A stretch of 64,000 bases of DNA from contig CANGKZ010000029.1 in NCBI GenBank assembly GCA_947454705.1, positions 488 through 64,487 on the forward strand, in the 5' to 3' direction. This DNA is from Verrucomicrobiota bacterium (GTDB taxonomy: Bacteria > Verrucomicrobiota > Verrucomicrobiia > Limisphaerales > UBA9464). This document shows, piece by piece, positions 1 to 64,000 of the stretch. Both the position numbers and the translations under genes were made by a program. The notes under the pieces are model-generated. The model was not told where the DNA came from and ran no database searches. It saw only the letters and a program-made list of their open reading frames with translations. Position 1 is the stretch's first letter, and each line of letters opens with the position of its first letter.

Positions 1-695
1 CGCAGTCGGTCCGACACCCCGGCGGCGGCGGAAAACTCCGCAGCCACCTTCAACACCTCGGGACGGTCGAGCACCGTGGCCGTCAGGTTTGGATGCGCCT
101 GCAGCAGGCTGATCGCATACAACCCGGTGCCGCCGCCGACATCCAAAACGTGCGACACGCGTCCGAGCTCCAGCGCCCGGGCCAGGTGCGGTGCGACATT
201 CTTCGCCCGACCCGAAAGCGCGAGCGTGAGGAAACGCGCCGAAGCCTCCTGTTCCATCGCCGACTCCAATCCTTCGCGAAAAATGAACGCCGCACCCGCG
301 CCTTTTTCATCCGCCCCGGCCGGACGATCCGTGCGCAATCGCTCCACCAACGCCAGGACACCCGGAGCCTGCGCGCCAAGACTTCCGTAATCCCCCACGT
401 AAAAAGCTCCTCCGGGAACCAAATGTTCAGCGGCCATCGGGGTCAGCTCCAACGTACCGTCAGAACGCCGCTGCACCGTGCCAAGCGCGCGAAGTGCCGT
501 GAGCAACACGTTCGAAGCCCGGGGCGATAGCCCCAATTCTGAGGCAAGCGACTCGATCAGTTGGGGCCGTTTCCCCAACGCTGCAAACACTCCGAGGTGC
601 GCCACCGCCGCGATCAACAGTTCACTCGCGTAATGGGTACGAAAAGTTTCAAACAGGGGCGTCGGGTCCGTGTTCGGCAGGATCGTGTGGTTCAC
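1..695 (-). CDS. SAM-dependent O-methyltransferase (class I, dimerisation N-terminus); C-terminal end runs off the window
   Basis: Not in the ORF track. Manual reverse translation from GTG at 695 gives MNHTILPNTDPTPLFETFRTHYASELLIAAVAHLGVF, and the same frame near the window start reads VLDVGGGTGLYAISLLQAHPNLTATVLDRPEV (DxGGGxG SAM motif). Confidence 0.85.
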   Translation of the reverse strand, partial: MNHTILPNTDPTPLFETFRTHYASELLIAAVAHLGVFAALGKRPQLIESLASELGLSPRASNVLLTALRALGTVQRRSDGTLELTPMAAEHLVPGGAFYVGDYGSLGAQAPGVLALVERLRTDRPAGADEKGAGAAFIFREGLESAMEQEASARFLTLALSGRAKNVAPHLARALELGRVSHVLDVGGGTGLYAISLLQAHPNLTATVLDRPEVLKVAAEFSAAAGVSDRL

Positions 696-884
696 GCGCC
701 CACAATTCCCGAGGCCGGACGCAACGTCAGCATCGAAACCGGATTCCGCGTTCCCGCAGTTTGCCACCGAACTCTGCGTAACCTTTCCGGCACCAAGCTC
801 CTCTGGCTTGGCGGCTTCGCACGGCACCTGCTGACGAGCCTCTCTGTGTTGGTTCATCGAATAACTGAGTTCATCGGCAAAATC

Positions 885-3800
885 TTGCGATGGAACCGGT
901 GTGTTCAGCCCTTTAAACGCAACGCTCTGACCGCAGCATGGGGCATTTGGGCACTCCGACTGTCGGGGCTTTGCTTACCATTTTTGATCCACTCGCTGGG
1001 TGCGGCCGAGATCACGCTGGATGGGGCGATGAGCGGTCGGGTGTTTGAGGGATTGGGAGCCGTCAGCGCCGGGGCCTCGAGCCGACTGTTGATCGACTAT
1101 CCCGAGAAGCAACGGGCCGAGATCCTCGACTACCTGTTCAAGCCCGGCTTTGGTGCGAGTCTGCAGCATTTGAAGGTGGAGATTGGCGGCGACATCAATT
1201 CCACCGACGGCACCGAGCCCGGACACGAACGCGTGGAAGGAGAGGAGAATTACAACCGTGGATGGGAATGGTGGCTCATCCGTGAAGCCCGTGCGCGCAA
1301 TCCGAATCTCATCCTTGATGCCCTCGCATGGGGAGCCCCGGGATGGATTGGCGGCGGGAATTTCTATTCGCAGGACATGATCGATTACCTGATCCGCTTT
1401 CTCGAGGGAGCCAAGCGGGTTCATGGAATCGAGTTCAACTACCTCGGCATCTGGAACGAGCAACCCTACGACGCCGACTGGATCATCCAACTGCGCCGTG
1501 CCCTCGACGAGGCGGGCTGGACCGGAGTGCGACTTGTTGCGGCGGATCAGTGGGATCACCCCTGGACCCTGGCCGTCGATTTCGCCGAACTCCCCGAGTT
1601 TTCCGCCGCTGTGGATGTAATCGGCGTCCACTACCCCCACGGCTTCGGAAACGACTTCGCCATCGCGCTGGGAAAACCGATTTGGGCCAGCGAGGACGGC
1701 ACCGGTGGCGGCAACGGATTTACCCCCTGGCAGACCGCCAGGGCGCTCGCGAAAACCTACAATCAAAACTACACCCACGCCCGCATCACCAAGACCGAGA
1801 TCTGGAGCCCGGTCACTTCGTACTACGATGACCTTCCGTACAACGACTCAGGATTGATGCGCGCGAATACGCCGTGGTCGGGATTCTACGAGGTGCTGCC
1901 GGCCATCTGGATCACGGCTCACACCACGCAGTTTGCGCAGCCGGGGTGGAGATATCTCGACGGCAGCGCGTCGTCCGATCTCCCCAACGGCGGCAGCATC
2001 GTCACCCTGCAATCGCCCGACGGCGGGGACCTTTCGATCGTGATCGAAACCATCGACGCCCCGGTGGCACAATCTCTGGTGCTGCACGCCGCAAATGGTG
2101 TTCCCTTGAAGCCGCTGGCGCTGTGGCGCACCCGGGACGGCGACGCCTTTTCGTTCCAGGGAATGATCCCCGTGGTGGGCGATGGATGGCAGTTCACCGC
2201 AGAACCCGACTGCGTTTACACCCTCACCACCACCACCGGGCAATCCAGGGGAACCACCACCGTTCCCGCCGCAGCGCCGCTCGGACTCCCCTACTCCGAA
2301 TCCTTCGAATCCCCGTCATTCGCCGGGCTGCCCTTCGCCTTCATGGACCAGGCCGGTGCGTTTGAAGTCGTCCCCGATTCCGAAGGCTACGGAAAGGTGC
2401 TTCAGCAGCAGATTGTCCAGCGCGGCATCGAGTGGCACTATCCGCAGACGCATCCGTTTACAATTGTAGGTGATTCCGCATGGACTGACTACAGCGTCAG
2501 CGTTCGGGTCCGCATTCCCGAGTCGGGCGAGGCCTCGTTGCTCGGACGCGTTGGGGCACCGCTGCCGCGGCCTGCGCCGCCCAACGCGGTGGTGCTCGCG
2601 GTTTTTGCGTCCGGAGACGCTGCGGAGCCGCTGCAGTTCGAATTGCGTCAGTCGGGTTCCGTGATGGCCTCCGGCTCGTTGGATCTGCCCGCAGATTCGC
2701 CGGACTGGCACCAGCTCCGACTCCAGTTCAGCGGGGATCAGATCACCGCATGGATCGATGGATGGATCGTCGCCGACTTCACCAACACCGAGCCCACGCG
2801 CACGACGCACGGACGCGTGGGCGTGGGAAGCGGATGGAACCTGGCGGAATTCGACGACCTCCAAGTTCGCCGCCTGCCGCGCAATGCCCCAAATCTTGCG
2901 TTGAAGGCCGAGGCCATCACCTCGAGCGCCTGGAGCGAAGAGTTCATGCCGATGTTCGTCAACGACGGCGACCCGTCGACCCGCTGGAATTCCGGTCCAT
3001 TGAGCGGCGCTTCGGAATGGATCGAACTCGAATTTTCCACCCCCACGGAATTCAACCGGATCACCCTCACCGAATTCGGGTCGCGGATCCGAGGCTACGT
3101 GGTGGAATCCCGCGACGACGCCCAACGCACCGTCCTCGCCCGCGGCACCTCGCTCCCGGCCGACGGCAACCTCCCGCTGCCCACCACCGTGTCGAGGCAC
3201 GTCCGTCTGACCATCACCGCGATGTCGGATCCGGTTTCGCTGTATGAATTCGGGGTGTACCGGGACCCGACCGATGCGCCATCCGTCCGGATCAGCGAAT
3301 GGATGCTTCACAACACCTCGGCCGTTCGGGATCCGCGCGACGGCGGGTACCATCCCTGGTTCGAGCTTTGGAACACCGGAACCACCCCGGCGGAGTTGGG
3401 AGGCTATTTGATGTCGAACGATTCCTCCCTGTCCACCGCGTCGGAATTCCCCGCCGGCACGGTGCTTCAACCCGGCGAACGGCGGATCGTTTGGTGCGGT
3501 CAGGTCTCGCAGCTTCCGAACTCGCCTGCATCGACAGCCATTCTTTCCGTGCCCTGGATTCCTCAGGAACAGCAAACCCTCGGACTCTACACGGCCGACG
3601 GCATTCCACTCTTTGAAGTGGACCTTGACCCGCAGGGAGAGAATCAAAGCAGCGGCTTTCCCGATGACGGAAGCCCCATGATTCTCGCGCTTTCACGCGC
3701 CACTCCGGGCAGTCCCAACACGCCGCTCGAAGCGCTGCCGGTCGGACGCGAACTCGCCCCGTACCAAGTACGCCTCCCCTTTCGCGGCACGCCGTTCACC

Positions 3801-3947
3801 ACCCACACGGTGTTGGAAGCAGATTCTCCGGGCTCCGATTCCTGGAAACCTGTTCAGACGGTAACCAGCGACGCCGACGGCGTGTTCCAGATTTGGGTCG
3901 ACGCCTTGGAATTCGACAACCGGTTCTTCCGCGCAGAACAGCGCTGA
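885..3947 (+). CDS. Exported GH59 galactosylceramidase/beta-galactosidase-like protein with F5/8 type C (discoidin) domain, lamin-tail domain and C-terminal F[FY]R domain
   Basis: GH59 motifs GASSRLLIDYP, LKVEIGGD.NSTDGTEP, acid/base WNE and nucleophile WASED. NLAL...DGDPSTRW marks the discoidin domain and ISEW...WFELWN the LTD. A hydrophobic signal-like N-terminus precedes AEITLDG. Start is uncertain: the ORF opens at 561 but overlaps the divergent methyltransferase. Confidence 0.85.
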   Translation: MRWNRCVQPFKRNALTAAWGIWALRLSGLCLPFLIHSLGAAEITLDGAMSGRVFEGLGAVSAGASSRLLIDYPEKQRAEILDYLFKPGFGASLQHLKVEIGGDINSTDGTEPGHERVEGEENYNRGWEWWLIREARARNPNLILDALAWGAPGWIGGGNFYSQDMIDYLIRFLEGAKRVHGIEFNYLGIWNEQPYDADWIIQLRRALDEAGWTGVRLVAADQWDHPWTLAVDFAELPEFSAAVDVIGVHYPHGFGNDFAIALGKPIWASEDGTGGGNGFTPWQTARALAKTYNQNYTHARITKTEIWSPVTSYYDDLPYNDSGLMRANTPWSGFYEVLPAIWITAHTTQFAQPGWRYLDGSASSDLPNGGSIVTLQSPDGGDLSIVIETIDAPVAQSLVLHAANGVPLKPLALWRTRDGDAFSFQGMIPVVGDGWQFTAEPDCVYTLTTTTGQSRGTTTVPAAAPLGLPYSESFESPSFAGLPFAFMDQAGAFEVVPDSEGYGKVLQQQIVQRGIEWHYPQTHPFTIVGDSAWTDYSVSVRVRIPESGEASLLGRVGAPLPRPAPPNAVVLAVFASGDAAEPLQFELRQSGSVMASGSLDLPADSPDWHQLRLQFSGDQITAWIDGWIVADFTNTEPTRTTHGRVGVGSGWNLAEFDDLQVRRLPRNAPNLALKAEAITSSAWSEEFMPMFVNDGDPSTRWNSGPLSGASEWIELEFSTPTEFNRITLTEFGSRIRGYVVESRDDAQRTVLARGTSLPADGNLPLPTTVSRHVRLTITAMSDPVSLYEFGVYRDPTDAPSVRISEWMLHNTSAVRDPRDGGYHPWFELWNTGTTPAELGGYLMSNDSSLSTASEFPAGTVLQPGERRIVWCGQVSQLPNSPASTAILSVPWIPQEQQTLGLYTADGIPLFEVDLDPQGENQSSGFPDDGSPMILALSRATPGSPNTPLEALPVGRELAPYQVRLPFRGTPFTTHTVLEADSPGSDSWKPVQTVTSDADGVFQIWVDALEFDNRFFRAEQR

Positions 3948-3954
3948 ATCGAAC

Positions 3955-4398
3955 TCAGGCCGCAGACCCGAGGGACGCCAGCTTGGCGAGTCGCGCCACG
4001 TGGCGGCCGCCTTCGAACGGGGTGTCGAGGAACAGCTTCACCATCGATTCAATCTGCGCGGCATTCACAAGCCGTCCGCCGATTGAAAGCACATTGGCGT
4101 CGTTGTGCGCGCGGGTCAGTCGGACGGACTCCAGATCCCAACCCAACCCGCAGCGAATTCCCCGGAGCTTGTTGGCGGCAATGGCTTCCCCGTTGCCCGA
4201 ACCTCCGAAGACAAATCCGCGTTCGCACTCGCCCTTCGCCACCGCAGCCGCGGCTGGAAGAATGAAATCGGGATAATCCACCGACACTTCCGAGCAACAT
4301 CCAAAATCCACCGGCGTGTGGCCCAACGCGACGAGGAACAACTTCACCTGTTCCTTCGCGGCAAACCCGGCGTGATCCGATCCCAATGCGATCTTCAT
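3955..4398 (-). CDS. rpiB: Ribose-5-phosphate isomerase B
   Basis: MKIALGSDHAG, VDYPD, GSGNGEAIAANK, AHNDANVLSIG, FEGGRH..R. Confidence 0.93.
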   Translation of the reverse strand: MKIALGSDHAGFAAKEQVKLFLVALGHTPVDFGCCSEVSVDYPDFILPAAAAVAKGECERGFVFGGSGNGEAIAANKLRGIRCGLGWDLESVRLTRAHNDANVLSIGGRLVNAAQIESMVKLFLDTPFEGGRHVARLAKLASLGSAA

Positions 4399-4535
4399 CC
4401 GTCCATTCAACGCGCTGCGTGCGCGGAAGCGAGCCGGATTCCGCATCGAGTCCTGTCGAAGGCCTCCGGGAAAAACTCCCTCCGACACAACACGGGTTTT
4501 GCGTTCCTCGGCCGATTCCCTAGCTTCCGCGCGTC

Positions 4536-7100
4536 GTGAATACCGCCAATCGCACCGCAGCATCAGAGCGTCCAGGTTCCCTTCCGCAGATCCCCAACGG
4601 GGTCCGGTTGACCACCTTGCCCAATGGCTTGCAGGTGATCCTCCGCGAGGACCACAGCGCGCCGGTCACCAACGTGCAGGCCTGGTGCCGCGCGGGCAGC
4701 ATCGACGAGGGCGCGTGGCTCGGCGCCGGACTCTCGCACGTCCTCGAACACATGCTCTTCAAGGGCACCAGCACGCGCGGCTCGGGACGCATCGACCAGG
4801 AGGTCCAGGCAGCCGGCGGGTACATGAACGCCTACACCTCGTTCGACCGCACGGTGTATTGGATCAACGTCCCCAACACCGGCACGCAGGTCGCGGTGGA
4901 CATCCTGTGCGACATCTTCCAGAACGCCACGATCCCCGCCGACGAACTCGTGAAGGAGCTCGACGTGATTCGCCGCGAAATGGACATGGGAATCGACGAC
5001 CCGGGCCGCCGTTCCAGCCAGATCCTTTTCGAAACCGCCTACACCCGCAGTCCGTACCGTCAGCCCATCATCGGGCATCCCGACATCTTCAACCGCCTCA
5101 CCCGCGAGGACATCGCCGCCTACTACCGCGAGAAGTACGCGACGAACAACTGCTTCCTCGTGGTGGCCGGCGACTTCGATTCCGAGACGGTCCTCGAACA
5201 GATTCGCACCTCGTTCGCCAACACCGGCGCACGCGCTGTACCACAACCGGTACTACAGACCGAACCGCGGCAGACCGCTCCGCGTGAAGCCGTGGTCGAG
5301 GCCCCGGTGGAACTCGGGCACGTCCACATCGCGTGGCACATTCCCGACATCCGCCACGTGGACACCCCCGCGCTCGACGTTCTCTCCACGCTGCTCGGCG
5401 GCGGACGCAGCTCGCGCCTGTATCAGGCCGTTCGTGAAAAATCCGGACTGGCCCACTCCGTCAATGCCTGGATCTACACCCCGGGCATGGCCGGATTGTT
5501 CGGCGTCAGCGCGGTGTGCGACGGCAACCGGTTCAGCGCCGTTCGCGATGCCGCGATTGCCGAGGTGGACCGCCTCAAGGAAGACCTGGTCTCCAGCGCC
5601 GAACTCTCCAAGGCCGTGAAGCAATTCACCGTCGGCACCCTCGCCTCCCGCAAGACGATGGAAGGCCAGGCGCAGGACCTCGGCAGCAACTGGATGTCGG
5701 CCCACGACCTCAACTTCAGCGAACGCTACCTGGAAGCCGTTCGACGCCTCACTCCGGAGCGGCTCCGCGAAGTGGCGAACCTGTACCTGACGGAATCCAA
5801 CCGGACCGTCACCGCGCTGCTGCCCACCGGCTCCGCGCCGGCCGCGGTCGCAACCCAGGAAGTCCGACAGGAACACCCCGTTCGCCAGTTCAAGCTGAAG
5901 AACGGACTTCGCCTGCTGGTGAAGGAAGACCATCGGCTGCCCTTCGTGGAATTCCGCACTGTGTTCCTCGGTGGATTGCTCCAGGAAAACACCGAGCGAT
6001 CCGGCATCACGTCGATGATGACCAAGATGCTCTCCAAGGGCACCGCCACCCGCACTGCGGAACAGATCGCGAGCGAGATCGAAAGCATTGGCGGCAGCCT
6101 CGAACCCTACGCCGGCAATCACAGCTTCGGGGTTTCCGCCGAAGTGTTGCGCGAGGATTTCGAGACCGGGCTCCAGCTCGTGTCCGACGTGCTGCTGCGT
6201 CCCGCGTTCCCGGCCGATCCCCTGGAGCGCGAACGCGAAATCCAACTCGCCAGCATTCGCGGTCAACGCGACCACCTGCTGCAATGCGCGTTCAAGGCGC
6301 TCCGACGCGGGCTCTTCGGCGAGGCCGGCTACGGACTCGATTCCCTCGGCACCGAGACCAGCGTGCAATCCTTCACCGCCGATTCCCTTCGCGGCTTTCA
6401 TAAAGCCACCGTCCGTCCCGACAACGCGGTGTTCGCGGTGTACGGCGACGTCCATGCCGATGCCGTTCGCGGCGCCATCGAAGCCGAGTTCGGGAACTGG
6501 AAATCTTCCGCAGCCGCAATCCCCGAATCGCCCTCCACCGGCACCCGCCCCGCCGGCCGCAGCAGCGACACCCGTGACAAGGAACAGGCGGTGCTTGCCC
6601 TCGGATTCCCCGGCACCACGTTTGCCTCCGAGGATCGTCATGTGCTCGATCTCATTCAGGAAGCGTGCAGCGACATGGGATCGCGCCTCTTCCTCCGCAT
6701 CCGCGACGAACTCGGCCTCGCCTATTACGTCGGCGCCACCCATTTCCCGGGCCGCACTCCGGGGTACTTCGCCTTCTACTGCGGCACCGCGCCGGACAAG
6801 GTAGACCTCGTGGAAACCGAGCTGCGCGCCCAGGCCGAAGCCCTGCGCTGCGACGGACTCACGATCGAAGAGCTCGATCGCGCCAAGGCAAAGGTCATCG
6901 GCCAGCGCAAGATCGCCCGTCAGGACCTCGGTGGACTCGCCCTGACCCACGCTCTGGATGAACTCTACGGCTTGGGTTTTGACCATTCCGAGGCCGACGA
7001 CGCCCGGTACGCCGCCGTAACCCTGGATCAAATCCGGTCCGTCGCGGACCGCTACTTCAGGACCGAAGTCTCCCAACTGGCCGTCATTCGCGGTCAGTAG
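4536..7100 (+). CDS. M16 family (insulinase/pitrilysin-like) zinc peptidase, fused active and inactive halves
   Basis: Inverted zinc motif HVLEH, NAYTSFDRTVY, and a second M16 repeat without HxxEH. Confidence 0.92.
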   Translation: MNTANRTAASERPGSLPQIPNGVRLTTLPNGLQVILREDHSAPVTNVQAWCRAGSIDEGAWLGAGLSHVLEHMLFKGTSTRGSGRIDQEVQAAGGYMNAYTSFDRTVYWINVPNTGTQVAVDILCDIFQNATIPADELVKELDVIRREMDMGIDDPGRRSSQILFETAYTRSPYRQPIIGHPDIFNRLTREDIAAYYREKYATNNCFLVVAGDFDSETVLEQIRTSFANTGARAVPQPVLQTEPRQTAPREAVVEAPVELGHVHIAWHIPDIRHVDTPALDVLSTLLGGGRSSRLYQAVREKSGLAHSVNAWIYTPGMAGLFGVSAVCDGNRFSAVRDAAIAEVDRLKEDLVSSAELSKAVKQFTVGTLASRKTMEGQAQDLGSNWMSAHDLNFSERYLEAVRRLTPERLREVANLYLTESNRTVTALLPTGSAPAAVATQEVRQEHPVRQFKLKNGLRLLVKEDHRLPFVEFRTVFLGGLLQENTERSGITSMMTKMLSKGTATRTAEQIASEIESIGGSLEPYAGNHSFGVSAEVLREDFETGLQLVSDVLLRPAFPADPLEREREIQLASIRGQRDHLLQCAFKALRRGLFGEAGYGLDSLGTETSVQSFTADSLRGFHKATVRPDNAVFAVYGDVHADAVRGAIEAEFGNWKSSAAAIPESPSTGTRPAGRSSDTRDKEQAVLALGFPGTTFASEDRHVLDLIQEACSDMGSRLFLRIRDELGLAYYVGATHFPGRTPGYFAFYCGTAPDKVDLVETELRAQAEALRCDGLTIEELDRAKAKVIGQRKIARQDLGGLALTHALDELYGLGFDHSEADDARYAAVTLDQIRSVADRYFRTEVSQLAVIRGQ

Positions 7101-7223
7101 GCCTCCGGCAAGCCGCCTCGTTGCCCCGCATCAAAAGCGGTTCACCCCCTCAATCCCTCAAAATACCTGCGGAAACTCGCCTTGCGCCGATGGTGCCGGG
7201 TGTTACGGTCCCATCACTTCGTC

Positions 7224-9230
7224 ATGCCAGAAGATTCCGATCCATCCCGCGGACCTGGTACAGGCCCCAGCATTCAGGCTCGCACCTGGATTGTCTGGAT
7301 TGTCATCGCCGCCCTGTTCCCGCTCCTCTTCTTCTTCAACAAGTCCAACCAGCCGCGCTATCAGACGATCTCGCATCGTAAGCTGATCGAGCTGTCTGCG
7401 TCGAACCTGGTGGAGAGCGCCGAGATCAATTACAGCGCTCAGAGCCAGATGCTCCGCGTCGTGCGCGGCCGCTACTACGCCGAGCCGGGCAAGACCAACT
7501 CCGCGACGATTCCGTTCATCATCGAGACGCGCCTGAACGGCGACATCGAGAATCGCCTGCTGGAATCCGGCGCCTTCCGTGCGGTGGAGAACAACAACGT
7601 CTTCCTGCAGGTGGTCATCGGACTGCTGCCCTTCGTGCTCGTTGCCGCCATCATCTGGTTCGTGTTCGTGCGCCAGATCAAGGCCGCCGGACGCGGCGCC
7701 CTCAGCTTCGGCAAGTCCAAGGCCCGCCTCCTCGCGAAGGACAAGAACAAGACCACCTTCAAGGACGTCGCCGGTGTGGATGAATCCAAGGAAGAAGTCG
7801 CCGAACTCGTCGAATTCCTCAAGGATCCCAAGAAATTTCAGAAACTCGGCGGCCGGATTCCCAAGGGCATCCTGATGGTTGGCCCTCCCGGAACCGGAAA
7901 GACCCTTCTCGCCAAGGCCATTGCCGGCGAAGCCGATGCCTCGTTCTTCAGCATCAGCGGTTCTGATTTCGTGGAAATGTTCGTTGGCGTCGGCGCCAGC
8001 CGCGTTCGCGACATGTTCGAGCAGGCCCGCAAGAACACTCCCTGCCTGATCTTCATCGACGAAATCGACGCCGTCGGTCGCTCCCGCGGTCACGGTCTCG
8101 GCGGCGGCAACGACGAGCGCGAACAGACGCTCAACGCGCTGCTGGTCGAGATGGACGGCTTCGACACCCACGAGGGCATCATCATCATCGCGGCGACCAA
8201 TCGTCCCGATGTGCTGGATCCCGCGTTGCTCCGCCCCGGCCGTTTCGACCGCCAGGTCACCGTCAATCTGCCCGATGTCCGCGGCCGCGAAGCCATCCTC
8301 AAGGTTCACGCCAAGAACGTGAAGCTCGACGGCAATGTCGATCTCTCGGTCATCGCCCGCGGCACCCCGGGCTTCTCCGGAGCCGAACTGGCCAACCTGC
8401 TCAACGAGGCCGCACTCATCGCCGCCCGGCAGAATCGCAAGGCGGTCGGAATGCCGGAACTCGAGGAAGCCCGCGACAAGGTTCGCTGGGGTCGCGAGCG
8501 CCGCACCCTGGCCATGTCGGCCGATGAAAAGCGCGACACCGCGTGGCACGAGGCCGGTCACGCGCTGGTGAACGTGATGCTCAAGCACACGCACCCGCTT
8601 CACAAGGTCACCATCATTCCCCGCGGTCGCGCCCTGGGCCTGACCATGATGCTGCCCAAGAACGACATTCTCAGCCAGCGCCGTCGCCACCTGCTCGATG
8701 ATCTCGCCGTCGCCGTCGCCGGCCGCATCGCCGAACAGCTCGTCGCCGAGGACATTTCCTCCGGCGCCTCGGGCGACATCCAGATGGCCACCGCGACCGC
8801 CAAGGCGATGGTCATGCACTGGGGCATGAGCGAGAAGCTCGGCATGGTGCTGTACGGCGAATCGCAGGAATACGTCTTCCTCGGTCGCGACATGATGCGC
8901 TCCAAGGACTACAGCGAACGCGTGGCCCAGGAAATCGACGCCGAGGTGAAGCGCCTCATCGATGAAGCCTATCAACGCGCCAAGGAGTTGATCGATGCGA
9001 ACCGCGACAAGCTGGAGCTCATCGCCAACGCCCTGCTCGAATACGAGACGCTGGATGGAGCCCAGGTCGATGAAATCGTCCGGACCGGCAAGTTCACTCC
9101 GCCGCCGTCCACAACGATCAACATCGATCCGCCCAGCGGCGCCCAGGCTGCGACCCCTCTGCCCGAGGTGATCAAGCCCGTGCCTCCCAAGCTCCCGGGC
9201 TTCGGATCCCCGGCACCGGCTGCGGCCTGA
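7224..9230 (+). CDS. ftsH: ATP-dependent zinc metalloprotease FtsH
   Basis: Two TM segments, Walker [24 protein letters not shown], Walker B IFIDEID, SRH RPGRFDR, HEAGH. Confidence 0.98.
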
Positions 9231-9302
9231 GCCGCACCGGTTGCTTCCATCGTGCGCCGCCGTTGACCATCCGCTGACAGTTCTCCACGCTCGCGGCCGC
9301 CG

Positions 9303-9974
9303 ATGGTCATCGCCCCGTCTCTCCTCGCGTCCAATTTTGGGCGTTTCGAACATGAAGCCACCCGAGCCGATCGCTCGGGGGCCGAGTGGCTGCACCTCGA
9401 CATCATGGACGGCCACTTCGTCCCGAACATCAGCTTTGGTCCCGAGGTGGTGCGTGCCGTCCGGCCGCATTTTTCCCGCGTGCTCGACGTCCACCTGATG
9501 TGCAGCAAGCCGGAGATCCTCCTCGAATCCTTCGCCAAGGCCGGAGCCGATTCCATCACCGTCCACATCGAGCTGGGCGATCAGGTCACCCCCCTGCTTT
9601 GGAAGATCCGCTCCCTCGGTCGCAAGGTGGGACTGGCCATCAACCCGCCCACCAACATCGCCGCGGTAAAGCCGTATCTTTCCCAGATTGATCTCCTCCT
9701 GATCATGACCGTGAACCCCGGGTTCGGCGGCCAGCCGTTCATCGAGGAATGCGTTCCCAAGATCCAGCAGGGTGCGGCCTGGAAGCGCGAGCTCGGGCTG
9801 AATTATCGCATCGAAGTGGATGGCGGCGTCACCCTCGCCACGGTTGCGGAATGCGCCCGCGCAGGGGCCGACACCTTCGTCGCCGGCACCGCTCTGTTCC
9901 GCCACCGGAACCTCGGAGGCGCAGTCCGCAAAATGCGGGACACGGCCACCAAGGCCGCTGCGGAATTGATCTGA
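9303..9974 (+). CDS. rpe: Ribulose-phosphate 3-epimerase
   Basis: IAPSLL, HLDIMDGHFVPN, DVHLM, MTVNPGFGGQ, IEVDGG. Confidence 0.97.
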   Translation: MVIAPSLLASNFGRFEHEATRADRSGAEWLHLDIMDGHFVPNISFGPEVVRAVRPHFSRVLDVHLMCSKPEILLESFAKAGADSITVHIELGDQVTPLLWKIRSLGRKVGLAINPPTNIAAVKPYLSQIDLLLIMTVNPGFGGQPFIEECVPKIQQGAAWKRELGLNYRIEVDGGVTLATVAECARAGADTFVAGTALFRHRNLGGAVRKMRDTATKAAAELI

Positions 9975-10047
9975 ACCCGGCGGTGGGAACCGCTGCCCCG
10001 GATCTCCTCCGGCAGCCCCCGCCCTGAATCCGAGCTCCCGTTCGAGC

Positions 10048-10968
10048 ATGGTTCCCGCGCTTCTCGCCACGCTGCTGTTCGCGACCTCTTCCGTCGCGGC
10101 CCGACGCTCAATCCAACACCTCGGCTCCGCCAATGCCAGCATGGTGCGGATCCTCCTCGCCTCTACCGTACTCGGAATCTACGCCCACCTTTGGGGCGCC
10201 GGACTCGGCGGCGTCGCCCTGCCCTGGTTCGTCCTGAGTGGATTCATCGGCTTCGGCATTTGCGACACCGCGCTTTTCCTTGCTCTTCCCATGCTCGGGG
10301 CGCAGCTCGCCTCCCTCATGGTCCAGTGCCTCGCCGCGCCGATCGCGGCGTTGATGGAGTGGATCTGGCTGGGGACCAAAATTGATTCACCCAAGCTGAT
10401 GGCTGGCGGATTGATCCTCGCCGGCGTCGCCATCGCCCTCATTCCTCGGCGCGGCGCAAGCCCGCATCCCCCGCTCACCCCGCGGGCCATCCTGCTCGGC
10501 GTCATCGCCGCCGCAGGACAAGGCATCGGCGCCGTGCTCAGCCGGCATGGGCAGCTGATCGCGCGCGATTCCGGGCACCCCGTCGATGGCCTGTCGGTCG
10601 CCTACCAACGCATCCTCGCCGGCGTGGCCTTCACCTTCGTGTGGTGGGCCTGGCAGCGGTCGCGTCAGCAGCCTCCGGTTGCGAATGCGGATACCACCAC
10701 GTCCGCAGCGCCCGCCGGGCTCCCGTGGCGACGCGCCTGGCCCTGGGTCGTGGTCAACGGACTCTCCGGCCCCTGCCTCGGCGTGGCCTGCTATCAATGG
10801 GCCTTCCAGACCCATCCCACCGGGGTCGTGATGTCGATCACCGCCCTCACCCCGCTGGTGGTGATCCCCATTTCCTGGGCCGTCGAGGGCGTCCGTCCCA
10901 CCGTCCGGGGTGTTCTCGGCGGGTTGATCGCTGTTTCCGGAGTGATCTGGATGGCACTGCACCGGTAA
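10048..10968 (+). CDS. DMT/EamA family transporter
   Basis: 306 aa, about 10 hydrophobic helices in two repeats. Confidence 0.8.
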   Translation: MVPALLATLLFATSSVAARRSIQHLGSANASMVRILLASTVLGIYAHLWGAGLGGVALPWFVLSGFIGFGICDTALFLALPMLGAQLASLMVQCLAAPIAALMEWIWLGTKIDSPKLMAGGLILAGVAIALIPRRGASPHPPLTPRAILLGVIAAAGQGIGAVLSRHGQLIARDSGHPVDGLSVAYQRILAGVAFTFVWWAWQRSRQQPPVANADTTTSAAPAGLPWRRAWPWVVVNGLSGPCLGVACYQWAFQTHPTGVVMSITALTPLVVIPISWAVEGVRPTVRGVLGGLIAVSGVIWMALHR

Positions 10969-11021
10969 CCCCTCAGCAAAAAGACTTTCGGCCCACCCTC
11001 CTCGGCCCCAAGGTTACACCC

Positions 11022-11537
11022 ATGCGCAAGCGCCGCGAGGCTCGGGAACGAGCCCTTCAGTTTCTGTTCCAGCACGACTTGAACCCACCGGAAAACCTCC
11101 AGGTGGCACTCGACCATTTTTGGGACACCACCCGGATGAATTCCCACATGGAGTCCCATCCCGGGCCCACCTACGGAAGCATCGTCGATGTCCCGGCCCC
11201 CTCGTCCGATGAGATGGCCACCCGGATGTTTGCCGATGCCCTCATCAAGGGGGCCATCGAACACCGCGAGGATGTCGATGCCACCATCCGCAAGTACGCC
11301 AAGAATTGGGACCTTCACCGCATCGCCGTGGTCGATCGCAACGTGATGCGACTCGCCATCTACGAGATGCTCTACCGCGAGGACATTCCCCCGATCGTGA
11401 GCATCAACGAGGCCGTGGACGTGGCGAAGAAGTTTTCCACCGAGGACAGCGGCAAGTTTGTGAACGGCATTCTCGATCGCGTGAAGGGCGACATCCTGCG
11501 TCCCGCCCGCACCGCCAAGGACGAACCCGCACCGTGA
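11022..11537 (+). CDS. nusB: Transcription antitermination factor NusB
   Basis: RRxARERALQ N-terminus, WDLHRIAVVDRNVMRLAIYE, INEAVDVAKKFS...FVNGILD. Confidence 0.95.
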   Translation: MRKRREARERALQFLFQHDLNPPENLQVALDHFWDTTRMNSHMESHPGPTYGSIVDVPAPSSDEMATRMFADALIKGAIEHREDVDATIRKYAKNWDLHRIAVVDRNVMRLAIYEMLYREDIPPIVSINEAVDVAKKFSTEDSGKFVNGILDRVKGDILRPARTAKDEPAP

Positions 11538-12436
11538 GCGTCACCGCCTTCCCCGAGGCCGGCCCCGATTCCAAAATCGCCGACCTCCACCTTCACACCC
11601 GCTATTCCGACGGCACCTTCACGCCCGAGGAACTGGCCGAGAACGCGCGCCGGGAAGGCCTGTCTGCCATTGCCCTGACCGACCACGACACCGTGGACGG
11701 CTGCGCCGAAGCGGCCGAGGCGTGCCACGCGCGCGGCATCGAGTTCATCCCGGGTGCCGAGATCACTGCGGAAATCGGCGGGCAGGAAGTCCACGTGCTC
11801 GCGTACTGGATCGACACGCAGTCGGCCCTGCTCCAGCAACGGTTCGCTGAATTTCAATCCATCCGCACCGGACGCATCCACGGCATGGTGCGCCAGCTCA
11901 ATGAGCGCGGCGTGCCCCTCACCGCAGAAGCCGTTTTCGAAGTCGCCCAATGCAAGGCACCCGGACGCCCGCACGTCGCACGAGCCCTGGTCAGCGGCGG
12001 ATTTTGCAGCGACTTTGACGACGCCTTCGAACGCTATCTAAAAAAGGGCCGCCCCGGCTGGGTCCCCAAGCCGATGGTTCCCGCCACTGCGGCGGTTGAA
12101 CTCATCCACGCCTGCGGTGGTGTGGCCGTGCTCGCGCATCCGGCGCTTTATCGGGCCGACCGATTGGTGACCGAAGCCGCCCGGGCTGGCATCGACGGCG
12201 TGGAGTGCTGGCATACCAAGCACAACCCCGAAGCCTCGCGTCGGTATCAGAAGTTCGCGCAGGACCTGAACCTCGTGGCCACCGGCGGCAGCGACTGCCA
12301 CGGCAACAGCAAGGGCCAGCCGTTGATCGGCCGCATCCGCCTGCCCTACGCGCAGGTCGAACAACTCCGGGCACGACGGCCGGGCACGGTTGCCGCAACC
12401 ACCTCCGCACCCGCACCCGCCCCGGTCACGGCGTGA
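11534..12436 (+). CDS. PHP-domain metal-dependent phosphoesterase (YciV/RNase AM-like)
   Basis: DLHLHTRYSDG, ALTDHDT, EVHVL, GRPH, AHP, GGSDCHG. The GTG start overlaps the nusB stop (GTGA). Confidence 0.88.
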   Translation: MSVTAFPEAGPDSKIADLHLHTRYSDGTFTPEELAENARREGLSAIALTDHDTVDGCAEAAEACHARGIEFIPGAEITAEIGGQEVHVLAYWIDTQSALLQQRFAEFQSIRTGRIHGMVRQLNERGVPLTAEAVFEVAQCKAPGRPHVARALVSGGFCSDFDDAFERYLKKGRPGWVPKPMVPATAAVELIHACGGVAVLAHPALYRADRLVTEAARAGIDGVECWHTKHNPEASRRYQKFAQDLNLVATGGSDCHGNSKGQPLIGRIRLPYAQVEQLRARRPGTVAATTSAPAPAPVTA

Positions 12437-12524
12437 CTTCCGGGCTGTGGGATCACGATTGCATGTCCAACGCGGGCTAATACGGTCGTGTTTCGGTTCA
12501 CGGTTCTGATCTGCTTCCGATTCC

Positions 12525-13439
12525 ATGGGATTTTTCGACAAACTTAAGGCGGCCTTCACCAAGACCACGTCCGCCCTCGCGCACGAGGTTCGCCGCATCG
12601 TCACCCGTTCCCCGCGGCTCACCGCGGAAAGCATGGAGGAACTCGAGGCCGCGCTGCTGCGTGCGGATCTCGGCCTGCCCATGACCCAGCAGATCCTGGG
12701 AGCGGTGCGACACGCCTTCGAAACCCAGGGCCGCGGGGGCCTCGACTTCATCGACATCGCCGTCGCCGAGGTGGAGAAAAGTCTCGGCCAGGGCAATTCC
12801 ACGCTCGTCCAGCGCCCCGGCGAATTGACCGTGGTTTCCATCGTCGGAGTGAACGGCACCGGCAAGACCACCACCTCGGCCAAGCTGGCCCACCTGGTGC
12901 GTCAACGCGGTGAACTTTCCGTCCTGGCCGCGTGCGATACCTTCCGCGCCGCCGCCATCGAACAGCTCCAAATCTGGGGCAAGCGACTGGACCTTCCCGT
13001 CATCACCGGCGGATACAACGCCGACCCCGCTTCGGTGGCCCACGATGCCATCACCGCCGCCGTGTCGCGCAACGCCAACTGGTTGTTCATCGACACCGCC
13101 GGACGCCTCCACACGAAGAACAACCTCATGCTGGAGCTGCAGAAGATCCATCGCGTGATGGACCGCAAACTTCCCGGAGCCCCCCACGAGGTGCTGCTCG
13201 TTCTCGACGGCTCCACCGGCATGAACGCCATCAACCAGGCGCGCGAGTTTCACAAGGCCGTCAAGCTGACCGGCCTGGTGATCACCAAGCTCGACGGCAC
13301 CAGCAAGGGCGGCGCCGTCGTGGCCATCCAGCGCGAACTCGGCATCCCGGTGAAATTCATCGGCGTGGGAGAACAACCCGAGGATCTGCAACCCTTCAAC
13401 GCCAAGGAATTCGCCGAGGCGCTTTTTGCCTCGCGCTGA
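12525..13439 (+). CDS. ftsY: Signal recognition particle receptor FtsY
   Basis: GVNGTGKTT, DTFRAAA, DTAGR, TKLDGTSKGG, GVGE. Confidence 0.97.
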   Translation: MGFFDKLKAAFTKTTSALAHEVRRIVTRSPRLTAESMEELEAALLRADLGLPMTQQILGAVRHAFETQGRGGLDFIDIAVAEVEKSLGQGNSTLVQRPGELTVVSIVGVNGTGKTTTSAKLAHLVRQRGELSVLAACDTFRAAAIEQLQIWGKRLDLPVITGGYNADPASVAHDAITAAVSRNANWLFIDTAGRLHTKNNLMLELQKIHRVMDRKLPGAPHEVLLVLDGSTGMNAINQAREFHKAVKLTGLVITKLDGTSKGGAVVAIQRELGIPVKFIGVGEQPEDLQPFNAKEFAEALFASR

Positions 13440-13459
13440 GTCCGCAATCGCCGCGTTCC

Positions 13460-14134
13460 ATGAATCGATTCCATCTCCCCGCCCTGCCTTCGTCGCGACG
13501 CCCGATGCTCGCCCTCGGAGCCCTCGCGTGGATGCTGCTGTCGCTCCTGCCCTCGGTGCTGTTCGCCGAATCGAAAACCAATTCCACTGCAGTCCGGGTC
13601 AACGCCGCGGGATCCATTCCCTCCGGTGCAGCCCATCCGGCCGCACTGCCGGTCTTCAACCACGGCACCCTGCTCTGGTCCCACCCCGCCGGATGGGAGT
13701 ACACCCCGCCCCGGATCGATGTGAGCGGCAAGACTCCCATGAACTTCCGGCTCCAGGGACCGAAGGGCCGCCCCACCGTTCTGGTCACCGTGTTCTGGGA
13801 CGGCTTCGGCACCAACAATTCCAAGCCGAACCTGGAGTTCCTCGAAGCCCGCATGACCGATGCGGCCAGCAACCAGTTCCTTCCCGGCTCGATCGAGAAA
13901 AAAGTCACCGTGCGCAAGTTCGACAGCGCAACGATCCAATTTCGGTACACCACCTTCACCGATTCCGAATGGGTGGGAAAACCGGTGCCTGAGCTGGAGT
14001 CGCGCCACGCCACGCTCGGCACCTTCCGAACCGGCACGCTCTGGGGAAACTTCATGCTCATGACCAACGACACCGACGGACCGGAATTCCGCTCCGGGCT
14101 GGAGGTGCTGCAATCCTTCCACAAGGCGCCCTGA
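13460..14134 (+). CDS. Hypothetical exported protein
   Basis: Fills the ftsY-ribD gap. Signal-peptide-like segment (MLALGALAWMLLSLLPSVLFA) and host-like codon usage. No family recognised. Start may be 13505. Confidence 0.65.
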   Translation: MNRFHLPALPSSRRPMLALGALAWMLLSLLPSVLFAESKTNSTAVRVNAAGSIPSGAAHPAALPVFNHGTLLWSHPAGWEYTPPRIDVSGKTPMNFRLQGPKGRPTVLVTVFWDGFGTNNSKPNLEFLEARMTDAASNQFLPGSIEKKVTVRKFDSATIQFRYTTFTDSEWVGKPVPELESRHATLGTFRTGTLWGNFMLMTNDTDGPEFRSGLEVLQSFHKAP

Positions 14135-14162
14135 CGCCTGCGGAACCCGCTTCGAGACCGTC

Positions 14163-15317
14163 ATGCTCCCGAAGGATTCCCAGTTCATGCGGATGGCCCT
14201 CCGCCTCGCGCGACGAGCTGAGGGGGACACCGCCCCCAATCCCCTGGTGGGAGCCGTTCTCGTCCGCGGGGGCCGCGTTTTGGGCCGCGGATGGCACCAC
14301 AAGGCCGGTCAGCCGCATGCCGAAATCGAGGCATTGAACGATGCCGCACGACGTGGGGAACGCGTCCGCGATGCCACGATTTACGTCACGCTCGAACCCT
14401 GCTGCACCACGGGACGCACCCCGCCCTGCACGGATGCATTGGTCCGAAACGGCATTCGCCGCGTGGTGGTGGCCGCCGTCGATCCGAATCCAAAACACGC
14501 CGGCCGCGCCTTTCCCCTGCTCGAAGCCGCCGGGATTCAGGTGGAGTCCGGAGTGCTCGCCGACGAATCCAATCGAATGAACGAGGCGTTCAATCATTGG
14601 ATCGTGAACCGGACGCCCTGGATCACCCTCAAGGCGGCGATGACACTCGATGGTCGCATCGCCACCGCCTCGGGAGAATCCAAGTGGATCACCGGCGAAC
14701 GCGCGCGACTCGAAGGCATGCGACTTCGAAAAGCGTCGGACGCCGTACTCGTCGGGATTCAGACCGTCCTGGCCGACAATCCATCGCTCACCCTGCGCGA
14801 TCCCAAAACTGGAACGGCCATCGGAAGCCGGCGACGCCTCGTGCTCGACAGCCGCGCCCGCACCCCGCTCGATACCGCGCTGGTCACCGATGCCTGGCGG
14901 GAACACACCACAATCCTCGTGGGCGAATCCGCACCCGCCCGACGCGTGGCCGCGCTCGCCCGGAAGGTGCGCGTGCTCCAAGTCGCGGAGCGCGACGGTC
15001 GGATCGAACTCGATGCCTTGGTTCCAAAATTGGGCGCCGAAGGAGTCATGTCCCTGCTCGTCGAGGGCGGAGGCGAAGTCCACGCCTCGCTGCTCGCGGG
15101 CCACCACGCACATCGCATCGCGTTCTTCTACGCCCCCCTGCTGCTCGGTGGCGAAAAGGCGCGGCGCGCCGTGGCGGGTGATGGCTTCGGACTCGGGCTT
15201 CCGCATCCCGTTTTGACCGACCTTGCGTGGAAGCGACTCGGCCCCGACCGTCTGCTCACGGCGCGAATCGTTCCGCCGGCCGATCGCTCTGCAACCACCC
15301 CATCCTCCAAGCCCTGA
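14163..15317 (+). CDS. ribD: Bifunctional riboflavin deaminase/reductase RibD
   Basis: PNPLVG, HAE, TLEPC...TPPC zinc motif, SGESKWIT, LLVEGG. Confidence 0.96.
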   Translation: MLPKDSQFMRMALRLARRAEGDTAPNPLVGAVLVRGGRVLGRGWHHKAGQPHAEIEALNDAARRGERVRDATIYVTLEPCCTTGRTPPCTDALVRNGIRRVVVAAVDPNPKHAGRAFPLLEAAGIQVESGVLADESNRMNEAFNHWIVNRTPWITLKAAMTLDGRIATASGESKWITGERARLEGMRLRKASDAVLVGIQTVLADNPSLTLRDPKTGTAIGSRRRLVLDSRARTPLDTALVTDAWREHTTILVGESAPARRVAALARKVRVLQVAERDGRIELDALVPKLGAEGVMSLLVEGGGEVHASLLAGHHAHRIAFFYAPLLLGGEKARRAVAGDGFGLGLPHPVLTDLAWKRLGPDRLLTARIVPPADRSATTPSSKP

Positions 15318-15322
15318 TCCCC

Positions 15323-15937
15323 ATGTTCACTGGAATCGTCGAAGAAGCGGGCCTCGTTGAAGCCATCACCCCCAGCGAAACCGGAATCCGGCTCGCGGTT
15401 CGGAGCGCGGTGTGCGGCGAAGGAACGCAGCTGGGCGACAGCATCGCGGTCAACGGATGCTGCCTCACCGTGGTCAAGCTGAGGGCATTGCGCGGGAAGA
15501 ATCCGGGCCATCGGATGGAGTTCGACCTGCTGCAGGAAACGTGGAAGCGCACCAGCTTTGCGGATTTGCTGCCGGGATCCCGCGTGAACCTCGAACGCGC
15601 CCTCGCCCTCGGAGCGCGGCTCGGAGGCCATTTCGTCACCGGGCACATCGATGGCACTGCACGCATCCGCCGATGGGAACCAAGCGGGAAGGACTACGTG
15701 CTGGAGGTGGATGTTCCAAAATCGATCGCCCGATACCTGCTGCCCAAGGGATCGATCACGCTGGATGGCATCAGCCTCACCGTGGCTGAAGTGACCTCAC
15801 GCGGGATGATCGCCTGGATCATTCCCCACACCCGATCCGTCACCGCCCTGCTGGAGCGCAAGGCCGGAGACCGACTCAACATCGAGGCCGATCTCCTCGG
15901 CAAATACGTGGAGAAACTCCTCCCCCCACGCCGCTGA
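15323..15937 (+). CDS. ribE: Riboflavin synthase (alpha chain)
   Basis: Diagnostic N-terminus MFTGIV, GDSIAVNGCCLTV, VNLERAL, GGHFVTGHIDG, KGSITLDGISLTV. Confidence 0.96.
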   Translation: MFTGIVEEAGLVEAITPSETGIRLAVRSAVCGEGTQLGDSIAVNGCCLTVVKLRALRGKNPGHRMEFDLLQETWKRTSFADLLPGSRVNLERALALGARLGGHFVTGHIDGTARIRRWEPSGKDYVLEVDVPKSIARYLLPKGSITLDGISLTVAEVTSRGMIAWIIPHTRSVTALLERKAGDRLNIEADLLGKYVEKLLPPRR

Positions 15938-16107
15938 CCCGGGGCTCTCGATTCCGCCCCAAAAGCGGAGGTTCGAACCGCAGAGGGAGCGGAAGACAAA
16001 TCGTGGACATGCCTCCGATTCATTCACCTGCCGGGTAAGTCTCAATGGCCGCCGCCCCTGGTTGTTGTCTCTCGCAACTCCGAACTCAGGCGGCGGGGTT
16101 GCTCACA

Positions 16108-16232
16108 CGTTTGGAGTACCGCGTTTACGCGGCTCTGCTGTTGGACGCGGGGCCACCGAAAGGTTAGGAATTAACCGCCAGCATCGCTCGAGACGCACCT
16201 CCCAGAACCGTCTGAAGACGGGACTCCAAACG
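16108..16232. repeat. REP-like doublet: two palindromic units in inverted orientation
   Basis: CGTTTGGAGTACCGCGTTTACGCGG (16108-16132) and CCGTCTGAAGACGGGACTCCAAACG (16208-16232) are imperfect reverse complements, each with its own hairpin (CCGCGT-TT-ACGCGG; CCGTCT-GA-AGACGG). Confidence 0.75.
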
Positions 16233-16265
16233 AACGAGAAACCCCTCGCTACAGCGTCGGATTCC

Positions 16266-16332
16266 CCTTCAACGCTTCAACTTTTTAACCCTTCAACCTT
16301 CGCCCTTCGCCCTTCGCCCGTCACCCGCCGCC
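16266..16332. repeat. Short tandem repeats: 4 octamers (nYTTYAAC), then 3 exact and 2 degenerate heptamers (CTTCGCC)
   Basis: ccttcaac gcttcaac tttttaac ccttcaac cttcgcc cttcgcc cttcgcc cgtcacc cgccgcc, read directly. Confidence 0.8.
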
Positions 16333-16375
16333 CCCGAGAAACGATCTCCGATCTTCGAATACTCCCCGAAGCCCC

Positions 16376-18742
16376 TCACTGCTGGGTCGTCTTGTCGGTC
16401 GCGCTGGGTTTACCCTTCAGCTTCTTGGCGTCCCGGCGGCTCTTGGCGTCGTCAGTTCCAAAGTCCTTCTCCAGCTTCTGGATGTTGCCAGAGCTTTCGC
16501 GCTGCTCGCGGGTGTAATTCGCCACATCCGACGGCTTGGGCAGGATGGTGGGCCGCACCAGGATCATCAGCTCGGTCTTGGATCCCGAGTTCGACTTGTT
16601 CTTGAACAGGTTTCCAAGCAGCGGGATGTCCTTCAAATACGGCACCCCGGAGTTGGCGGTGGTGCGGTTGTTGTCGAGGTAGCCGCCCATGAGGATCACG
16701 TCGCCACTGCGCACCGTTACGATGGATTCAGCCTCCTTGTTGTCGGTCGTCGGAGGTGCTCCGGTGGAGGCATTGGCTCCAGCGGACACACCGGAAATGC
16801 TCTGCGAGACTTGCATCACCACGAGGTTGTCGGGGGTCACGAACGGGGTCACCGACAGCGTGATACCCACCGGGATGGTGGTGTACTGGTAGCTCGCCAC
16901 ACCGCCGTAGTTATATCCGCCCTGCTGGAACGGGATCTGGCTGCCGGAGAAGAACGAGGCGGACACGGCGTGCGAAGTAATGATGCGCGGGCGCTGGATG
17001 ATGTCCACGCGGCTGTCGGTCGCGGCGGCATTCACCGTCACGTCCCAGTTGTTGCCGAGGATCGCCGAGTAGCCGGCGCCGGCGCCGGAGGCATAGGTCG
17101 TACCGTTGGTCAGCGCACCCTTCAGGAAATTGATTCCGCCACCGAGATTGCCCGAATCATTATTGATACTGCCTCCACCCGTGACCGTGTCGTTGAACTT
17201 CTTGGGCCGCTGTCCGGCGGTGACCCCGAAGGTGCGGCTGTTGCCGAGAGCGACGTTCATCACGATGCCTTCGATGAGCACCTGAGGGAGAAGCGTGTCC
17301 ACCTTTTCCAGCACGCGCTTGATGGTGGCCAGGTCCTTCTTGCTGGCGTACACGATGAGGGAATTCGAACGCGGATCGGGAGTGATCTGAGCATCGGTCA
17401 CCAGCGGTTCCATCTGGGCGCCGAGTGCGCCGGCACCGCCGCGGTTCACCTGATTGTATCGACCGGCGAGAGTTCCCGCCCGCCCACCGGCTGCGGTCGC
17501 CGCACCAGCGGCACCCGGGGAGATCACCGTGGTTCCATTGGCCTGCGGGGTGTAGCTGCCGGCGGAATAATTGCCATAGCTGGTTCCCACGCCGTAGCCA
17601 CCCACTCCGGAGCTGTATCCGCCGGAGCCGTAGCCGGAACCGCGAATGCCCGAAGAACTGCCGTAGCCTCCGAGGCCGCCGCTGCTGCCAAATCCACCTC
17701 GTCCGCGGCCGGTCATGCCACCACCCATTCCGCCCAAGCCCCCGCCGAGACTGCTTCCGGCTCCGGTCAACGCGGCTCCACCACCGCCACCTCCTCCGAT
17801 GACGCTGCTCATGGTGGTGTAGATGTCCTCCACCCGCCCATATTTGATGCTGATCACTTCCAACACGAAGTCCTGTTCCACCTCGACATCCACCTTGGTC
17901 AGGATTTCGAGCATGCGCTTCACGTTGATCGCGTAATCGCGGAGCACGAGCGTCTTGGTGCTGGGCAGTCCGATGATGCCATTCGGATTCTTGGCAAAGC
18001 CCTTGAGGGTCTCAACCGCCTCCTCCACCTGGATGTGCTTCACCTGGGCAATGTGGGTGACGAACTGGCTGGCTTCCGGATACGCGGCCGAATTCGTGGC
18101 CCGGCTGAACGCGCCGCCTTCCTGCATGGCCTGCGCGGTGGGCACGGCGAGGACCGCCTTGTCACCGGTCGGAATCATGGTGACACCATTCAACGCCAGA
18201 ATGGTGTCATACATCTGCACGCGCTCCTCCGGGGTGAGCTTCATGCGGGCATTGAAATCAATCTGCGCCTGGGGGAGTCCGGTACCGCGAAGCACGATGC
18301 GGCCCGAGGCCACCGAGTACTCATCGAGGAACTGGTTCATCGGCATCTGCTTGAACGAAATCACCGATTCATCGGCATCGCCCGAGGCATCTGCGTCGGC
18401 TCCTGCATTGGCCCCCGGTCCGCCGGGAGCAGGTTGGAAACCGCCGTTCTGGGGCGGAACAGCACCTGCCGCGGACGTTGCCCCGGGAGCGCCGGGAGTC
18501 GTGGGCGGAGGAACAGGGCGCGGGAAATTTCCAGGAATCGCAGGCAACCGCGGGGAAGCGGCACTGGCGGAATTGGGGACCGCGCCCGGCGCACCGGGGG
18601 CACCGGGAGCGTTGTTGGTGCGGACGTCCGACACCGGGCGCCGCTGGGGCAGACCCGGAGGGGCCTGACGGGCGGCAACTGGCGAGGCGGCCAGCAGGGC
18701 CAAAGTCAGGCCGGCAAGGAGACGAAGCGGGATCGAGTTCAC
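16376..18742 (-). CDS. gspD: Type II secretion-like secretin (GspD/PulD family)
   Basis: Signal peptide, N-domains (ITPDPRSNSLIVYA), QVLIEGIV, GITLSVTPFV, GVPYLKDIPLLGNLFK, ELMILVRPTI. Confidence 0.9.
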   Translation of the reverse strand: MNSIPLRLLAGLTLALLAASPVAARQAPPGLPQRRPVSDVRTNNAPGAPGAPGAVPNSASAASPRLPAIPGNFPRPVPPPTTPGAPGATSAAGAVPPQNGGFQPAPGGPGANAGADADASGDADESVISFKQMPMNQFLDEYSVASGRIVLRGTGLPQAQIDFNARMKLTPEERVQMYDTILALNGVTMIPTGDKAVLAVPTAQAMQEGGAFSRATNSAAYPEASQFVTHIAQVKHIQVEEAVETLKGFAKNPNGIIGLPSTKTLVLRDYAINVKRMLEILTKVDVEVEQDFVLEVISIKYGRVEDIYTTMSSVIGGGGGGGAALTGAGSSLGGGLGGMGGGMTGRGRGGFGSSGGLGGYGSSSGIRGSGYGSGGYSSGVGGYGVGTSYGNYSAGSYTPQANGTTVISPGAAGAATAAGGRAGTLAGRYNQVNRGGAGALGAQMEPLVTDAQITPDPRSNSLIVYASKKDLATIKRVLEKVDTLLPQVLIEGIVMNVALGNSRTFGVTAGQRPKKFNDTVTGGGSINNDSGNLGGGINFLKGALTNGTTYASGAGAGYSAILGNNWDVTVNAAATDSRVDIIQRPRIITSHAVSASFFSGSQIPFQQGGYNYGGVASYQYTTIPVGITLSVTPFVTPDNLVVMQVSQSISGVSAGANASTGAPPTTDNKEAESIVTVRSGDVILMGGYLDNNRTTANSGVPYLKDIPLLGNLFKNKSNSGSKTELMILVRPTILPKPSDVANYTREQRESSGNIQKLEKDFGTDDAKSRRDAKKLKGKPSATDKTTQQ

Positions 18743-18756
18743 AGGAGGAGTCCTTC

Positions 18757-19461
18757 CTATTTCTTGGCGGGCTTGTTGGTGGCTGGAGCCGCGGGAGCGC
18801 CCTTGGGGGCAACCACCGGTTGAGCCGGCCGTTTCGCCGGAGGCGCTTGAGGCGCCTTGGGCTTCTTTTGGAAACTGGCAACCAAGGTCATGGTTGCTTG
18901 AAGTCGGGTTTGGGAAGAATCCAGCCGGAGGCGGTTCAATTCGCGAACCCGGATCATCGAGTCGCCCGCTCCCAAGGAGTGGAGGAAATCCACCAACTCA
19001 CCTTCACCCGCGATGACTTCAACGGTCATCGACACTTCATCAAAAAACGCATTCGTCTGACTCAGCGCCCGGTTCGGAGTCAATCGCACCACGCTCACGC
19101 CGCGGGTCGCCGCCTCGGTATAGATCGAGGACTGCACGCGGTTCGCCTGCTCTTCCTCGAGCACTCCGCCGGCGCCGGTGCGCTGCAGGTCCTTCAATTG
19201 ACGCTCGTAGGTGGCCTTTTTGCCCAGTTCCACGGCGAACTGCGATCGACGCCGCTCCTGCTTGTCGATCTCGGTCGTCAACTTCGACCACTCCCCGAAG
19301 TAGGGCCAGATGATCCAGTAATTCAGCACCAGCGCGAGGAGCACCACGCCGCCGAGCACGAGCCGACGTTCCTGCGGATCCAGGTTCAGTCGATCGAGCC
19401 AGCCAAGCAACGCGCTGCGCTGGGCGGCGGGGGCCGCGGGAGTGGAATCAGTCTGGCTCAT
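18757..19461 (-). CDS. GspM/PilO-like inner-membrane platform protein
   Basis: L.PQERRLV plus a single TM, coiled coil and ferredoxin-like C-terminus. Position between the GspL/PilN-like gene and the secretin. Confidence 0.72.
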   Translation of the reverse strand: MSQTDSTPAAPAAQRSALLGWLDRLNLDPQERRLVLGGVVLLALVLNYWIIWPYFGEWSKLTTEIDKQERRRSQFAVELGKKATYERQLKDLQRTGAGGVLEEEQANRVQSSIYTEAATRGVSVVRLTPNRALSQTNAFFDEVSMTVEVIAGEGELVDFLHSLGAGDSMIRVRELNRLRLDSSQTRLQATMTLVASFQKKPKAPQAPPAKRPAQPVVAPKGAPAAPATNKPAKK

Positions 19462-20882
19462 GGCGTTTCAGCGCGTTTGAGTTCTGCCTTGAAGCTCCAG
19501 CGGACGGATCCGCCAGCGCCCTGAGCCGGGAAAAAGGTTGCAGGATCCACCTTGGCGAAGAGGGGCTGGCCGTTCAGCTCGATCTTCTTCAAATCCGAAT
19601 TGAACTTGGTGACCTCGGCGGTGTTGTCGGCGTTGACCGTGCCGGTGAGTTCCAAAGCGCGACCCCGGGTAAAATCGAGCTGGGTGAGATTGAGCGTTTC
19701 CGGCAGGGCTTCAATCGCCGCACGCCACGCATCGAGCGCTGCAAATCGGAGCGCCACCTGATCCTGAAGGATCGCCACCTGCGCCTTGGTCTGGAGCGCA
19801 TTGGTGTAGCTCCCCGCAATCGCATTGCCGGCATCGCGAACCGAATCCAGCCGGTACTCCTGCACCTTCAGTCCGATCATGAAGCAGAAGACGAAGGCCA
19901 GATACAGCACGGCCGCCACCGACAGCGCGCGAATCCAAAGCGAATCAATGAACTCGTTGCGACGCTTCTGAACGATCTCCTCCGGAATTAACGACCGGGG
20001 TTTTTCAATCAACTGACGACGCGCCGCAGACTCCGCCACTCGGGCCGGATCCATCCGCGGGGAAAGTTTCACCGGCTGGCCCGACCATTCCACGAGCGCC
20101 GATTCCAAATCCGCCGCAGCCCCGGGAGCGGACAGCACGGTCACCGCAGGAAGCGCCTGCAGCCAGCCGTTCCACTCGCCGGCCCAGGCCACGCGGGTCA
20201 ATTGCTCCACCAAATGAGCCGATGCTTCGGCGCCTTCGGGAAGATGAATCAATCCCACCTCACGCCAGCGCCCGCCGAGATACCATCCCGCGAGAATCGA
20301 GCGGCCGGTCGGAATTGCATCCACCACCAGCCACAATCCATCCGCATCCGGACGGCATCCCTTCAATTCGCGCACCAGCGGGAACTCGAGCTGATCCGCC
20401 ACGTAGCCCTCTTGGAGCAGGCGCCCGAGCAGATCCTCCACCGCGCTGCGAGCCACCAACGTGACCCACGCGGTGGTCGTCGGCGCGACGCCGCCTTCCG
20501 CAGGCGAAGCGGCATTCACAGACCCAGCAGCAGACTCCACCGTTTCCACGGTCCAAACCACCTGGGCCGGAGGAAGCGGGGAAAGGCGTTCGAGCTGAAA
20601 CTCGATCATGCCCTGAATTTCTTCCGCATTCGACGACGGGAGATCGACCACACGGACGAACACCGAGTCCGCCGGCAGCCAGGCAACGTTCAACTGGGGC
20701 TGAAGCAGCTGACGCCAGTCGCGTCCGGCGATCACCGAAGGAAGCGGCTTTCCCGATTCCACCGGGAGCATTCCAGCCGCCACCGGTTCACCCGATTTAA
20801 CCTGAAATCGCCAAGCCGTCCGCGGTCCGCCGAAAAGCGAAACCACGTTGCAGTTTTGGAAGCGGGGAGAGTTGGCCTTCAT
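19458..20882 (-). CDS. GspL / PilM-PilN-like platform protein
   Basis: Cytoplasmic N-domain (FVRVVDLP...IEFQLERLSPLP), one TM near aa 315-340, PilN-like C-terminus. Operonic with the ATPase. Confidence 0.68.
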   Translation of the reverse strand: MKANSPRFQNCNVVSLFGGPRTAWRFQVKSGEPVAAGMLPVESGKPLPSVIAGRDWRQLLQPQLNVAWLPADSVFVRVVDLPSSNAEEIQGMIEFQLERLSPLPPAQVVWTVETVESAAGSVNAASPAEGGVAPTTTAWVTLVARSAVEDLLGRLLQEGYVADQLEFPLVRELKGCRPDADGLWLVVDAIPTGRSILAGWYLGGRWREVGLIHLPEGAEASAHLVEQLTRVAWAGEWNGWLQALPAVTVLSAPGAAADLESALVEWSGQPVKLSPRMDPARVAESAARRQLIEKPRSLIPEEIVQKRRNEFIDSLWIRALSVAAVLYLAFVFCFMIGLKVQEYRLDSVRDAGNAIAGSYTNALQTKAQVAILQDQVALRFAALDAWRAAIEALPETLNLTQLDFTRGRALELTGTVNADNTAEVTKFNSDLKKIELNGQPLFAKVDPATFFPAQGAGGSVRWSFKAELKRAETP

Positions 20883-20884
20883 GG

Positions 20885-22627
20885 TCAGCGCACCCTTTCC
20901 TCAACCAGACTGCGGACATGCTCCTCGTTCTGCGTCACGCGCAGGACTTCCTCCACCGTCGTGACCCCGGCCCGCACCTTGCGCCAGCCGTCGTCACGCA
21001 GCGTCCGCATGCCCTGGGCCCGGGCCGCCATCGCGATCGTCGAAGCCGCCGCCCGGTTCATCACCAGCGGGCGGATCGCATCGTTCACCAACAAAAGTTC
21101 ATGAATGCCAGTCCGGCCCTGGTATCCGAGCTGACGGCACTCCTCGCATCCCTCGCCCTTCCAGAACACCGCCGTGTCCAGTTCCGCCTCGGGGAACCCG
21201 CACTTCACCAGATAATCGCGATCCAGCTTCTGCGGGATCTTGCAATGCGGGCAAATGGTACGAACCAGACGTTGAGCCATGACCGCCTCGAGCGACGACG
21301 CCACGAGGAACGGCTCGATGCCCATGTCGATCAAGCGAGTGAACGCGCTGGGGGCGTCGTTCGTGTGAAGCGTGCTGAACACCAAGTGACCGGTCAGCGC
21401 CGCGCGGATGCCGATTTCGGCGGTCTCGAGGTCGCGGATTTCGCCGACCATGATCACGTTGGGATCCTGGCGGAGAATATGACGCAGCCCCATCGCGAAG
21501 GTCAGGCCGATGTCAGATCGCACCGGGATCTGATTGATGCCCTTGAGCTCATACTCGACCGGTTCCTCGATCGTGATGATGCGTTTGGTGACTGAGTTGA
21601 TCGTCGAAAGGAACGCGTAGAGCGTCGTGGACTTGCCCGAACCGGTCGGCCCGGTGACCAGGAAGATCCCGTGCGGCTTGACGATGATGTCGCGGATCGC
21701 GTTTTCCTCGTCGGGGGCGAAACCGAGGCGTTCCAGACCAAAAAAGATCTTACCGCGGGTGAGCAAACGCAGCGAAACCGACTCGCCCCAAACGGTCGGG
21801 ACCGTGGACACGCGGATGTCGATTTCCTCGCCCTTGATCCGGACGTTGATTCGACCGTCCTGCGGCAGGCGCTTCTCGGCGATGTTCATTCCGCTCATCA
21901 CCTTGATGCGCGAAATCAGCGCCGCCTGATACCGCTTGATCTGCGGCGGCAGCGGGGTCTGGTGCAGGATGCCGTCAATGCGGTATCGGATGCGGAGTTC
22001 ATCCTCCGACGGCTCAAAGTGAATGTCCGTGGCGCGATCCTTGAACGCTTCCCAGATGACCTGGTTGACGAACTTGATGACGCTGGCGTCCTGATCGTCC
22101 CCGGTGATTTCGCGATCGGAGGAAATTTCTAGTTCCAGCGGCTCGTCCTCGGCCATTTCGTCGAGGGTCTCCGCACCGACGCCGTAGTACTTCTTGAGCG
22201 TCTTCTCGATCTCAGCCCGTGTGGCCAGCGCGAACCGAACCGGACCACGCGCATCGAAGGCCACCGCTGCCTGCATCGCGGGATCGAAAGGATCGTGGGT
22301 GGCCACCTGCAGGCCTTGCGCATCTTCGGCGATCGGGATCAAAGAAAACTGGAACGCAACCTTGGTGGAAATGCGTTTCCGGGCGGCGGGATCCGGAGTC
22401 AGGCGGGCCAGCTCGACATACGGCCAGCCGACGGCGACCGCGAGCTTCTGAAGGAATTGATCCTCCGACATGCCGGCCTCCCGGGCGAAGAACGCCAACT
22501 GCCCCTCGCCACCGGGCTCCGTGCGGGCTTCGTTGACCTTCCGCCAGGCGGAGTTCCAATCGGCGAACTGCGCCCTGGTGGCGAGTCCGGCGCGTTCGAG
22601 AATGGTCTGGAGTGGCGTATGGCCCAT
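20885..22627 (-). CDS. gspE: GspE/PilB secretion/pilus assembly ATPase
   Basis: TDIHFEP, RLPQDGR, Walker A GPTGSGKSTT, LRQDPNVIMVGEIRD, TGHLVFSTLHTN, tetracysteine CPHC...CEEC. Confidence 0.93.
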   Translation of the reverse strand: MGHTPLQTILERAGLATRAQFADWNSAWRKVNEARTEPGGEGQLAFFAREAGMSEDQFLQKLAVAVGWPYVELARLTPDPAARKRISTKVAFQFSLIPIAEDAQGLQVATHDPFDPAMQAAVAFDARGPVRFALATRAEIEKTLKKYYGVGAETLDEMAEDEPLELEISSDREITGDDQDASVIKFVNQVIWEAFKDRATDIHFEPSEDELRIRYRIDGILHQTPLPPQIKRYQAALISRIKVMSGMNIAEKRLPQDGRINVRIKGEEIDIRVSTVPTVWGESVSLRLLTRGKIFFGLERLGFAPDEENAIRDIIVKPHGIFLVTGPTGSGKSTTLYAFLSTINSVTKRIITIEEPVEYELKGINQIPVRSDIGLTFAMGLRHILRQDPNVIMVGEIRDLETAEIGIRAALTGHLVFSTLHTNDAPSAFTRLIDMGIEPFLVASSLEAVMAQRLVRTICPHCKIPQKLDRDYLVKCGFPEAELDTAVFWKGEGCEECRQLGYQGRTGIHELLLVNDAIRPLVMNRAAASTIAMAARAQGMRTLRDDGWRKVRAGVTTVEEVLRVTQNEEHVRSLVEERVR

Positions 22628-22779
22628 GAATATCGCGTGGCGACGTCGAGTTGAACTCTCCGGCTGGGAAAAAGTTGCGCGGAAAAGGCGATGAGAATGG
22701 GTCGGTGGCCGGAGGTCGCGCACTTTTTCAAAAATTCCCAGCTTGCTCCCGTCGCCGCAGATGACCACATTCCGCGCCG

Positions 22780-22868
22780 CCAGGGCCCATGGAACGCGGA
22801 CTTGTGAACCCCGCCAGGGCCGGAAGGCAGCAACGGTAACTTGCTCCCGTCTGCCGTGGTCACCCTGG
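22780..22868 (+). ncRNA. ffs: Signal recognition particle RNA (4.5S, small bacterial SRP)
   Basis: Domain IV core GTGAACCCCGCCAGGGCCGGAAGGCAGCAACGGTA with a GGAA tetraloop. Terminal helix CCAGGG/CCCTGG. Canonical position upstream of dnaX. Confidence 0.9.
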
Positions 22869-22986
22869 TTCCCTTCACTTTTTTGGCCGTAAACAAACGC
22901 AGCGCAGTCGATTCGTCCGTCCCAGTCCTTGGACTCTGGTCCAGTTAGAACCGTCAGCCCGCGAACCTCCAACGTCCCGACGACAG

Positions 22987-24825
22987 GTGTCCTACCAGGT
23001 TTTAGCGCGCAAATACCGTCCTCAACGGTTTGAGGACGTGGTCGGCCAGGAGCACGTCACCCAGACGCTCGCCAACGCCATCCGCGCCGGTCGCATCGCC
23101 CACGCCTACCTCTTCTGCGGCCCCCGCGGCACGGGCAAGACCACGCTCGCCCGCATTTTCGCCAAGGCCCTGAACTGCACCGCTGGCCCGAAGCCCGACT
23201 TCGACGATGCCGATCCGCGGGTGAAGGAAATCACCGAAGGCCGATCGCTCGACGTCCTGGAAATCGACGGTGCCTCGAACAACGGTGTTGAACAGGTCCG
23301 CGAACTCCGCGAGACCGCCCGCTTCGCCCCCGCTTCGTCGAAGTTCAAGATCTACATCATCGACGAAGTTCACATGCTCTCAACCGCGGCGTTCAACGCC
23401 CTGTTGAAAACGCTCGAGGAGCCGCCCGCGCATGTGAAATTCCTCTTCGCCACCACCGACCCGGAAAAGGTCCTGGTGACGATCCTCTCCCGCTGCCAGC
23501 GCTTTGACCTTCGCCGCATCCCCGCGGCCCTGATCGTCAAACACCTCGCCTGGATCGCCGGCAAGGAAGGCGTGACCGTCGAGGACGCCGCCCTGCAGGC
23601 CATCGCCCGCGGTGCCGACGGCGGCATGCGCGATGCCGAATCGACCCTCGATCAGCTGATCAGTTTTTGCGGCAACACCATCGTCGAGTCCGACGTGCTC
23701 TCGATGTTCGGCCTCGCCGCACGGGCGCAGTTGCTCGACCTCACCACCGCAATTCTCGAAGGCGAATCCGCCCGCGCCCTGCAACTGCTCGACACCCTCG
23801 CCCGCAGCGGCAAGGACCTCGGCCGCCTGCTCGGCGACCTGCTGAATCATTTTCGAAACCTGCTGCTGTTCCAGATTTCCAAGGGCGACCCCGGGTTGCT
23901 CGAAGTAGGTGAACCAGAATTGATCGTGCTTTCGGCGCAGTCCTCGAAAATCGAGACCGAGCCGCTCACGCGGATTCTCGAAGTCCTCTCAGCCGCCGAT
24001 GGACGCCAGCGCGAATCCGCCTCCAAGCGAATCTTCCTCGAGGTCACCGTCCTCAAGGCCATCCAGGCCCGCGAAGCCACGAGCCTCGATCAGGTGCTCA
24101 AGCAGTTGAAGGCCCTGCGCGACGGCGCCGGCCCGGCTGCATCGGCGGCACCCGCGCCCGCACGCGCCGCTTCGCCAATCGCTCCCGCAGCCGCAGCACC
24201 GGCAACAACTCCAGCTCCTGCTGCTGCTCCTGCTCCGAAACCCGCACCGGCTCCGACGCCTGCTCCCGCGCCCGCACCGACCGCTGCAGCCCCCGCCGCT
24301 CCGGCCCCTGCGCCGGCGCCAGCTTCGACTCCTGCACCAGCCCCGGCGCCCGCGGCAGTTCAGATTCCCGACGACATGGAAGCAATCTTCCAAGCGTTGG
24401 TCGCGAAATTGTCCCCGACCCAGCGCATCATGCTGGCGGAGGGCCGACCGGTCTCCATGACCCCGCGGCGGCTCACGATTGGAGTTTCGGCCGAACACTT
24501 CAGCCTGCTGGATCCGAAGCGCGACGAACCCCAGCTCACCGCCAAACTCTCCGAACTCGGGTTCGGGGATCGCTCGGTCAGCCTCGTCGCCCTCGATACG
24601 CCGCCCCCGACTCCGCCCCCTTCGGCCGGATCAGGATCCGCTCCAGCGCCCGCCCCATCGCGTCCCGCGCCTGCTCCGGTCAAAGCCCCAGAAGCCAAGC
24701 CCGTTAAGGTCGCGCCGATCCAGCTGAACCGGGAGGAATTCCTCAAGGATCCGCTGATTCAACAGGCCCTCGAAGTCTTCAAGGGGCAGCTCGTCGATGT
24801 CCGCGCCCCGGGCATCGAAACGTAA
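22987..24825 (+). CDS. dnaX: DNA polymerase III subunit gamma/tau
   Basis: YQVLARKYRP, GPRGTGKTT, EIDGASN, IIDEVHML, SRC, and a Pro/Ala-rich linker. Confidence 0.97.
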   Translation: MSYQVLARKYRPQRFEDVVGQEHVTQTLANAIRAGRIAHAYLFCGPRGTGKTTLARIFAKALNCTAGPKPDFDDADPRVKEITEGRSLDVLEIDGASNNGVEQVRELRETARFAPASSKFKIYIIDEVHMLSTAAFNALLKTLEEPPAHVKFLFATTDPEKVLVTILSRCQRFDLRRIPAALIVKHLAWIAGKEGVTVEDAALQAIARGADGGMRDAESTLDQLISFCGNTIVESDVLSMFGLAARAQLLDLTTAILEGESARALQLLDTLARSGKDLGRLLGDLLNHFRNLLLFQISKGDPGLLEVGEPELIVLSAQSSKIETEPLTRILEVLSAADGRQRESASKRIFLEVTVLKAIQAREATSLDQVLKQLKALRDGAGPAASAAPAPARAASPIAPAAAAPATTPAPAAAPAPKPAPAPTPAPAPAPTAAAPAAPAPAPAPASTPAPAPAPAAVQIPDDMEAIFQALVAKLSPTQRIMLAEGRPVSMTPRRLTIGVSAEHFSLLDPKRDEPQLTAKLSELGFGDRSVSLVALDTPPPTPPPSAGSGSAPAPAPSRPAPAPVKAPEAKPVKVAPIQLNREEFLKDPLIQQALEVFKGQLVDVRAPGIET

Positions 24826-24913
24826 TCCTTTTCATTTTTTTCGGTCCTTCCCGTGCGGCGGACCGGATCAATTCCCAGTCGCCAACCCAATCCTTCCTCT
24901 CCAAGATCCTCCC

Positions 24914-25225
24914 ATGTCCGGCATCGGAAAACTCATGAAGCAGGCGACGCGCATGCAACAGCAGATGGAGCGCGTCCAACAGGAACTCACGAACAAGACC
25001 GTCGAAGGCATCGCCGGCGGCGGCACCGTGAAGGTCGTCGCCCGCTGCGACCAGACCCTCGCCTCTATTTCGATCCAGCCCGACGCGGTCAATCCCCAGG
25101 ACGTCGCGTTCCTCGAAGCCCTGATCCTTACCGCCGTCAACGACGCCATGGTCAAGGCCAAGGAGACCGCCAATCGCGAACTGGGCGCCGTCACCCAGGG
25201 CTTCAGCATTCCGGGCCTGATGTGA
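24914..25225 (+). CDS. ybaB: YbaB/EbfC nucleoid-associated protein
   Basis: MKQA..MQ..M...Q..L, GGGTVKV, LEALILTAVNDA. Lies between dnaX and recR. Confidence 0.92.
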   Translation: MSGIGKLMKQATRMQQQMERVQQELTNKTVEGIAGGGTVKVVARCDQTLASISIQPDAVNPQDVAFLEALILTAVNDAMVKAKETANRELGAVTQGFSIPGLM

Positions 25226-25824
25226 GTTCGCTCCCCGAGCCGGTCCGCCAGCTCGCCGCCGCCCTGGGGCAACTCCCCGGGGTCGGCCCCCGCACCGCCG
25301 AGCGACTCGCCCTGCACCTGGTCCAGTCGGATCCGGCCCAGGTCCAGCTCCTCGCCAACGCCCTGGTCGAGGGACGCTCCCGCACCGTCACCTGTACCGT
25401 TTGTGGTGCATTGGCGGAGGCCTCGCCCTGCCCCATTTGTTCCGATTCCAAACGCGACACCACCCTGCTCTGCGTGGTGGAGCGCGTGCTGGATGTCATC
25501 AGCTTGGAAAAGTCGGGCACCTTCCGCGGCGTGTATCACGTGCTCGGAGGCAAGCTGAGCCCGCTCAATGGCGTGGGTCCCGAGGATCTTCGAATCGCCG
25601 AGCTGCAACAGCGCGTGGCCGAAGGCACCGCGCGTGAAGTCATCCTGGCGCTCGGAAGCGATGTCGAGGGCGACGCCACCGCCGCGTACCTCGCCACGCT
25701 GCTGAACTCGGCCGACCTGCGCGTCAGCCGTCTGGCCCAGGGTCTGCCCGCGGGCAGTGGACTCGAATTCGCCGACGAATTGACCCTCACCCGCGCGCTC
25801 GAAGGGCGACGCGATGTCCGCTGA
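25222..25824 (+). CDS. recR: Recombination mediator RecR
   Basis: LPGVGPRTAERLA HhH, C4 zinc finger CTVC...CPIC, YHVLGG.LSPL.G, toprim VEGDATA. Confidence 0.96.
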   Translation: MSSLPEPVRQLAAALGQLPGVGPRTAERLALHLVQSDPAQVQLLANALVEGRSRTVTCTVCGALAEASPCPICSDSKRDTTLLCVVERVLDVISLEKSGTFRGVYHVLGGKLSPLNGVGPEDLRIAELQQRVAEGTAREVILALGSDVEGDATAAYLATLLNSADLRVSRLAQGLPAGSGLEFADELTLTRALEGRRDVR

Positions 25825-25869
25825 TCGACCTCCTTTTTTGTCCGCCAAGCCGACCCGTTTCTGTTGCGC

Positions 25870-26484
25870 ATGAGTGCTCCCAAAGCCGTTATCTTCGATC
25901 TCGGAAAAGTGCTGCTCGAGTTCGATTACCACCGCGCCGCCGCCACGCTTGGTCCGCTCAGCCAGGTGCCGCCCGCGGAGTTCAAGCGCATCATCGATCA
26001 GACTCCCCTGCTCCACCGGTACGAAACCGGATTGATGACCACGCAGGAATTCCTGGCCGAGGTGCGGTCCGTGACCGGCTACCACGGCCCGGAAGACCTC
26101 TTCCACCACACTTTCGGCGACATCTTCTGGGAAATTCCGGACATGATCGCGCTCCAGCAGCGCCTGGAAGCGAGCGGCATCCCGACCTACATCTTTTCCA
26201 ACACCAACGAACTCGCGATCCGCAAAATCCGGAGCAAATTCCCGTTTTTCGGCGGATTCACCGGCTACATCTACAGCTACGAAGTGCGTTCGATGAAGCC
26301 GGACTCCCGGATCTATGAAGCCATGGAAGCCATGGCCGGCGCCCGTGGATCCGACCTGGTGTACATCGACGATCGGCTGGAAAACATCCAGGCCGGGGCC
26401 GCCCGCGGCTGGCGCGCCCTGCTGCACGCGGATCCCGCGGTCACCATTCCCGAGGTGCACCGGCATTTCGGGCTGAAGGGCTGA
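25870..26484 (+). CDS. HAD-superfamily phosphatase (YihX-like)
   Basis: Motif I FDLGKV, SNTN, KPDSRIY, YIDD..EN. Confidence 0.88.
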   Translation: MSAPKAVIFDLGKVLLEFDYHRAAATLGPLSQVPPAEFKRIIDQTPLLHRYETGLMTTQEFLAEVRSVTGYHGPEDLFHHTFGDIFWEIPDMIALQQRLEASGIPTYIFSNTNELAIRKIRSKFPFFGGFTGYIYSYEVRSMKPDSRIYEAMEAMAGARGSDLVYIDDRLENIQAGAARGWRALLHADPAVTIPEVHRHFGLKG

Positions 26485-26553
26485 TCCACCTCCCCTTCCG
26501 ATGTTTCCTCAAAATGCTTTTGTGACCGGGGCGGCCTTCCTACTCTGAAGCTC

Positions 26554-27492
26554 ATGTCGAAACCGGCGTTGGGACGGGGTTTGGGAGCACTGCTCTCGGG
26601 TGGCGGTGCAAAATCCGCGCCCGCAGCGCCGGCGCAGTCGTCGGCTTCCACAGCGTCGCCGGCCACACCCGCACCCGCAGCGGCGCCCGGCGGATCTGTG
26701 CTTCGCGTGCCGGTGGCCCGGGTGCATCCGAGCACGCTTCAGCCGCGAAAAGACTTTACCGCGGAATCCCTCGAAGAACTCGCGGAATCCATTCGCCGAC
26801 AGGGAATCGTCCAGCCCCTCATCGTCCGCTCCAGCCCGAACGGCTACGAATTGATCGCCGGCGAACGCCGCTGGCGCGCCGCGCAATTGGCCGGGCTCAC
26901 CGAGGTTCCCATCGTGGAACGCGTGGCCTCCGATCGCGAGGTGCTCGAGTTGGCCCTTGTTGAGAATCTCCAGCGCGAGAATCTCAATCCCATCGAGGAA
27001 GCCCTCGGCTACTCGCAGCTCGCCTCGCAATTTTCCCTCACCCAGGAAGACATCGCCGCGCGCGTGGGACGCTCCCGCGCCGCCGTGGCCAATGCCCTCC
27101 GGTTGCTCAAGCTTCCCCCCGCCGCCCAGACCGCGCTCCGCGACGGCCGGCTTTCAGTCGGACACGCCAAGGTCCTGCTGGGCATCGCCGATGCGAAGAA
27201 CCAGCTCGCCGCCTTTGAGCGCGTCCTCAGCGCTAACCTCAGTGTCCGCCAGACCGAAGAACTCGCCGCCCGGCTCATCGCGCCCGAGACCGCCCCAAAA
27301 CCTGGCTCCACTGCACCGGTGGCCGCCGGACGCGACCTCTTCGTCGTGGACCTGGAAAACCGCCTTCGCGAGCGGTTTGCCACCAAGGTCGGACTTAGGT
27401 ATCGAACCGGGCGTGGTTCGTTGGAAATCCGCTTTTCGAGTGATGACGAACTCAATCGGGTTCTCGCGTTGCTCGGTGTTCCGCTGGACTGA
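26554..27492 (+). CDS. parB: Chromosome partitioning protein ParB/Spo0J
   Basis: [10 protein letters not shown]-terminus, [41 protein letters not shown]. Confidence 0.95.
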
Positions 27493-27523
27493 TCCGGTGC
27501 CTTGAACCGGCACCACCCCCACC

Positions 27524-28648
27524 ATGATCCAATCTCAAGAGTTTCGATCTTCGGTCGCTGATGCGCTGACCGCTGCCGCCGCAAGCTCGCCCCCGCTGAC
27601 CGCATTCGTAGGTCTCGACGGATTCGTGGATGAGATCCTTCACGTCGTGGACCGCCGTCAGGATGCCGAGCACTACGACTGCGTTCCCACCATCGCCGCC
27701 TACGCCGCGCGTCTCGCAGCCGCCGCCGGCAAAAGCACCAACGTGGAACTGGTCAACGTGATGACCAAGCTCGGCGGCAACGGCCCGATCATGGCCAACG
27801 CCCTCGCCCATTTCGGCATTGCCGTCACCTACGTCGGCTCCCTCGGATGGCCGGCCCTTCATCCCGTCTTCGCCCCCTTCGCCCAGCGCGCCAACGTCCA
27901 TACCATTTGTGGTGCAGGCCTCACCGACGCCCTCGAATTCACCGATGGCAAGATCATGGTCGGAAAGCACTACACCCTGAAGGAGGTCAACTGGACCAAC
28001 CTCATGGAACGCTTCGGCCGCGAACGGTTCCTGGCCCAGATGAACACCGCGAGCCTCGTCGGGTTCGTCAACTGGACCATGCTTCCCTACATGAGCGACA
28101 TCTGGGAATCGATCCAGTCGGAGATCCTCCCCAAGCTCACCGGCCCGCGTCGCCGTATCTTTTTTGATCTCGCGGATCCGGAGAAACGTGTCGAGGCCGA
28201 CATCCGCCGGGCTCTTGATCTCATCCTGAAGTTCCAGTCCCACTTCGATTGCATCCTCGGTCTGAACGAAAAGGAGGCGGTCGAAATCGGGCACGTGCTC
28301 GGAATCAAATCCTCCCCCACCACCGCGGAGGAACTCGCAGTGCTCGGGACCGAAATCCAGAAGCGCGTGCCGGTGGAGACCCTGGTCATCCATCCCACCG
28401 CCTACGCCTGCGCGGTGTCCGATGGCAAGGCCGTGGTCGTGGCCGGATCGCTGTGCAAGAAGCCCCGCATCACCACCGGAGCGGGCGATCACTTCAACAG
28501 CGGCTTCTGCCTCGGAAAACTTCTCGGCCTCGACAACGCCTCCAGCCTGCTCTGCGGCGTCAGCACCAGCGGCCATTATGTCCGCACCGCGCAAAGCCCC
28601 TCCATCGAGCAGCTGGCCAGCTTCATGCGCCACTGGCCCGCAGAATAA
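27524..28648 (+). CDS. PfkB/ribokinase-family carbohydrate kinase (divergent)
   Basis: KLGGNGP.MA, NEKEA, anion-hole motif TTGAGDHFNSGF. Confidence 0.8.
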   Translation: MIQSQEFRSSVADALTAAAASSPPLTAFVGLDGFVDEILHVVDRRQDAEHYDCVPTIAAYAARLAAAAGKSTNVELVNVMTKLGGNGPIMANALAHFGIAVTYVGSLGWPALHPVFAPFAQRANVHTICGAGLTDALEFTDGKIMVGKHYTLKEVNWTNLMERFGRERFLAQMNTASLVGFVNWTMLPYMSDIWESIQSEILPKLTGPRRRIFFDLADPEKRVEADIRRALDLILKFQSHFDCILGLNEKEAVEIGHVLGIKSSPTTAEELAVLGTEIQKRVPVETLVIHPTAYACAVSDGKAVVVAGSLCKKPRITTGAGDHFNSGFCLGKLLGLDNASSLLCGVSTSGHYVRTAQSPSIEQLASFMRHWPAE

Positions 28649-28690
28649 GCAGTTTAAGCCGTTTCATTCCCCACTAGAGTACGCCCTCCC

Positions 28691-29269
28691 ATGGTCCTCC
28701 CTGTCGTCAAATACGGAGATCCGGTCCTTCGCCGCAAAGGCGCCCGAATCGAGGCGATCACGCCCGAAATCACCAGCTTCATCGCCGACATGTTCGACAC
28801 CATGAAGGCCGCCCGCGGAGTGGGTCTGGCCTCGCAGCAGGTCGGACGCGCCATTCAACTCACGGTCATCGACGTCCGAGGCATCACCGATCGCCCCAGC
28901 AAACTGTGGCTCCAGGGCACGCCGGCCGATGTCGAATCGTTCATGCCGCTCGTGCTCATCAACCCGGTCGTCACCGCCTCCGGTCCGCGCGTGAGCGGCC
29001 CCGAGGGATGCCTCAGCTTCCCGGAAATTTTCGGCGATGTGGAACGCCACGATGAAGTCGAGGTCACCGCCCTGAACGAGCGCGGCGAAACCTTCTCCTT
29101 CAAGGCCGCCGGCCTGCTGGCCCGTGCCGTTCAGCACGAGGTCGATCACTTGAACGGGTTGCTGTTCATCGATCGCATGAACGCCGAGACCCGGCGCGAC
29201 GTGCAGCCCGAGATCGACGAGCTCCAGGGCGAAACCCGCGCCCGCCTCGCAAAGCTCGCGCGGAAGTAA
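28691..29269 (+). CDS. def: Peptide deformylase
   Basis: GVGLASQQVG, EGCLSFP, QHEVDHLNG. Confidence 0.97.
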   Translation: MVLPVVKYGDPVLRRKGARIEAITPEITSFIADMFDTMKAARGVGLASQQVGRAIQLTVIDVRGITDRPSKLWLQGTPADVESFMPLVLINPVVTASGPRVSGPEGCLSFPEIFGDVERHDEVEVTALNERGETFSFKAAGLLARAVQHEVDHLNGLLFIDRMNAETRRDVQPEIDELQGETRARLAKLARK

Positions 29270-29311
29270 CGCAGGACGGGCGACGCCGCGAAACCGGTTC
29301 GCCTCGTTCGA

Positions 29312-30745
29312 TTATTCCGTCTCTCCGGCGGCGGGTTTTCCCTTCACCGCCTGGAACATGGCCAGGCAGCGGTTGCGCTGCACCCCGTGGTCCACGATCG
29401 GACGCGGATACCCCGTTGATGCCGTCAGCACCGGATTCGACCACGGCTCGTGGATCAAATCCGCCGGCAGCGATCGCAATTCCGGAACCCACTCCCGGAC
29501 AAACTGTCCATCGGGATCAAATTTGAGCCCCTGCGTGGTCGGGTTGAAGATCCGGAAATACGGTGCCGCATCCGTTCCGCACCCCGCGCTCCATTGCCAT
29601 CCCCCGCTGTTCGCGGCGAGGTCCGCATCCAGCAGCCGGTGCATGAAATAACGCTCCCCGCGCTGCCACGAAATCAGCAGATCCTTGGTGAGGAACATCG
29701 CCACAATCATGCGCAGACGGTTGTGCATGATCCCGGTCGCGTTGAGGCAGCGCATCGCTGAATCCACGATGGGAAATCCGGTCCGTCCCGCGCACCACGC
29801 TTCGAACCACGCATCGGTCCCCTCCCACTTCAACGCCGCGTATTCCGGACGGAAGCACGAGGTCGCCACATGCGGAAAGCTCGCAAGGATCTGCGAGTAG
29901 AATTCGCGCCAGATCAATTCGGTCTCCCACACGATGCATCCGCGTTCCCCTCCCGGCGGCGCTTCTGCGCGTGCGGTCTGGAGACGCGACATCACCGTCC
30001 GAATTCCCACCGTGCCCCAATTGAGATGCGGCGACAGACGCGAGGTCCCGGTCGCTTCCGCAGGAAAATCCCGCGCCCGGTCGTATTGATACACCGGCCC
30101 CTTTAGGAATGCCTTCAACGCCTCCAGTGCGGCGTGTTCTCCAGCCGGAGGAATCGCGTGGGGACACGGATGCCCGAGGCTCGCGGAATCCCGCGGCACC
30201 GGTTCGCTGTGCACCGTTTGCGGAACCGGATTCACCGCACGTTTCAATTTTGAAACCGGGGCGGCGATCGGATGCGTGCGCCACGCTTTCGAGTACGGGG
30301 TGAACACGGTGTACGGCTTGCCCTGTCCGGTCAGCAGCTCCGAGCCATCGCGCACCACGCGGTCCTTGAACAGCTCGAATCCGATTCCGGCGGCGTAAAG
30401 AGCCGACGCCACCTTCCGATCCGTGGCTACCCAGCCGGGTTCGTATTCCCGATTGGCCAGGACGGCCGCCGCATCCACTTCGCGGGCGAGCTTGGGGAGC
30501 TCCTCGTGCGGCGAACCGTGTCGCACGATCAGCCGATGTCCCAGCGCCTCCAGATTGGCACGCAGGGACTCCAGCGATTTCAACCCGAAGGTGAGACTCG
30601 CCGCGCCGAGGTCCTCACGCGCCAGTTGCGCCGGATCCAGCACGTACACCGGCACGAGACGCTGACCGCGGGTCGCGGCCTCGTGGAGCGCGGTGTTGTC
30701 CGTGATTCGCAGGTCCCGACGGAACCAATGAAGGATGGTCTGCAT
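29312..30745 (-). CDS. phrB: Deoxyribodipyrimidine (CPD) photolyase
   Basis: WFRRDLRITDN, TSRLSPHL, ELIWREFY, GRTGFPIVD, MHNRLRM, DADLAANSGGWQW, RIFNP. Confidence 0.95.
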   Translation of the reverse strand: MQTILHWFRRDLRITDNTALHEAATRGQRLVPVYVLDPAQLAREDLGAASLTFGLKSLESLRANLEALGHRLIVRHGSPHEELPKLAREVDAAAVLANREYEPGWVATDRKVASALYAAGIGFELFKDRVVRDGSELLTGQGKPYTVFTPYSKAWRTHPIAAPVSKLKRAVNPVPQTVHSEPVPRDSASLGHPCPHAIPPAGEHAALEALKAFLKGPVYQYDRARDFPAEATGTSRLSPHLNWGTVGIRTVMSRLQTARAEAPPGGERGCIVWETELIWREFYSQILASFPHVATSCFRPEYAALKWEGTDAWFEAWCAGRTGFPIVDSAMRCLNATGIMHNRLRMIVAMFLTKDLLISWQRGERYFMHRLLDADLAANSGGWQWSAGCGTDAAPYFRIFNPTTQGLKFDPDGQFVREWVPELRSLPADLIHEPWSNPVLTASTGYPRPIVDHGVQRNRCLAMFQAVKGKPAAGETE

Positions 30746-30811
30746 GAATGCCCGACCATCGCATGGAACCGCGGGATTGCCAGCCGTCGGACCAAAATTG
30801 GAGTGCGGAAT

Positions 30812-31822
30812 TTACTTCCGATTTCCGCCCACCGGACCGATGTCCGCGGTGGTCACCCCAGGACTCTGGATCACCCGGCTAAAGCTCGGACACGTGACCG
30901 AGTATTCGAACCCGGTTCCCGTTCCCGCCGCGCCAAAGCGGCCCTTGCGATCGAGGGCAATGAAGTTGATCGAGAGATCGAATCCCTTCGGATCCAACCG
31001 CGCGATGCGACGAATCGTTTCCAGGCAGGCGTCCTGCGGATGCATGCCCTGGCGCATGAACTCCACCACCAGGAACGTGCCGCAATACCGCATCACGTTT
31101 TCACCCAGCCCGGTGGCCCCCGCTGCACCGACTTCGTTGTCCACGTACAATCCGCCGCCAATGATCGGGGAATCGCCCAGCCGCCCCGGAAGCTTGTAGC
31201 CCCAGCCGCTGGTGGAGCATCCGCCGAAGACGTCGCCCGACGGGGTCAGCGCAATCAGGGCGATGGTGTCGTGATTCTTCTCTGCGCGCTTTTGTTCCGC
31301 CTTCCAACGCTTCCACGCGGCGAATTGCCCCGGGGAAACTTTGGGACCTTTTTCAAATCCATGCTTGGCCGCAAAGGCCGCCGCACCATCGCCGACCAGC
31401 ATCACGTGCTTGGTCTTTTCCATCACCGCCCGGGCGACCGAGATGGGATGTCGGAACCCGCTCAACGCACCGACGCTGCCCGCGCGGTGGCCCGGACCAC
31501 TCATGATGCACGAGTCGAGCTGCACCACGCCGTCGGCGTTGGGAATGCCGGCCAGGCCCACGCTGGCGTTGTTCGGATCCGACTCCGTCACGCGGATCCC
31601 CGCCTCCACCGCGTCCAGCCCGCTGCCATTGGCCCGCAGCACTTCGAGCGCCTTTTCGTTCGCCGGTTTGCCGAACGGCCAGGTGGAAACAATGAGCGGA
31701 GCCGCACCCGTCAATTCCGCCACCGGCAGCATCGGAGCGCCGCTGGCGTTCTGGATCAAACGGCCGCCGACAAGGGCGGTGGCCGCACCGGAGAGAAATT
31801 TGCGACGGGGCATCTTTGACAT
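30812..31822 (-). CDS. N4-(beta-N-acetylglucosaminyl)-L-asparaginase (glycosylasparaginase, Ntn hydrolase), Tat-exported
   Basis: Twin-arginine PRRKFL signal, STW.FG, autoprocessing HDT, STSG...PGRLGDSP, ATG.GE. Confidence 0.88.
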   Translation of the reverse strand: MSKMPRRKFLSGAATALVGGRLIQNASGAPMLPVAELTGAAPLIVSTWPFGKPANEKALEVLRANGSGLDAVEAGIRVTESDPNNASVGLAGIPNADGVVQLDSCIMSGPGHRAGSVGALSGFRHPISVARAVMEKTKHVMLVGDGAAAFAAKHGFEKGPKVSPGQFAAWKRWKAEQKRAEKNHDTIALIALTPSGDVFGGCSTSGWGYKLPGRLGDSPIIGGGLYVDNEVGAAGATGLGENVMRYCGTFLVVEFMRQGMHPQDACLETIRRIARLDPKGFDLSINFIALDRKGRFGAAGTGTGFEYSVTCPSFSRVIQSPGVTTADIGPVGGNRK

Positions 31823-31881
31823 GCGCCAAGGGTGCCCCTCCGCGCCACGCTGGCAAGACGGACGATGCGTTCGGCTCGAAT

Positions 31882-32247
31882 TCAACCCACGAGCGGCCCG
31901 CGATACACGCAGCTCGAGTTGCAGGTCTCAGCCACGCGGATCTCCTTCAACAACGGCAGCGCCGGCTTCAATCGATCCCACACCCAGCCCGCCAGCACTT
32001 CGCTGGTGGGATTCTCCAGCCCCGGAATTGTGTTCAGATGATTGTGATCGAGCTGCTCGTACAGAGGACGGAAGGCGGCCTTGATGTCGGCATAATCCAT
32101 CACCCAGCCGAACTGCGGATCCACCGGTCCCTCCACGATCACTTCGATCTGAAAACTGTGGCCGTGCAGGCGCGCGCATTTGTGGCCCGCCGGCACGCGC
32201 GGAAGGCTGTGGGCGGCCTCGATTTGAAAAGTCTTTCTCAGTTCCAT
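31882..32247 (-). CDS. queD: 6-carboxy-5,6,7,8-tetrahydropterin synthase
   Basis: [30 protein letters not shown]. Confidence 0.93.
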
Positions 32248-32259
32248 GGAATCAAAAGG

Positions 32260-33681
32260 TCAGGTTTCAAAATCGGTCCAGGTGACCAGGTCGCCCAGCG
32301 AGGGACGCCCGTCGTGACGCCACGACACCGGCGGCTCCTGCATACGGCCGATGGGACAAATCCGGGTCACGCCCCAATTCGCCAGCACCAGCGCGGCCTC
32401 GGCCGCGCGGCTTTCCGTGAGCGCCAGGCCCACCGTGCTCACCTTGCCGCGAACATTGTCGGAATAACGCAGCGCATCCCTGAGGTCCCGACACGGCTTC
32501 ACGGTGATGAAGCGATTGAGGCACGATGCGTGAAACCGGGGGTCGGCCTCGTACACCACGGTCCATGCGGTGGACTCCGGACTGCTCCACACGCGCGTGC
32601 CGTGGTCCGGCACCGGAAAGAACACCCCTCTCGGCGCGGTCACCGCTTCGTCGTGCGCCACCTTCGACCGCGCTTCGCGCATTTCATGCAGAGACCGACG
32701 TCCTGAAATCGCCGAGGCCGACTCGGCAGGCAATGCCCCGCGGGGATCCGCCGCCTCGCGGGCTTCCAAGGCCGATGCCAGCAGTTCGCCGAATCCCTCC
32801 GCCGACACCGCCCCGGTGTCCTCCACATAAATCACATGCGGCGAAAGGCACCCGAGTTGGTTCCACGCCGCGATGTCGTTCGCCGCCTTCTCCGCCACCT
32901 TGCGGGCACTGAACGACGACAGCATCTCCGCTCCAACAAAGCCAAAGCTCAACCGATGCCCATACGCGAGCAGGCGAGCAGATCCGGGCAATCGCGAGCG
33001 GATCGAGGCAATCGTCTCATCCGATCCGTGCACCGTGACGCATTCCGCCTCCGCAAACGCAGCGGCCTCCAGCTCCGGGGAACCGCCGAGCCACACCGCA
33101 ATCTCCAGACACGCCCCGAGCTTGGGCTCCAGATCCACCAGCGAATGCGCAAACAGGCGCGGAATCAGCGACCCGCGCGCGCTGCATTTCATCAACTGGG
33201 CTGAGCGTACCAACAATGAGGCGACCATCGACAGGATCGCCGGGTTCGGCAGCGTGCCGGCGGCGATGTTGAGAATCAGCTCGGGCCCGCGGGCGAGCGC
33301 CAGTCGGCCTTGGCGCAGTTCGCCCATCGGCCCGCAGAATTCATCCAATCGCCGCACATCCCCAAGATCCTGGGCCACCCATGCCCCGAGAGCTTCTGCG
33401 GTCAGCGACACAAACAAGCCGTCGAGTCCGCGTTCCAGCGTGGTTCGGCCGAATCCAGTTTCTGCCGGCCCCTGCTCCAGTGCGCGACGACGAAACGGGT
33501 TCGACGGATCCCGCCAACGCTCCGCCGCGTAGGCAATCCACTCGATCAAATCCTGCGTGCGGCGCGGCGCGAGCCATTGCGCACGGTTGCGTTTGATCGC
33601 GATGCACGCATCGCGGATCAGCGCCGGCGTGGTGGGCGCACCCGCGGGACGATCGGCCAGGAAGAGTTCAGGAAGGGACAT
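32260..33681 (-). CDS. luxC: LuxC-family acyl-CoA/acyl-protein reductase
   Basis: ALDH-like fold: IAAGTLP, KCS, HGSDETI, YGHRLSF, catalytic NQLGCLSPH, C-terminal RICPIGRMQEP...HDG. Confidence 0.85.
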   Translation of the reverse strand: MSLPELFLADRPAGAPTTPALIRDACIAIKRNRAQWLAPRRTQDLIEWIAYAAERWRDPSNPFRRRALEQGPAETGFGRTTLERGLDGLFVSLTAEALGAWVAQDLGDVRRLDEFCGPMGELRQGRLALARGPELILNIAAGTLPNPAILSMVASLLVRSAQLMKCSARGSLIPRLFAHSLVDLEPKLGACLEIAVWLGGSPELEAAAFAEAECVTVHGSDETIASIRSRLPGSARLLAYGHRLSFGFVGAEMLSSFSARKVAEKAANDIAAWNQLGCLSPHVIYVEDTGAVSAEGFGELLASALEAREAADPRGALPAESASAISGRRSLHEMREARSKVAHDEAVTAPRGVFFPVPDHGTRVWSSPESTAWTVVYEADPRFHASCLNRFITVKPCRDLRDALRYSDNVRGKVSTVGLALTESRAAEAALVLANWGVTRICPIGRMQEPPVSWRHDGRPSLGDLVTWTDFET

Positions 33682-33693
33682 GCGACTTCAGAT

Positions 33694-34941
33694 TCAATCG
33701 GCACGCGAAGGCATCGGGACTGCGGCCACGGCCGGTTGCGGATACTCCCCGCGATGCCGACGAAACCAGGCGAGCGGAATCAGTCCGAACAACGACACCG
33801 CCATCAACGCGGCCAGACCACCAAACACGAGTCGATACGCCCCGGCCTCGTGCGAGCTTCGTCCCATTTGGTCGACCCACGCTCCCGTGATCCAGTGGGA
33901 GAGATTTCCCCCCATGCCGCCCACGGTGATGAACAGCCCGAAGAAACGTCCGCGCGCTGCGTCGGGCACGCATTGCATGAGCTCGGCCTCAACGATCGGA
34001 TACGACGCCACAAACAACGCCCCGTAGAGCACGAAGGCCCACGGGATTCCCGCAACCGGAAGCCACGGAAACGCGGCAAACAAAACGGCCGAAATTCCCA
34101 CGAGGCCCATCATCCAGGGAAACCGGCGCTTGTCGCTCCAATGCCCAAACAGCGGATTGCTCACGGCCGATGCGATGAAAATGCAGCTCAGAATCATGCC
34201 CGCGCGACGCGGCGTCATGCCGTGAGCGGTCTGCAAAAACAGCGATCCCAGCGTCCCCAGGCTGTTGCCGGCGAAATCGCGGCAGCAGAACAAGAACGCG
34301 AGCACCGCAAACACCCACGCGAACGCCGCCCGCGGAAACAAAGGAATCGAGGGCACGGCCCGGTCCACCACCACCGCCGCCTCGCGGGCCAGCAGGGCAA
34401 ACACGCCGCTCATCACCACACCTGCCCCGCCCATGACCAAAATCGGAACACGCCAGCTTCCGAACGCCTCGGCCATCGTGCCCGACAGAAAAGGTCCCGA
34501 GAGAAATCCAATGCTGGCCCCAATCGCGATCAACCCCAACGCCTTCCCGGTCCGCGTGGGATTCAACCCGGCAACCAGCGCCGTGGCGGCCGGATGAAAG
34601 CAGCTACCGCCAAGCCCTGCGATGACCACCGAGGCCACCGCCCAGGAATAGCTCGTTGAAAGCCCCAAGCCGACAAACCCGAGTCCGTTGAAAAACAATC
34701 CCCAGGCCAGGAGTGCCTTGCGGCTCATGCGGTCGGCAAGCATTCCCACCGGATAACTCGGGAGGTAATAGGCCATCATCATCACCGTCATCAACCCCGT
34801 GGCCTGCTCCGTGGACCCGAGGCGTAGATCGTCACGAATCGGCAGGTAAAGCGGCAGCAGCGCCACCTGATACAAATGCGTGAAGGCATGCAAAATGCCG
34901 ACCAGCCAGAGGGTGCGGACGTTGTGGGGGGCGGGTTGCAC
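33694..34941 (-). CDS. MFS transporter
   Basis: About 12 TM, HAFTH N-terminus, motif A GMLADRMSRK, FHP. Confidence 0.9.
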   Translation of the reverse strand: MQPAPHNVRTLWLVGILHAFTHLYQVALLPLYLPIRDDLRLGSTEQATGLMTVMMMAYYLPSYPVGMLADRMSRKALLAWGLFFNGLGFVGLGLSTSYSWAVASVVIAGLGGSCFHPAATALVAGLNPTRTGKALGLIAIGASIGFLSGPFLSGTMAEAFGSWRVPILVMGGAGVVMSGVFALLAREAAVVVDRAVPSIPLFPRAAFAWVFAVLAFLFCCRDFAGNSLGTLGSLFLQTAHGMTPRRAGMILSCIFIASAVSNPLFGHWSDKRRFPWMMGLVGISAVLFAAFPWLPVAGIPWAFVLYGALFVASYPIVEAELMQCVPDAARGRFFGLFITVGGMGGNLSHWITGAWVDQMGRSSHEAGAYRLVFGGLAALMAVSLFGLIPLAWFRRHRGEYPQPAVAAVPMPSRAD

Positions 34942-34958
34942 GCGGGGGTTCGGTTGGG

Positions 34959-36122
34959 TCAGACCGACATCAGGGAACAGCCTCGGGCCTCTGCCGTGGG
35001 TCGGCGACCCAAAAGTTGAAAGTCACGTCCGCGGCGCACGGCGAGATCTTCGGTCTGCAAACACAGCACCGACGCCACGTTGGCCGTGTCGATCAACCGC
35101 AGGAGTCCGGTCTCCCCGTCCGAAACTTCACGGCCCGTCTCTGGAGAAATCACCATTCCCCGGGCCCACGGCGGAAGCTGCAGCACCCCTGCCCCGGTGT
35201 CATCGGACCACCGGGAATAGGCCTGCGAACTCAGCTCGCTCATTCCGTATTCCGTCAGGACATCGTGGGCCGGGATCCCCAAATACTTTCGAATCCCCTG
35301 GGCGAGCTCCGCGGCGGTGAGCACGCGGGAGCGTCCCTTGTAGCCGCCGGTCTCCATCACGCGCGATCCCGCCGGCAGCCGAAACTGTTTCCCGGCCGCT
35401 TCCAGCGCATCCATCAGGTGCACCACATTGAACGCCGTCCCAAGCAGGAACACAGGACGCTTCTCGGCCTGGGCACGCTCCAGCGCACCAATCAGCACTG
35501 CAGACTCCAACTCCCACTGGCCGTCCGCGCCCGCAATGCCCGCCGTGGCCGAGCCCGACGGAGCGAATCGATCCATCAGCCGCCCGATCATGTACGCGAG
35601 GGACGAATGCGGTGCGTTGGTCCGCGAGGGCACGAGCGAAATCCAACTCAACCGCAGGTTCACCGCGGAGTCCGTCCACCGGTCGAGCGCGTGATGCTGG
35701 AACCACGGTTCGAAGGAAGCCTCGTAGGCCTGAAGCGAAACCGAATCGTGGAAATGCCGGCTGGGCGTCTGCCCCGTGGTGCCACTCGATTGAAACCAGG
35801 TGGTGATGCCGTCTCCGCGCAGGCAGGTCACCGGCGATTCCTTGAACGCCGCCGCCGGAAGCCCCGGAACCTCCCGCCACGAGCGCAGCGACGACGGATC
35901 GATCCGCCGCGACACGCACCAGAATCGGTACACCGGATTGGCCTCGTACTGCAGCGCGAACAATTCGAGGACGAGCCTTTCGAATCGGGCGTCATCCGGG
36001 GCAAAGCCCTCGGCCACCCACTGCCCGATGCAGGTGCGGAGGCGTTCGAGATACGCAGAGATCCGGGCTTGGTGACCCGGCGTTCCCTCGCCAGGCGAGG
36101 ACGGTATGATGGATGAAGGCAT
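34959..36122 (-). CDS. luxE: LuxE-family acyl-protein synthetase (fatty acid--protein ligase)
   Basis: FALQYEANPVY, P-loop SSGTTG, ETGGYKGRS, EYGMSELSSQAY, TEDL, C-terminal GR...E.RGCS with the acylated Cys. Confidence 0.85.
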   Translation of the reverse strand: MPSSIIPSSPGEGTPGHQARISAYLERLRTCIGQWVAEGFAPDDARFERLVLELFALQYEANPVYRFWCVSRRIDPSSLRSWREVPGLPAAAFKESPVTCLRGDGITTWFQSSGTTGQTPSRHFHDSVSLQAYEASFEPWFQHHALDRWTDSAVNLRLSWISLVPSRTNAPHSSLAYMIGRLMDRFAPSGSATAGIAGADGQWELESAVLIGALERAQAEKRPVFLLGTAFNVVHLMDALEAAGKQFRLPAGSRVMETGGYKGRSRVLTAAELAQGIRKYLGIPAHDVLTEYGMSELSSQAYSRWSDDTGAGVLQLPPWARGMVISPETGREVSDGETGLLRLIDTANVASVLCLQTEDLAVRRGRDFQLLGRRPTAEARGCSLMSV

Positions 36123-36290
36123 GCGGTTTTGGGAGTGCCCGGACGATTCCGGAGCGGCCGACTGGTTTTCCGCGACAGTCGGAGCGCGGTATTTAGCGAT
36201 TTCGAAGCTCCGGCGCAAGCCATCGAACGGGACTCAAATTCCGACTCGCCGGTTGAAAACTCCTCGTCTCACGCGCACCTTCGCCTCGGC

Positions 36291-36644
36291 ATGAAATTCA
36301 TTCTGACCACTCACAACGTCACTCTGACCGACGCGATCGAGCAGCACGTTCTCGCGAAGCTCGAAAAATTGGAGCACATCGACCGATGGCTCCTCGACGC
36401 CCGCGTCTGTCTGGAGAAGGACCACACCCCGCGCACCCCGAGCAAGACCTTCAAGTGCTCGATCCGCCTCGGCATCCGGGGCAACGACCTCTTCGCCGAG
36501 GACAAGGAAGAGGATCTCTACGCGGCCATCGACCTCGTGACCAAGAAGCTCGAACAGCAGCTGCGCCACAAGCACAGCAAGGCCAAGGCGAAGAAGCACA
36601 AGGTCGCCGCCCGCCTGAAGGAAGCCCGTCGAAAGGACGCCTGA
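36291..36644 (+). CDS. hpf: Ribosome hibernation promoting factor (RaiA/HPF, short form)
   Basis: HNVTLTDAI..HV..KL.KL, EDLYAAIDL...KLE.QLR. Confidence 0.92.
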   Translation: MKFILTTHNVTLTDAIEQHVLAKLEKLEHIDRWLLDARVCLEKDHTPRTPSKTFKCSIRLGIRGNDLFAEDKEEDLYAAIDLVTKKLEQQLRHKHSKAKAKKHKVAARLKEARRKDA

Positions 36645-36647
36645 ACC

Positions 36648-37919
36648 GTGCTCCTGCGGTCCCGTATCGTAGTCCCAGTCACCGCGCCGCCCATGGAGGA
36701 CGGCGCGGTTCTGATTTCAGAGGGGCGCATTGTCGAAATCGGACGCTGGTCCGATCTGCGGCGCACCACGTCGGGTCCGGTCCATGACCTCGGCGACCAG
36801 GTGCTCATGCCCGGCTGGATCAACGCGCACTGCCACCTCGACTACACGCATCTCGCCGGCCAACTCCCGCCCACGCGGAACTTCCCCGAGTGGGTGAAAT
36901 CCATCCACGCCGCCAAGTCCGGCTGGGGATTCAGCGAGTTCGCCGTTTCGTGGCTGGAGGGTGCGCGGCAACTGATCGAGACCGGCACCACCACCGTCGC
37001 CAACATCGAGTCCGTTCCCGAGCTGCTGGGCCCCTGCCGCGCGTCCACGCCGCTCCGCGTCTGGTCCTTCCTCGAACTCACCTCGCTGCGTCCACGCCTC
37101 TCGCCGCCGGAGATTGTCCGCGAGGCGGTCGAGTTGCTGCGTTGGACCGGCCCCGGAAACGGAGGCCTCGGGCTCTCACCCCACGCGCCGTATTCCACCA
37201 CGCCCGACCTGCTCTCGTCCGTCGCCAAGGCTTCCCGCTCGGACGGCTGGCCAGTGACCATTCACGTGGCGGAATCGGACGCAGAATTCGAAATGTTCAT
37301 GTACCGCCGGGGCGCCATGTTCGACTGGCTGGCTTCGCAGCGTTGCATGGAAGACTGCGGCCTTGGCTCTCCGGTTCAGGCGCTCGATCGCGCCGGAATT
37401 CTTCGCCCGGGTTTGCTCGCCGTTCACGTCAACCGACTCTGGCATGACGACGCCCGCCTGCTCGGCGACCGCGGAGTCACCGTCGTCCACTGTCCCCAGA
37501 GCCACGCCTACTTTCATCATCCCCGCTTTCCGCGTCCCGAGCTGGAGGAAGCCCGCGTTCGAATCTGCCTCGGCACCGACAGTCTCGCCTCCACGCATCG
37601 CCCTCGCGGAATTCATCCAAGACTTTCGCTCTTCGACGAAGTGCGCGCGCTCCAGCAGACCGATGCGATGATCGATCCCGCCCACATTCTGGAAATGGTC
37701 ACGATCCACGGAGCGCACGCCCTCGGTCAGGCCGGAACTCTCGGCGAACTTTCCGTCGGCGCCGCGGCCGACTGCATCGCCGTTCCTTACCACGGCCCTA
37801 TCGAGCGGGCCGTCGAGTCCGTGCTTCAACATCAGGGCCCCGTTTCCGGAACCTGGATCGGCGGAGAACTCGTCTTCCAACACTGCCTACCGGAGCCCAT
37901 CGATTCCCCGAGCATTTGA
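36648..37919 (+). CDS. Amidohydrolase, MtaD/aminodeoxyfutalosine deaminase-like
   Basis: PGWINAHCHLD, SPHAPY, IHVAES, HCPQS, GTDSLAS. Confidence 0.85.
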   Translation: MLLRSRIVVPVTAPPMEDGAVLISEGRIVEIGRWSDLRRTTSGPVHDLGDQVLMPGWINAHCHLDYTHLAGQLPPTRNFPEWVKSIHAAKSGWGFSEFAVSWLEGARQLIETGTTTVANIESVPELLGPCRASTPLRVWSFLELTSLRPRLSPPEIVREAVELLRWTGPGNGGLGLSPHAPYSTTPDLLSSVAKASRSDGWPVTIHVAESDAEFEMFMYRRGAMFDWLASQRCMEDCGLGSPVQALDRAGILRPGLLAVHVNRLWHDDARLLGDRGVTVVHCPQSHAYFHHPRFPRPELEEARVRICLGTDSLASTHRPRGIHPRLSLFDEVRALQQTDAMIDPAHILEMVTIHGAHALGQAGTLGELSVGAAADCIAVPYHGPIERAVESVLQHQGPVSGTWIGGELVFQHCLPEPIDSPSI

Positions 37920-37932
37920 GCTCCACCCGCGC

Positions 37933-38664
37933 ATGAATGAATCCGGTTCCAACGCCCCGGTCGTCTTGATCACCGGTGCTGCGGGCGGTTTGGGACGCGC
38001 CTTCGTCGAGGCCTTCGCCGCTGCCGGATGGCGCGTCGCGGCGGCCTGCCGGTCTCTTCCCGCGGATCACGTATCGAGCGACTCCAATTCGATTTGGTGG
38101 TGCACGCTGGATGTCACCCGCCCCGACGAAATCACGGAACGCGTGTCCGAGCTTCAATCCCGTTGGGGACAAATCGATCTCCTCATCAACAACGCCGGCA
38201 TTTCCGAAGATGAAGTGCTCCCGCGGATGACCGAGGAATCCTGGCAGCGCGTGATGGATGTGAATCTCCGCGGAGCTTTCCTCTGCGCCCGGGCCGTGCT
38301 TCCAAAAATGGTCGAGCGCCGCGAGGGGCAGATCCTGAACATCGCCAGCTTCGGCGGTCGCGTGGGGCGGGCGGGAACAGCCAACTACAGTGCGTCAAAA
38401 GCTGGCCTGCTCGGACTGACCGTCGCCCTCGCCCGCGAGCACGGGCGCGACAACATCCGAGTCAACGCCCTTCTTCCCGGATTCCTCCGCACCAAGCTCG
38501 TCGGATCCCTTTCCGAGGCCGACCTCGCCGCCCACGCCGCGAGCAACACGTTGAATCGCTTGAACTCGACTGATGAGGTGGCCAGTTTCGCCACCCAACT
38601 GGCGACCCTGCGCAATGTCTCCGGGCAGATCTTCCAGTTGGACAGCCGCATCGGTCCGTGGTGA
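37933..38664 (+). CDS. Classical SDR oxidoreductase (FabG-like)
   Basis: TGAAGGLG, NNAG, YSASK, NIRVNALLPG. Confidence 0.9.
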   Translation: MNESGSNAPVVLITGAAGGLGRAFVEAFAAAGWRVAAACRSLPADHVSSDSNSIWWCTLDVTRPDEITERVSELQSRWGQIDLLINNAGISEDEVLPRMTEESWQRVMDVNLRGAFLCARAVLPKMVERREGQILNIASFGGRVGRAGTANYSASKAGLLGLTVALAREHGRDNIRVNALLPGFLRTKLVGSLSEADLAAHAASNTLNRLNSTDEVASFATQLATLRNVSGQIFQLDSRIGPW

Positions 38665-38761
38665 TGAACGCTTCCGGCTCCAACGTGCTGCAACGAATGC
38701 CCTTTGTCCGTCCCGGCGGCCGGTGCTAGTACAGGCGCCGATCCGCACCGGGTCCCAGAAC

Positions 38762-39979
38762 GTGGAATCCCTCGACACTCACCTCGCAGACTGCATGGCC
38801 AGGACCGAAGCCGCCGGGCTTCGTCGCAGCCTGCGTGAGATCCAGTCGCGGCAGGGCATTCGCGTCACCCTCGACGGTCGGTCGCTCCTCAATTTCTCTT
38901 CCAACGACTACCTCGGTCTCGCCCAGCACCCGGCCTTGATCGAAGCCGCGCAACGCGCCGCCCAGGATTGGGGCGCAGGGGCCGGAGCCGCGCGGCTGGT
39001 CTGTGGTTCGCTGTCCGTCTTTCACGAACTCGAGTCCGCAATCGCCGACTGGAAGCAGTGTCCCGCCGCCCTTTCCTTCTCCACCGGATTCGCCGCCGCG
39101 CTCGGCACTGTACCAGCCTTGGTCGGGTCCGGGGATGTGGTCATTCTCGACAAACGCGTTCACGCCTGTTGCGTCGATGCCGCGAAACTCTCCGGTGCCA
39201 AGCTCCGCGTGTTCCGGCACAACGACCCCGCCGATCTGGAGCGAATCCTTCAATGGGCCCGCAAGGATCCCGTCCCAGGCAACGCCCCGGTCCGAATCCT
39301 GATCATCACCGAGTCCGTGTTCAGCATGGATGGCGACGAAGCCCCGCTCACATCCCTCGTGGAACTCAAGGAACGCTACGGCGCCTGGTTGATGGTCGAT
39401 GAAGCCCACGCCGTGGGTCTGTATGGCGCACGCCGGTCCGGACTCGCAGAGCAGCTCGGGCTGACCCAACGCATCGAGGTTCATATGGGAACCCTCGGAA
39501 AAGCGGTCGGGGCCTCCGGGGGATACATTGCCGGTTCCGTCGCCCTCCGCGACCACCTGCTGAATCAAGCCCGGAGCTTCGTATTCTCCACCGCACCGGT
39601 CCCCGCTGCGGCCGCCGCCGCGCTTGCCGGAATTCAGCTCATCCATAGTAGCGAGGGCGCAACCCGACTGGAGCGACTCCAGCATCATGGCGACCGGCTC
39701 CGCGGCATGATCCGTTCCAATTATGGTACCACCGCCGGCACAACCGAACCGCGCAGCGCGATCCTGCCGATCATTGCCGGAGCAGAAACCACCGCGCTGG
39801 AGTGGTCCAGGCGGATGCGCGACGACGGATTTCTTGTGCCTGCCATTCGCTATCCCACCGTGGCCCGGGGCACCGCCCGGCTGCGGGTCACGCTTTCCGC
39901 CGATCATGCGGAGAGCGAAGTCGCAGCTCTCGGCCAGGCACTCGTCGGCCTGGGCCGCACCGAACCCGTCGAACCATGA
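38762..39979 (+). CDS. bioF: 8-amino-7-oxononanoate synthase
   Basis: NFSSNDYLGLA, FRHND, ESVFSMDGD, VDEAHA, GTLGKA (PLP Lys), FST, IRYPTV. Confidence 0.92.
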   Translation: MESLDTHLADCMARTEAAGLRRSLREIQSRQGIRVTLDGRSLLNFSSNDYLGLAQHPALIEAAQRAAQDWGAGAGAARLVCGSLSVFHELESAIADWKQCPAALSFSTGFAAALGTVPALVGSGDVVILDKRVHACCVDAAKLSGAKLRVFRHNDPADLERILQWARKDPVPGNAPVRILIITESVFSMDGDEAPLTSLVELKERYGAWLMVDEAHAVGLYGARRSGLAEQLGLTQRIEVHMGTLGKAVGASGGYIAGSVALRDHLLNQARSFVFSTAPVPAAAAAALAGIQLIHSSEGATRLERLQHHGDRLRGMIRSNYGTTAGTTEPRSAILPIIAGAETTALEWSRRMRDDGFLVPAIRYPTVARGTARLRVTLSADHAESEVAALGQALVGLGRTEPVEP

Positions 39980-41433
39980 GCGCCCCTTCCCGCTCCATCG
40001 GCTCCATCGTCCAGACCGACCGTCGCCATGTATGGCATCCGTTCACGCAGATGGCCGATTGGAACCAAACCGAGCCGCTAATTCTGGTGCGCGGACGCGG
40101 TGCCGTATTGGAGGACATCCGTGGACGCGAATTCCTCGATGCCAATTCCTCCATCTGGACCAACCTTCACGGGCACGGACATCCCGCGATCAACCGCGCG
40201 CTGACCCGGCAGCTCAAGCAGGTGGCGCACGTCTCCATGCTGGGCTTCACCAACGAACCCGCATCGCTTCTCGCGCGCGAGCTCGTCCGCATGGCCCGTC
40301 CGACCCGAGGCCCGGCGCTGCTGCAGAAGGTGTTTTATTCCGACAACGGGTCCACCGCGATGGAAGTGGCCCTGAAACTCGCGCACGAGCACGCACGGCG
40401 CGCGCGGGGGCTCAAGCAGGCGCGGTTTCTCTCACTCGATGGCGCGTACCATGGCGACACCGTGGGCGCGGTTTCCATTGGACACATTGACCTGTTCCAC
40501 GGTGCCTTTTCAAAGCTCCTGTTTCCCACCGACAAGGTGATGTCGCCGTACTGCTACCGGTGCCCGTTCAACCGGGCGAAACCGGAACGGGCCGATGCCC
40601 GCGAGACGCGGAAATGCGGTTGGGAATGCATTTCAAAACTGGAACAGAAATTCACCCGGGCCGCGGCCGCGAAAAAGCCGATCACCGCCTTTTCCGTTGA
40701 ACCGCTCATGCAGGGCGCGGCCGGCATGATCGCGCAGCCGCGCGGGTGGCTGAAGAAGGCCGCCGAAATAACGCGAGCGAATGGGGCGCTGCTGATCGCG
40801 GATGAGGTCATGACCGGATTTGGTCGCACCGGAGTCGGCGAACGCGCGGCCCAGAAGAAACCCGGAACCCTGCCGTTGCTCGCGAGCCATCTCGAACAGG
40901 TGCAGCCCGATTTCGTGGCCCTCGCCAAGGGACTCACCGGGGGATACCTGCCGATGGCGGCCACGCTGACCACCGACGAGGTGTATTCCCAATTCCTGGG
41001 CAAGTACGAGGACTTCAAAACCTTCTTCCACGGCCACAGCTACACCGGGAATCCGCTCGGGGCGGCAGCAGGACTGGCCAGCCTCGAACTGCTTCGTTCT
41101 CCGGAATCCGAGCAGCAACGCCGGGTATTGGAGGCCGCATTCGCCTCAAATTTGGAAACGCTTTGGTCGTGTCCATCCGTGGGCGATGTCCGCCGCGTGG
41201 GCCTGGTCGCCGGCATCGAACTCGTCCGCGATTGGCGCACCCGAAAACCATATCCCCTCGCGGAACGCACCGGGATTCGCGTGTGTGAAGCGATGCGCCG
41301 CCGCGGCGTGCTGACGCGTCCCATCGGAAGCGTGGTGGTTCTGATTCCCCCCTACTGCACCACCGTGAAGCAACTCGGCAAGATGGTGGATGCCTTGCGC
41401 GACTCCATCGACGAAGTGCTGGGCGAAGACTAG
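39976..41433 (+). CDS. bioA: Adenosylmethionine--8-amino-7-oxononanoate aminotransferase
   Basis: WHPFTQM, SSIW.NLHGH, DNGSTAMEVALK, YHGDT, DEVMTGFGRTG, AKGLTGGYLP, HGHSYTGNP. Confidence 0.95.
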   Translation: MSAPSRSIGSIVQTDRRHVWHPFTQMADWNQTEPLILVRGRGAVLEDIRGREFLDANSSIWTNLHGHGHPAINRALTRQLKQVAHVSMLGFTNEPASLLARELVRMARPTRGPALLQKVFYSDNGSTAMEVALKLAHEHARRARGLKQARFLSLDGAYHGDTVGAVSIGHIDLFHGAFSKLLFPTDKVMSPYCYRCPFNRAKPERADARETRKCGWECISKLEQKFTRAAAAKKPITAFSVEPLMQGAAGMIAQPRGWLKKAAEITRANGALLIADEVMTGFGRTGVGERAAQKKPGTLPLLASHLEQVQPDFVALAKGLTGGYLPMAATLTTDEVYSQFLGKYEDFKTFFHGHSYTGNPLGAAAGLASLELLRSPESEQQRRVLEAAFASNLETLWSCPSVGDVRRVGLVAGIELVRDWRTRKPYPLAERTGIRVCEAMRRRGVLTRPIGSVVVLIPPYCTTVKQLGKMVDALRDSIDEVLGED

Positions 41434-41447
41434 CAGCTCCCGTCTGA

Positions 41448-41585
41448 ACCACGGAGACGCAGAGACGCAGAGGCGCTGGGAGACCTTGTGAATCTCGGCA
41501 CAGATCCGCTTCTCGAACCGTCCACCGATTTCGCCCTCCGGCCTCTTTTTCCTCCCCCTTCTCTGCGCCTCCGCGCCTCTGCGGT
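41448..41585. repeat. Intergenic inverted-repeat element built from octamer units (RCGCAGAG), MITE-like
   Basis: Left arm ACCACGGAGACGCAGAGACGCAGAG (41448-41472) against right arm CTCTGCGCCTCCGCGCCTCTGCGGT (41561-41585): 20/25 complementary, and all differences are A/G transitions. Confidence 0.75.
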
Positions 41586-41600
41586 CCTAATTTCGGCAAA

Positions 41601-41632
41601 CAAAAAGGGCGGCCCGAAGGCCGCCCTTGTTT
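41601..41632 (-). terminator. Intrinsic terminator of rpoC (probably bidirectional with bioA)
   Basis: Stem AAGGGCGGCC/GGCCGCCCTT, with a UUCG loop and U5 tract on the minus strand. TGTTT follows on the plus strand. Confidence 0.88.
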
Positions 41633-41659
41633 GGAATGGAATTCCGTTCGTTCGCTTCG

Positions 41660-44600
41660 TTAGGCGAGGAGCGGAGAGGTCTCGTCGCCTTCGGTGAGGC
41701 TCGGAGCCGGCTCGTCGGCCGGGATCTCGACCAGCACCTTGAGGTTGAGCCCACGGTGTTTGTCGAAGCCCGTACCCGCCGGGATGATGTGACCCATGAT
41801 GACATTTTCCTTGAAGCCGCGGAGGCTGTCGGATTTGCCCATGGTCGCCGCTTCGGTGAGGACACGGGTGGTGTCCTGGAAGCTCGCCGCGCTGAGGAAC
41901 GACTCGGTTTCGAGCGATGCCTTGGTGATGCCCAGAAGGACCGGAGCCGCTTCGGCGGGCTTGCCACCCATCTTCTCGACGCGCTCGTTTTCCTCTTCGA
42001 AGGCCACCTTGTCGATCTGCTCGGCCCACAGGAAGATCGTATCGCCCGGTTCCGTGATGCGGACCTTGCGGAGCATCTGGCGAATGATGATCTCGATGTG
42101 CTTGTCGTTGATGGTCACACCCTGGAGGCGGTAGACCTCCTGGATTTCGTTGACCAAGTGTTCCTGGAGCTCCTGAGGTCCGCAGACGTCGAGGATTTCG
42201 TGAGGAACGACCGGACCGTCGGTGAGCTGCTGACCCTTCTTCACGAAGTCACCCTTGTACACGATGACGTGCTTGCTCATCGGGATGAGGTGCTCCTCGT
42301 TGGAGTTGGTCTGCGGATCGGTGACGATGATGCAGCGCTTGCCGCGAACGCTCGGGCCGAAGTCCACCACACCGTCGATCCTGGCGATCTCGGCGGCATC
42401 CTTCGGACGACGTGCTTCGAACAATTCCGCAACGCGGGGGAGACCGCCGGTGATGTCCTTGGTCTTGGACGCCTTACGCGGAGTCTTGGCCAGCAGCGCA
42501 CCAGCGCCGATTTCGTCGCCTTCGCTCACAACCAAGTGAGCGCCGGCAGGAATCGGGTACTGCGCGATGGGCTCGCCCTTGCGGCTCTCGATGATGACCT
42601 GCGGATGGAGGTCTTCCTTGTGTTCGATGATGACCAGGTCCTCCGTGCCAGTGGCCTCGTCGGTTTCCTGCTTCATCGTCACCCCTTCGATGATGTCGCT
42701 GAACTTCACGACGCCCGCCTTTTCCGAGATGATCGGAACATTGTAGGCGTCCCATTCGACGAACACTTCGTTCTTGGTGACCTGTCCACCGTCCGGAACG
42801 GCGATGATCGAGCCGACCACGATATGGTGGGTTTCGAGCTCCTTGCCATCGGGCGAGAAGATCGAGAGCGAACCATTCTTGTTCAGCACGATGTTGTTGC
42901 CGTCTTCGAGCTGCACCACGCGCAGTTCGTTGTAGCGGGCAATACCGTCGTGCTTCGACTTGATCTGCGGCTGCTTGTAGGTCTGTGCCGCGGCGCCACC
43001 GATGTGGAAGGTACGCATCGTGAGCTGCGTTCCCGGTTCACCGATCGACTGTGCAGCGATGATGCCGACCGCCTCGCCCTGCTTCACCAGCTTGCCGGTG
43101 GACAGGTTGCGGCCGTAGCACTTCGAGCAAATGCCGACCTTGCTTTCGCAGGTGAGCGCCGAACGGATCTTGATGCGTTCGATGCCCGCACGTTCCACGC
43201 CCTTGGAGCGGACTTCGTCCAACTCTTCGCCGGCGCTGACGATCTTGTGCTTGAGATCCGTGGGATCGTAAACGTCTTCGGCAGAGTAACGGCCGAGGAT
43301 GCGCTCGCTGATCTTAACGACTTCTTCTTCACCTTCGTAGATGGAGGAGACCGCGATGCCGTTGCCGGTGCCGCAATCGTCGTGACGGATGATCACGTCC
43401 TGCGCCGCGTCGACCAGCTTACGGGTCATGTAACCCGAGTCAGCGGTCTTGAGCGCGGTGTCGGCGAGACCCTTGCGGGCGCCGTGAGTGGAGATGAAGT
43501 ACTCGAGAACGGTGAGGCCTTCGCGGAAGTTCGAGAGAATCGGCTTCTCAATGATCGAACCGTCGGGCTTGGCCATCAAACCGCGGAGGCCCGCGAGCTG
43601 ACGAACCTGGGCCTTGTTACCGCGGGCGCCGGAATCGACCATCAGGCTGACAGGATTGAACTCCTTCTTGCCCTGGTTGTGGTCGAAGGTCTTCAACATG
43701 ACGTTCGCGATCTGGTCGGTGCAATGCGTCCAGATGTCGATCACCTTGTTGTACCGTTCCTGGTTGGTGATGACGCCCTTCTTGTGCTGCTTCTCCACTT
43801 CGGAGATCTGCTTCAGAGCGGCGTCAATTTCCTTCTGCTTCGCCTCGGGGATGATCATGTCATCGATACCGATCGAAACACCGGCGCGGGTCGCCTGTTC
43901 GAATCCGATTTCCTTCAACCGGTCAAGGGTCACGACGGTGCGTTCGTGTCCGCAGACCTTGTAGCAGTTGAGGATTAGGTCACCGAGCTTGCTCTTGCCG
44001 ACCACGAGGTTCGGGAAGCCGAGCTCCTTCGGCCAGATCTCGGAGAAGATCACGCGGCCGACGGTGGTTTCGATCACCGATTTCTCGGTGTCGCCGTAGA
44101 CCGTCTTCGCGCCACCCCGGTCCGGGTTGGCGAGGAGGATGCGGTCGTGGGTCTTGATTGCGCCATCGGCGTTCGCAAAGAGCACCTCGTGCTTGCTTCC
44201 GAACAACATGAGGCGTTCGCCTTCCTTGCGGGCCTTGCGGGGCTCGGCGGTGAGGTAGTAGCAGCCCAGGGTGATGTCCTGGGTCGGCGTCATGATCGGC
44301 TTGCCGCTCGACGGGCTGAAGATGTTCAACGGAGCCATCATCAGAAGGCGGGCCTCCATCTGGGCTTCCACGGACAACGGCACGTGAACCGCCATCTGGT
44401 CACCGTCGAAGTCCGCGTTGTAAGCGGTACAAACGAGAGGATGGATGCGGATCGCTTCGCCTTCGATGAGCACCGGTTCAAACGCCTGAACCGAGAGACG
44501 GTGCAGGGTCGGAGCGCGGTTGAGCAGCACCGGGTGGCCCTTGGTGACTTCCTCGAGGATGTCCCAGACTTCGGGCGACTGGCGCTCGATCATCTTCTTC

Positions 44601-45802
44601 GCCGAACGCACGGTATGGACGTAGCCCAGTTCCTTGAGGCGGCGGATGATGAACGGTTCGAACAGCACGAGCGCCATCTTCTTGGGAAGACCGCACTGGT
44701 GCAGCTTGAGCTCGGGTCCGATGACGATGACCGAACGGCCGGAGTAATCGACGCGCTTGCCGAGCAAGTTCTGACGGAAGCGGCCGGACTTGCCCTTGAG
44801 CATGTCGGACAGCGACTTCAGGGCGCGGTTTCCAGCGCCGGTGACGGCGCGGCCGTGGCGGCCGTTGTCGAACAACGCGTCCACTGCTTCCTGGAGCATG
44901 CGCTTCTCGTTGCGGATGATGACCTCGGGGGTCTTCAACTGCAGGAGGTTCTTCAACCGGTTGTTCCGGTTGATGACACGACGGTAGAGATCGTTGAGAT
45001 CCGAGGTCGCAAACCGGCCACCTTCGAGAGGCACCAGCGGGCGGAGATCGGGAGGGATGACCGGGAGCACCGTGAGGATCATCCATTCGGGGCGGCTCAA
45101 GGACTTGGTGAAGCCCTGGAACAGCTTGATCCGCTTGGCGATCTTTTTGCGGTTCTGCTTGGACTTCGTCTCCGTCATCGCGATCTGGAGCTCGTCGACG
45201 GTCTTCTCGAGCTGGATGTTGACCAGCGCGTCGCGCACGGCCTCGGCACCCATCTTGGCCTGGAAGGCATCGGCACCGTAGGTGGTGCGAGCTTCGCGGT
45301 ACTCGTGCTCGCTGAGGAGCTGATGAACCTTGAGCGGGGTCGTGCCCGGATCGATCACGAGGTAGTCCTCGTAATAGATCACGCGTTCCAGGTTGCGGGC
45401 CGTCATGTCGAGCATCAGACCGATGCGGGACGGCATGCACTTGAAGAACCAGATGTGGCTGACCGGAACGGCCAGTTCGATATGGCCCATGCGCTCACGA
45501 CGAACGCGGGCGAGGGTCACTTCCACACCGCAGCGATCGCAGACCACGCCGCGATGCTTGATGCGTTTGTACTTTCCGCAGGAGCACTCCCAGTCCTTGA
45601 CCGGACCGAAGATCCGTTCGCAGAAAAGGCCGCCCTTTTCCGGCTTGAACGTGCGGTAGTTGATCGTTTCCGGATTCTTCACCTCGCCCTTCGACCACGA
45701 CCGGATGTTCTCCGGTGCGGCGACGGCGATTGCGACATGGTCCACCTGGTTGACCTTTTCCAGGCCGAGGAGCTCACGTGCGGTTTCCTTGGATGAAATC
45801 AT
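41660..45802 (-). CDS. rpoC: DNA-directed RNA polymerase beta' subunit
   Basis: [15 protein letters not shown], zinc finger, [22 protein letters not shown]. Confidence 0.99.
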
Positions 45803-45848
45803 AGTAGATCCAATTCCGATTCAGGTTCGCGTTAGTGGTGGACCGGTA

Positions 45849-49703
<3,855 letters not shown>

Positions 49704-49893
49704 GGCGACTTCAGGTTTCAATGACTCCGACTTTCCGCCGGAATCTTGTTGCATTGAAAAGACAATACGACGAGGTCGGGGGGCCTACATTCAGAGGCCA
49801 CCCGAACTCGTCCTACTGCAACGTTTATTTCGACAAAGTAATCAGAAGGTAGCAGTCCACCGTCCCACCGCAACGATTTGATTCCCGATTCAG

Positions 49894-49928
49894 GCAACGG
49901 CGGGAGGTTTGATCCTGCCCGCCGTTGC
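49894..49928 (-). promoter_or_regulatory. Strong hairpin just downstream of rplL in the rplL-rpoB spacer (possible attenuator or processing site)
   Basis: GCAACGGCGGG...CCCGCCGTTGC is a perfect 11-bp stem. There is no U-tract on the minus strand. Confidence 0.5.
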
Positions 49929-49945
49929 TGATCGAGAATTGGAGC

Positions 49946-50329
49946 TTACTTGAGCTCAACCTTGCCACCGGCTTCTTCGAGCTTCTTCTTGGCAGCTTCG
50001 GAGTCAGCCTTGTTGGCACCTTCGAGGATGGGCTTGGGAGCGCCTTCCACGAGAGCCTTGGCTTCAGCGAGACCGAGGCCGGCCTTGACTTCACGAACGG
50101 CCTTGATGACGCCGATCTTCTTGTCAGCAGGCACGGAGGCGAGGATCACGTCGAAGGTGTCCTTGGCAGCGGCAGCAGGAGCGGCAGCGCCAGCAGCAGG
50201 AGCAGCAGCGGCAGCAACCGGAGCGGCGGCGGTGACGCCCCACTTGGTTTCGAGCGCCTTCACGAGCTCAGCGGCTTCGAGAACGGTCAGCTTGCTCAGC
50301 TCTTCGACGATGTTGTTGATATCAGCCAT
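49946..50329 (-). CDS. rplL: 50S ribosomal protein L7/L12
   Basis: [41 protein letters not shown]. Confidence 0.98.
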
Positions 50330-50486
50330 GGTATGTTGTCTTTCTTAGTTGTGTAGTCTCGTCGTCAGGGAGGCCCCCCGAATTAGCCCACGGCCTGTGA
50401 GCCGACGATGTACTCTTGGTTGCGTTGTGGATCCGACGGAAAACCTGGCTGGGTCCGCCGTCGAAAGTGTGGAAACCGACCCGGCC

Positions 50487-51011
50487 TTAGGCGGCGGGTT
50501 CGGCAGTCTGCTCGGACTTCGCCTTGATGACGCGGGCGAGCTGGCTTCCCGGGGTGTTGATAAGCGCCACGAGCTTCTGGGCCGGAGCCTGGAGAAGACC
50601 GAGGATCTTGCCCTGCAGCTCGGCGAGCGGCGGGAGATCAGCGATCACGCGGATTTCGTCCGCGGAGAGACGCTGATTGCCGAGGAAACCGAACTGGAGA
50701 CGAGGCTTCTCGAACTCGGACTGGAAGGTCTTGACCACCTTGGCAGCGGCCGCGATGTCCTTGTTTCCAGTGACGACGGCGAGCTGACCCGCGAGGGCGC
50801 CCGAGAGGTCGGCGATTCCGGACTCCTTCGCAGCGATGCGGAAGAGGGTGTTCTTGACCACGTGAGCCTCGGCACCGGTCTTCTGGAGACGCTTGCGAAG
50901 CTCAGTGAACTGCACCACGGACAAACCGCGGTAGTCCACCACGATGAAGAACGGGGAAGCGGCGAGCCGCTGGGCGTATTCTGCCGAAATGAATTTCTTT
51001 TCTGCGCGCAT
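50487..51011 (-). CDS. rplJ: 50S ribosomal protein L10
   Basis: VDYRGLSV, VVKNTL, LADLPP-like C-terminal motif, synteny. Confidence 0.96.
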   Translation of the reverse strand: MRAEKKFISAEYAQRLAASPFFIVVDYRGLSVVQFTELRKRLQKTGAEAHVVKNTLFRIAAKESGIADLSGALAGQLAVVTGNKDIAAAAKVVKTFQSEFEKPRLQFGFLGNQRLSADEIRVIADLPPLAELQGKILGLLQAPAQKLVALINTPGSQLARVIKAKSEQTAEPAA

Positions 51012-51026
51012 GAGATCCTCCGTGGA

Positions 51027-51722
51027 TTAGTTGGCTCCGAATTCCTTGAGATCGATCCGCACGGCCGGGCTCATGGTGAGCGACAGCGTGCAGGAACGGA
51101 TGAACACACCCTTCGCACCGGAAGGACGGCTCTTGATCACCGCCTCGATGACCGCACGGGCGTTCTCGGCGATGTTGGCAGGGGTGAAGTCAGCCTTGCC
51201 GACGGCGACATGGACGTTTCCGGCCTTGTCGATCTTGAATTCAACGCGACCCGCCTTGACTTCCTTCACCGCGCGGGCGGTGTCGTCGGTCACGGTACCG
51301 GTCTTCGGATTGGGCATCAAACCGCGAGGTCCGAGCACCTTACCGAGCTTACGAACTTCGGTCATGGCTTCGGGAGTCGCGATGGCGATGTCGAAGTCAG
51401 CCCAGCCCTCAACGCACTTGCGGATATAATCCTCGAAACCGACGTGCTCCGCACCAGCGGCGCGGGCTGCGTCAGCCTGCGCACCAGGCTTGGTGAAGAC
51501 GAGCACGCGGATCGTCTTGCCAGTGCCGTGGGGCAGAGGGACGGTTCCACGAACCATCTGGTCCGATTGACGGGGGTCAACTCCCAGGCGGAACGCGACG
51601 TCAACCGTCTCGTTGAACTTCGCCTTGGGGAACTTGGTGAGCACCTCCACCGCATTGGTGAGGGTGTAAGCCTTGGTGGAATCCACCAGGGCAGCGGCTT
51701 TTTTGAAGCGTTTGCTCGGCAT
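51027..51722 (-). CDS. rplA: 50S ribosomal protein L1
   Basis: [41 protein letters not shown]. Confidence 0.98.
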
Positions 51723-51731
51723 TGTATTTGC

Positions 51732-51760
51732 GCGGTACTGACGGGCTTGCGCCCTCCCGC
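51732..51760 (-). promoter_or_regulatory. Putative L1-binding autoregulatory leader
   Basis: mRNA 5'-GCGG GAG GGC GCAA GCC CGUCAGUA CCGC-3': outer helix, GGAG internal loop and GNRA-capped inner helix, 9 nt before the rplA ATG. Confidence 0.6.
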
Positions 51761-52032
51761 TTGAGTTTGCGACTGTTCCCTACGATTTCGAACGACTGCC
51801 CGAAAGCGTCGGAGCCTCAAGAAGTCTCAAACTGAGGGCGGCATGTCAAAATCTTTCACAGAAATCTTCATCACCGCGCTAAACTTCGGTCCAGCATCCC
51901 GTATTTTCAGCCAAATCCCACTGCGGAACTCTGCGTCGGTGCGATTTCAACCCCTCCGGCCGGGCGAACTTGCGACTTTCCTTTCATCCCGACTCTTCGT
52001 ACGCTGAATCTTCGCATTTTGACACCGATCCA

Positions 52033-53358
52033 ATGAGCAAATCCTCACGTTCGTTTTTCCCCGACATCGGCCCCATTCGCTTTGAGGGCCCCGGAAGCCG
52101 CAATCCCCTCGCCTTCCAACATTACAATGCCGACGAGTTGGTCGAAGGCCGTTCCATGAAGGAGCATCTCCGCTTCGCCGTGGTGTACTGGCACACCATG
52201 CGCGGCACCGGCGGCGATATGTTCGGGTGGGGAACCGCCCAGCGCCCATGGAATCCGGGCGAAGGCACCGTCAAGGAAGCCATTCAACGCGCCCGTGCGA
52301 TGTTTGAATTCACCGAGAAGCTCGGGGCTCCGTTCTACTGCTGGCACGACCGCGATGTGGCGCCGCACGGCAAGACGCTGGCGGAATCGAACAAGAATTT
52401 CGACGCCGTGGCCGCCGAGCTGAAGAAGCTCCAGGGAGACACGGGCATCCGGTTGCTCTGGGGCACCGCCCAGAATTTTGTTCATCCCCGTTACATGCAC
52501 GGCGCGGCAACGAGCTGCAGCTCCGACGTGTTCTGCTTCGCGGCTGCGCAGGTGAAAAAGGCCATGGAATGGACCCACGAACTCGACGGCGAAGGCTACG
52601 TGTTCTGGGGCGGCCGTGAAGGCTACTCCACCCTGCTGAACACCAATCTCAAGCGCGAGATGGACAACCTCGGCCGCTTCCTCCACATGGCCGTGGATTA
52701 CAAGAAGAAGATCGGGTTCAAGGGTCCGTTCTACATTGAGCCGAAGCCGAAGGAACCCACCAAGCACCAGTACGACTCCGATGCGGCGGCCTGCCTCAAC
52801 TTTCTCCGCGAGTACGACCTGCTGGAGCACTTCAAGCTGAACATCGAGACCAACCACGCGACGCTCGCGGGTCACACGATGCAGCACGAACTCGAAGTGG
52901 CCGGGGCCGCCGGGGCCCTCGGTTCGATCGACGCCAACATGGGCGACGTCATGCTCGGCTGGGACACCGACCAATTCCCGACCGATCTCTACCTGACCAG
53001 CCAGGTCATGCTCACCGTGCTCAAGTACGGTGGATTCACCACGGGCGGCACGAACTTCGACGCCAAGGTGCGTCGTGAGAGCAATGACTTGAAGGACCTT
53101 TTCTACGCGCACATCGCGGGGATGGACGCCTTCGCGCGCGGATTGAAGATCGCCGCAAAGATCCGTGCCGACGGACGCCTGGACGAGTTCGTCAAGAATC
53201 GCTATCGCAGCTGGGATTCCGGCATCGGCGCCAAGATCGAGGCCGGCAAGGCTTCGTTCGCGGATTGCGAACGTCATGCGTTGAAGCTTGGTGAAGTGGC
53301 TCCGCTGGAGAGCGGCCGCCAGGAATACCTCGAAGCGTTGTTCAACGAGTTCATCTGA
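52033..53358 (+). CDS. xylA: Xylose isomerase (class II)
   Basis: [58 protein letters not shown]. Confidence 0.97.
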
Positions 53359-53397
53359 TCTGAGTTAGCGGCCTCCGCCTCAGATAGAGTTGATTCG

Positions 53398-53436
53398 AGC
53401 GGCCCGTCCGATGTCATCGGCGGGCCGCTTTATTTT
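53398..53436 (+). terminator. Intrinsic terminator after xylA
   Basis: AGCGGCCCG-T-CCGAT gtc ATCGG-CGGGCCGCT followed by TTATTTT. Confidence 0.8.
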
Positions 53437-53510
53437 GGCTCCCTTCCTCCGTCTCACTATATCCTTTCCTTGTTCAGGCCGACTCGCGCACCTTTCCAAG
53501 ACCCTTGCCT

Positions 53511-56336
53511 ATGGACGACACGCAGCCCGCCGCGCAGGCTTTCCCCCAGCGCAGACTACCTTGGATCATCGGAGGAGTGGCTCTGGTCCTGTATTTGATC
53601 TCGCTGAATCCCTGGCTCCGCTTCGGCACCATTTCGGTCATTGCCGAACTTTCGAACTGGGACGGACTGCAACCTTTCACCCGACCTCTCCTGTGGCTGG
53701 TGACACGTCCCCTGCGACTCCTGCCCGAGGCCCAATTCCCCATTGCCGCAAATGCCCTAGCCGCGGTCTTCGGTGCGATTTCTGTGGGCTTCCTCACCCG
53801 AATCGTGGCGTTGCTTCCCCATGACCGAACCAAGTCGCAACGTGTCCGGGGCCACGCCGACGATCCCCTTCTCCATGGTTCCTTTGCCTGGCTGCCCCCG
53901 GCATTTGCCGGTCTCCTCGTCGCGTTGCAGCTGACCTTCTGGGAGCAGGCGACGGCCCAGACGGGCGAGATGCTCGACCTGATGCTCTTCGCTGGCTGCG
54001 CTCTCTGCCTCATGGAGTACCGGGCATCGCTGCGTGAAACGTGGCTTTGGCGCTTTGCGTTCCTGTACGGAATCAGCATCCCGGGCAACTGGGCGATGAT
54101 CGGATTCTTCCCGTTGTTCCTGATCGCGCTCGTGTGGATCCGCGGATGGTCGATCCTGGACACTTCGCTCCTGCTTCGTCTCGTGGGTTGGGGATGCCTC
54201 GGGCTTAGCGTTTATCTGCTCATGCCCGCGATGGCTGCGATTTCCGGCGAAGGGAACTATTCATCCTTCGACGTCCTGAAAGTGATTCTCAGCAGCCAGC
54301 GCGATGCAATCCGGGGCCTCCCCCGGAGCCGATTCCTGCTCCTCGCGACGGTTAATCTGCTGCCGCTGGTGTTGGTGGGTATCCGATGGTCCGGCACCAA
54401 GGCATCCTCGAGTCTTGAACGCATCATTTCCGAGGGAGCGGTCATCCTGCTGCAGCTCGGCTGGCTGGGAACCACGGTGTACATGGCATTCGATTCGGCC
54501 TTCAGCCAACGCCAGTTGATCCATCTGGATCCCCAATACAACGGCATTCCCCTGCTGACCTTCCACTTCTGCGGCGCCATTGCCGCGGGCTATTTCCTCG
54601 GTTACTTCCTTCTCGTGGGGGGAAGCGAACCCAGCAAGGCGTGGGATCGTCCCTCGCCCGGACTGCAAAACCTGACCCGGCTCGGCTGGATAATCATGAT
54701 CGTCGTGGGCCTGGGAGCTCCGGCCGCGCTGATGGTTCGGAACTGGCCTCGTATCCAGGCGCAGAACGGACCGCACCTGGAGTCATTCAGTCAGGCCATT
54801 GTCCAGGATCTGCCGAAGGAATCTTCCCTGGTGTTCTCGGACAACCCCTGGGTGCATTCGCTGCTGACTGCGTACCTGATTCAGCACCCGTCCTCCTCGC
54901 AACACCTGCTGGTCAACGGCTTCCTCGCACGACAGCCCTGGTACCGGCAGCGACTTCAGCGGATCCACGGCAGCCGATGGGCTGCTCTCAAGGAATTCAG
55001 CTCGGCGACCCAGGATGTGGCCACACGATTCCTGGCCCTGCTTCGGGAAGCCGCTGCGATGGAACGGGCGTTCATCGTCGCCCCGGAAGTCAGCTTCATC
55101 ACCGATCGCTTTGAGTTGAGGCCGCTTGGGCTTTTGTTCCGCCTGCAGCCCTTCGGAGACAAAGCAGTGGACCCCACCCCGCTCTCCGAGGCAGAAAACA
55201 CCCGCATCCAGACCTTCTATCGGGAGAAGAATTCCGCGCTCGAAGCCCTACGCAGTGTCCAATCCTACGCGCTTCCCGGGCTGAAGGAATTGTCGGAGAT
55301 CTGGTCGCGTCAGCTGGATTTCAGCGGCGTGCAGCTGCAACAGGCCGACCGGCTCGAACCGGCGGCGCGCCTGTTTGAAACCGCTCTCCGACTGAACCCG
55401 AAGAACGGCGCGGCGGAAACCAATTTGAAGGTCAATGCGGCGCTCCAGTCCAATAAACCGATCTCGGAAGACGCTGTGAAACCGTTGGCGGGACGCATTC
55501 CGATTTATGTCCTGTCTTCAGATGGCCCCGTGGATGAGCCGCAATTCCTGTCGGTGATCGCCCGATCCTTCCAAAACTCCGGAGAAAACTTCGTCCGTTC
55601 GATCCTGATTTATCTCGCCCGCGCGCACAAACTCGCTCCGGACTCTCACACCATCGGTACCGCGTACGCCGAGGCCTGCAAGGATGCCGGGGTGCCGGAT
55701 CGGGCGATGGCAACCATCCACGCCATCAAGGCCCGTGGCGGACTCAAGCCGCAGGAGGCAAGTCAGCTGCTCCGTCTCGAAGCCAACGCGATCCTGTCCA
55801 AGGGCAATTTCCAGGCCGCTGAAACCTTGCTGCTGGAGGCGCGTCGCAACACTCCCACCGACCCCGTGCCTCTCGATCTGCTGAGCCAGTTGTTCTACCA
55901 AACCGGCCGCACCAATCAGGCCTTGGAGATGCTCGACACCTGGCAGGCGCTTCGTCCCAACGAGGTCTCGGTTCCTCTCCGCCGTGCGAATATCCTGATC
56001 GAACTCAAGCAGTACCCCGACGCTCTCGTACTGGTGGATCGCGCGCTGAAACTCCAGCCCGACAACGCCACCGCCCGCGAAGGTCGCGCGAGCTGCCTCA
56101 TCCGGCTCGGCCGCTTGGAAGACGCCCGGAAGGATTACGAAATCCTGGCCCGGAAATTCTCCGACCGGGAATCCTATCAGCTGGCCCTTGGTGCGATCGC
56201 CGAACGCAAGAACGACAAATCGACCGCCATCAGCCATTACAAACGATACCTGGAGCTGGCGCCGCAGGACGCCCCCGAGGTGCCGCAGGTAAAGGCCCGG
56301 TTGGATCAATTGCGGAACGGCCCCCGCACTCCCTGA
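53511..56336 (+). CDS. Polytopic membrane protein (DUF2723/TMEM260-like GT-C fold) with C-terminal TPR repeats
   Basis: About 11 TM in the first ~410 aa (FWEQAT..., LSVYLLMP), then multiple TPR units (ALRLNPKN, ALKLQPDN, YLELAP). Confidence 0.65.
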   Translation: MDDTQPAAQAFPQRRLPWIIGGVALVLYLISLNPWLRFGTISVIAELSNWDGLQPFTRPLLWLVTRPLRLLPEAQFPIAANALAAVFGAISVGFLTRIVALLPHDRTKSQRVRGHADDPLLHGSFAWLPPAFAGLLVALQLTFWEQATAQTGEMLDLMLFAGCALCLMEYRASLRETWLWRFAFLYGISIPGNWAMIGFFPLFLIALVWIRGWSILDTSLLLRLVGWGCLGLSVYLLMPAMAAISGEGNYSSFDVLKVILSSQRDAIRGLPRSRFLLLATVNLLPLVLVGIRWSGTKASSSLERIISEGAVILLQLGWLGTTVYMAFDSAFSQRQLIHLDPQYNGIPLLTFHFCGAIAAGYFLGYFLLVGGSEPSKAWDRPSPGLQNLTRLGWIIMIVVGLGAPAALMVRNWPRIQAQNGPHLESFSQAIVQDLPKESSLVFSDNPWVHSLLTAYLIQHPSSSQHLLVNGFLARQPWYRQRLQRIHGSRWAALKEFSSATQDVATRFLALLREAAAMERAFIVAPEVSFITDRFELRPLGLLFRLQPFGDKAVDPTPLSEAENTRIQTFYREKNSALEALRSVQSYALPGLKELSEIWSRQLDFSGVQLQQADRLEPAARLFETALRLNPKNGAAETNLKVNAALQSNKPISEDAVKPLAGRIPIYVLSSDGPVDEPQFLSVIARSFQNSGENFVRSILIYLARAHKLAPDSHTIGTAYAEACKDAGVPDRAMATIHAIKARGGLKPQEASQLLRLEANAILSKGNFQAAETLLLEARRNTPTDPVPLDLLSQLFYQTGRTNQALEMLDTWQALRPNEVSVPLRRANILIELKQYPDALVLVDRALKLQPDNATAREGRASCLIRLGRLEDARKDYEILARKFSDRESYQLALGAIAERKNDKSTAISHYKRYLELAPQDAPEVPQVKARLDQLRNGPRTP

Positions 56337-56342
56337 GGGGCC

Positions 56343-57509
56343 GTGCGCGTTTCCCACGTCATCACCCGGCTGATCCTCGGCGGTGCCCAGGAAAACACGC
56401 TGTCCTCCGTCCTCGGCCTCCAACGACGCCCCGGATTTGAAGTCCGACTGATCTCCGGCCCCACCACCGGAAGCGAGGGTTCCCTCGAATCGGTGGCCCG
56501 CGAGGCCGGGGTGTTGACGGTGGTACCAGAATTGATCCGAGCCGTCCGGCCGTGCACCGACTGGATGGCCTACCGGGCGCTGACCCGGATGTTCCGCGCG
56601 GACCGGCCGGATGTGGTCCACACCCACAGCGGAAAGGCAGGAATCCTCGGTCGCCTGGCCGCCCACAAAGCCCGGGTGCCGTTGATCATCCACAGCATTC
56701 ACGGCCCCAGTTTTGGTCCATTCCAGGGCCGTGCAGCCAATGCGGTGTTCACCGCCGCGGAACGACACGCGGGTCGGGTGACGGATCACTTTGTTGTGGT
56801 GGCCGATGCCATGAAGCGCCAGTACCTCGCGGCCGGGATCGGACGCGAGGAGCAGTACACGCGCATTTTAAGCGGCTTCAACCTGCAGCCCTTCGTGCAG
56901 GCTCGGCGTGAACCGGAATTGGGACGCCAACTGGGAATCGAACCCGGTGATTTCGTGGTGGGGAAGATTGCCCGGCTCTTCGAACTCAAGGGGCATGACG
57001 ACCTGTTCGATGCCGCCCCGGAATTGATCCGCAGCATTCCGAACATCCGATTCCTGCTGGTCGGCGACGGGCCGTGGCGTGCGCGATTGGAGGAACGCGC
57101 CCGACACACGGGACATCCGGAACGTTTTATTTTTGCCGGATTGATCCCCCCCGGCGAGGTCTGTCGGTACGTGGCCTGGATGGACGCGCTGGTGCATCTC
57201 TCCAACCGTGAAGGCCTGCCCCGCGCCCTGCCCCAGGCTCTGGCCAATGGCAAACCCGTGGTGGCGTTCGATTGCGATGGAGCCGGAGAAGTCTGCCGGA
57301 CCGGGGAAACAGGATTCCTCGTTCGGCACGGAGATCAACCCGGACTGGTGAAGGCCATCACCGCCCTGGCCAAGGATCCAAATTTGAGACAGCGACTCGG
57401 CGCCTCCGGACAGGCGTGGGTGACGGAACGATTCACCATTGAGCGACTCGTGGAGGATCAGGCGCAGCTCTACACCCGGCTCGCAGCGGCCGCTGTGAAC
57501 CGCAGGTGA
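56343..57509 (+). CDS. GT4 family glycosyltransferase
   Basis: HVITRLILGGAQ, DVVHTHSGKAG, KGH, EGLPRAL.QA.A.GKPVV. Confidence 0.92.
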   Translation: MRVSHVITRLILGGAQENTLSSVLGLQRRPGFEVRLISGPTTGSEGSLESVAREAGVLTVVPELIRAVRPCTDWMAYRALTRMFRADRPDVVHTHSGKAGILGRLAAHKARVPLIIHSIHGPSFGPFQGRAANAVFTAAERHAGRVTDHFVVVADAMKRQYLAAGIGREEQYTRILSGFNLQPFVQARREPELGRQLGIEPGDFVVGKIARLFELKGHDDLFDAAPELIRSIPNIRFLLVGDGPWRARLEERARHTGHPERFIFAGLIPPGEVCRYVAWMDALVHLSNREGLPRALPQALANGKPVVAFDCDGAGEVCRTGETGFLVRHGDQPGLVKAITALAKDPNLRQRLGASGQAWVTERFTIERLVEDQAQLYTRLAAAAVNRR

Positions 57510-57656
57510 TCTGGTCGGTGTCCGCCCTCCCTTGAATCGGGGGGGACACTCGGGCAGTTCACCTGCTTTTTTCATTCCCCGTGGCGAATCCTCTTGCCCG
57601 GAGATGGTTGCACGGCGGCAATGGGCGGGCATCGCAACGGACCCCTCTTCCCGACT

Positions 57657-59069
57657 GTGAGCAACGCTATCAAATCTGATTCACCGCTCCCCCACTCCAC
57701 GAGTCGCTTCACCGCCTGGCTGGAACGGGGGCCGGCGCCGATCTTCGTGATCACCGCGGTGGTGGCCGCGTTCTGCACCTACTTTTCCATGTATGCATTT
57801 CGCAAGCCGTTCGCGGCCGCGAAATTCCAGGGAGAGACGCTGTGGGGCACCGCCATCGGACTGAAGACCGCGATCGTGGTAAGCCAGATCATCGGATACG
57901 CATTGTCGAAATACATCGGGATCAAGTTCTGTTCGGAAATCACCCCGGGACGCCGCGCACGAACGCTGGTGTTTCTCATCCTCTGGGCCGAGCTCGCACT
58001 GGTGGCGTTCGGTCTCGTCCCCAACGGCTGGAAGGTGTTCCCCATTTTCCTCAACGGACTCCCGCTCGGAATGGTGTGGGGGTTGGTGGTCTGGTACCTC
58101 GAGGGACGGCGTACGTCCGACGTGCTCCTCGTGGGCCTCAGCTGCTCGTTCATTGTGTCGAGCGGTATCGTGAAGGACGTGGGACGAGCCATGATGGAAG
58201 GCGCTGTCGCCACCTGGTGGCAGCAGGTGCCGTTGATCGGCCCTTGGATTGGATCGCACCTCGGCAAGGTCAGCGAAGGTTGGATGCCCGCGATCACCGG
58301 GCTTCATTTCCTGCCCGTTTTCCTCGGATCCGTGTGGCTCCTGAACCAGCTGCCGCGCCCCAATGCCCGCGACGAGGAAGAACGTTCCAAGCGGGTTCCG
58401 ATGAAGGGCTCCGATCGGCTCGCGTTTGTCCGCGAGTTTCTCTTTGGAATGACGATGTTGTGCATTGCCTACCTGTTCCTGACCGCGTACCGCGATTTCC
58501 GCGACACCTACCAGGTCGAGATCATGGACGACCTCGGGTACCCGTACGCCAAGTTCAAGGCGATCATCACCAAAGCCGAGACCCTGGTGATGTTCGGTGT
58601 CATGGCTGCGCTGGCACTGCTGTATTTCGTTCGCGACAACCGACGGGGTCTTCAGGCGACGTACGCGATCATGATCGTGGGCGTGCTGCTCCTCGGCGGC
58701 GCCACGGCACTCTTTCAGGCGAAGCTGATTCCCGGGTTCTGGTGGATGACGCTGACCGGCCTGGGTGCCTATCTCACTTACGTTCCCTACAATTCGGTTC
58801 TCTTCGACCGGACCATTGCCTCAACCCGCGCCACGGCGACCGCGGTATTCGCCATCTACCTCGCCGATGCCATCGGCTACACGGGGTCGGTCGGCGTCCA
58901 GTTGTTCAAGGATGTGGCCTGGAAGACGAGTTCGCGTCTGGCCTTCTTCCAGAGCTTCACCTGGGTAATGTGCGCGGTCGGAACCCTCTGCCTGTTTGCG
59001 AGCGCGATCTATTTCGAGCGTCGCAGCCAGCAGGCAGCCGCGGCGGGAAACGCGGTTGCGAGCAGGTGA
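57657..59069 (+). CDS. DUF5690-type MFS-like membrane protein
   Basis: Y.SMYAFRKPF, GYALSK.IGIK, NGLPLGMVWG...YLEGRR, YRDFRD. About 12 TM. Confidence 0.75.
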   Translation: MSNAIKSDSPLPHSTSRFTAWLERGPAPIFVITAVVAAFCTYFSMYAFRKPFAAAKFQGETLWGTAIGLKTAIVVSQIIGYALSKYIGIKFCSEITPGRRARTLVFLILWAELALVAFGLVPNGWKVFPIFLNGLPLGMVWGLVVWYLEGRRTSDVLLVGLSCSFIVSSGIVKDVGRAMMEGAVATWWQQVPLIGPWIGSHLGKVSEGWMPAITGLHFLPVFLGSVWLLNQLPRPNARDEEERSKRVPMKGSDRLAFVREFLFGMTMLCIAYLFLTAYRDFRDTYQVEIMDDLGYPYAKFKAIITKAETLVMFGVMAALALLYFVRDNRRGLQATYAIMIVGVLLLGGATALFQAKLIPGFWWMTLTGLGAYLTYVPYNSVLFDRTIASTRATATAVFAIYLADAIGYTGSVGVQLFKDVAWKTSSRLAFFQSFTWVMCAVGTLCLFASAIYFERRSQQAAAAGNAVASR

Positions 59070-59247
59070 TTTGAGTTCTTGGAAGCCAACCGTAAAACGG
59101 CGGTCAAGAGCACAGATCACAGGTTCAAAAAGGATTGGGCAGGCGGTACATGCCTCAAGCCCCGTCGATACCGGCACCTACCGGATCGATCCTCTGCTGG
59201 AAAAATACGGACACAAACATCCCCTGAAGATACTGCGTCCCAGCACA

Positions 59248-60732
59248 CTATCGTTCAGAAATCTCTGTCCTGTAGAACGTGGATTCCGCTGTGGCCTCAT
59301 CGAGGCTCAACTGGAAAAGGCCGTCTGAGGATTTTATCATTCGAGTTAATTCCCAAAGTTCCAGATCCGTAGACTTGTACACGTTCGCCGAGCGACCATG
59401 GGCACTCCTGAATGTCCAGTTGAGGAGGGATTTACCGTTTTCTCCGGGGATCCTCTTAAAACTGAGCGTTTCTATCGACTGATCTACGACCGCCGCAGGG
59501 TAAGTGACCACTGCATTCGTTGTGCCGTCAAATGTCCCAAATCCTGGAAGCATGAGCATCGCAGAGCTTTGATCTCCCGGCGGGTACACCAAATACACTG
59601 GGCCAACTTTGTTGAGAACAATCCGACCTCCAGGTTCAATCGTTCCTGCCCCGTCCCCTCCTGGCAGCACGTTGGATCGTGTCCATCCCCCAATCGTTCT
59701 CCGAACCAGATTAGTTACTCCAAGATCCTGGGCCGAGAAAAGGATGTCCGGCGTAACAATCCGCCGAGTGACTCTCTGAGTGATCACGGTTTCTCCCGAA
59801 ACAATCCGGTCGACGAAATCGTGTCGCGTGTTGGCTTGAGTGGCGGAATTGTAAAAGAGTCGTTTGAACCGAGGGCGGACGACACCAGGACGAAAGCCTG
59901 ATATCACCGGCTTGGAGCCAGACGATTCCTTCCAATCAAACCCCGAAGGCAGGGTCTCCCAGCGGATTCGGTTGGTGGAATAGATGTATCTTAATGCCGC
60001 TGCATCATCCCGCGTCAAAGCAGTTGCGAACCTTCCATTCTCCCTCCCCTCCCCTAGCATTGTGGCAAATGGGAGAAAACAGGAGACGGTTGAACTAACC
60101 GGAGCGGAGAAATCGACTGGAAATGGTGCTATTCCCACGCCGGCATGAGCTGGGAGTTCAATGATTCGGTAGGTGAATAAGACACCATTGATTGATTCCG
60201 TCGGAAGAATGGAATAGGCGTCAAAGTTTCTGTTTACGACCGAATAGGATCCCCCCGTAACGGTGTCAACCGAGCGGCTGCGAAGACAGAATACATTTTC
60301 CTCCGCAGGCCCTACGCCCAGTTGTTCCAAGAGCGCCGACAATGCAAATGATTTAAGATCGACCCTCTCTAGATTCTCTGCGGCACGATTGAAACCAAAA
60401 ACATAGGTCGGAAACCGATCCAGATCGATGTTCTCCGGCAGATCATTGAGGATGGCGACCGCCGATTCGACCGCAGCAATTCCAGAATGCCCGAAATACG
60501 ACACAAACGAAGCGTCGAATCCGTAGACAATTTCTGGAATACACCATCGGTACTCGTCACCGAGATTCATCGGCCCACCAGGGGATCCGTCCAACCCATA
60601 GGAAAGTGATGAATCCATCCAGCTCTCCCTCGGGCCAAGCAGCGAAAACGCCGAAGCGTGGAGAAGGAACTGAATCGCTAGAAGACAGCGCAGCCTTCGA
60701 CAGGCCAATGCAAAGGAGGCCGCGAGTTTCAT
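59248..60732 (-). CDS. Exported hypothetical protein with a degenerate matrixin-like domain and C-terminal FYR domain
   Basis: Signal peptide ending ASA/FSLLG. Motifs YRW...YGFD, DLKSFALSALLEQLG, LTRDDAAALRYIY. C-terminal STDL..W...FYR. Confidence 0.7.
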   Translation of the reverse strand: MKLAASFALACRRLRCLLAIQFLLHASAFSLLGPRESWMDSSLSYGLDGSPGGPMNLGDEYRWCIPEIVYGFDASFVSYFGHSGIAAVESAVAILNDLPENIDLDRFPTYVFGFNRAAENLERVDLKSFALSALLEQLGVGPAEENVFCLRSRSVDTVTGGSYSVVNRNFDAYSILPTESINGVLFTYRIIELPAHAGVGIAPFPVDFSAPVSSTVSCFLPFATMLGEGRENGRFATALTRDDAAALRYIYSTNRIRWETLPSGFDWKESSGSKPVISGFRPGVVRPRFKRLFYNSATQANTRHDFVDRIVSGETVITQRVTRRIVTPDILFSAQDLGVTNLVRRTIGGWTRSNVLPGGDGAGTIEPGGRIVLNKVGPVYLVYPPGDQSSAMLMLPGFGTFDGTTNAVVTYPAAVVDQSIETLSFKRIPGENGKSLLNWTFRSAHGRSANVYKSTDLELWELTRMIKSSDGLFQLSLDEATAESTFYRTEISER

Positions 60733-60905
60733 CAAGAATTCCTATTGTTCAAAGTCCACCTTAATTTCAGCGAGCAACCACCCATCGGGATTGCGTCCTC
60801 AACCAACTTGCTTCCACCTGTTTGATAAGCCTTCCCTGTCCGCCTACCGCATTTTCGCCCGTGCTTCTCTGCGGTTTAACGCTTCTTCAACCGCCGGAAT
60901 TGGGA

Positions 60906-61553
60906 TCAGCGACTCTTTGGCAGAATCTTCTCCACGGCTTCCCAAATCCGCGCGGACACCGCTTCAGGTTCTCCTTCGGCTGGGATGCACCGAACGCGCG
61001 ACGATTCCTCGCGGGCGATTTGTTCGTAGGCCGATTCTACCCGGAGGAAGAAAGCCTCCTTCTCCTGCTCAAAGCGGTCCACGGGGCCGGCCGTCGCCGC
61101 GGTGCGGGAGGCCACACGACGGCGCGCCTCCTCGCGTCCCACCTGAAGCAACAGGGTCAAATGCGGACGGGTCTCGCCCACGGCGTGGCCGATGACGGAA
61201 TTCACGAGATCGAGGGACAGACCGCGTCCGCCCGATTGATAGGCCACCGTGGAGTCATAGAACCGGTCGCAAAGAACGATTTCACCCGACTCCAATGCGG
61301 GTCGAATAACCTCGCGAACCAACTGGGCCCGGCTCGCATTCATCAGCAACAACTCGGCCTCCGGAACCATGCCCTGCCCCGCCGGATCGTGCTTGAGAAG
61401 GAAGCGGATCTTTTCCCCCAACGCCGTGCCGCCGGGTTCCCGGAGTTCGCGAACGCGGTAGCCAAGATCGGTCAACTGCGAGGCAAGCCGCTTGATTTGG
61501 GTGCTTTTTCCACAGCCTTCCCCGCCTTCAAAAGTAATGAGTCGTCCGAGCAT
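60906..61553 (-). CDS. tmk: Thymidylate kinase
   Basis: ITFEGGEGCGKSTQ, REPGG, CDRFYDSTVAYQ, DRFE. Confidence 0.96.
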   Translation of the reverse strand: MLGRLITFEGGEGCGKSTQIKRLASQLTDLGYRVRELREPGGTALGEKIRFLLKHDPAGQGMVPEAELLLMNASRAQLVREVIRPALESGEIVLCDRFYDSTVAYQSGGRGLSLDLVNSVIGHAVGETRPHLTLLLQVGREEARRRVASRTAATAGPVDRFEQEKEAFFLRVESAYEQIAREESSRVRCIPAEGEPEAVSARIWEAVEKILPKSR

Positions 61554-61680
61554 GATTTTGCGAGTGAGTACGAGTCTTTAGACCGGGGAACAGATTTACA
61601 ACCGCCGCGGCACGCAGATCTGAATTTAGAAACCGCGTTGCTCCTACGGGACATTCACAAGCGCCCCCTGTGGACTCCGA

Positions 61681-62667
61681 TCACTTCAACTCGGCAGCGC
61701 GATTGGCCGGCACAGCAGGCGCCGGGGCGAGCGCGGGTGAAGGCACTCCGGGGATGCTCGATTCATTTTGAAAATCACCCGAAAGGTACTCCACCAGGGT
61801 CTTCACCTGATGCGGAGAAAGGATTCCGCCGTTCTTGGAGGCGAAGGCGGGCATCAGCGATCCAACGCGCCCTTCGCTGACCCACTGCGTCCAGTAGGCC
61901 GCATCGGTGGGTTTGTTGAGGGCGCGCAAATTCGGCACCATCGAGGCCCGATGCTCGCCCTCGTGGCAGATGCCGCAAGCGGCCACGTAGAGCGCCTTGC
62001 CGGTCTTGCCAATCGTGGGCGTGACGTGGCAGTTCGCGCAGTCACCACGGAACACCGCCTGGCGGTCCACCGCGGCCACCTTGAGATTGCGATCCCGATC
62101 CATGGCAGTGAGTGGGGAATTCGGATCCACCCGCGGAATCGAGACCTGAACCATCAGCGGAATGATTCCCACCGACGAGGTCACGGTCACCGTCTTGACC
62201 AAGTTTCCCATCTTCCCGCGCAAATCGACAGTCACCCCGATGTCGCCATGGTCTCCCGGCTGCAACACCCAGGGCTGGCTTGGGAGCTGGGCCACGGTGC
62301 AGCCGCAGCTGGTATGAACACCGGCGATGGTGACCACTTCCTTGGAAACATTGGTCAGACCAAATTTGAACTTCGCCTCCGTCTCCCCGGCCTTAGCTTG
62401 GTATTGAAGGCTCCGGGTCGTCCATGCGATCGCGTTGGTGTTTTCAACGATCTGCATCGCACCCGGCGGCGGCGGCACGACGGCACCAGGAAGCCCGGGC
62501 GCTGGAGCAAATCCGCCGGCTGGCGGAGGCGTCTGACTCGACGCAGCCCAGGCTCCAAAACCGAAACAAACGCACCCTGCGGCGACCAGGAGACCCGCCA
62601 TTGGGCGCTTCAACACCTGGGAAAACATCCGCTTTGCTCCGACAGGTTGGATTCGGCTGAGGATCAT
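61681..62667 (-). CDS. Exported DUF1573 (Ig-like) plus diheme c-type cytochrome protein
   Basis: Signal peptide, DUF1573 hallmark HTSCGCT...PG..G.I.V, two heme motifs CANCH and CGICH, MPAF axial Met. Confidence 0.78.
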   Translation of the reverse strand: MILSRIQPVGAKRMFSQVLKRPMAGLLVAAGCVCFGFGAWAASSQTPPPAGGFAPAPGLPGAVVPPPPGAMQIVENTNAIAWTTRSLQYQAKAGETEAKFKFGLTNVSKEVVTIAGVHTSCGCTVAQLPSQPWVLQPGDHGDIGVTVDLRGKMGNLVKTVTVTSSVGIIPLMVQVSIPRVDPNSPLTAMDRDRNLKVAAVDRQAVFRGDCANCHVTPTIGKTGKALYVAACGICHEGEHRASMVPNLRALNKPTDAAYWTQWVSEGRVGSLMPAFASKNGGILSPHQVKTLVEYLSGDFQNESSIPGVPSPALAPAPAVPANRAAELK

Positions 62668-62748
62668 ACGTTGACGGACTAAAGCAGCGTCGGAGGGATT
62701 CGGCGAGTGTGTTTTGCTGGCACAGTCCTGGTTTTAGTGGACCGGTTT

Positions 62749-63423
62749 TCAGGATCGGTAGGCTCGAACCAAGGCGCTCGGTGCCACTCCCAATCGCCAC
62801 GCGGTCTCAATCAAAATCATGCGCAGGTAAGTGGTGAGGATCCCGCTGGCTCGAAACCGTCGGGCAGAAGTCAGCACCGTGGCGTTGGCCAGCTCCACAT
62901 TCCCTTCGAGAACCAGCCGACGAAACAATTCGTGCTCTTCCATCAACGGCACTGACGGAACTCCCCCGATCCGCTCGAGCACGGATCGTAGAACAAACAC
63001 GCCCTGATCGCCGTAAGCGAACCTCCACAGATGCATCCGGACGCGACACTTCCATCGCGACCCAGTCATCAGCCAATGGGGATTGCGGAACGCTTTTGCA
63101 AACGCCCCGCCAACCACTCCGGGACGCTGGAGCGTTTCAATCAACGCATTCATTCCCCCCGCCGGCAGCCAGGTGTCGGCATGGAGGAAAAGGATCGCGT
63201 CGCCAGTTGCGGCCTGCGCACCGGCGCGGAGTTGAAACCCTCGCCCGCGCGGGGCCGCGATCACCCGGCAGCCCGCCGCCCGGGCGAGATCCACGGTGCC
63301 GTCGCGGCTTCCGCCGTCGGCCACGATCACTTCAGCCACCGGCCCGGCAAGGCGCAGGTGCGCGAGAGTCTCCGAAAGTTCGGAAGACTCGTTGAGCGTG
63401 GGAATGACGACGGAAACCCGCAC
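62749..63423 (-). CDS. GT2 glycosyltransferase (TIGR04283-like)
   Basis: SVVIPTLNE, DGGSRDGT, FLHAD, YGDQG.F, LMEE, TSARR. Confidence 0.87.
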   Translation of the reverse strand: MRVSVVIPTLNESSELSETLAHLRLAGPVAEVIVADGGSRDGTVDLARAAGCRVIAAPRGRGFQLRAGAQAATGDAILFLHADTWLPAGGMNALIETLQRPGVVGGAFAKAFRNPHWLMTGSRWKCRVRMHLWRFAYGDQGVFVLRSVLERIGGVPSVPLMEEHELFRRLVLEGNVELANATVLTSARRFRASGILTTYLRMILIETAWRLGVAPSALVRAYRS

Positions 63424-63452
63424 GGATGGAATCCCGGCGCGCGGGCCAGGAA

Positions 63453-64000
63453 TCAGAACCGGGCCACCTTTTCCAATTGGGCCACGCGGGCGCGGATTTC
63501 GGCCTTGGTGGTCTTGGTGGTGCGGTTCAGTCCGAACCCTTCGCAGCAGAACGAAGCCACGACGCTGCCGTGGACGATTGCGCGACGGAGGTTCGCTTCA
63601 ATGGATCCAGTCTTCTGCGCAGCGAGATAGCCGAGCAGGCCGCCGACGAACGAGTCGCCTGCGCCGGTCGGATCCACGACCTTCGACAACGGCACCGCCG
63701 GAGCGACGAACAGGCCCTTCGGTCCGGAGAGAATGGAACCGTGCTCGCCCTTCTTGATGATGACGTAGCGCGGTCCGAGCTTGTGGATCTTGGTGAGGGC
63801 GGTGACCACGTTGTCATCTTCCACCAACTGGCGCGCTTCGCTGTCGTTGAGCACGAGGCAGTCGATGCGCTTGAGCAGGCGAAGAAGATCCGCGAGCGCG
63901 ATGTTCATCCAAAGATCCATCGTGTCGGCGATGACGAACTTGGGCTTCGACAGCTGATCGATCACCGCGTGCTGGATCGCAGGAGAAATATTCGCGAGGA
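63453..64000 (-). CDS. PfkB family sugar/nucleoside kinase; N-terminus outside the window
   Basis: LANISP, ADTMDLW, NDSEA, IKKGEHG, DPTGAGDSF. Confidence 0.9.
   Translation of the reverse strand, partial: LANISPAIQHAVIDQLSKPKFVIADTMDLWMNIALADLLRLLKRIDCLVLNDSEARQLVEDDNVVTALTKIHKLGPRYVIIKKGEHGSILSGPKGLFVAPAVPLSKVVDPTGAGDSFVGGLLGYLAAQKTGSIEANLRRAIVHGSVVASFCCEGFGLNRTTKTTKAEIRARVAQLEKVARF

What the first reader, a model, noticed from the sequence alone, without database searches (positions are those of the whole stretch)
3768..3947. Shared C-terminal 'W...DG[VL]FQ...F[FY]R' domain on unrelated exported proteins: candidate lineage-specific sorting signal
Seen: the GH59 protein ends LPFRGTPFTTHTVLEADSPGSDSWKPVQTVTSDADGVFQIWVDALEFDNRFFRAEQR. 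The unrelated protein at 59248-60732 ends LNWTFRSAHGRSANVYKSTDLELWELTRMIKSSDGLFQLSLDEATAESTFYRTEISER (59251-59427). They share length (~55-60 aa), a central Trp, DG[VL]FQ[IL]xxD and F[FY]R a few residues from the end. Both have N-terminal signal-like peptides, and the tail has no TM helix, so it is not PEP-CTERM. Inference: a small beta-rich C-terminal targeting domain, analogous to the Bacteroidota T9SS CTD. It could route passengers to an outer-membrane export or anchoring machine, possibly the T2SS-like system in this window.
Basis: partly seen in the sequence, partly recalled or inferred. Interest (0 to 1): 0.75.

Follow-up and report, generated by a model that had tools for sequence, protein, structure and literature searches.

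The report
Uncatalogued FN3-like tail on exported proteins
The two look-alike protein tails belong to a large, unnamed family of small beta-sandwich end-modules that cap about a hundred different exported proteins in this Verrucomicrobiota genome, probably as a shared localisation or docking handle, although that role is not yet shown.

Summary
The two tails are divergent members of a ~75-residue domain (…G..Y.vE.S.dL..W…RFYRV) with 98 copies in 96 ORFs of this 5.4-Mb genome. 89 of the 98 lie within 15 residues of the stop; a reversed-sequence decoy gave 0 hits. Passengers are unrelated exported proteins: proteases, glycosidases, phosphoesterases, cyclophilins, CotH/LTD, Ig/cadherin adhesins. 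No Pfam-A or NCBIfam model covers it. AlphaFold gives a six-strand FN3-like sandwich. It is abundant across the order (30 of 31 genomes), patchy in the phylum (68 of 151) and matches 67,797 cluster representatives worldwide.

The sorting-signal reading is only partly supported. The domain is not a T9SS CTD (hhalign 2.9%). Six proteins carry it right after the signal peptide, other genomes hold tandem arrays, and orthologues gain or lose it. This fits a portable docking or retention module better than an obligate C-terminal export signal. The window's GspD-like secretin is a core gene of the order, kept even in the one domain-less relative, so the proposed link has no specific support. Function remains inferred.

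The parts
3699..3944 (+). Terminal FN3-like 'W...RFYR' domain of the GH59 protein (stop codon at 3945-3947). The confidently folded core is about 3765-3944.
   Evidence: Profile envelope is residues 1053-1134 of the 1134-aa stop-to-stop ORF, iE 8.3e-11. Leave-out model gives iE 8.7e-5. Genome search hit at G000:C29:4198-4428, E 2.3e-13. AF2 model has five strands, with pLDDT >90 over most of the last 60 residues.
59251..59469 (-). Terminal domain of the uncharacterised 495-aa protein; a divergent family member.
   Evidence: The iterated profile lists this copy among its 98 hits, envelope 425-497 of 497. Leave-out model gives only iE 0.082. The genome search E 1.5e-12, with the tail itself in the query alignment. 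Eight homologues carry tails with iE 1e-13 to 6e-7.
561..3947 (+). Passenger 1: GH59 glycosidase with GH59 C-terminal lectin domain, F5/8 type C domain, a lamin-tail-like domain (below Pfam cut-off), then the terminal domain. The true start codon is uncertain and probably lies downstream of 561.
   Evidence: Pfam: Glyco_hydro_59 1.5e-110, Glyco_hydro_59_C 3.7e-18, F5_F8_type_C 7.4e-10, LTD 5.7e-7 (30.3 bits, cut-off 34.3). The same-genus orthologue keeps the tail; a more distant 808-aa orthologue ends by a stop after the F5/8C domain.
59248..60735 (-). Passenger 2: 495-aa protein of no known family, with a signal-peptide-like N-terminus.
   Evidence: No Pfam or NCBIfam family at E<=0.1. 40 homologues including the query itself, named 'hypothetical protein' or unnamed: 9 with the tail, about 20 ending after the conserved core, about 11 with an Ig-like extension (PF05345 He_PIG precomputed on 6). 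SP-like N-terminus by heuristic.

Best explanation
Shown: the two tails are copies of one uncatalogued domain family of about 75 residues, predicted to fold as a compact six-strand FN3/Ig-like beta-sandwich. The conserved Gly-x-x-Tyr, Trp and Arg-Phe-Tyr-Arg positions look like core or last-strand positions. In this uncultured Verrucomicrobiota genome about 100 Sec-type exported proteins with unrelated passengers carry one copy. About 91% of copies sit at the extreme C-terminus, and the protein ends 4-5 residues after the [FY][FY]R motif. A few copies sit directly behind the signal peptide. The module is gained, lost and swapped between orthologues, sometimes as an LTD+tail cassette. Inferred: it is a portable, position-tolerant handle placed at a free end of the mature protein that gives many different exported proteins a common localisation. 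The most likely mode is non-covalent docking or retention at the cell envelope, on a surface glycan or protein partner or on other copies of itself. In that sense it works like dockerins or SLH/CBM-type anchoring modules, and not like an obligate, cleaved C-terminal export signal of the T9SS kind. No dedicated machine was identified.
For: Family reality: 98 hits in 96 ORFs with a converging profile, 99 by a second tool, 0 decoy hits. Terminal bias: 89 of 98 within 15 aa of the stop, envelope ending on the last residue in 73 of 98, and [FY][FY]R followed by 4 or 5 residues in 63 of 89 terminal copies. Exported context: SP-like N-termini in 79 of 96 members against 1053 of 2623 controls. Passengers in all 96 ORFs scanned include 7 Peptidase_S8, M4, M10, GH59, GH44, Metallophos, Phosphoesterase, 2 cyclophilins, arylsulfotransferase, GSDH+cytochrome c, 10 CotH, and RCC1, LamG, Ig and cadherin-like modules; 19 have no family. 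Position tolerance: the layout signal peptide, domain, passenger occurs in C40, C34, C6, C11 (GDSL) and C18 (metallo-beta-lactamase fold); one copy lies before DUF3500 in C17 and one is internal in C4. Modularity: in the 495-aa family 9 of 40 have the tail, about 20 have none and about 11 have an Ig-like extension. GH59 orthologues occur with and without it. The LTD+tail segment is 29-39% identical to the ends of CotH proteins. Fold: pLDDT 86.3, six strands; the structural neighbours are dominated by FN3 domains, Z 6.4-7.4. Not catalogued: no family matched more than 2 of the 40 tails in Pfam or more than 1 in NCBIfam. The 30 nearest Atlas clusters are all 'hypothetical'.
Against: No experiment or proteomic datum on localisation was available. 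No ligand, partner or machine was found. Gene-neighbourhood enrichment was weak: the best family had 19 copies near members against 10.6 expected, uncorrected p 0.008. The conserved residues look like ordinary beta-sandwich core positions, so no binding site is evident. Tandem arrays of 2-30 copies in the 150 top global hits are also typical of plain structural stalk domains. Some passengers (cyclophilin, GSDH-cytochrome c, arylsulfotransferase) are classically periplasmic, so a surface location is not implied. The strong C-terminal bias would equally fit an export signal.
Confidence: 0.4

Rival explanations
1. Generic structural or adhesive FN3-like module with no localisation role. It would be a stable beta-sandwich cap or spacer that spreads by 3'-end domain shuffling, so its terminal position reflects how cassettes are added, not a function.
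For: The fold is ordinary FN3-like with only middling Z. Conserved positions look like core residues. Arrays of up to 30 copies occur in other proteins. The tail travels with LTD as a cassette. It is dispensable in orthologues. No partner or neighbour gene was found.
Against: A single copy ending on the very last residue, in 73 of 98 cases and on about 90 unrelated passengers, is far more position-specific than the Pfam-annotated Ig, cadherin-like and lamin-tail domains of the same proteins, which lie upstream of it. When not C-terminal it tends to sit at the other free end, right after the signal peptide.
Confidence: 0.3
2. One reading: a C-terminal outer-membrane export signal, functionally like the T9SS CTD, recognised by a translocon such as the window's GspD/GspE-like T2SS.
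For: The C-terminal bias, about 100 cargo-like proteins per genome and unrelated passengers parallel T9SS cargo counts (56 and 31 CTDs in the two control genomes). 63 of 68 domain-positive genomes have the secretin's N-terminal region against 15 of 83 negative ones, OR 57. At family level the table is [[19,1],[3,7]], tighter than the photolyase control at OR 14.6 and [[13,7],[1,9]]. The five exceptions are weak hits or fragmented assemblies, and one search ran with a stricter filter. T2SS recognises folded proteins (general knowledge), so a copy at either end could work.
Against: No homology to T9SS CTDs. Por_Secre_tail gives 0 hits with a working positive control. N-terminal, internal and tandem copies exist. 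The secretin is a core gene: 31 of 31 in the order, including domain-less G025 at E 4e-34; 7 of 8 in family f17 and 8 of 8 in f31, where only 2 of 8 and 3 of 8 have the domain. Generic secretins occur in 59 of 83 domain-negative genomes. The unrelated control gene shows that phylogeny alone gives OR about 15. With 96 scattered members, two genes 13 and 36 kb from the cluster mean nothing.
Confidence: 0.15
3. A miniature carbohydrate-binding module, a remnant of or convergence on the discoidin/CBM32 pattern, that targets enzymes to polysaccharide substrates and not to the cell.
For: The profile against PDB sequences gives its best hits on the discoidin-type chitosan-binding modules of a glucanase/chitosanase (4zxe, 2rv9; E 2.5e-4, query 23-79 on chain 54-111). 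F5_F8_type_C_2 was hit by 2 of 40 tails at E 0.002. Many passengers are glycosidases or lectin-like.
Against: The hits are marginal and cover under half of a discoidin domain. The predicted fold is FN3-like with six strands, not an eight-strand jelly roll. Many passengers (proteases, cyclophilins, phosphoesterases, CotH kinases) have no polysaccharide substrate.
Confidence: 0.1

Closest known systems
T9SS C-terminal domain (type A CTD, Pfam Por_Secre_tail PF18962) of Bacteroidota/FCB bacteria
   Same: Both are small beta-sandwiches of about 75-90 residues at the extreme C-terminus of dozens to about a hundred Sec-exported proteins per genome, with unrelated passengers. Even a superficially similar W...YFYRL strand appears in the CTD consensus. 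The abstracts of PMC4804311 and PMC11285876 (search listing only) describe the CTD as an Ig-like 3+4 beta-sandwich export signal that is cleaved by PorU.
   Different: There is no profile homology (hhalign probability 2.9%). PF18962 gives 0 hits in this genome against 56 and 31 in control genomes. Six predicted strands, FN3-like. Copies occur after the signal peptide, internally and in tandem. No SprA_N match was found, though that search had no positive control.
Type I dockerin modules of cellulosomal enzymes (Firmicutes)
   Same: Works-like analogy, from general knowledge. Dockerins are small modules, mostly C-terminal but sometimes N-terminal or internal, on many unrelated secreted enzymes in one genome. 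They are gained and lost between orthologues and give all carriers one shared destination.
   Different: Dockerins are Ca-binding helical EF-hand-like repeats, while this domain is an all-beta sandwich. No cohesin-like partner family was identified. Self-association could not be tested because the complex prediction queue stayed full.
Fibronectin type III domains of bacterial extracellular enzymes (Pfam fn3 PF00041)
   Same: The predicted fold matches: the best 50 structural neighbours are mostly FN3 domains, Z 6.4-7.4, rmsd 2.4-5 A over 70-87 residues. FN3 domains can also form tandem arrays.
   Different: The Pfam fn3 model hits only 1 of 40 tails, at E 0.023. This domain is shorter, and its strict placement at the protein's end is not an FN3 habit.
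PEP-CTERM / exosortase sorting signal (PF07589)
   Same: It is a C-terminal tag on exported proteins of environmental Gram-negative bacteria, and it is present in the same genome (8 hits).
   Different: PEP-CTERM is a roughly 24-residue motif plus transmembrane helix plus basic tail. The present domain is a 75-residue soluble beta fold without a hydrophobic helix, it sits on other proteins, and it is about 12 times more numerous here.

Membership tests
T9SS type A CTD (Por_Secre_tail, PF18962) | Sequence match to the family model | tested here: not met
   PF18962 is not among the families hit by any of the 40 tails at E<=1. It gives 0 matches in the whole genome, while the same search gives 56 and 31 matches in an Ignavibacteria and a Fibrobacteraceae genome.
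T9SS type A CTD (Por_Secre_tail, PF18962) | Profile-level homology to genuine CTDs | tested here: not met
   hhalign of A2 (38 tails) against A3 (17 genuine CTDs): probability 2.9%, 28 aligned columns.
T9SS type A CTD (Por_Secre_tail, PF18962) | Always at the extreme C-terminus, one per protein | tested here: not met
   89 of 98 copies are terminal. Six sit right after the signal peptide or ahead of the passenger, three are internal, and one protein has three copies. Arrays of up to 30 copies occur elsewhere.
T9SS type A CTD (Por_Secre_tail, PF18962) | Seven-strand 3+4 Ig-like sandwich | tested here: inconclusive
   AF2 predicts six strands with FN3-like neighbours, Z up to 7.4. No solved CTD stood out, but that does not exclude the fold.
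T9SS type A CTD (Por_Secre_tail, PF18962) | T9SS translocon genes in the genome (SprA/Sov) | tested here: inconclusive
   PF14349 SprA_N gives 0 matches in the genome, but nothing rang in the control genomes either.
T9SS type A CTD (Por_Secre_tail, PF18962) | Cleavage by PorU and attachment to anionic LPS | not testable with these tools
   This needs proteomics or biochemistry.
PEP-CTERM (PF07589) | PEP motif, transmembrane helix and basic cluster at the C-terminus | tested here: not met
   The tails have no hydrophobic helix (read from the sequence). The 8 PF07589 hits lie on other ORFs.
Fibronectin type III (PF00041) | Match to the Pfam model | tested here: not met
   1 of 40 tails, at E 0.023.
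Fibronectin type III (PF00041) | FN3 fold | tested here: inconclusive
   The neighbours are mostly FN3 with Z 6.4-7.4, but Z under 8 may reflect only a common arrangement. Foldseek gave no match at E<=0.001.
Discoidin / F5_F8 type C / CBM32 | Sequence match over the whole domain | tested here: inconclusive
   The best PDB profile hits are at E 2.5e-4 and cover 57 residues of chains of 136-137 residues. F5_F8_type_C_2 was hit by 2 of 40 tails at E 0.002.
Type II secretion substrate | Dependence of export on GspD/GspE | not testable with these tools
   Only co-occurrence could be tested: OR 57 against control OR 14.6, and the secretin is present in the domain-less G025.

The most novel reading that the evidence does not exclude
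Verrucomicrobiota have their own many-cargo protein-targeting system. A portable FN3-like handle, placed at either free end of a mature protein, is recognised in its folded state. The recogniser would be either a GspD-type secretin pathway or a surface docking partner. In this way about a hundred enzymes and adhesins per cell are exported to, or held at, the cell surface. This would be a functional counterpart of the Bacteroidota T9SS CTD or the clostridial dockerin, evolved independently.
Probability: 0.3. Interest if true: 0.85.

Novelty: new variant of a known kind. Interest (0 to 1): 0.62.

Why it matters
I am not aware of an established account of how Verrucomicrobiota, major polysaccharide degraders of soil, water and gut, export and retain their many extracellular enzymes (general knowledge; the five literature searches found nothing on this domain). 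The domain marks about 100 proteins per genome in this order and 67,797 protein clusters worldwide, yet it has no Pfam-A or NCBIfam model. These regions are therefore left unannotated, and the 30 nearest Atlas clusters are all named 'hypothetical protein'. A curated model would immediately annotate a large part of the predicted secretome of the phylum. If the handle directs localisation, it gives a simple experimental entry (tail deletion or transplantation) into envelope biology of the PVC group, and a possible display tag for these organisms. If it is only a structural cap, its strict terminal placement still needs an explanation.

Tried and rejected
1. Chance similarity: rejected by profile convergence, 0 decoy hits and the terminal bias.
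2. Known family: Pfam and NCBIfam on 40 tails, Pfam on 15 short or all-domain proteins and PDB sequence profiles gave nothing consistent.
3. Specific structural relative: Foldseek gave no match at E<=0.001 for either model. The wide VIA search gave only middling, generic Ig/FN3 matches.
4. T9SS CTD homology: rejected.
5. Conserved neighbour gene, like PorP/SprF beside type B cargo: no family near the 77 members in my crude gene set was convincingly enriched.
6. Secretin co-occurrence: the generic secretin core is too widespread (126 of 151). The N-terminal subtype is associated, but phylogeny confounds it. The DUF5690 control was useless at 2 of 151.
RpoC gave the organism names.
8. Self-association: complex prediction with two copies of the tail never entered the queue ('queue full' or 'not sent on'), so nothing is known either way.
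10. Literature: five searches (listings and abstracts only, no paper opened) found nothing on this domain. Papers outside the held library could exist.
11. Planctomycetota were not tested because no genome handle was available.
Full report
THE OBSERVATION. Both tails are present exactly as quoted. One is at the end of the GH59 ORF (561..3947, +) and the other at the end of a 495-aa ORF (59248..60735, -). Compared directly they share 10 of 32 residues, E 2e-5 for that single comparison. The GH59 protein carries Glyco_hydro_59, its C-terminal lectin domain, an F5/8 type C domain and a sub-threshold lamin-tail domain. The second protein matches no Pfam or NCBIfam family. The tails alone match nothing in either library at E<=10.

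The window lies in a 5.45-Mb, 80-contig genome of 62% G+C. A two-sequence profile found only one borderline extra hit, but that hit and two weaker ones lay 2-5 residues from the ends of long ORFs. I seeded a profile with these five tails and searched 48,561 stop-to-stop ORFs. It converged (12, 28, 72, 94, 96, 98 domain hits at iE<1e-3) on 98 hits in 96 ORFs. 89 of them lie within 15 residues of the ORF end, and the envelope reaches the very last residue in 73. The genome search, with an alignment of 40 tails (A1), found 99 matches in the genome. Reversed ORFs gave no hit even at iE<1. Fourteen more real hits lie between iE 1e-3 and 1, eight of them terminal. A model built without the window's tails recovers the GH59 tail (iE 8.7e-5) but the other only marginally (iE 0.082). 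That tail is a divergent member whose homologues carry canonical tails. The consensus reads roughly …v.LtF…pG..Y.vE.S.dL…W..v…G……p……RFYRV. In terminal copies the [FY][FY]R motif is followed by 4 or 5 residues and the stop in 63 of 89.

WHO CARRIES IT. All 96 member ORFs were scanned against Pfam (2, 40, 54; for the 4464-aa ORF only the last 2000 residues). The passengers are unrelated:
- 7 subtilases, a thermolysin-type and a matrixin-type protease
- GH59 and GH44
- a calcineurin-like and a phospholipase-C-type phosphoesterase
- 2 cyclophilins, an arylsulfotransferase, a glucose/sorbosone dehydrogenase with cytochrome c, a CAP protein, an Hcp-like protein
- 10 CotH proteins with lamin-tail domains
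- RCC1, NHL and Kelch propellers, LamG, Ig, cadherin-like and DUF11-type repeats
- 19 ORFs with no family

None is a typical cytoplasmic protein. A permissive signal-peptide heuristic is positive for 79 of 96 members against 1053 of 2623 long, high-GC3 control ORFs. The GH59 ORF itself failed it.

EXCEPTIONS TO THE C-TERMINAL RULE. Nine hits are not terminal. In five proteins the domain follows the signal peptide directly and precedes the passenger: C40, C34, C6, C11 with a GDSL lipase domain, and C18 with a metallo-beta-lactamase fold. In C17 it precedes DUF3500. In C4 it is internal. One subtilase has three copies, two of them internal. The 150 best of the worldwide hits are ranked by summed score; 149 of them hold 2-30 copies by my profile and one holds a single copy. 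In 113 of the 150 the last copy still ends within 15 residues of the C-terminus. The module can therefore repeat and tolerates different positions, but it strongly prefers a free end.

MODULARITY. Of 40 homologues of the 495-aa protein (including the query itself), 9 carry the tail. About 20 stop right after the conserved core, and about 11 carry an Ig-like extension instead, with He_PIG (PF05345) precomputed on 6 of them. The same-genus GH59 orthologue keeps the tail (iE 2.9e-13). A 46%-identical orthologue in another family ends by a stop after the F5/8C domain. The GH59's LTD+tail segment is 29-39% identical to the ends of CotH proteins.

FOLD AND CATALOGUES. With A1 the GH59 tail folds as five strands (mean pLDDT 76.6; the last 60 residues mostly above 90). 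A typical tail with alignment A2 gives pLDDT 86.3 and six strands. Foldseek finds no match at E<=0.001. The exhaustive aligner gives a best Z of 6.9 and 7.4, and for the typical tail the list is dominated by fibronectin type III domains. This is a generic small sandwich with no specific relative. No family matched more than 2 of the 40 tails in Pfam or more than 1 in NCBIfam. Fifteen short or domain-rich global hits gave no consistent Pfam family covering the repeats: only scattered weak matches, plus genuine fn3, Ig or PKD domains on four of them. PDB sequence profiles gave only marginal hits on discoidin-type modules, E 2.5e-4. The 30 nearest ESM Atlas clusters are all 'hypothetical protein', with no common Pfam family and Verrucomicrobiota as the commonest phylum. 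Five literature searches (listings and abstracts only) found nothing on it.

RANGE. The closest named RpoC genes (81% identity) are from uncultured Verrucomicrobiota/Verrucomicrobiae MAGs.
- Among 31 genomes of the genus, family and order, 30 have the domain, with 19-147 matches each (at most 150 candidates scored). G025 (2.6 Mb, 94% complete) has none.
- In an even sample of the phylum, 68 of 151 genomes have it, with whole families negative (f25 0/24, genus g27 1/14, f42 0/5) and others uniformly positive.
- Ten genomes of other groups, reached through RpoC loci, gave 5 matches in a Kiritimatiellia genome, 1 weak match in a Lentisphaerae genome, 1 weak match in a Myxococcota genome (G184, flagged unpublished) and 0 in seven others.
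- Against 1.84 billion cluster representatives the profile finds 67,797 proteins at E<=0.001 and 3,729 at E<=1e-10.
- Planctomycetota were not tested.

COMPARISON WITH KNOWN SORTING SIGNALS. The genome has 8 PEP-CTERM tails, on other ORFs. Por_Secre_tail finds nothing here but 56 and 31 tails in an Ignavibacteria and a Fibrobacteraceae genome, so that negative is meaningful. SprA_N found nothing, but without a positive control. A profile of 17 genuine T9SS CTDs (A3) aligns to the tail profile with probability 2.9%. The resemblance is one of architecture and numbers, not of descent.

THE SECRETIN QUESTION. The window encodes a secretin (16379-18997, -), an unknown 480-aa protein and an ATPase (20888-23056, -). 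Their best NCBIfam models are GspD (289 bits, cut-off 351) and GspE (607 bits, cut-off 630), so the system is T2SS-like. Results over the phylum sample:

| Query | Genomes with it | Both / domain only / query only / neither | OR |
|---|---|---|---|
| Generic secretin core | 126 of 151 | 67 / 1 / 59 / 24 | 27 |
| Secretin N-terminal 330 residues | 78 of 151 | 63 / 5 / 15 / 68 | 57 |
| Photolyase (unrelated control) | 46 of 151 | 39 / 29 / 7 / 76 | 14.6 |

At family level the secretin N-terminus gives [[19,1],[3,7]] and the photolyase gives [[13,7],[1,9]]. Most of the signal is therefore shared phylogeny and lifestyle. A second control gene was too rare to use. Within the order the secretin subtype is in 31 of 31 genomes, including domain-less G025 (E 4e-34). 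It is also in 7 of 8 and 8 of 8 genomes of families where only 2 of 8 and 3 of 8 have the domain. Domain-rich genomes nearly always have the secretin, which is what cargo dependence predicts. It is equally what a core envelope gene predicts. No gene family is convincingly enriched next to member genes.

VERDICT. The family and its terminal habit are established. Its function is inferred. I rate the readings as follows:
- 0.40: a portable docking or retention handle at a free end of exported proteins
- 0.30: a plain structural module
- 0.15: an export signal tied to the T2SS-like secretin
- 0.10: a substrate-binding mini-CBM

Noticed in passing
window 16379-23056 (-): A T2SS-like trio: a secretin (best model GspD, 289 bits, under the 351 cut-off), a 480-aa protein of no family (faint PilM-like hint, E 7e-4) and a GspE-like ATPase with an MshEN domain (607 bits, cut-off 630). 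No GspF or pseudopilin gene was seen beside them in my gene set. The genome holds at least four further secretin-like matches.
   Followed up: partly
L136 = G000:C12:16501-17319 (+): A 273-aa protein with a signal-peptide-like N-terminus, a T6SS_HCP domain (E 1.9e-11) and the terminal domain. An exported Hcp-like protein is unusual.
   Followed up: no
G000:C19:47242-51313 (+), L013, L019, L021: Three adjacent paralogous genes each end in nearly the same copy of the domain, a recent tandem duplication of a tail-bearing gene. One of the three shows a DUF5122 beta-propeller match; the other two match no Pfam family.
   Followed up: no
10 of the 96 member ORFs, e.g. L017, L020, L023-L025, L124, L137, L153, L161, L170: Large exported CotH-kinase proteins with several lamin-tail domains make up a tenth of the carriers. 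The GH59 protein's last ~220 residues (LTD plus tail) resemble their C-termini at 29-39% identity, which suggests cassette transfer.
   Followed up: partly
A3 (T9SS CTDs from L181-L203): The consensus of genuine T9SS CTDs contains W.G…SG.YFYRL. This looks like the W…RFYRV of the present domain, yet the profiles do not align. It is probably convergence on a tyrosine-corner-type strand.
   Followed up: partly
L043 and L046: RpoC genes 80% and 65% identical to this Verrucomicrobiota gene sit in MAGs labelled Pseudomonadales and Candidatus Paceibacterota. Mislabelled or contaminated bins are likely.
   Followed up: no
window 61684-62733 (-): An exported-looking protein with a DUF1573 domain and a cbb3-type cytochrome c domain lies next to the 495-aa gene's neighbourhood and has no terminal domain.
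   Followed up: no
L005 = G000:C40:41670-44681 (+): A 1004-aa ORF with signal peptide, then the domain, then about 880 residues of beta-rich sequence with no Pfam family. If the domain docks by self-association this could be a partner or scaffold.
   Followed up: no

Follow-up and report, generated by a model that had tools for sequence, protein, structure and literature searches.

A luciferase-less LuxE/LuxC gene pair linked to queD in Verrucomicrobiota: a probable part of a QueC/QueF-independent route to preQ1

The window analysed here is a 64,000-nucleotide stretch of a contig from a lake bacterium of the Verrucomicrobiota. Six genes lie on its minus strand between positions 29312 and 36122, given below from luxE onward.

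34959-36122, minus: luxE-like gene for an acid-activating enzyme (ATG start; 387 aa)
33694-34941, minus: gene for an MFS transporter, inserted between luxE and luxC (GTG start; 415 aa)
32260-33681, minus: luxC-like gene for an acyl-thioester reductase (473 aa)
31882-32247, minus: queD, 6-carboxy-tetrahydropterin synthase (121 aa)
30812-31822, minus: Asparaginase_2-family hydrolase with a twin-arginine-type N-terminus (Pfam)
29312-30745, minus: class-I-type DNA photolyase (Pfam)

Read from the sequence, the successive gaps are 17, 12, 12, 59 and 66 bp. The six co-directional genes of the preliminary description are confirmed, with all five gaps. A simple promoter/terminator scan of the locus reported 12 terminator-like sites, all within coding regions and none in the 59- and 66-bp gaps; the same scan returned no promoter-like site.

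The luxE product matches the Pfam LuxE family (PF04443; 65.5 bits, cut-off 24.9; residues 79-416 of the long open reading frame) and the luxC product matches Pfam LuxC (PF05893; 204.6 bits, cut-off 21). Both fall below the corresponding NCBIfam equivalogs, with LuxE scoring 62.9 against a cut-off of 550 for the long-chain-fatty-acid--protein ligase (NF052244) and LuxC 32.4 against 750 for the long-chain-fatty-acyl-CoA reductase (NF052251). The three motifs named in the preliminary description are all present: SSGTTG in LuxE (residues 112-117), the C-terminal RGCS that holds its Cys382, and QLGCLSP in LuxC, which contains Cys278. Residues S112-T115 and Cys382 are invariant across 11 LuxE orthologues. 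The genome (95.71% complete, 80 contigs) has a single LuxE match, and profile searches of all of it found no match to luciferase (Bac_luciferase, PF00296, covering LuxA and LuxB) or to LuxD (PF02273), which extends to the whole genome the lack of luxA, luxB and luxD first noticed in the window. The earlier idea of a luciferase-less, acid-reducing LuxE/LuxC pair is supported. The prediction for LuxE is that it adenylates an acid, which then becomes attached to the enzyme's own C-terminal Cys382; LuxC is predicted to accept the acyl group on Cys278 and to form the aldehyde by NADPH-dependent reduction.

The nearest structural reference is the lux pair of Photobacterium phosphoreum (PDB 7XC6; PMC9157457), likewise two separate proteins of PF04443 and PF05893. 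In both systems LuxE carries SSGT(T/S)G and a C-terminal acyl-carrying cysteine and LuxC a catalytic cysteine, and the expected chemistry would be common to both, namely ATP-dependent activation, a thioester relay and NADPH reduction to an aldehyde. The homology is nonetheless distant. LuxE aligns to 7xc6_E with an E-value of 3.8e-14, pairing SSGTTG with SSGTSG and RGCSL with KGCSL, whereas LuxC and 7xc6_A align weakly (E 0.0087), Cys278 of QLGCLSP falling on the cysteine of DQQACFS. We take the latter, putatively and assuming a numbering offset, to be Cys296 of PMC9157457. According to the accessible text of that paper, it is C364 of LuxE that reaches into the active site of LuxC, the solved LuxC has a hydrophobic cleft more than 40 Å long, and myristic acid is the substrate of what is the only characterised LuxE/LuxC pair. 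In luminous bacteria the genes belong to a lux operon, whereas the present ones are linked to queD, queE and an aminotransferase gene, and their probable substrate is a polar deazapurine acid instead of myristate.

The queD product exceeds the QueD equivalog cut-off (TIGR03367; 100.8 bits, cut-off 89.25), scores 118.2 bits to Pfam PTPS and contains C24-x3-H28-G29-H30, which we take to be the metal/catalytic Cys-x3-His-Gly-His motif of QueD. The gene is the sole copy in the genome (one tblastn match). The MFS protein scores 122.3 bits to Pfam MFS_1; no NCBIfam model reaches its cut-off, and its Atlas neighbours are generic, unnamed MFS clusters. The last two products were assigned by Pfam, the hydrolase to Asparaginase_2 (192.9 bits, with RRKFL near the N-terminus) and the photolyase to FAD_binding_7 (281.7 bits) and DNA_photolyase (164.6 bits).

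Comparison of neighbourhoods defines which of these genes belong together. Two overlapping sets were used, 80 Verrucomicrobiota loci and 20 loci from relatives, with ratios taken over informative loci. The gene next after luxE is luxC in 61/62 and 19/19 loci, respectively, and queD is next after luxC in 62/66 and 18/19 (absent there in 4/66 and 1/19), which bears out the linkage of queD to luxE and luxC proposed earlier. An MFS gene separates luxE from luxC in about one-third of related loci (24/70 and 7/19), so the transporter is an optional accessory of luxE-luxC-queD and not the fixed part of the module that the preliminary description had made it. Only 2/80 and 2/20 related loci, those of the two nearest genomes, have the asparaginase and photolyase genes after queD. 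Both genes are chance neighbours outside the conserved unit; the link to the asparaginase gene is not supported, nor is the previously suggested photolyase link through an antenna chromophore or a light/UV-stress regulon. Clustering of open reading frames found nothing else that recurs in more than 6 of the 80 loci, and the conserved unit is luxE-(MFS)-luxC-queD only.

Queuosine is a near-universal tRNA modification for which humans and animals rely on microbial supply. In the canonical pathway, QueC converts 7-carboxy-7-deazaguanine (CDG) to the nitrile preQ0 using two ATP and ammonia, and QueF reduces preQ0 to preQ1 with two NADPH; preQ0 is regarded as a common intermediate of 7-deazaguanine pathways. 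To our knowledge, every described de novo route uses QueC, QueF and preQ0. The canonical set (FolE, QueD, QueE, QueC, QueF, Tgt, QueA and QueG/H) is incomplete in the present genome. FolE2, QueD, QueE, Tgt, QueA and QueG are present, whereas QueC and QueF were not found in the genome with Pfam profiles, nor by tblastn with queries from a genome of the same order (best E-values 0.033 and 1.1). The YhhQ/Vut_1 precursor transporter was also not found in the genome.

QueE scores 257 bits to TIGR04349 and is encoded on contig C39, separate from the luxE contig. The gene that begins 43 bp downstream of queE encodes a class-III aminotransferase of 440 aa (PF00202, 300.7 bits) and, in this genome, is not in the luxE operon. 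The queE-aminotransferase pair is retained in 18/20 relatives' queE loci and missing in two. Both this aminotransferase and the absence of QueC and QueF are observations from outside the 64-kb window.

The two operons converge elsewhere. Among 16 LuxE loci from other families, 11 of which were picked because LuxE and the aminotransferase share a contig, 10 hold queE, the aminotransferase gene, luxE and luxC together; clusters of other families that have queE and the aminotransferase often lack queD. At one of the 10 loci, L172, queE, the aminotransferase gene, luxE, luxC and queD are contiguous on one strand. In the class sample described below, outside the order of this bacterium, LuxE and aminotransferase matches lie no more than 5 kb apart in 22 of the 52 genomes with both, as compared by eye. 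Genes found elsewhere between the aminotransferase gene and luxE (an opposite-strand SNF2 helicase, bactofilin-like proteins and others) are unconserved and were set aside.

The distribution of these genes across the class is complementary to that of QueC and QueF. In a sample of 151 genomes, each at least 85% complete and with overlaps obtained by set arithmetic, LuxE occurs in 83 and QueF in 60, both in none and neither in 8. Full-strength QueC is found in 61, one of which (G153) also has LuxE. An orthologue of the aminotransferase is present in 75 genomes, including 74/83 with LuxE and 0/60 with QueF; a match at E<=1e-70 is missing in the other nine LuxE genomes. QueE of the type seen here occurs in 81/83 LuxE genomes, with no match in two, and QueA in 147/151, including all 83 with LuxE. 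The distribution tracks phylogeny and shows only about four to five visible switches, so a Fisher test would make the evidence look stronger than it is. Both kinds of genome occur within four families (f36, f39, f51, f57) and one genus (g88). The mutual exclusion of the two systems has exceptions. G153 has LuxE and full QueC without QueF, and G029, the only one of the 41 nearest genomes with full-length QueC and QueF, carries a classical queF-queC-queE cluster in addition to LuxE.

In the present genome, then, LuxE, LuxC and a class-III aminotransferase are linked to queD or queE, QueC and QueF are absent, and Tgt and QueA are kept. The LuxE/LuxC genes are most likely part of an undescribed route to preQ1. 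Specifically, we put at roughly 70% the probability that LuxE and LuxC reduce CDG to an aldehyde that an aminotransferase converts to preQ1, replacing QueC and QueF. The operon luxE-MFS-luxC-queD would be one half of a two-operon pathway. FolE2 and QueD would supply 6-carboxy-tetrahydropterin (CPH4), from which QueE would form CDG. The CDG carboxylate would be activated by LuxE with ATP and held as a thioester on Cys382, and Cys278 of LuxC would take the acyl group for NADPH reduction to 7-formyl-7-deazaguanine. The queE-adjacent aminotransferase would then yield 7-aminomethyl-7-deazaguanine (preQ1), leaving Tgt, QueA and QueG to finish queuosine in tRNA. What the analysis establishes is gene content, conserved linkages, a distribution complementary to that of QueC/QueF and retention of the catalytic cysteines; the substrate is inferred from gene context and distribution, and the individual chemical steps and the amino donor are inferences too. 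A literature search, with most subscription journals outside it, found no published description of such a LuxE/LuxC route to preQ1 and no paper treating LuxC, LuxE and queuosine together.

The proposed chemistry has two precedents. The proposed aldehyde, 7-formyl-7-deazaguanine, appears in the accessible text of PMC13740343 as the hydrolysis product of the imine intermediate of the canonical QueF reaction. In tambjamine BE-18591 biosynthesis, as the available part of bioRxiv 10.1101/2025.08.11.669332 presents it, the LuxC-related thioester reductase TabE forms an aldehyde that the class-III omega-transaminase TabA converts to a primary amine, the same order of reactions as proposed here. TabE/TabA act on a C12 fatty chain carried on ACP, without LuxE and in secondary metabolism, whereas the proposed route has a LuxE-type activator and a tRNA-modification context. 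Compared with the canonical route, the proposed one shares CDG as its start, preQ1 as its end and FolE, QueD, QueE, Tgt, QueA and QueG, but would use unrelated protein families, pass through no nitrile and draw its nitrogen through a PLP enzyme from an amino donor, where the canonical route takes ammonia. Among the sampled genomes one route replaces the other, with LuxE and QueF coinciding in none of the 151.

The preliminary description had offered a pterin or a deazapurine carboxylate as the LuxE/LuxC substrate. Comparative evidence favours the deazapurine, likely CDG as the product of QueE, over CPH4. Reduction of CPH4 to a pterin aldehyde or amine, as a bypass of FolB in folate synthesis or for another pterin cofactor, would suit the fact that in this order no gene is linked to luxC more tightly than queD; moreover, CPH4 is a carboxylic acid, and 6-formyl-tetrahydropterin is a tautomer of 6-hydroxymethyl-dihydropterin. 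However, FolB is present in 40/41 relatives, this genome included, which leaves no folate gap for LuxE/LuxC to fill, and we reject the FolB bypass. Clusters with queE and the aminotransferase but often no queD also fit poorly with CPH4, the sole queD copy is required to supply QueE, and the failure of LuxE and QueF to co-occur would be left unexplained. We consider reduction of CPH4 quite improbable. Lower still is the chance that the pair is an ordinary reductase of fatty or other aliphatic acids whose product is a lipid aldehyde, alcohol or amine, with the adjacency of queD functionally meaningless. Retention of the catalytic motifs and the myristic acid substrate of the characterised pair (PMC9157457, accessible text) speak for it; the equivalog scores far under their cut-offs, a genome without LuxD or luciferase and a distribution complementary to QueF speak against it. 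Gene context in particular argues against a long-chain fatty acid such as myristate, as queD, queE and the aminotransferase gene stay with the pair in many families while other neighbours vary.

A closer competitor, though still an unlikely one, keeps CDG or a related 7-deazapurine acid as the substrate and directs the product to secondary metabolism or to the modification of nucleic acids, with queuosine made from salvaged precursors. Linkage to queD and queE would suit any CDG-consuming pathway, one-third of the operons include an MFS transporter, and QueC is kept beside LuxE in G029 and G153. Yet QueA is kept in 83/83 LuxE genomes and QueF in 0/83, so these bacteria need preQ1 from some source, and the present genome has no YhhQ/Vut_1 transporter. 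Conversion of the CDG acid to the aldehyde and on to the primary amine gives exactly preQ1, and the complementarity to QueC/QueF holds within families. These points favour synthesis of preQ1 over another fate of CDG.

With less assurance, we also lean towards a broader form of the preQ1 proposal, in which more than half of the class has swapped QueC/QueF for a LuxE-LuxC-aminotransferase relay so that preQ0 is never formed, the pathway is split over two operons in this order, the MFS protein is a new 7-deazapurine transporter and supposed auxotrophs are prototrophs. The transporter role taken on its own, as a candidate function of the MFS protein, is a low-confidence guess.

If LuxE and LuxC do act in preQ1 synthesis, there would be a second route to preQ1 with other cofactor and nitrogen demands, and orphan LuxE/LuxC homologues, which form a large group, would gain a first physiological role. 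The relay would also offer a natural enzyme set for converting a heteroaromatic acid to an amine. Genome-based prediction of queuosine prototrophy would change, as genomes scored as queuosine-precursor auxotrophs for want of QueC and QueF would be prototrophs. The scheme of PMC6593275, in its accessible text, provides no phenotype class that would fit genomes having QueD and QueE while lacking QueC/QueF.

All-Rfam scans gave no match upstream of luxE, in 15 queE loci or in 11 luxE loci; these scans of luxE and queE loci were the sole coverage of PreQ1-II and PreQ1-III. The PreQ1-I riboswitch (RF00522) occurs in 0/150 genomes of the class and is hence non-discriminating for luxE operons.

Other candidate partner enzymes were considered and rejected. 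Weak QueC-like matches in family f40 (77-118 bits) adjoin a UbiD-family decarboxylase gene at the two loci examined, and because of this position we read the gene as a paralogue outside the pathway. Two aminotransferase genes within the window (38573-41433) were candidates for the amination step; the second is BioA (436.7 bits, cut-off 405) and the first is most like BioF (412 bits, just below the cut-off of 426.45).

Six co-directional genes occupy positions 29312-36122 of the window, and their coordinates, gaps and Pfam families bear out the layout given in the preliminary description:

34959-36122, reverse strand: luxE (Pfam family match)
33694-34941, reverse strand: MFS transporter gene with a GTG start (Pfam family match)
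32260-33681, reverse strand: luxC (Pfam family match)
31882-32247, reverse strand: queD (Pfam; 100.8 bits against an NCBI equivalog cut-off of 89.25)
30812-31822, reverse strand: Asparaginase_2-family gene (Pfam family match)
29312-30745, reverse strand: photolyase gene (Pfam family match)

The intergenic gaps, in this order, are 17, 12, 12, 59 and 66 bp. The motifs reported earlier for LuxE (SSGTTG and a C-terminal RGCS) and LuxC (QLGCLSP) are present, and the asparaginase protein sequence carries RRKFL near its start.

Aligned to the solved LuxC-LuxE complex of Photobacterium phosphoreum (7XC6), LuxE gives an E-value of 3.8e-14 and LuxC one of 0.0087; the cysteine that carries the acyl group in LuxE is matched, and so is that of the active-site motif in LuxC. 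In NCBIfam, LuxE scores 62.9 bits against an equivalog cut-off of 550 and LuxC 32.4 bits against 750. To judge from sequence, the two proteins are merely distant kin of the bioluminescence enzymes. The whole genome (95.71% complete) holds a single LuxE, and the profile search of it for LuxA, LuxB and LuxD, which the preliminary description had called for, returned no luciferase-family protein and no LuxD.

LuxE neighbourhoods were compared in 20 relatives and in 80 public contigs, two overlapping and hence not independent sets; to judge by record title, nearly all of the contigs are MAGs of Verrucomicrobiota, and some bear the label Pedosphaera or Limisphaerales. The next gene after luxE is luxC at 61 of 62 informative loci among the contigs and at 19/19 among the relatives, and luxC is followed by queD at 62/66 and 18/19, so that the linkage of queD to luxC holds beyond this genome. 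An MFS gene lies between luxE and luxC at only 24/70 and 7/19 loci, which weakens the earlier idea of a dedicated transporter. The asparaginase and photolyase genes each occur at 2 of the 80 contigs and 2 of the 20 relatives, confined to the two nearest genomes; their linkage is a local accident, and the proposed connection to photolyase falls with it. When the ORFs of the 80 loci were clustered, every other gene family recurred in six loci or fewer. Taken together, the locus counts and clustering define a conserved unit, luxE-(MFS)-luxC-queD, set in ever-changing flanks.

One such flank, divergent from luxE at 36291-41433 on the forward strand, encodes an hpf-type ribosome hibernation factor, a TRZ/ATZ-family amidohydrolase, an SDR, a BioF-like protein and BioA, and the two nearest genomes alone retain it. 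As the longest ORFs for BioF-like and BioA run into adjacent genes, both genes probably start further downstream. At one relative's locus (L045, 1408-1452, reverse strand), about 7.5 kb from luxE, there is an Acido-Lenti-1 sRNA match of 38.2 bits (gathering score 37).

Elsewhere the genome encodes the queuosine enzymes FolE2, a single QueD, Tgt, QueA and QueG, and a second contig, C39, carries QueE (257 bits to TIGR04349), whose product is 7-carboxy-7-deazaguanine (CDG). Pfam profiles detected neither QueC nor QueF in the genome, and tblastn queries with both proteins from a genome of the same order found neither (best E 0.033 and 1.1, respectively); the YhhQ/Vut_1 precursor transporter was also not found in the genome. 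Among the 41 nearest genomes, LuxE is present in 39 and a QueE-like gene in 40, and full-length QueC and QueF occur in one, G029, adjoining on one contig. QueC-model matches in seven other near genomes are partial: they cover at most about 120 of the model's 210 positions, and the open frames that contain them are 361-717 aa long. By gene content, bacteria of this group can make CDG and use the queuosine precursor preQ1, yet they lack the two known enzymes that lead from one to the other. G029 (82% complete, 2% contamination), of the same order, has a classical queF-queC-queE cluster plus a LuxE gene, at sites on contigs C67 (26168-27642; loci L058, L063 and L065) and C205; this double set could reflect a genome in transition, recent gene transfer or a binning error.

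Across the class, one sample was searched with every marker.

Markers in the class sample of 151 genomes, all 85% complete or better (statistics on these counts are inflated by kinship among the genomes)
LuxE orthologue: 83/151
QueF: 60/151
Full-strength QueC (186 bits or more): 61/151
Aminotransferase orthologue (E<=1e-70): 75/151
QueA: 147/151
QueE of this genome's type: 87/151

LuxE and QueF are found together in none of the 151 genomes, and eight have neither. All 83 LuxE genomes have QueA. This type of QueE (E<=1e-15) is present in 81 of them but in just 5 of the 60 genomes with QueF, and it seems to accompany the LuxE route. Four families (f36, f39, f51 and f57) and one genus (g88) each hold both LuxE-kind and QueF-kind genomes, which implies repeated replacement. 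The 61 genomes with full-strength QueC are the 60 QueF genomes and G153, which fits neither pattern: it has LuxE-LuxC (locus L181) and a QueC of 186 bits, no QueF and weaker aminotransferase matches only.

Weak QueC-model matches (77-118 bits) occur in 18 further genomes of the sample, 17 of them from family f40. At the two f40 loci examined (L183, 4739-5398; L184, 4647-5306), the gene adjoins one for a UbiD-family decarboxylase, and its product is a QueC-like PP-loop protein of 219 aa that scores 114-118 bits with PF06508. Because of that neighbour it was read as a paralogue, with a role probably unrelated to queuosine.

Since reduction of an acid to an aldehyde is half of the conversion of CDG to preQ1, an amination enzyme is needed. 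On C39, 43 bp after queE, lies a gene for a 440-aa class-III aminotransferase (PF00202, 300.7 bits) that no NCBIfam equivalog claims, and the pair is kept at 18 of 20 relatives' loci. Of the 75 class genomes with this aminotransferase, 74 have LuxE and none has QueF. We also retrieved 16 LuxE loci belonging to other families within the class; queE, aminotransferase, luxE and luxC lie together at 10 of these, 11 of the 16 having been picked because LuxE and aminotransferase shared a contig. At L172, queE-aminotransferase-luxE-luxC-queD are contiguous on one strand. Outside this genome's own order, 52 genomes of the class sample have both aminotransferase and LuxE, and in 22 of them the two are no more than 5 kb apart, as compared by eye. 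This genome has a split layout, with luxE-MFS-luxC-queD and queE-aminotransferase on separate contigs.

The two aminotransferase-fold genes of the window were rejected as the amination enzyme, being biotin-type (the second is BioA, the first most like BioF). In two genomes of one genus, an opposite-strand gene of about 1060 codons separates aminotransferase and luxE (L170, 5186-8371; L175, 6536-9724); that in L170 encodes an SNF2-family helicase with a SWIM finger.

The best explanation, to which we give a probability of about 0.7 on genomic grounds, would be a route to preQ1 independent of QueC and QueF. LuxE would adenylate CDG and hold it on Cys 382, LuxC would reduce the thioester on Cys 278 to 7-formyl-7-deazaguanine, and the aminotransferase would turn this aldehyde into preQ1. 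The chemistry has two precedents. 7-Formyl-7-deazaguanine is known to arise when the imine intermediate of QueF is hydrolysed (PMC13740343), and in the synthesis of tambjamine fatty amines a class-III transaminase has been characterised that acts after a LuxC-like reductase (bioRxiv 10.1101/2025.08.11.669332). The interpretation in the preliminary description is supported in part: its suggestion of a deazapurine substrate holds up as the favoured reading, and its photolyase and transporter ideas do not. A search of full-text literature, with most subscription journals outside it, found neither a tie between LuxE/LuxC and queuosine nor a route from CDG through the aldehyde to preQ1.

Action on the QueD product CPH4, in a pterin role, has no gap to fill because FolB is present in 40 of 41 relatives, and it leaves the QueF pattern unexplained. 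A plain fatty-acid role, with the pair as a lipid-aldehyde module among chance neighbours, accounts for none of the linkages. A CDG derivative with a fate other than preQ1 is possible, but would leave all 83 LuxE genomes without a preQ1 source. Against the proposed LuxE-LuxC-aminotransferase route stand the lack of linkage between aminotransferase and luxE in this genome, the 9 of 83 LuxE genomes without an aminotransferase match at E<=1e-70, the coexistence of LuxE and QueC in G029 and G153, and the MFS gene, for which that route does not account. Riboswitches give it no backing in this class, since PreQ1-I (RF00522) occurs in 0 of 150 of its genomes.

Elsewhere in the window, a bacterial small SRP RNA (68 bits) maps to 22778-22873 on the forward strand. 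Next to it is a dnaX-like gene (22987-24825), whose longest called ORF overlaps the RNA at its upstream end. The reverse-strand genes at 16376-22972, encoding a secretin, a T2SS-M-like protein, a 474-aa protein and a T2SS-E/MshE-type ATPase, are a type II secretion or type IV pilus-like cluster.
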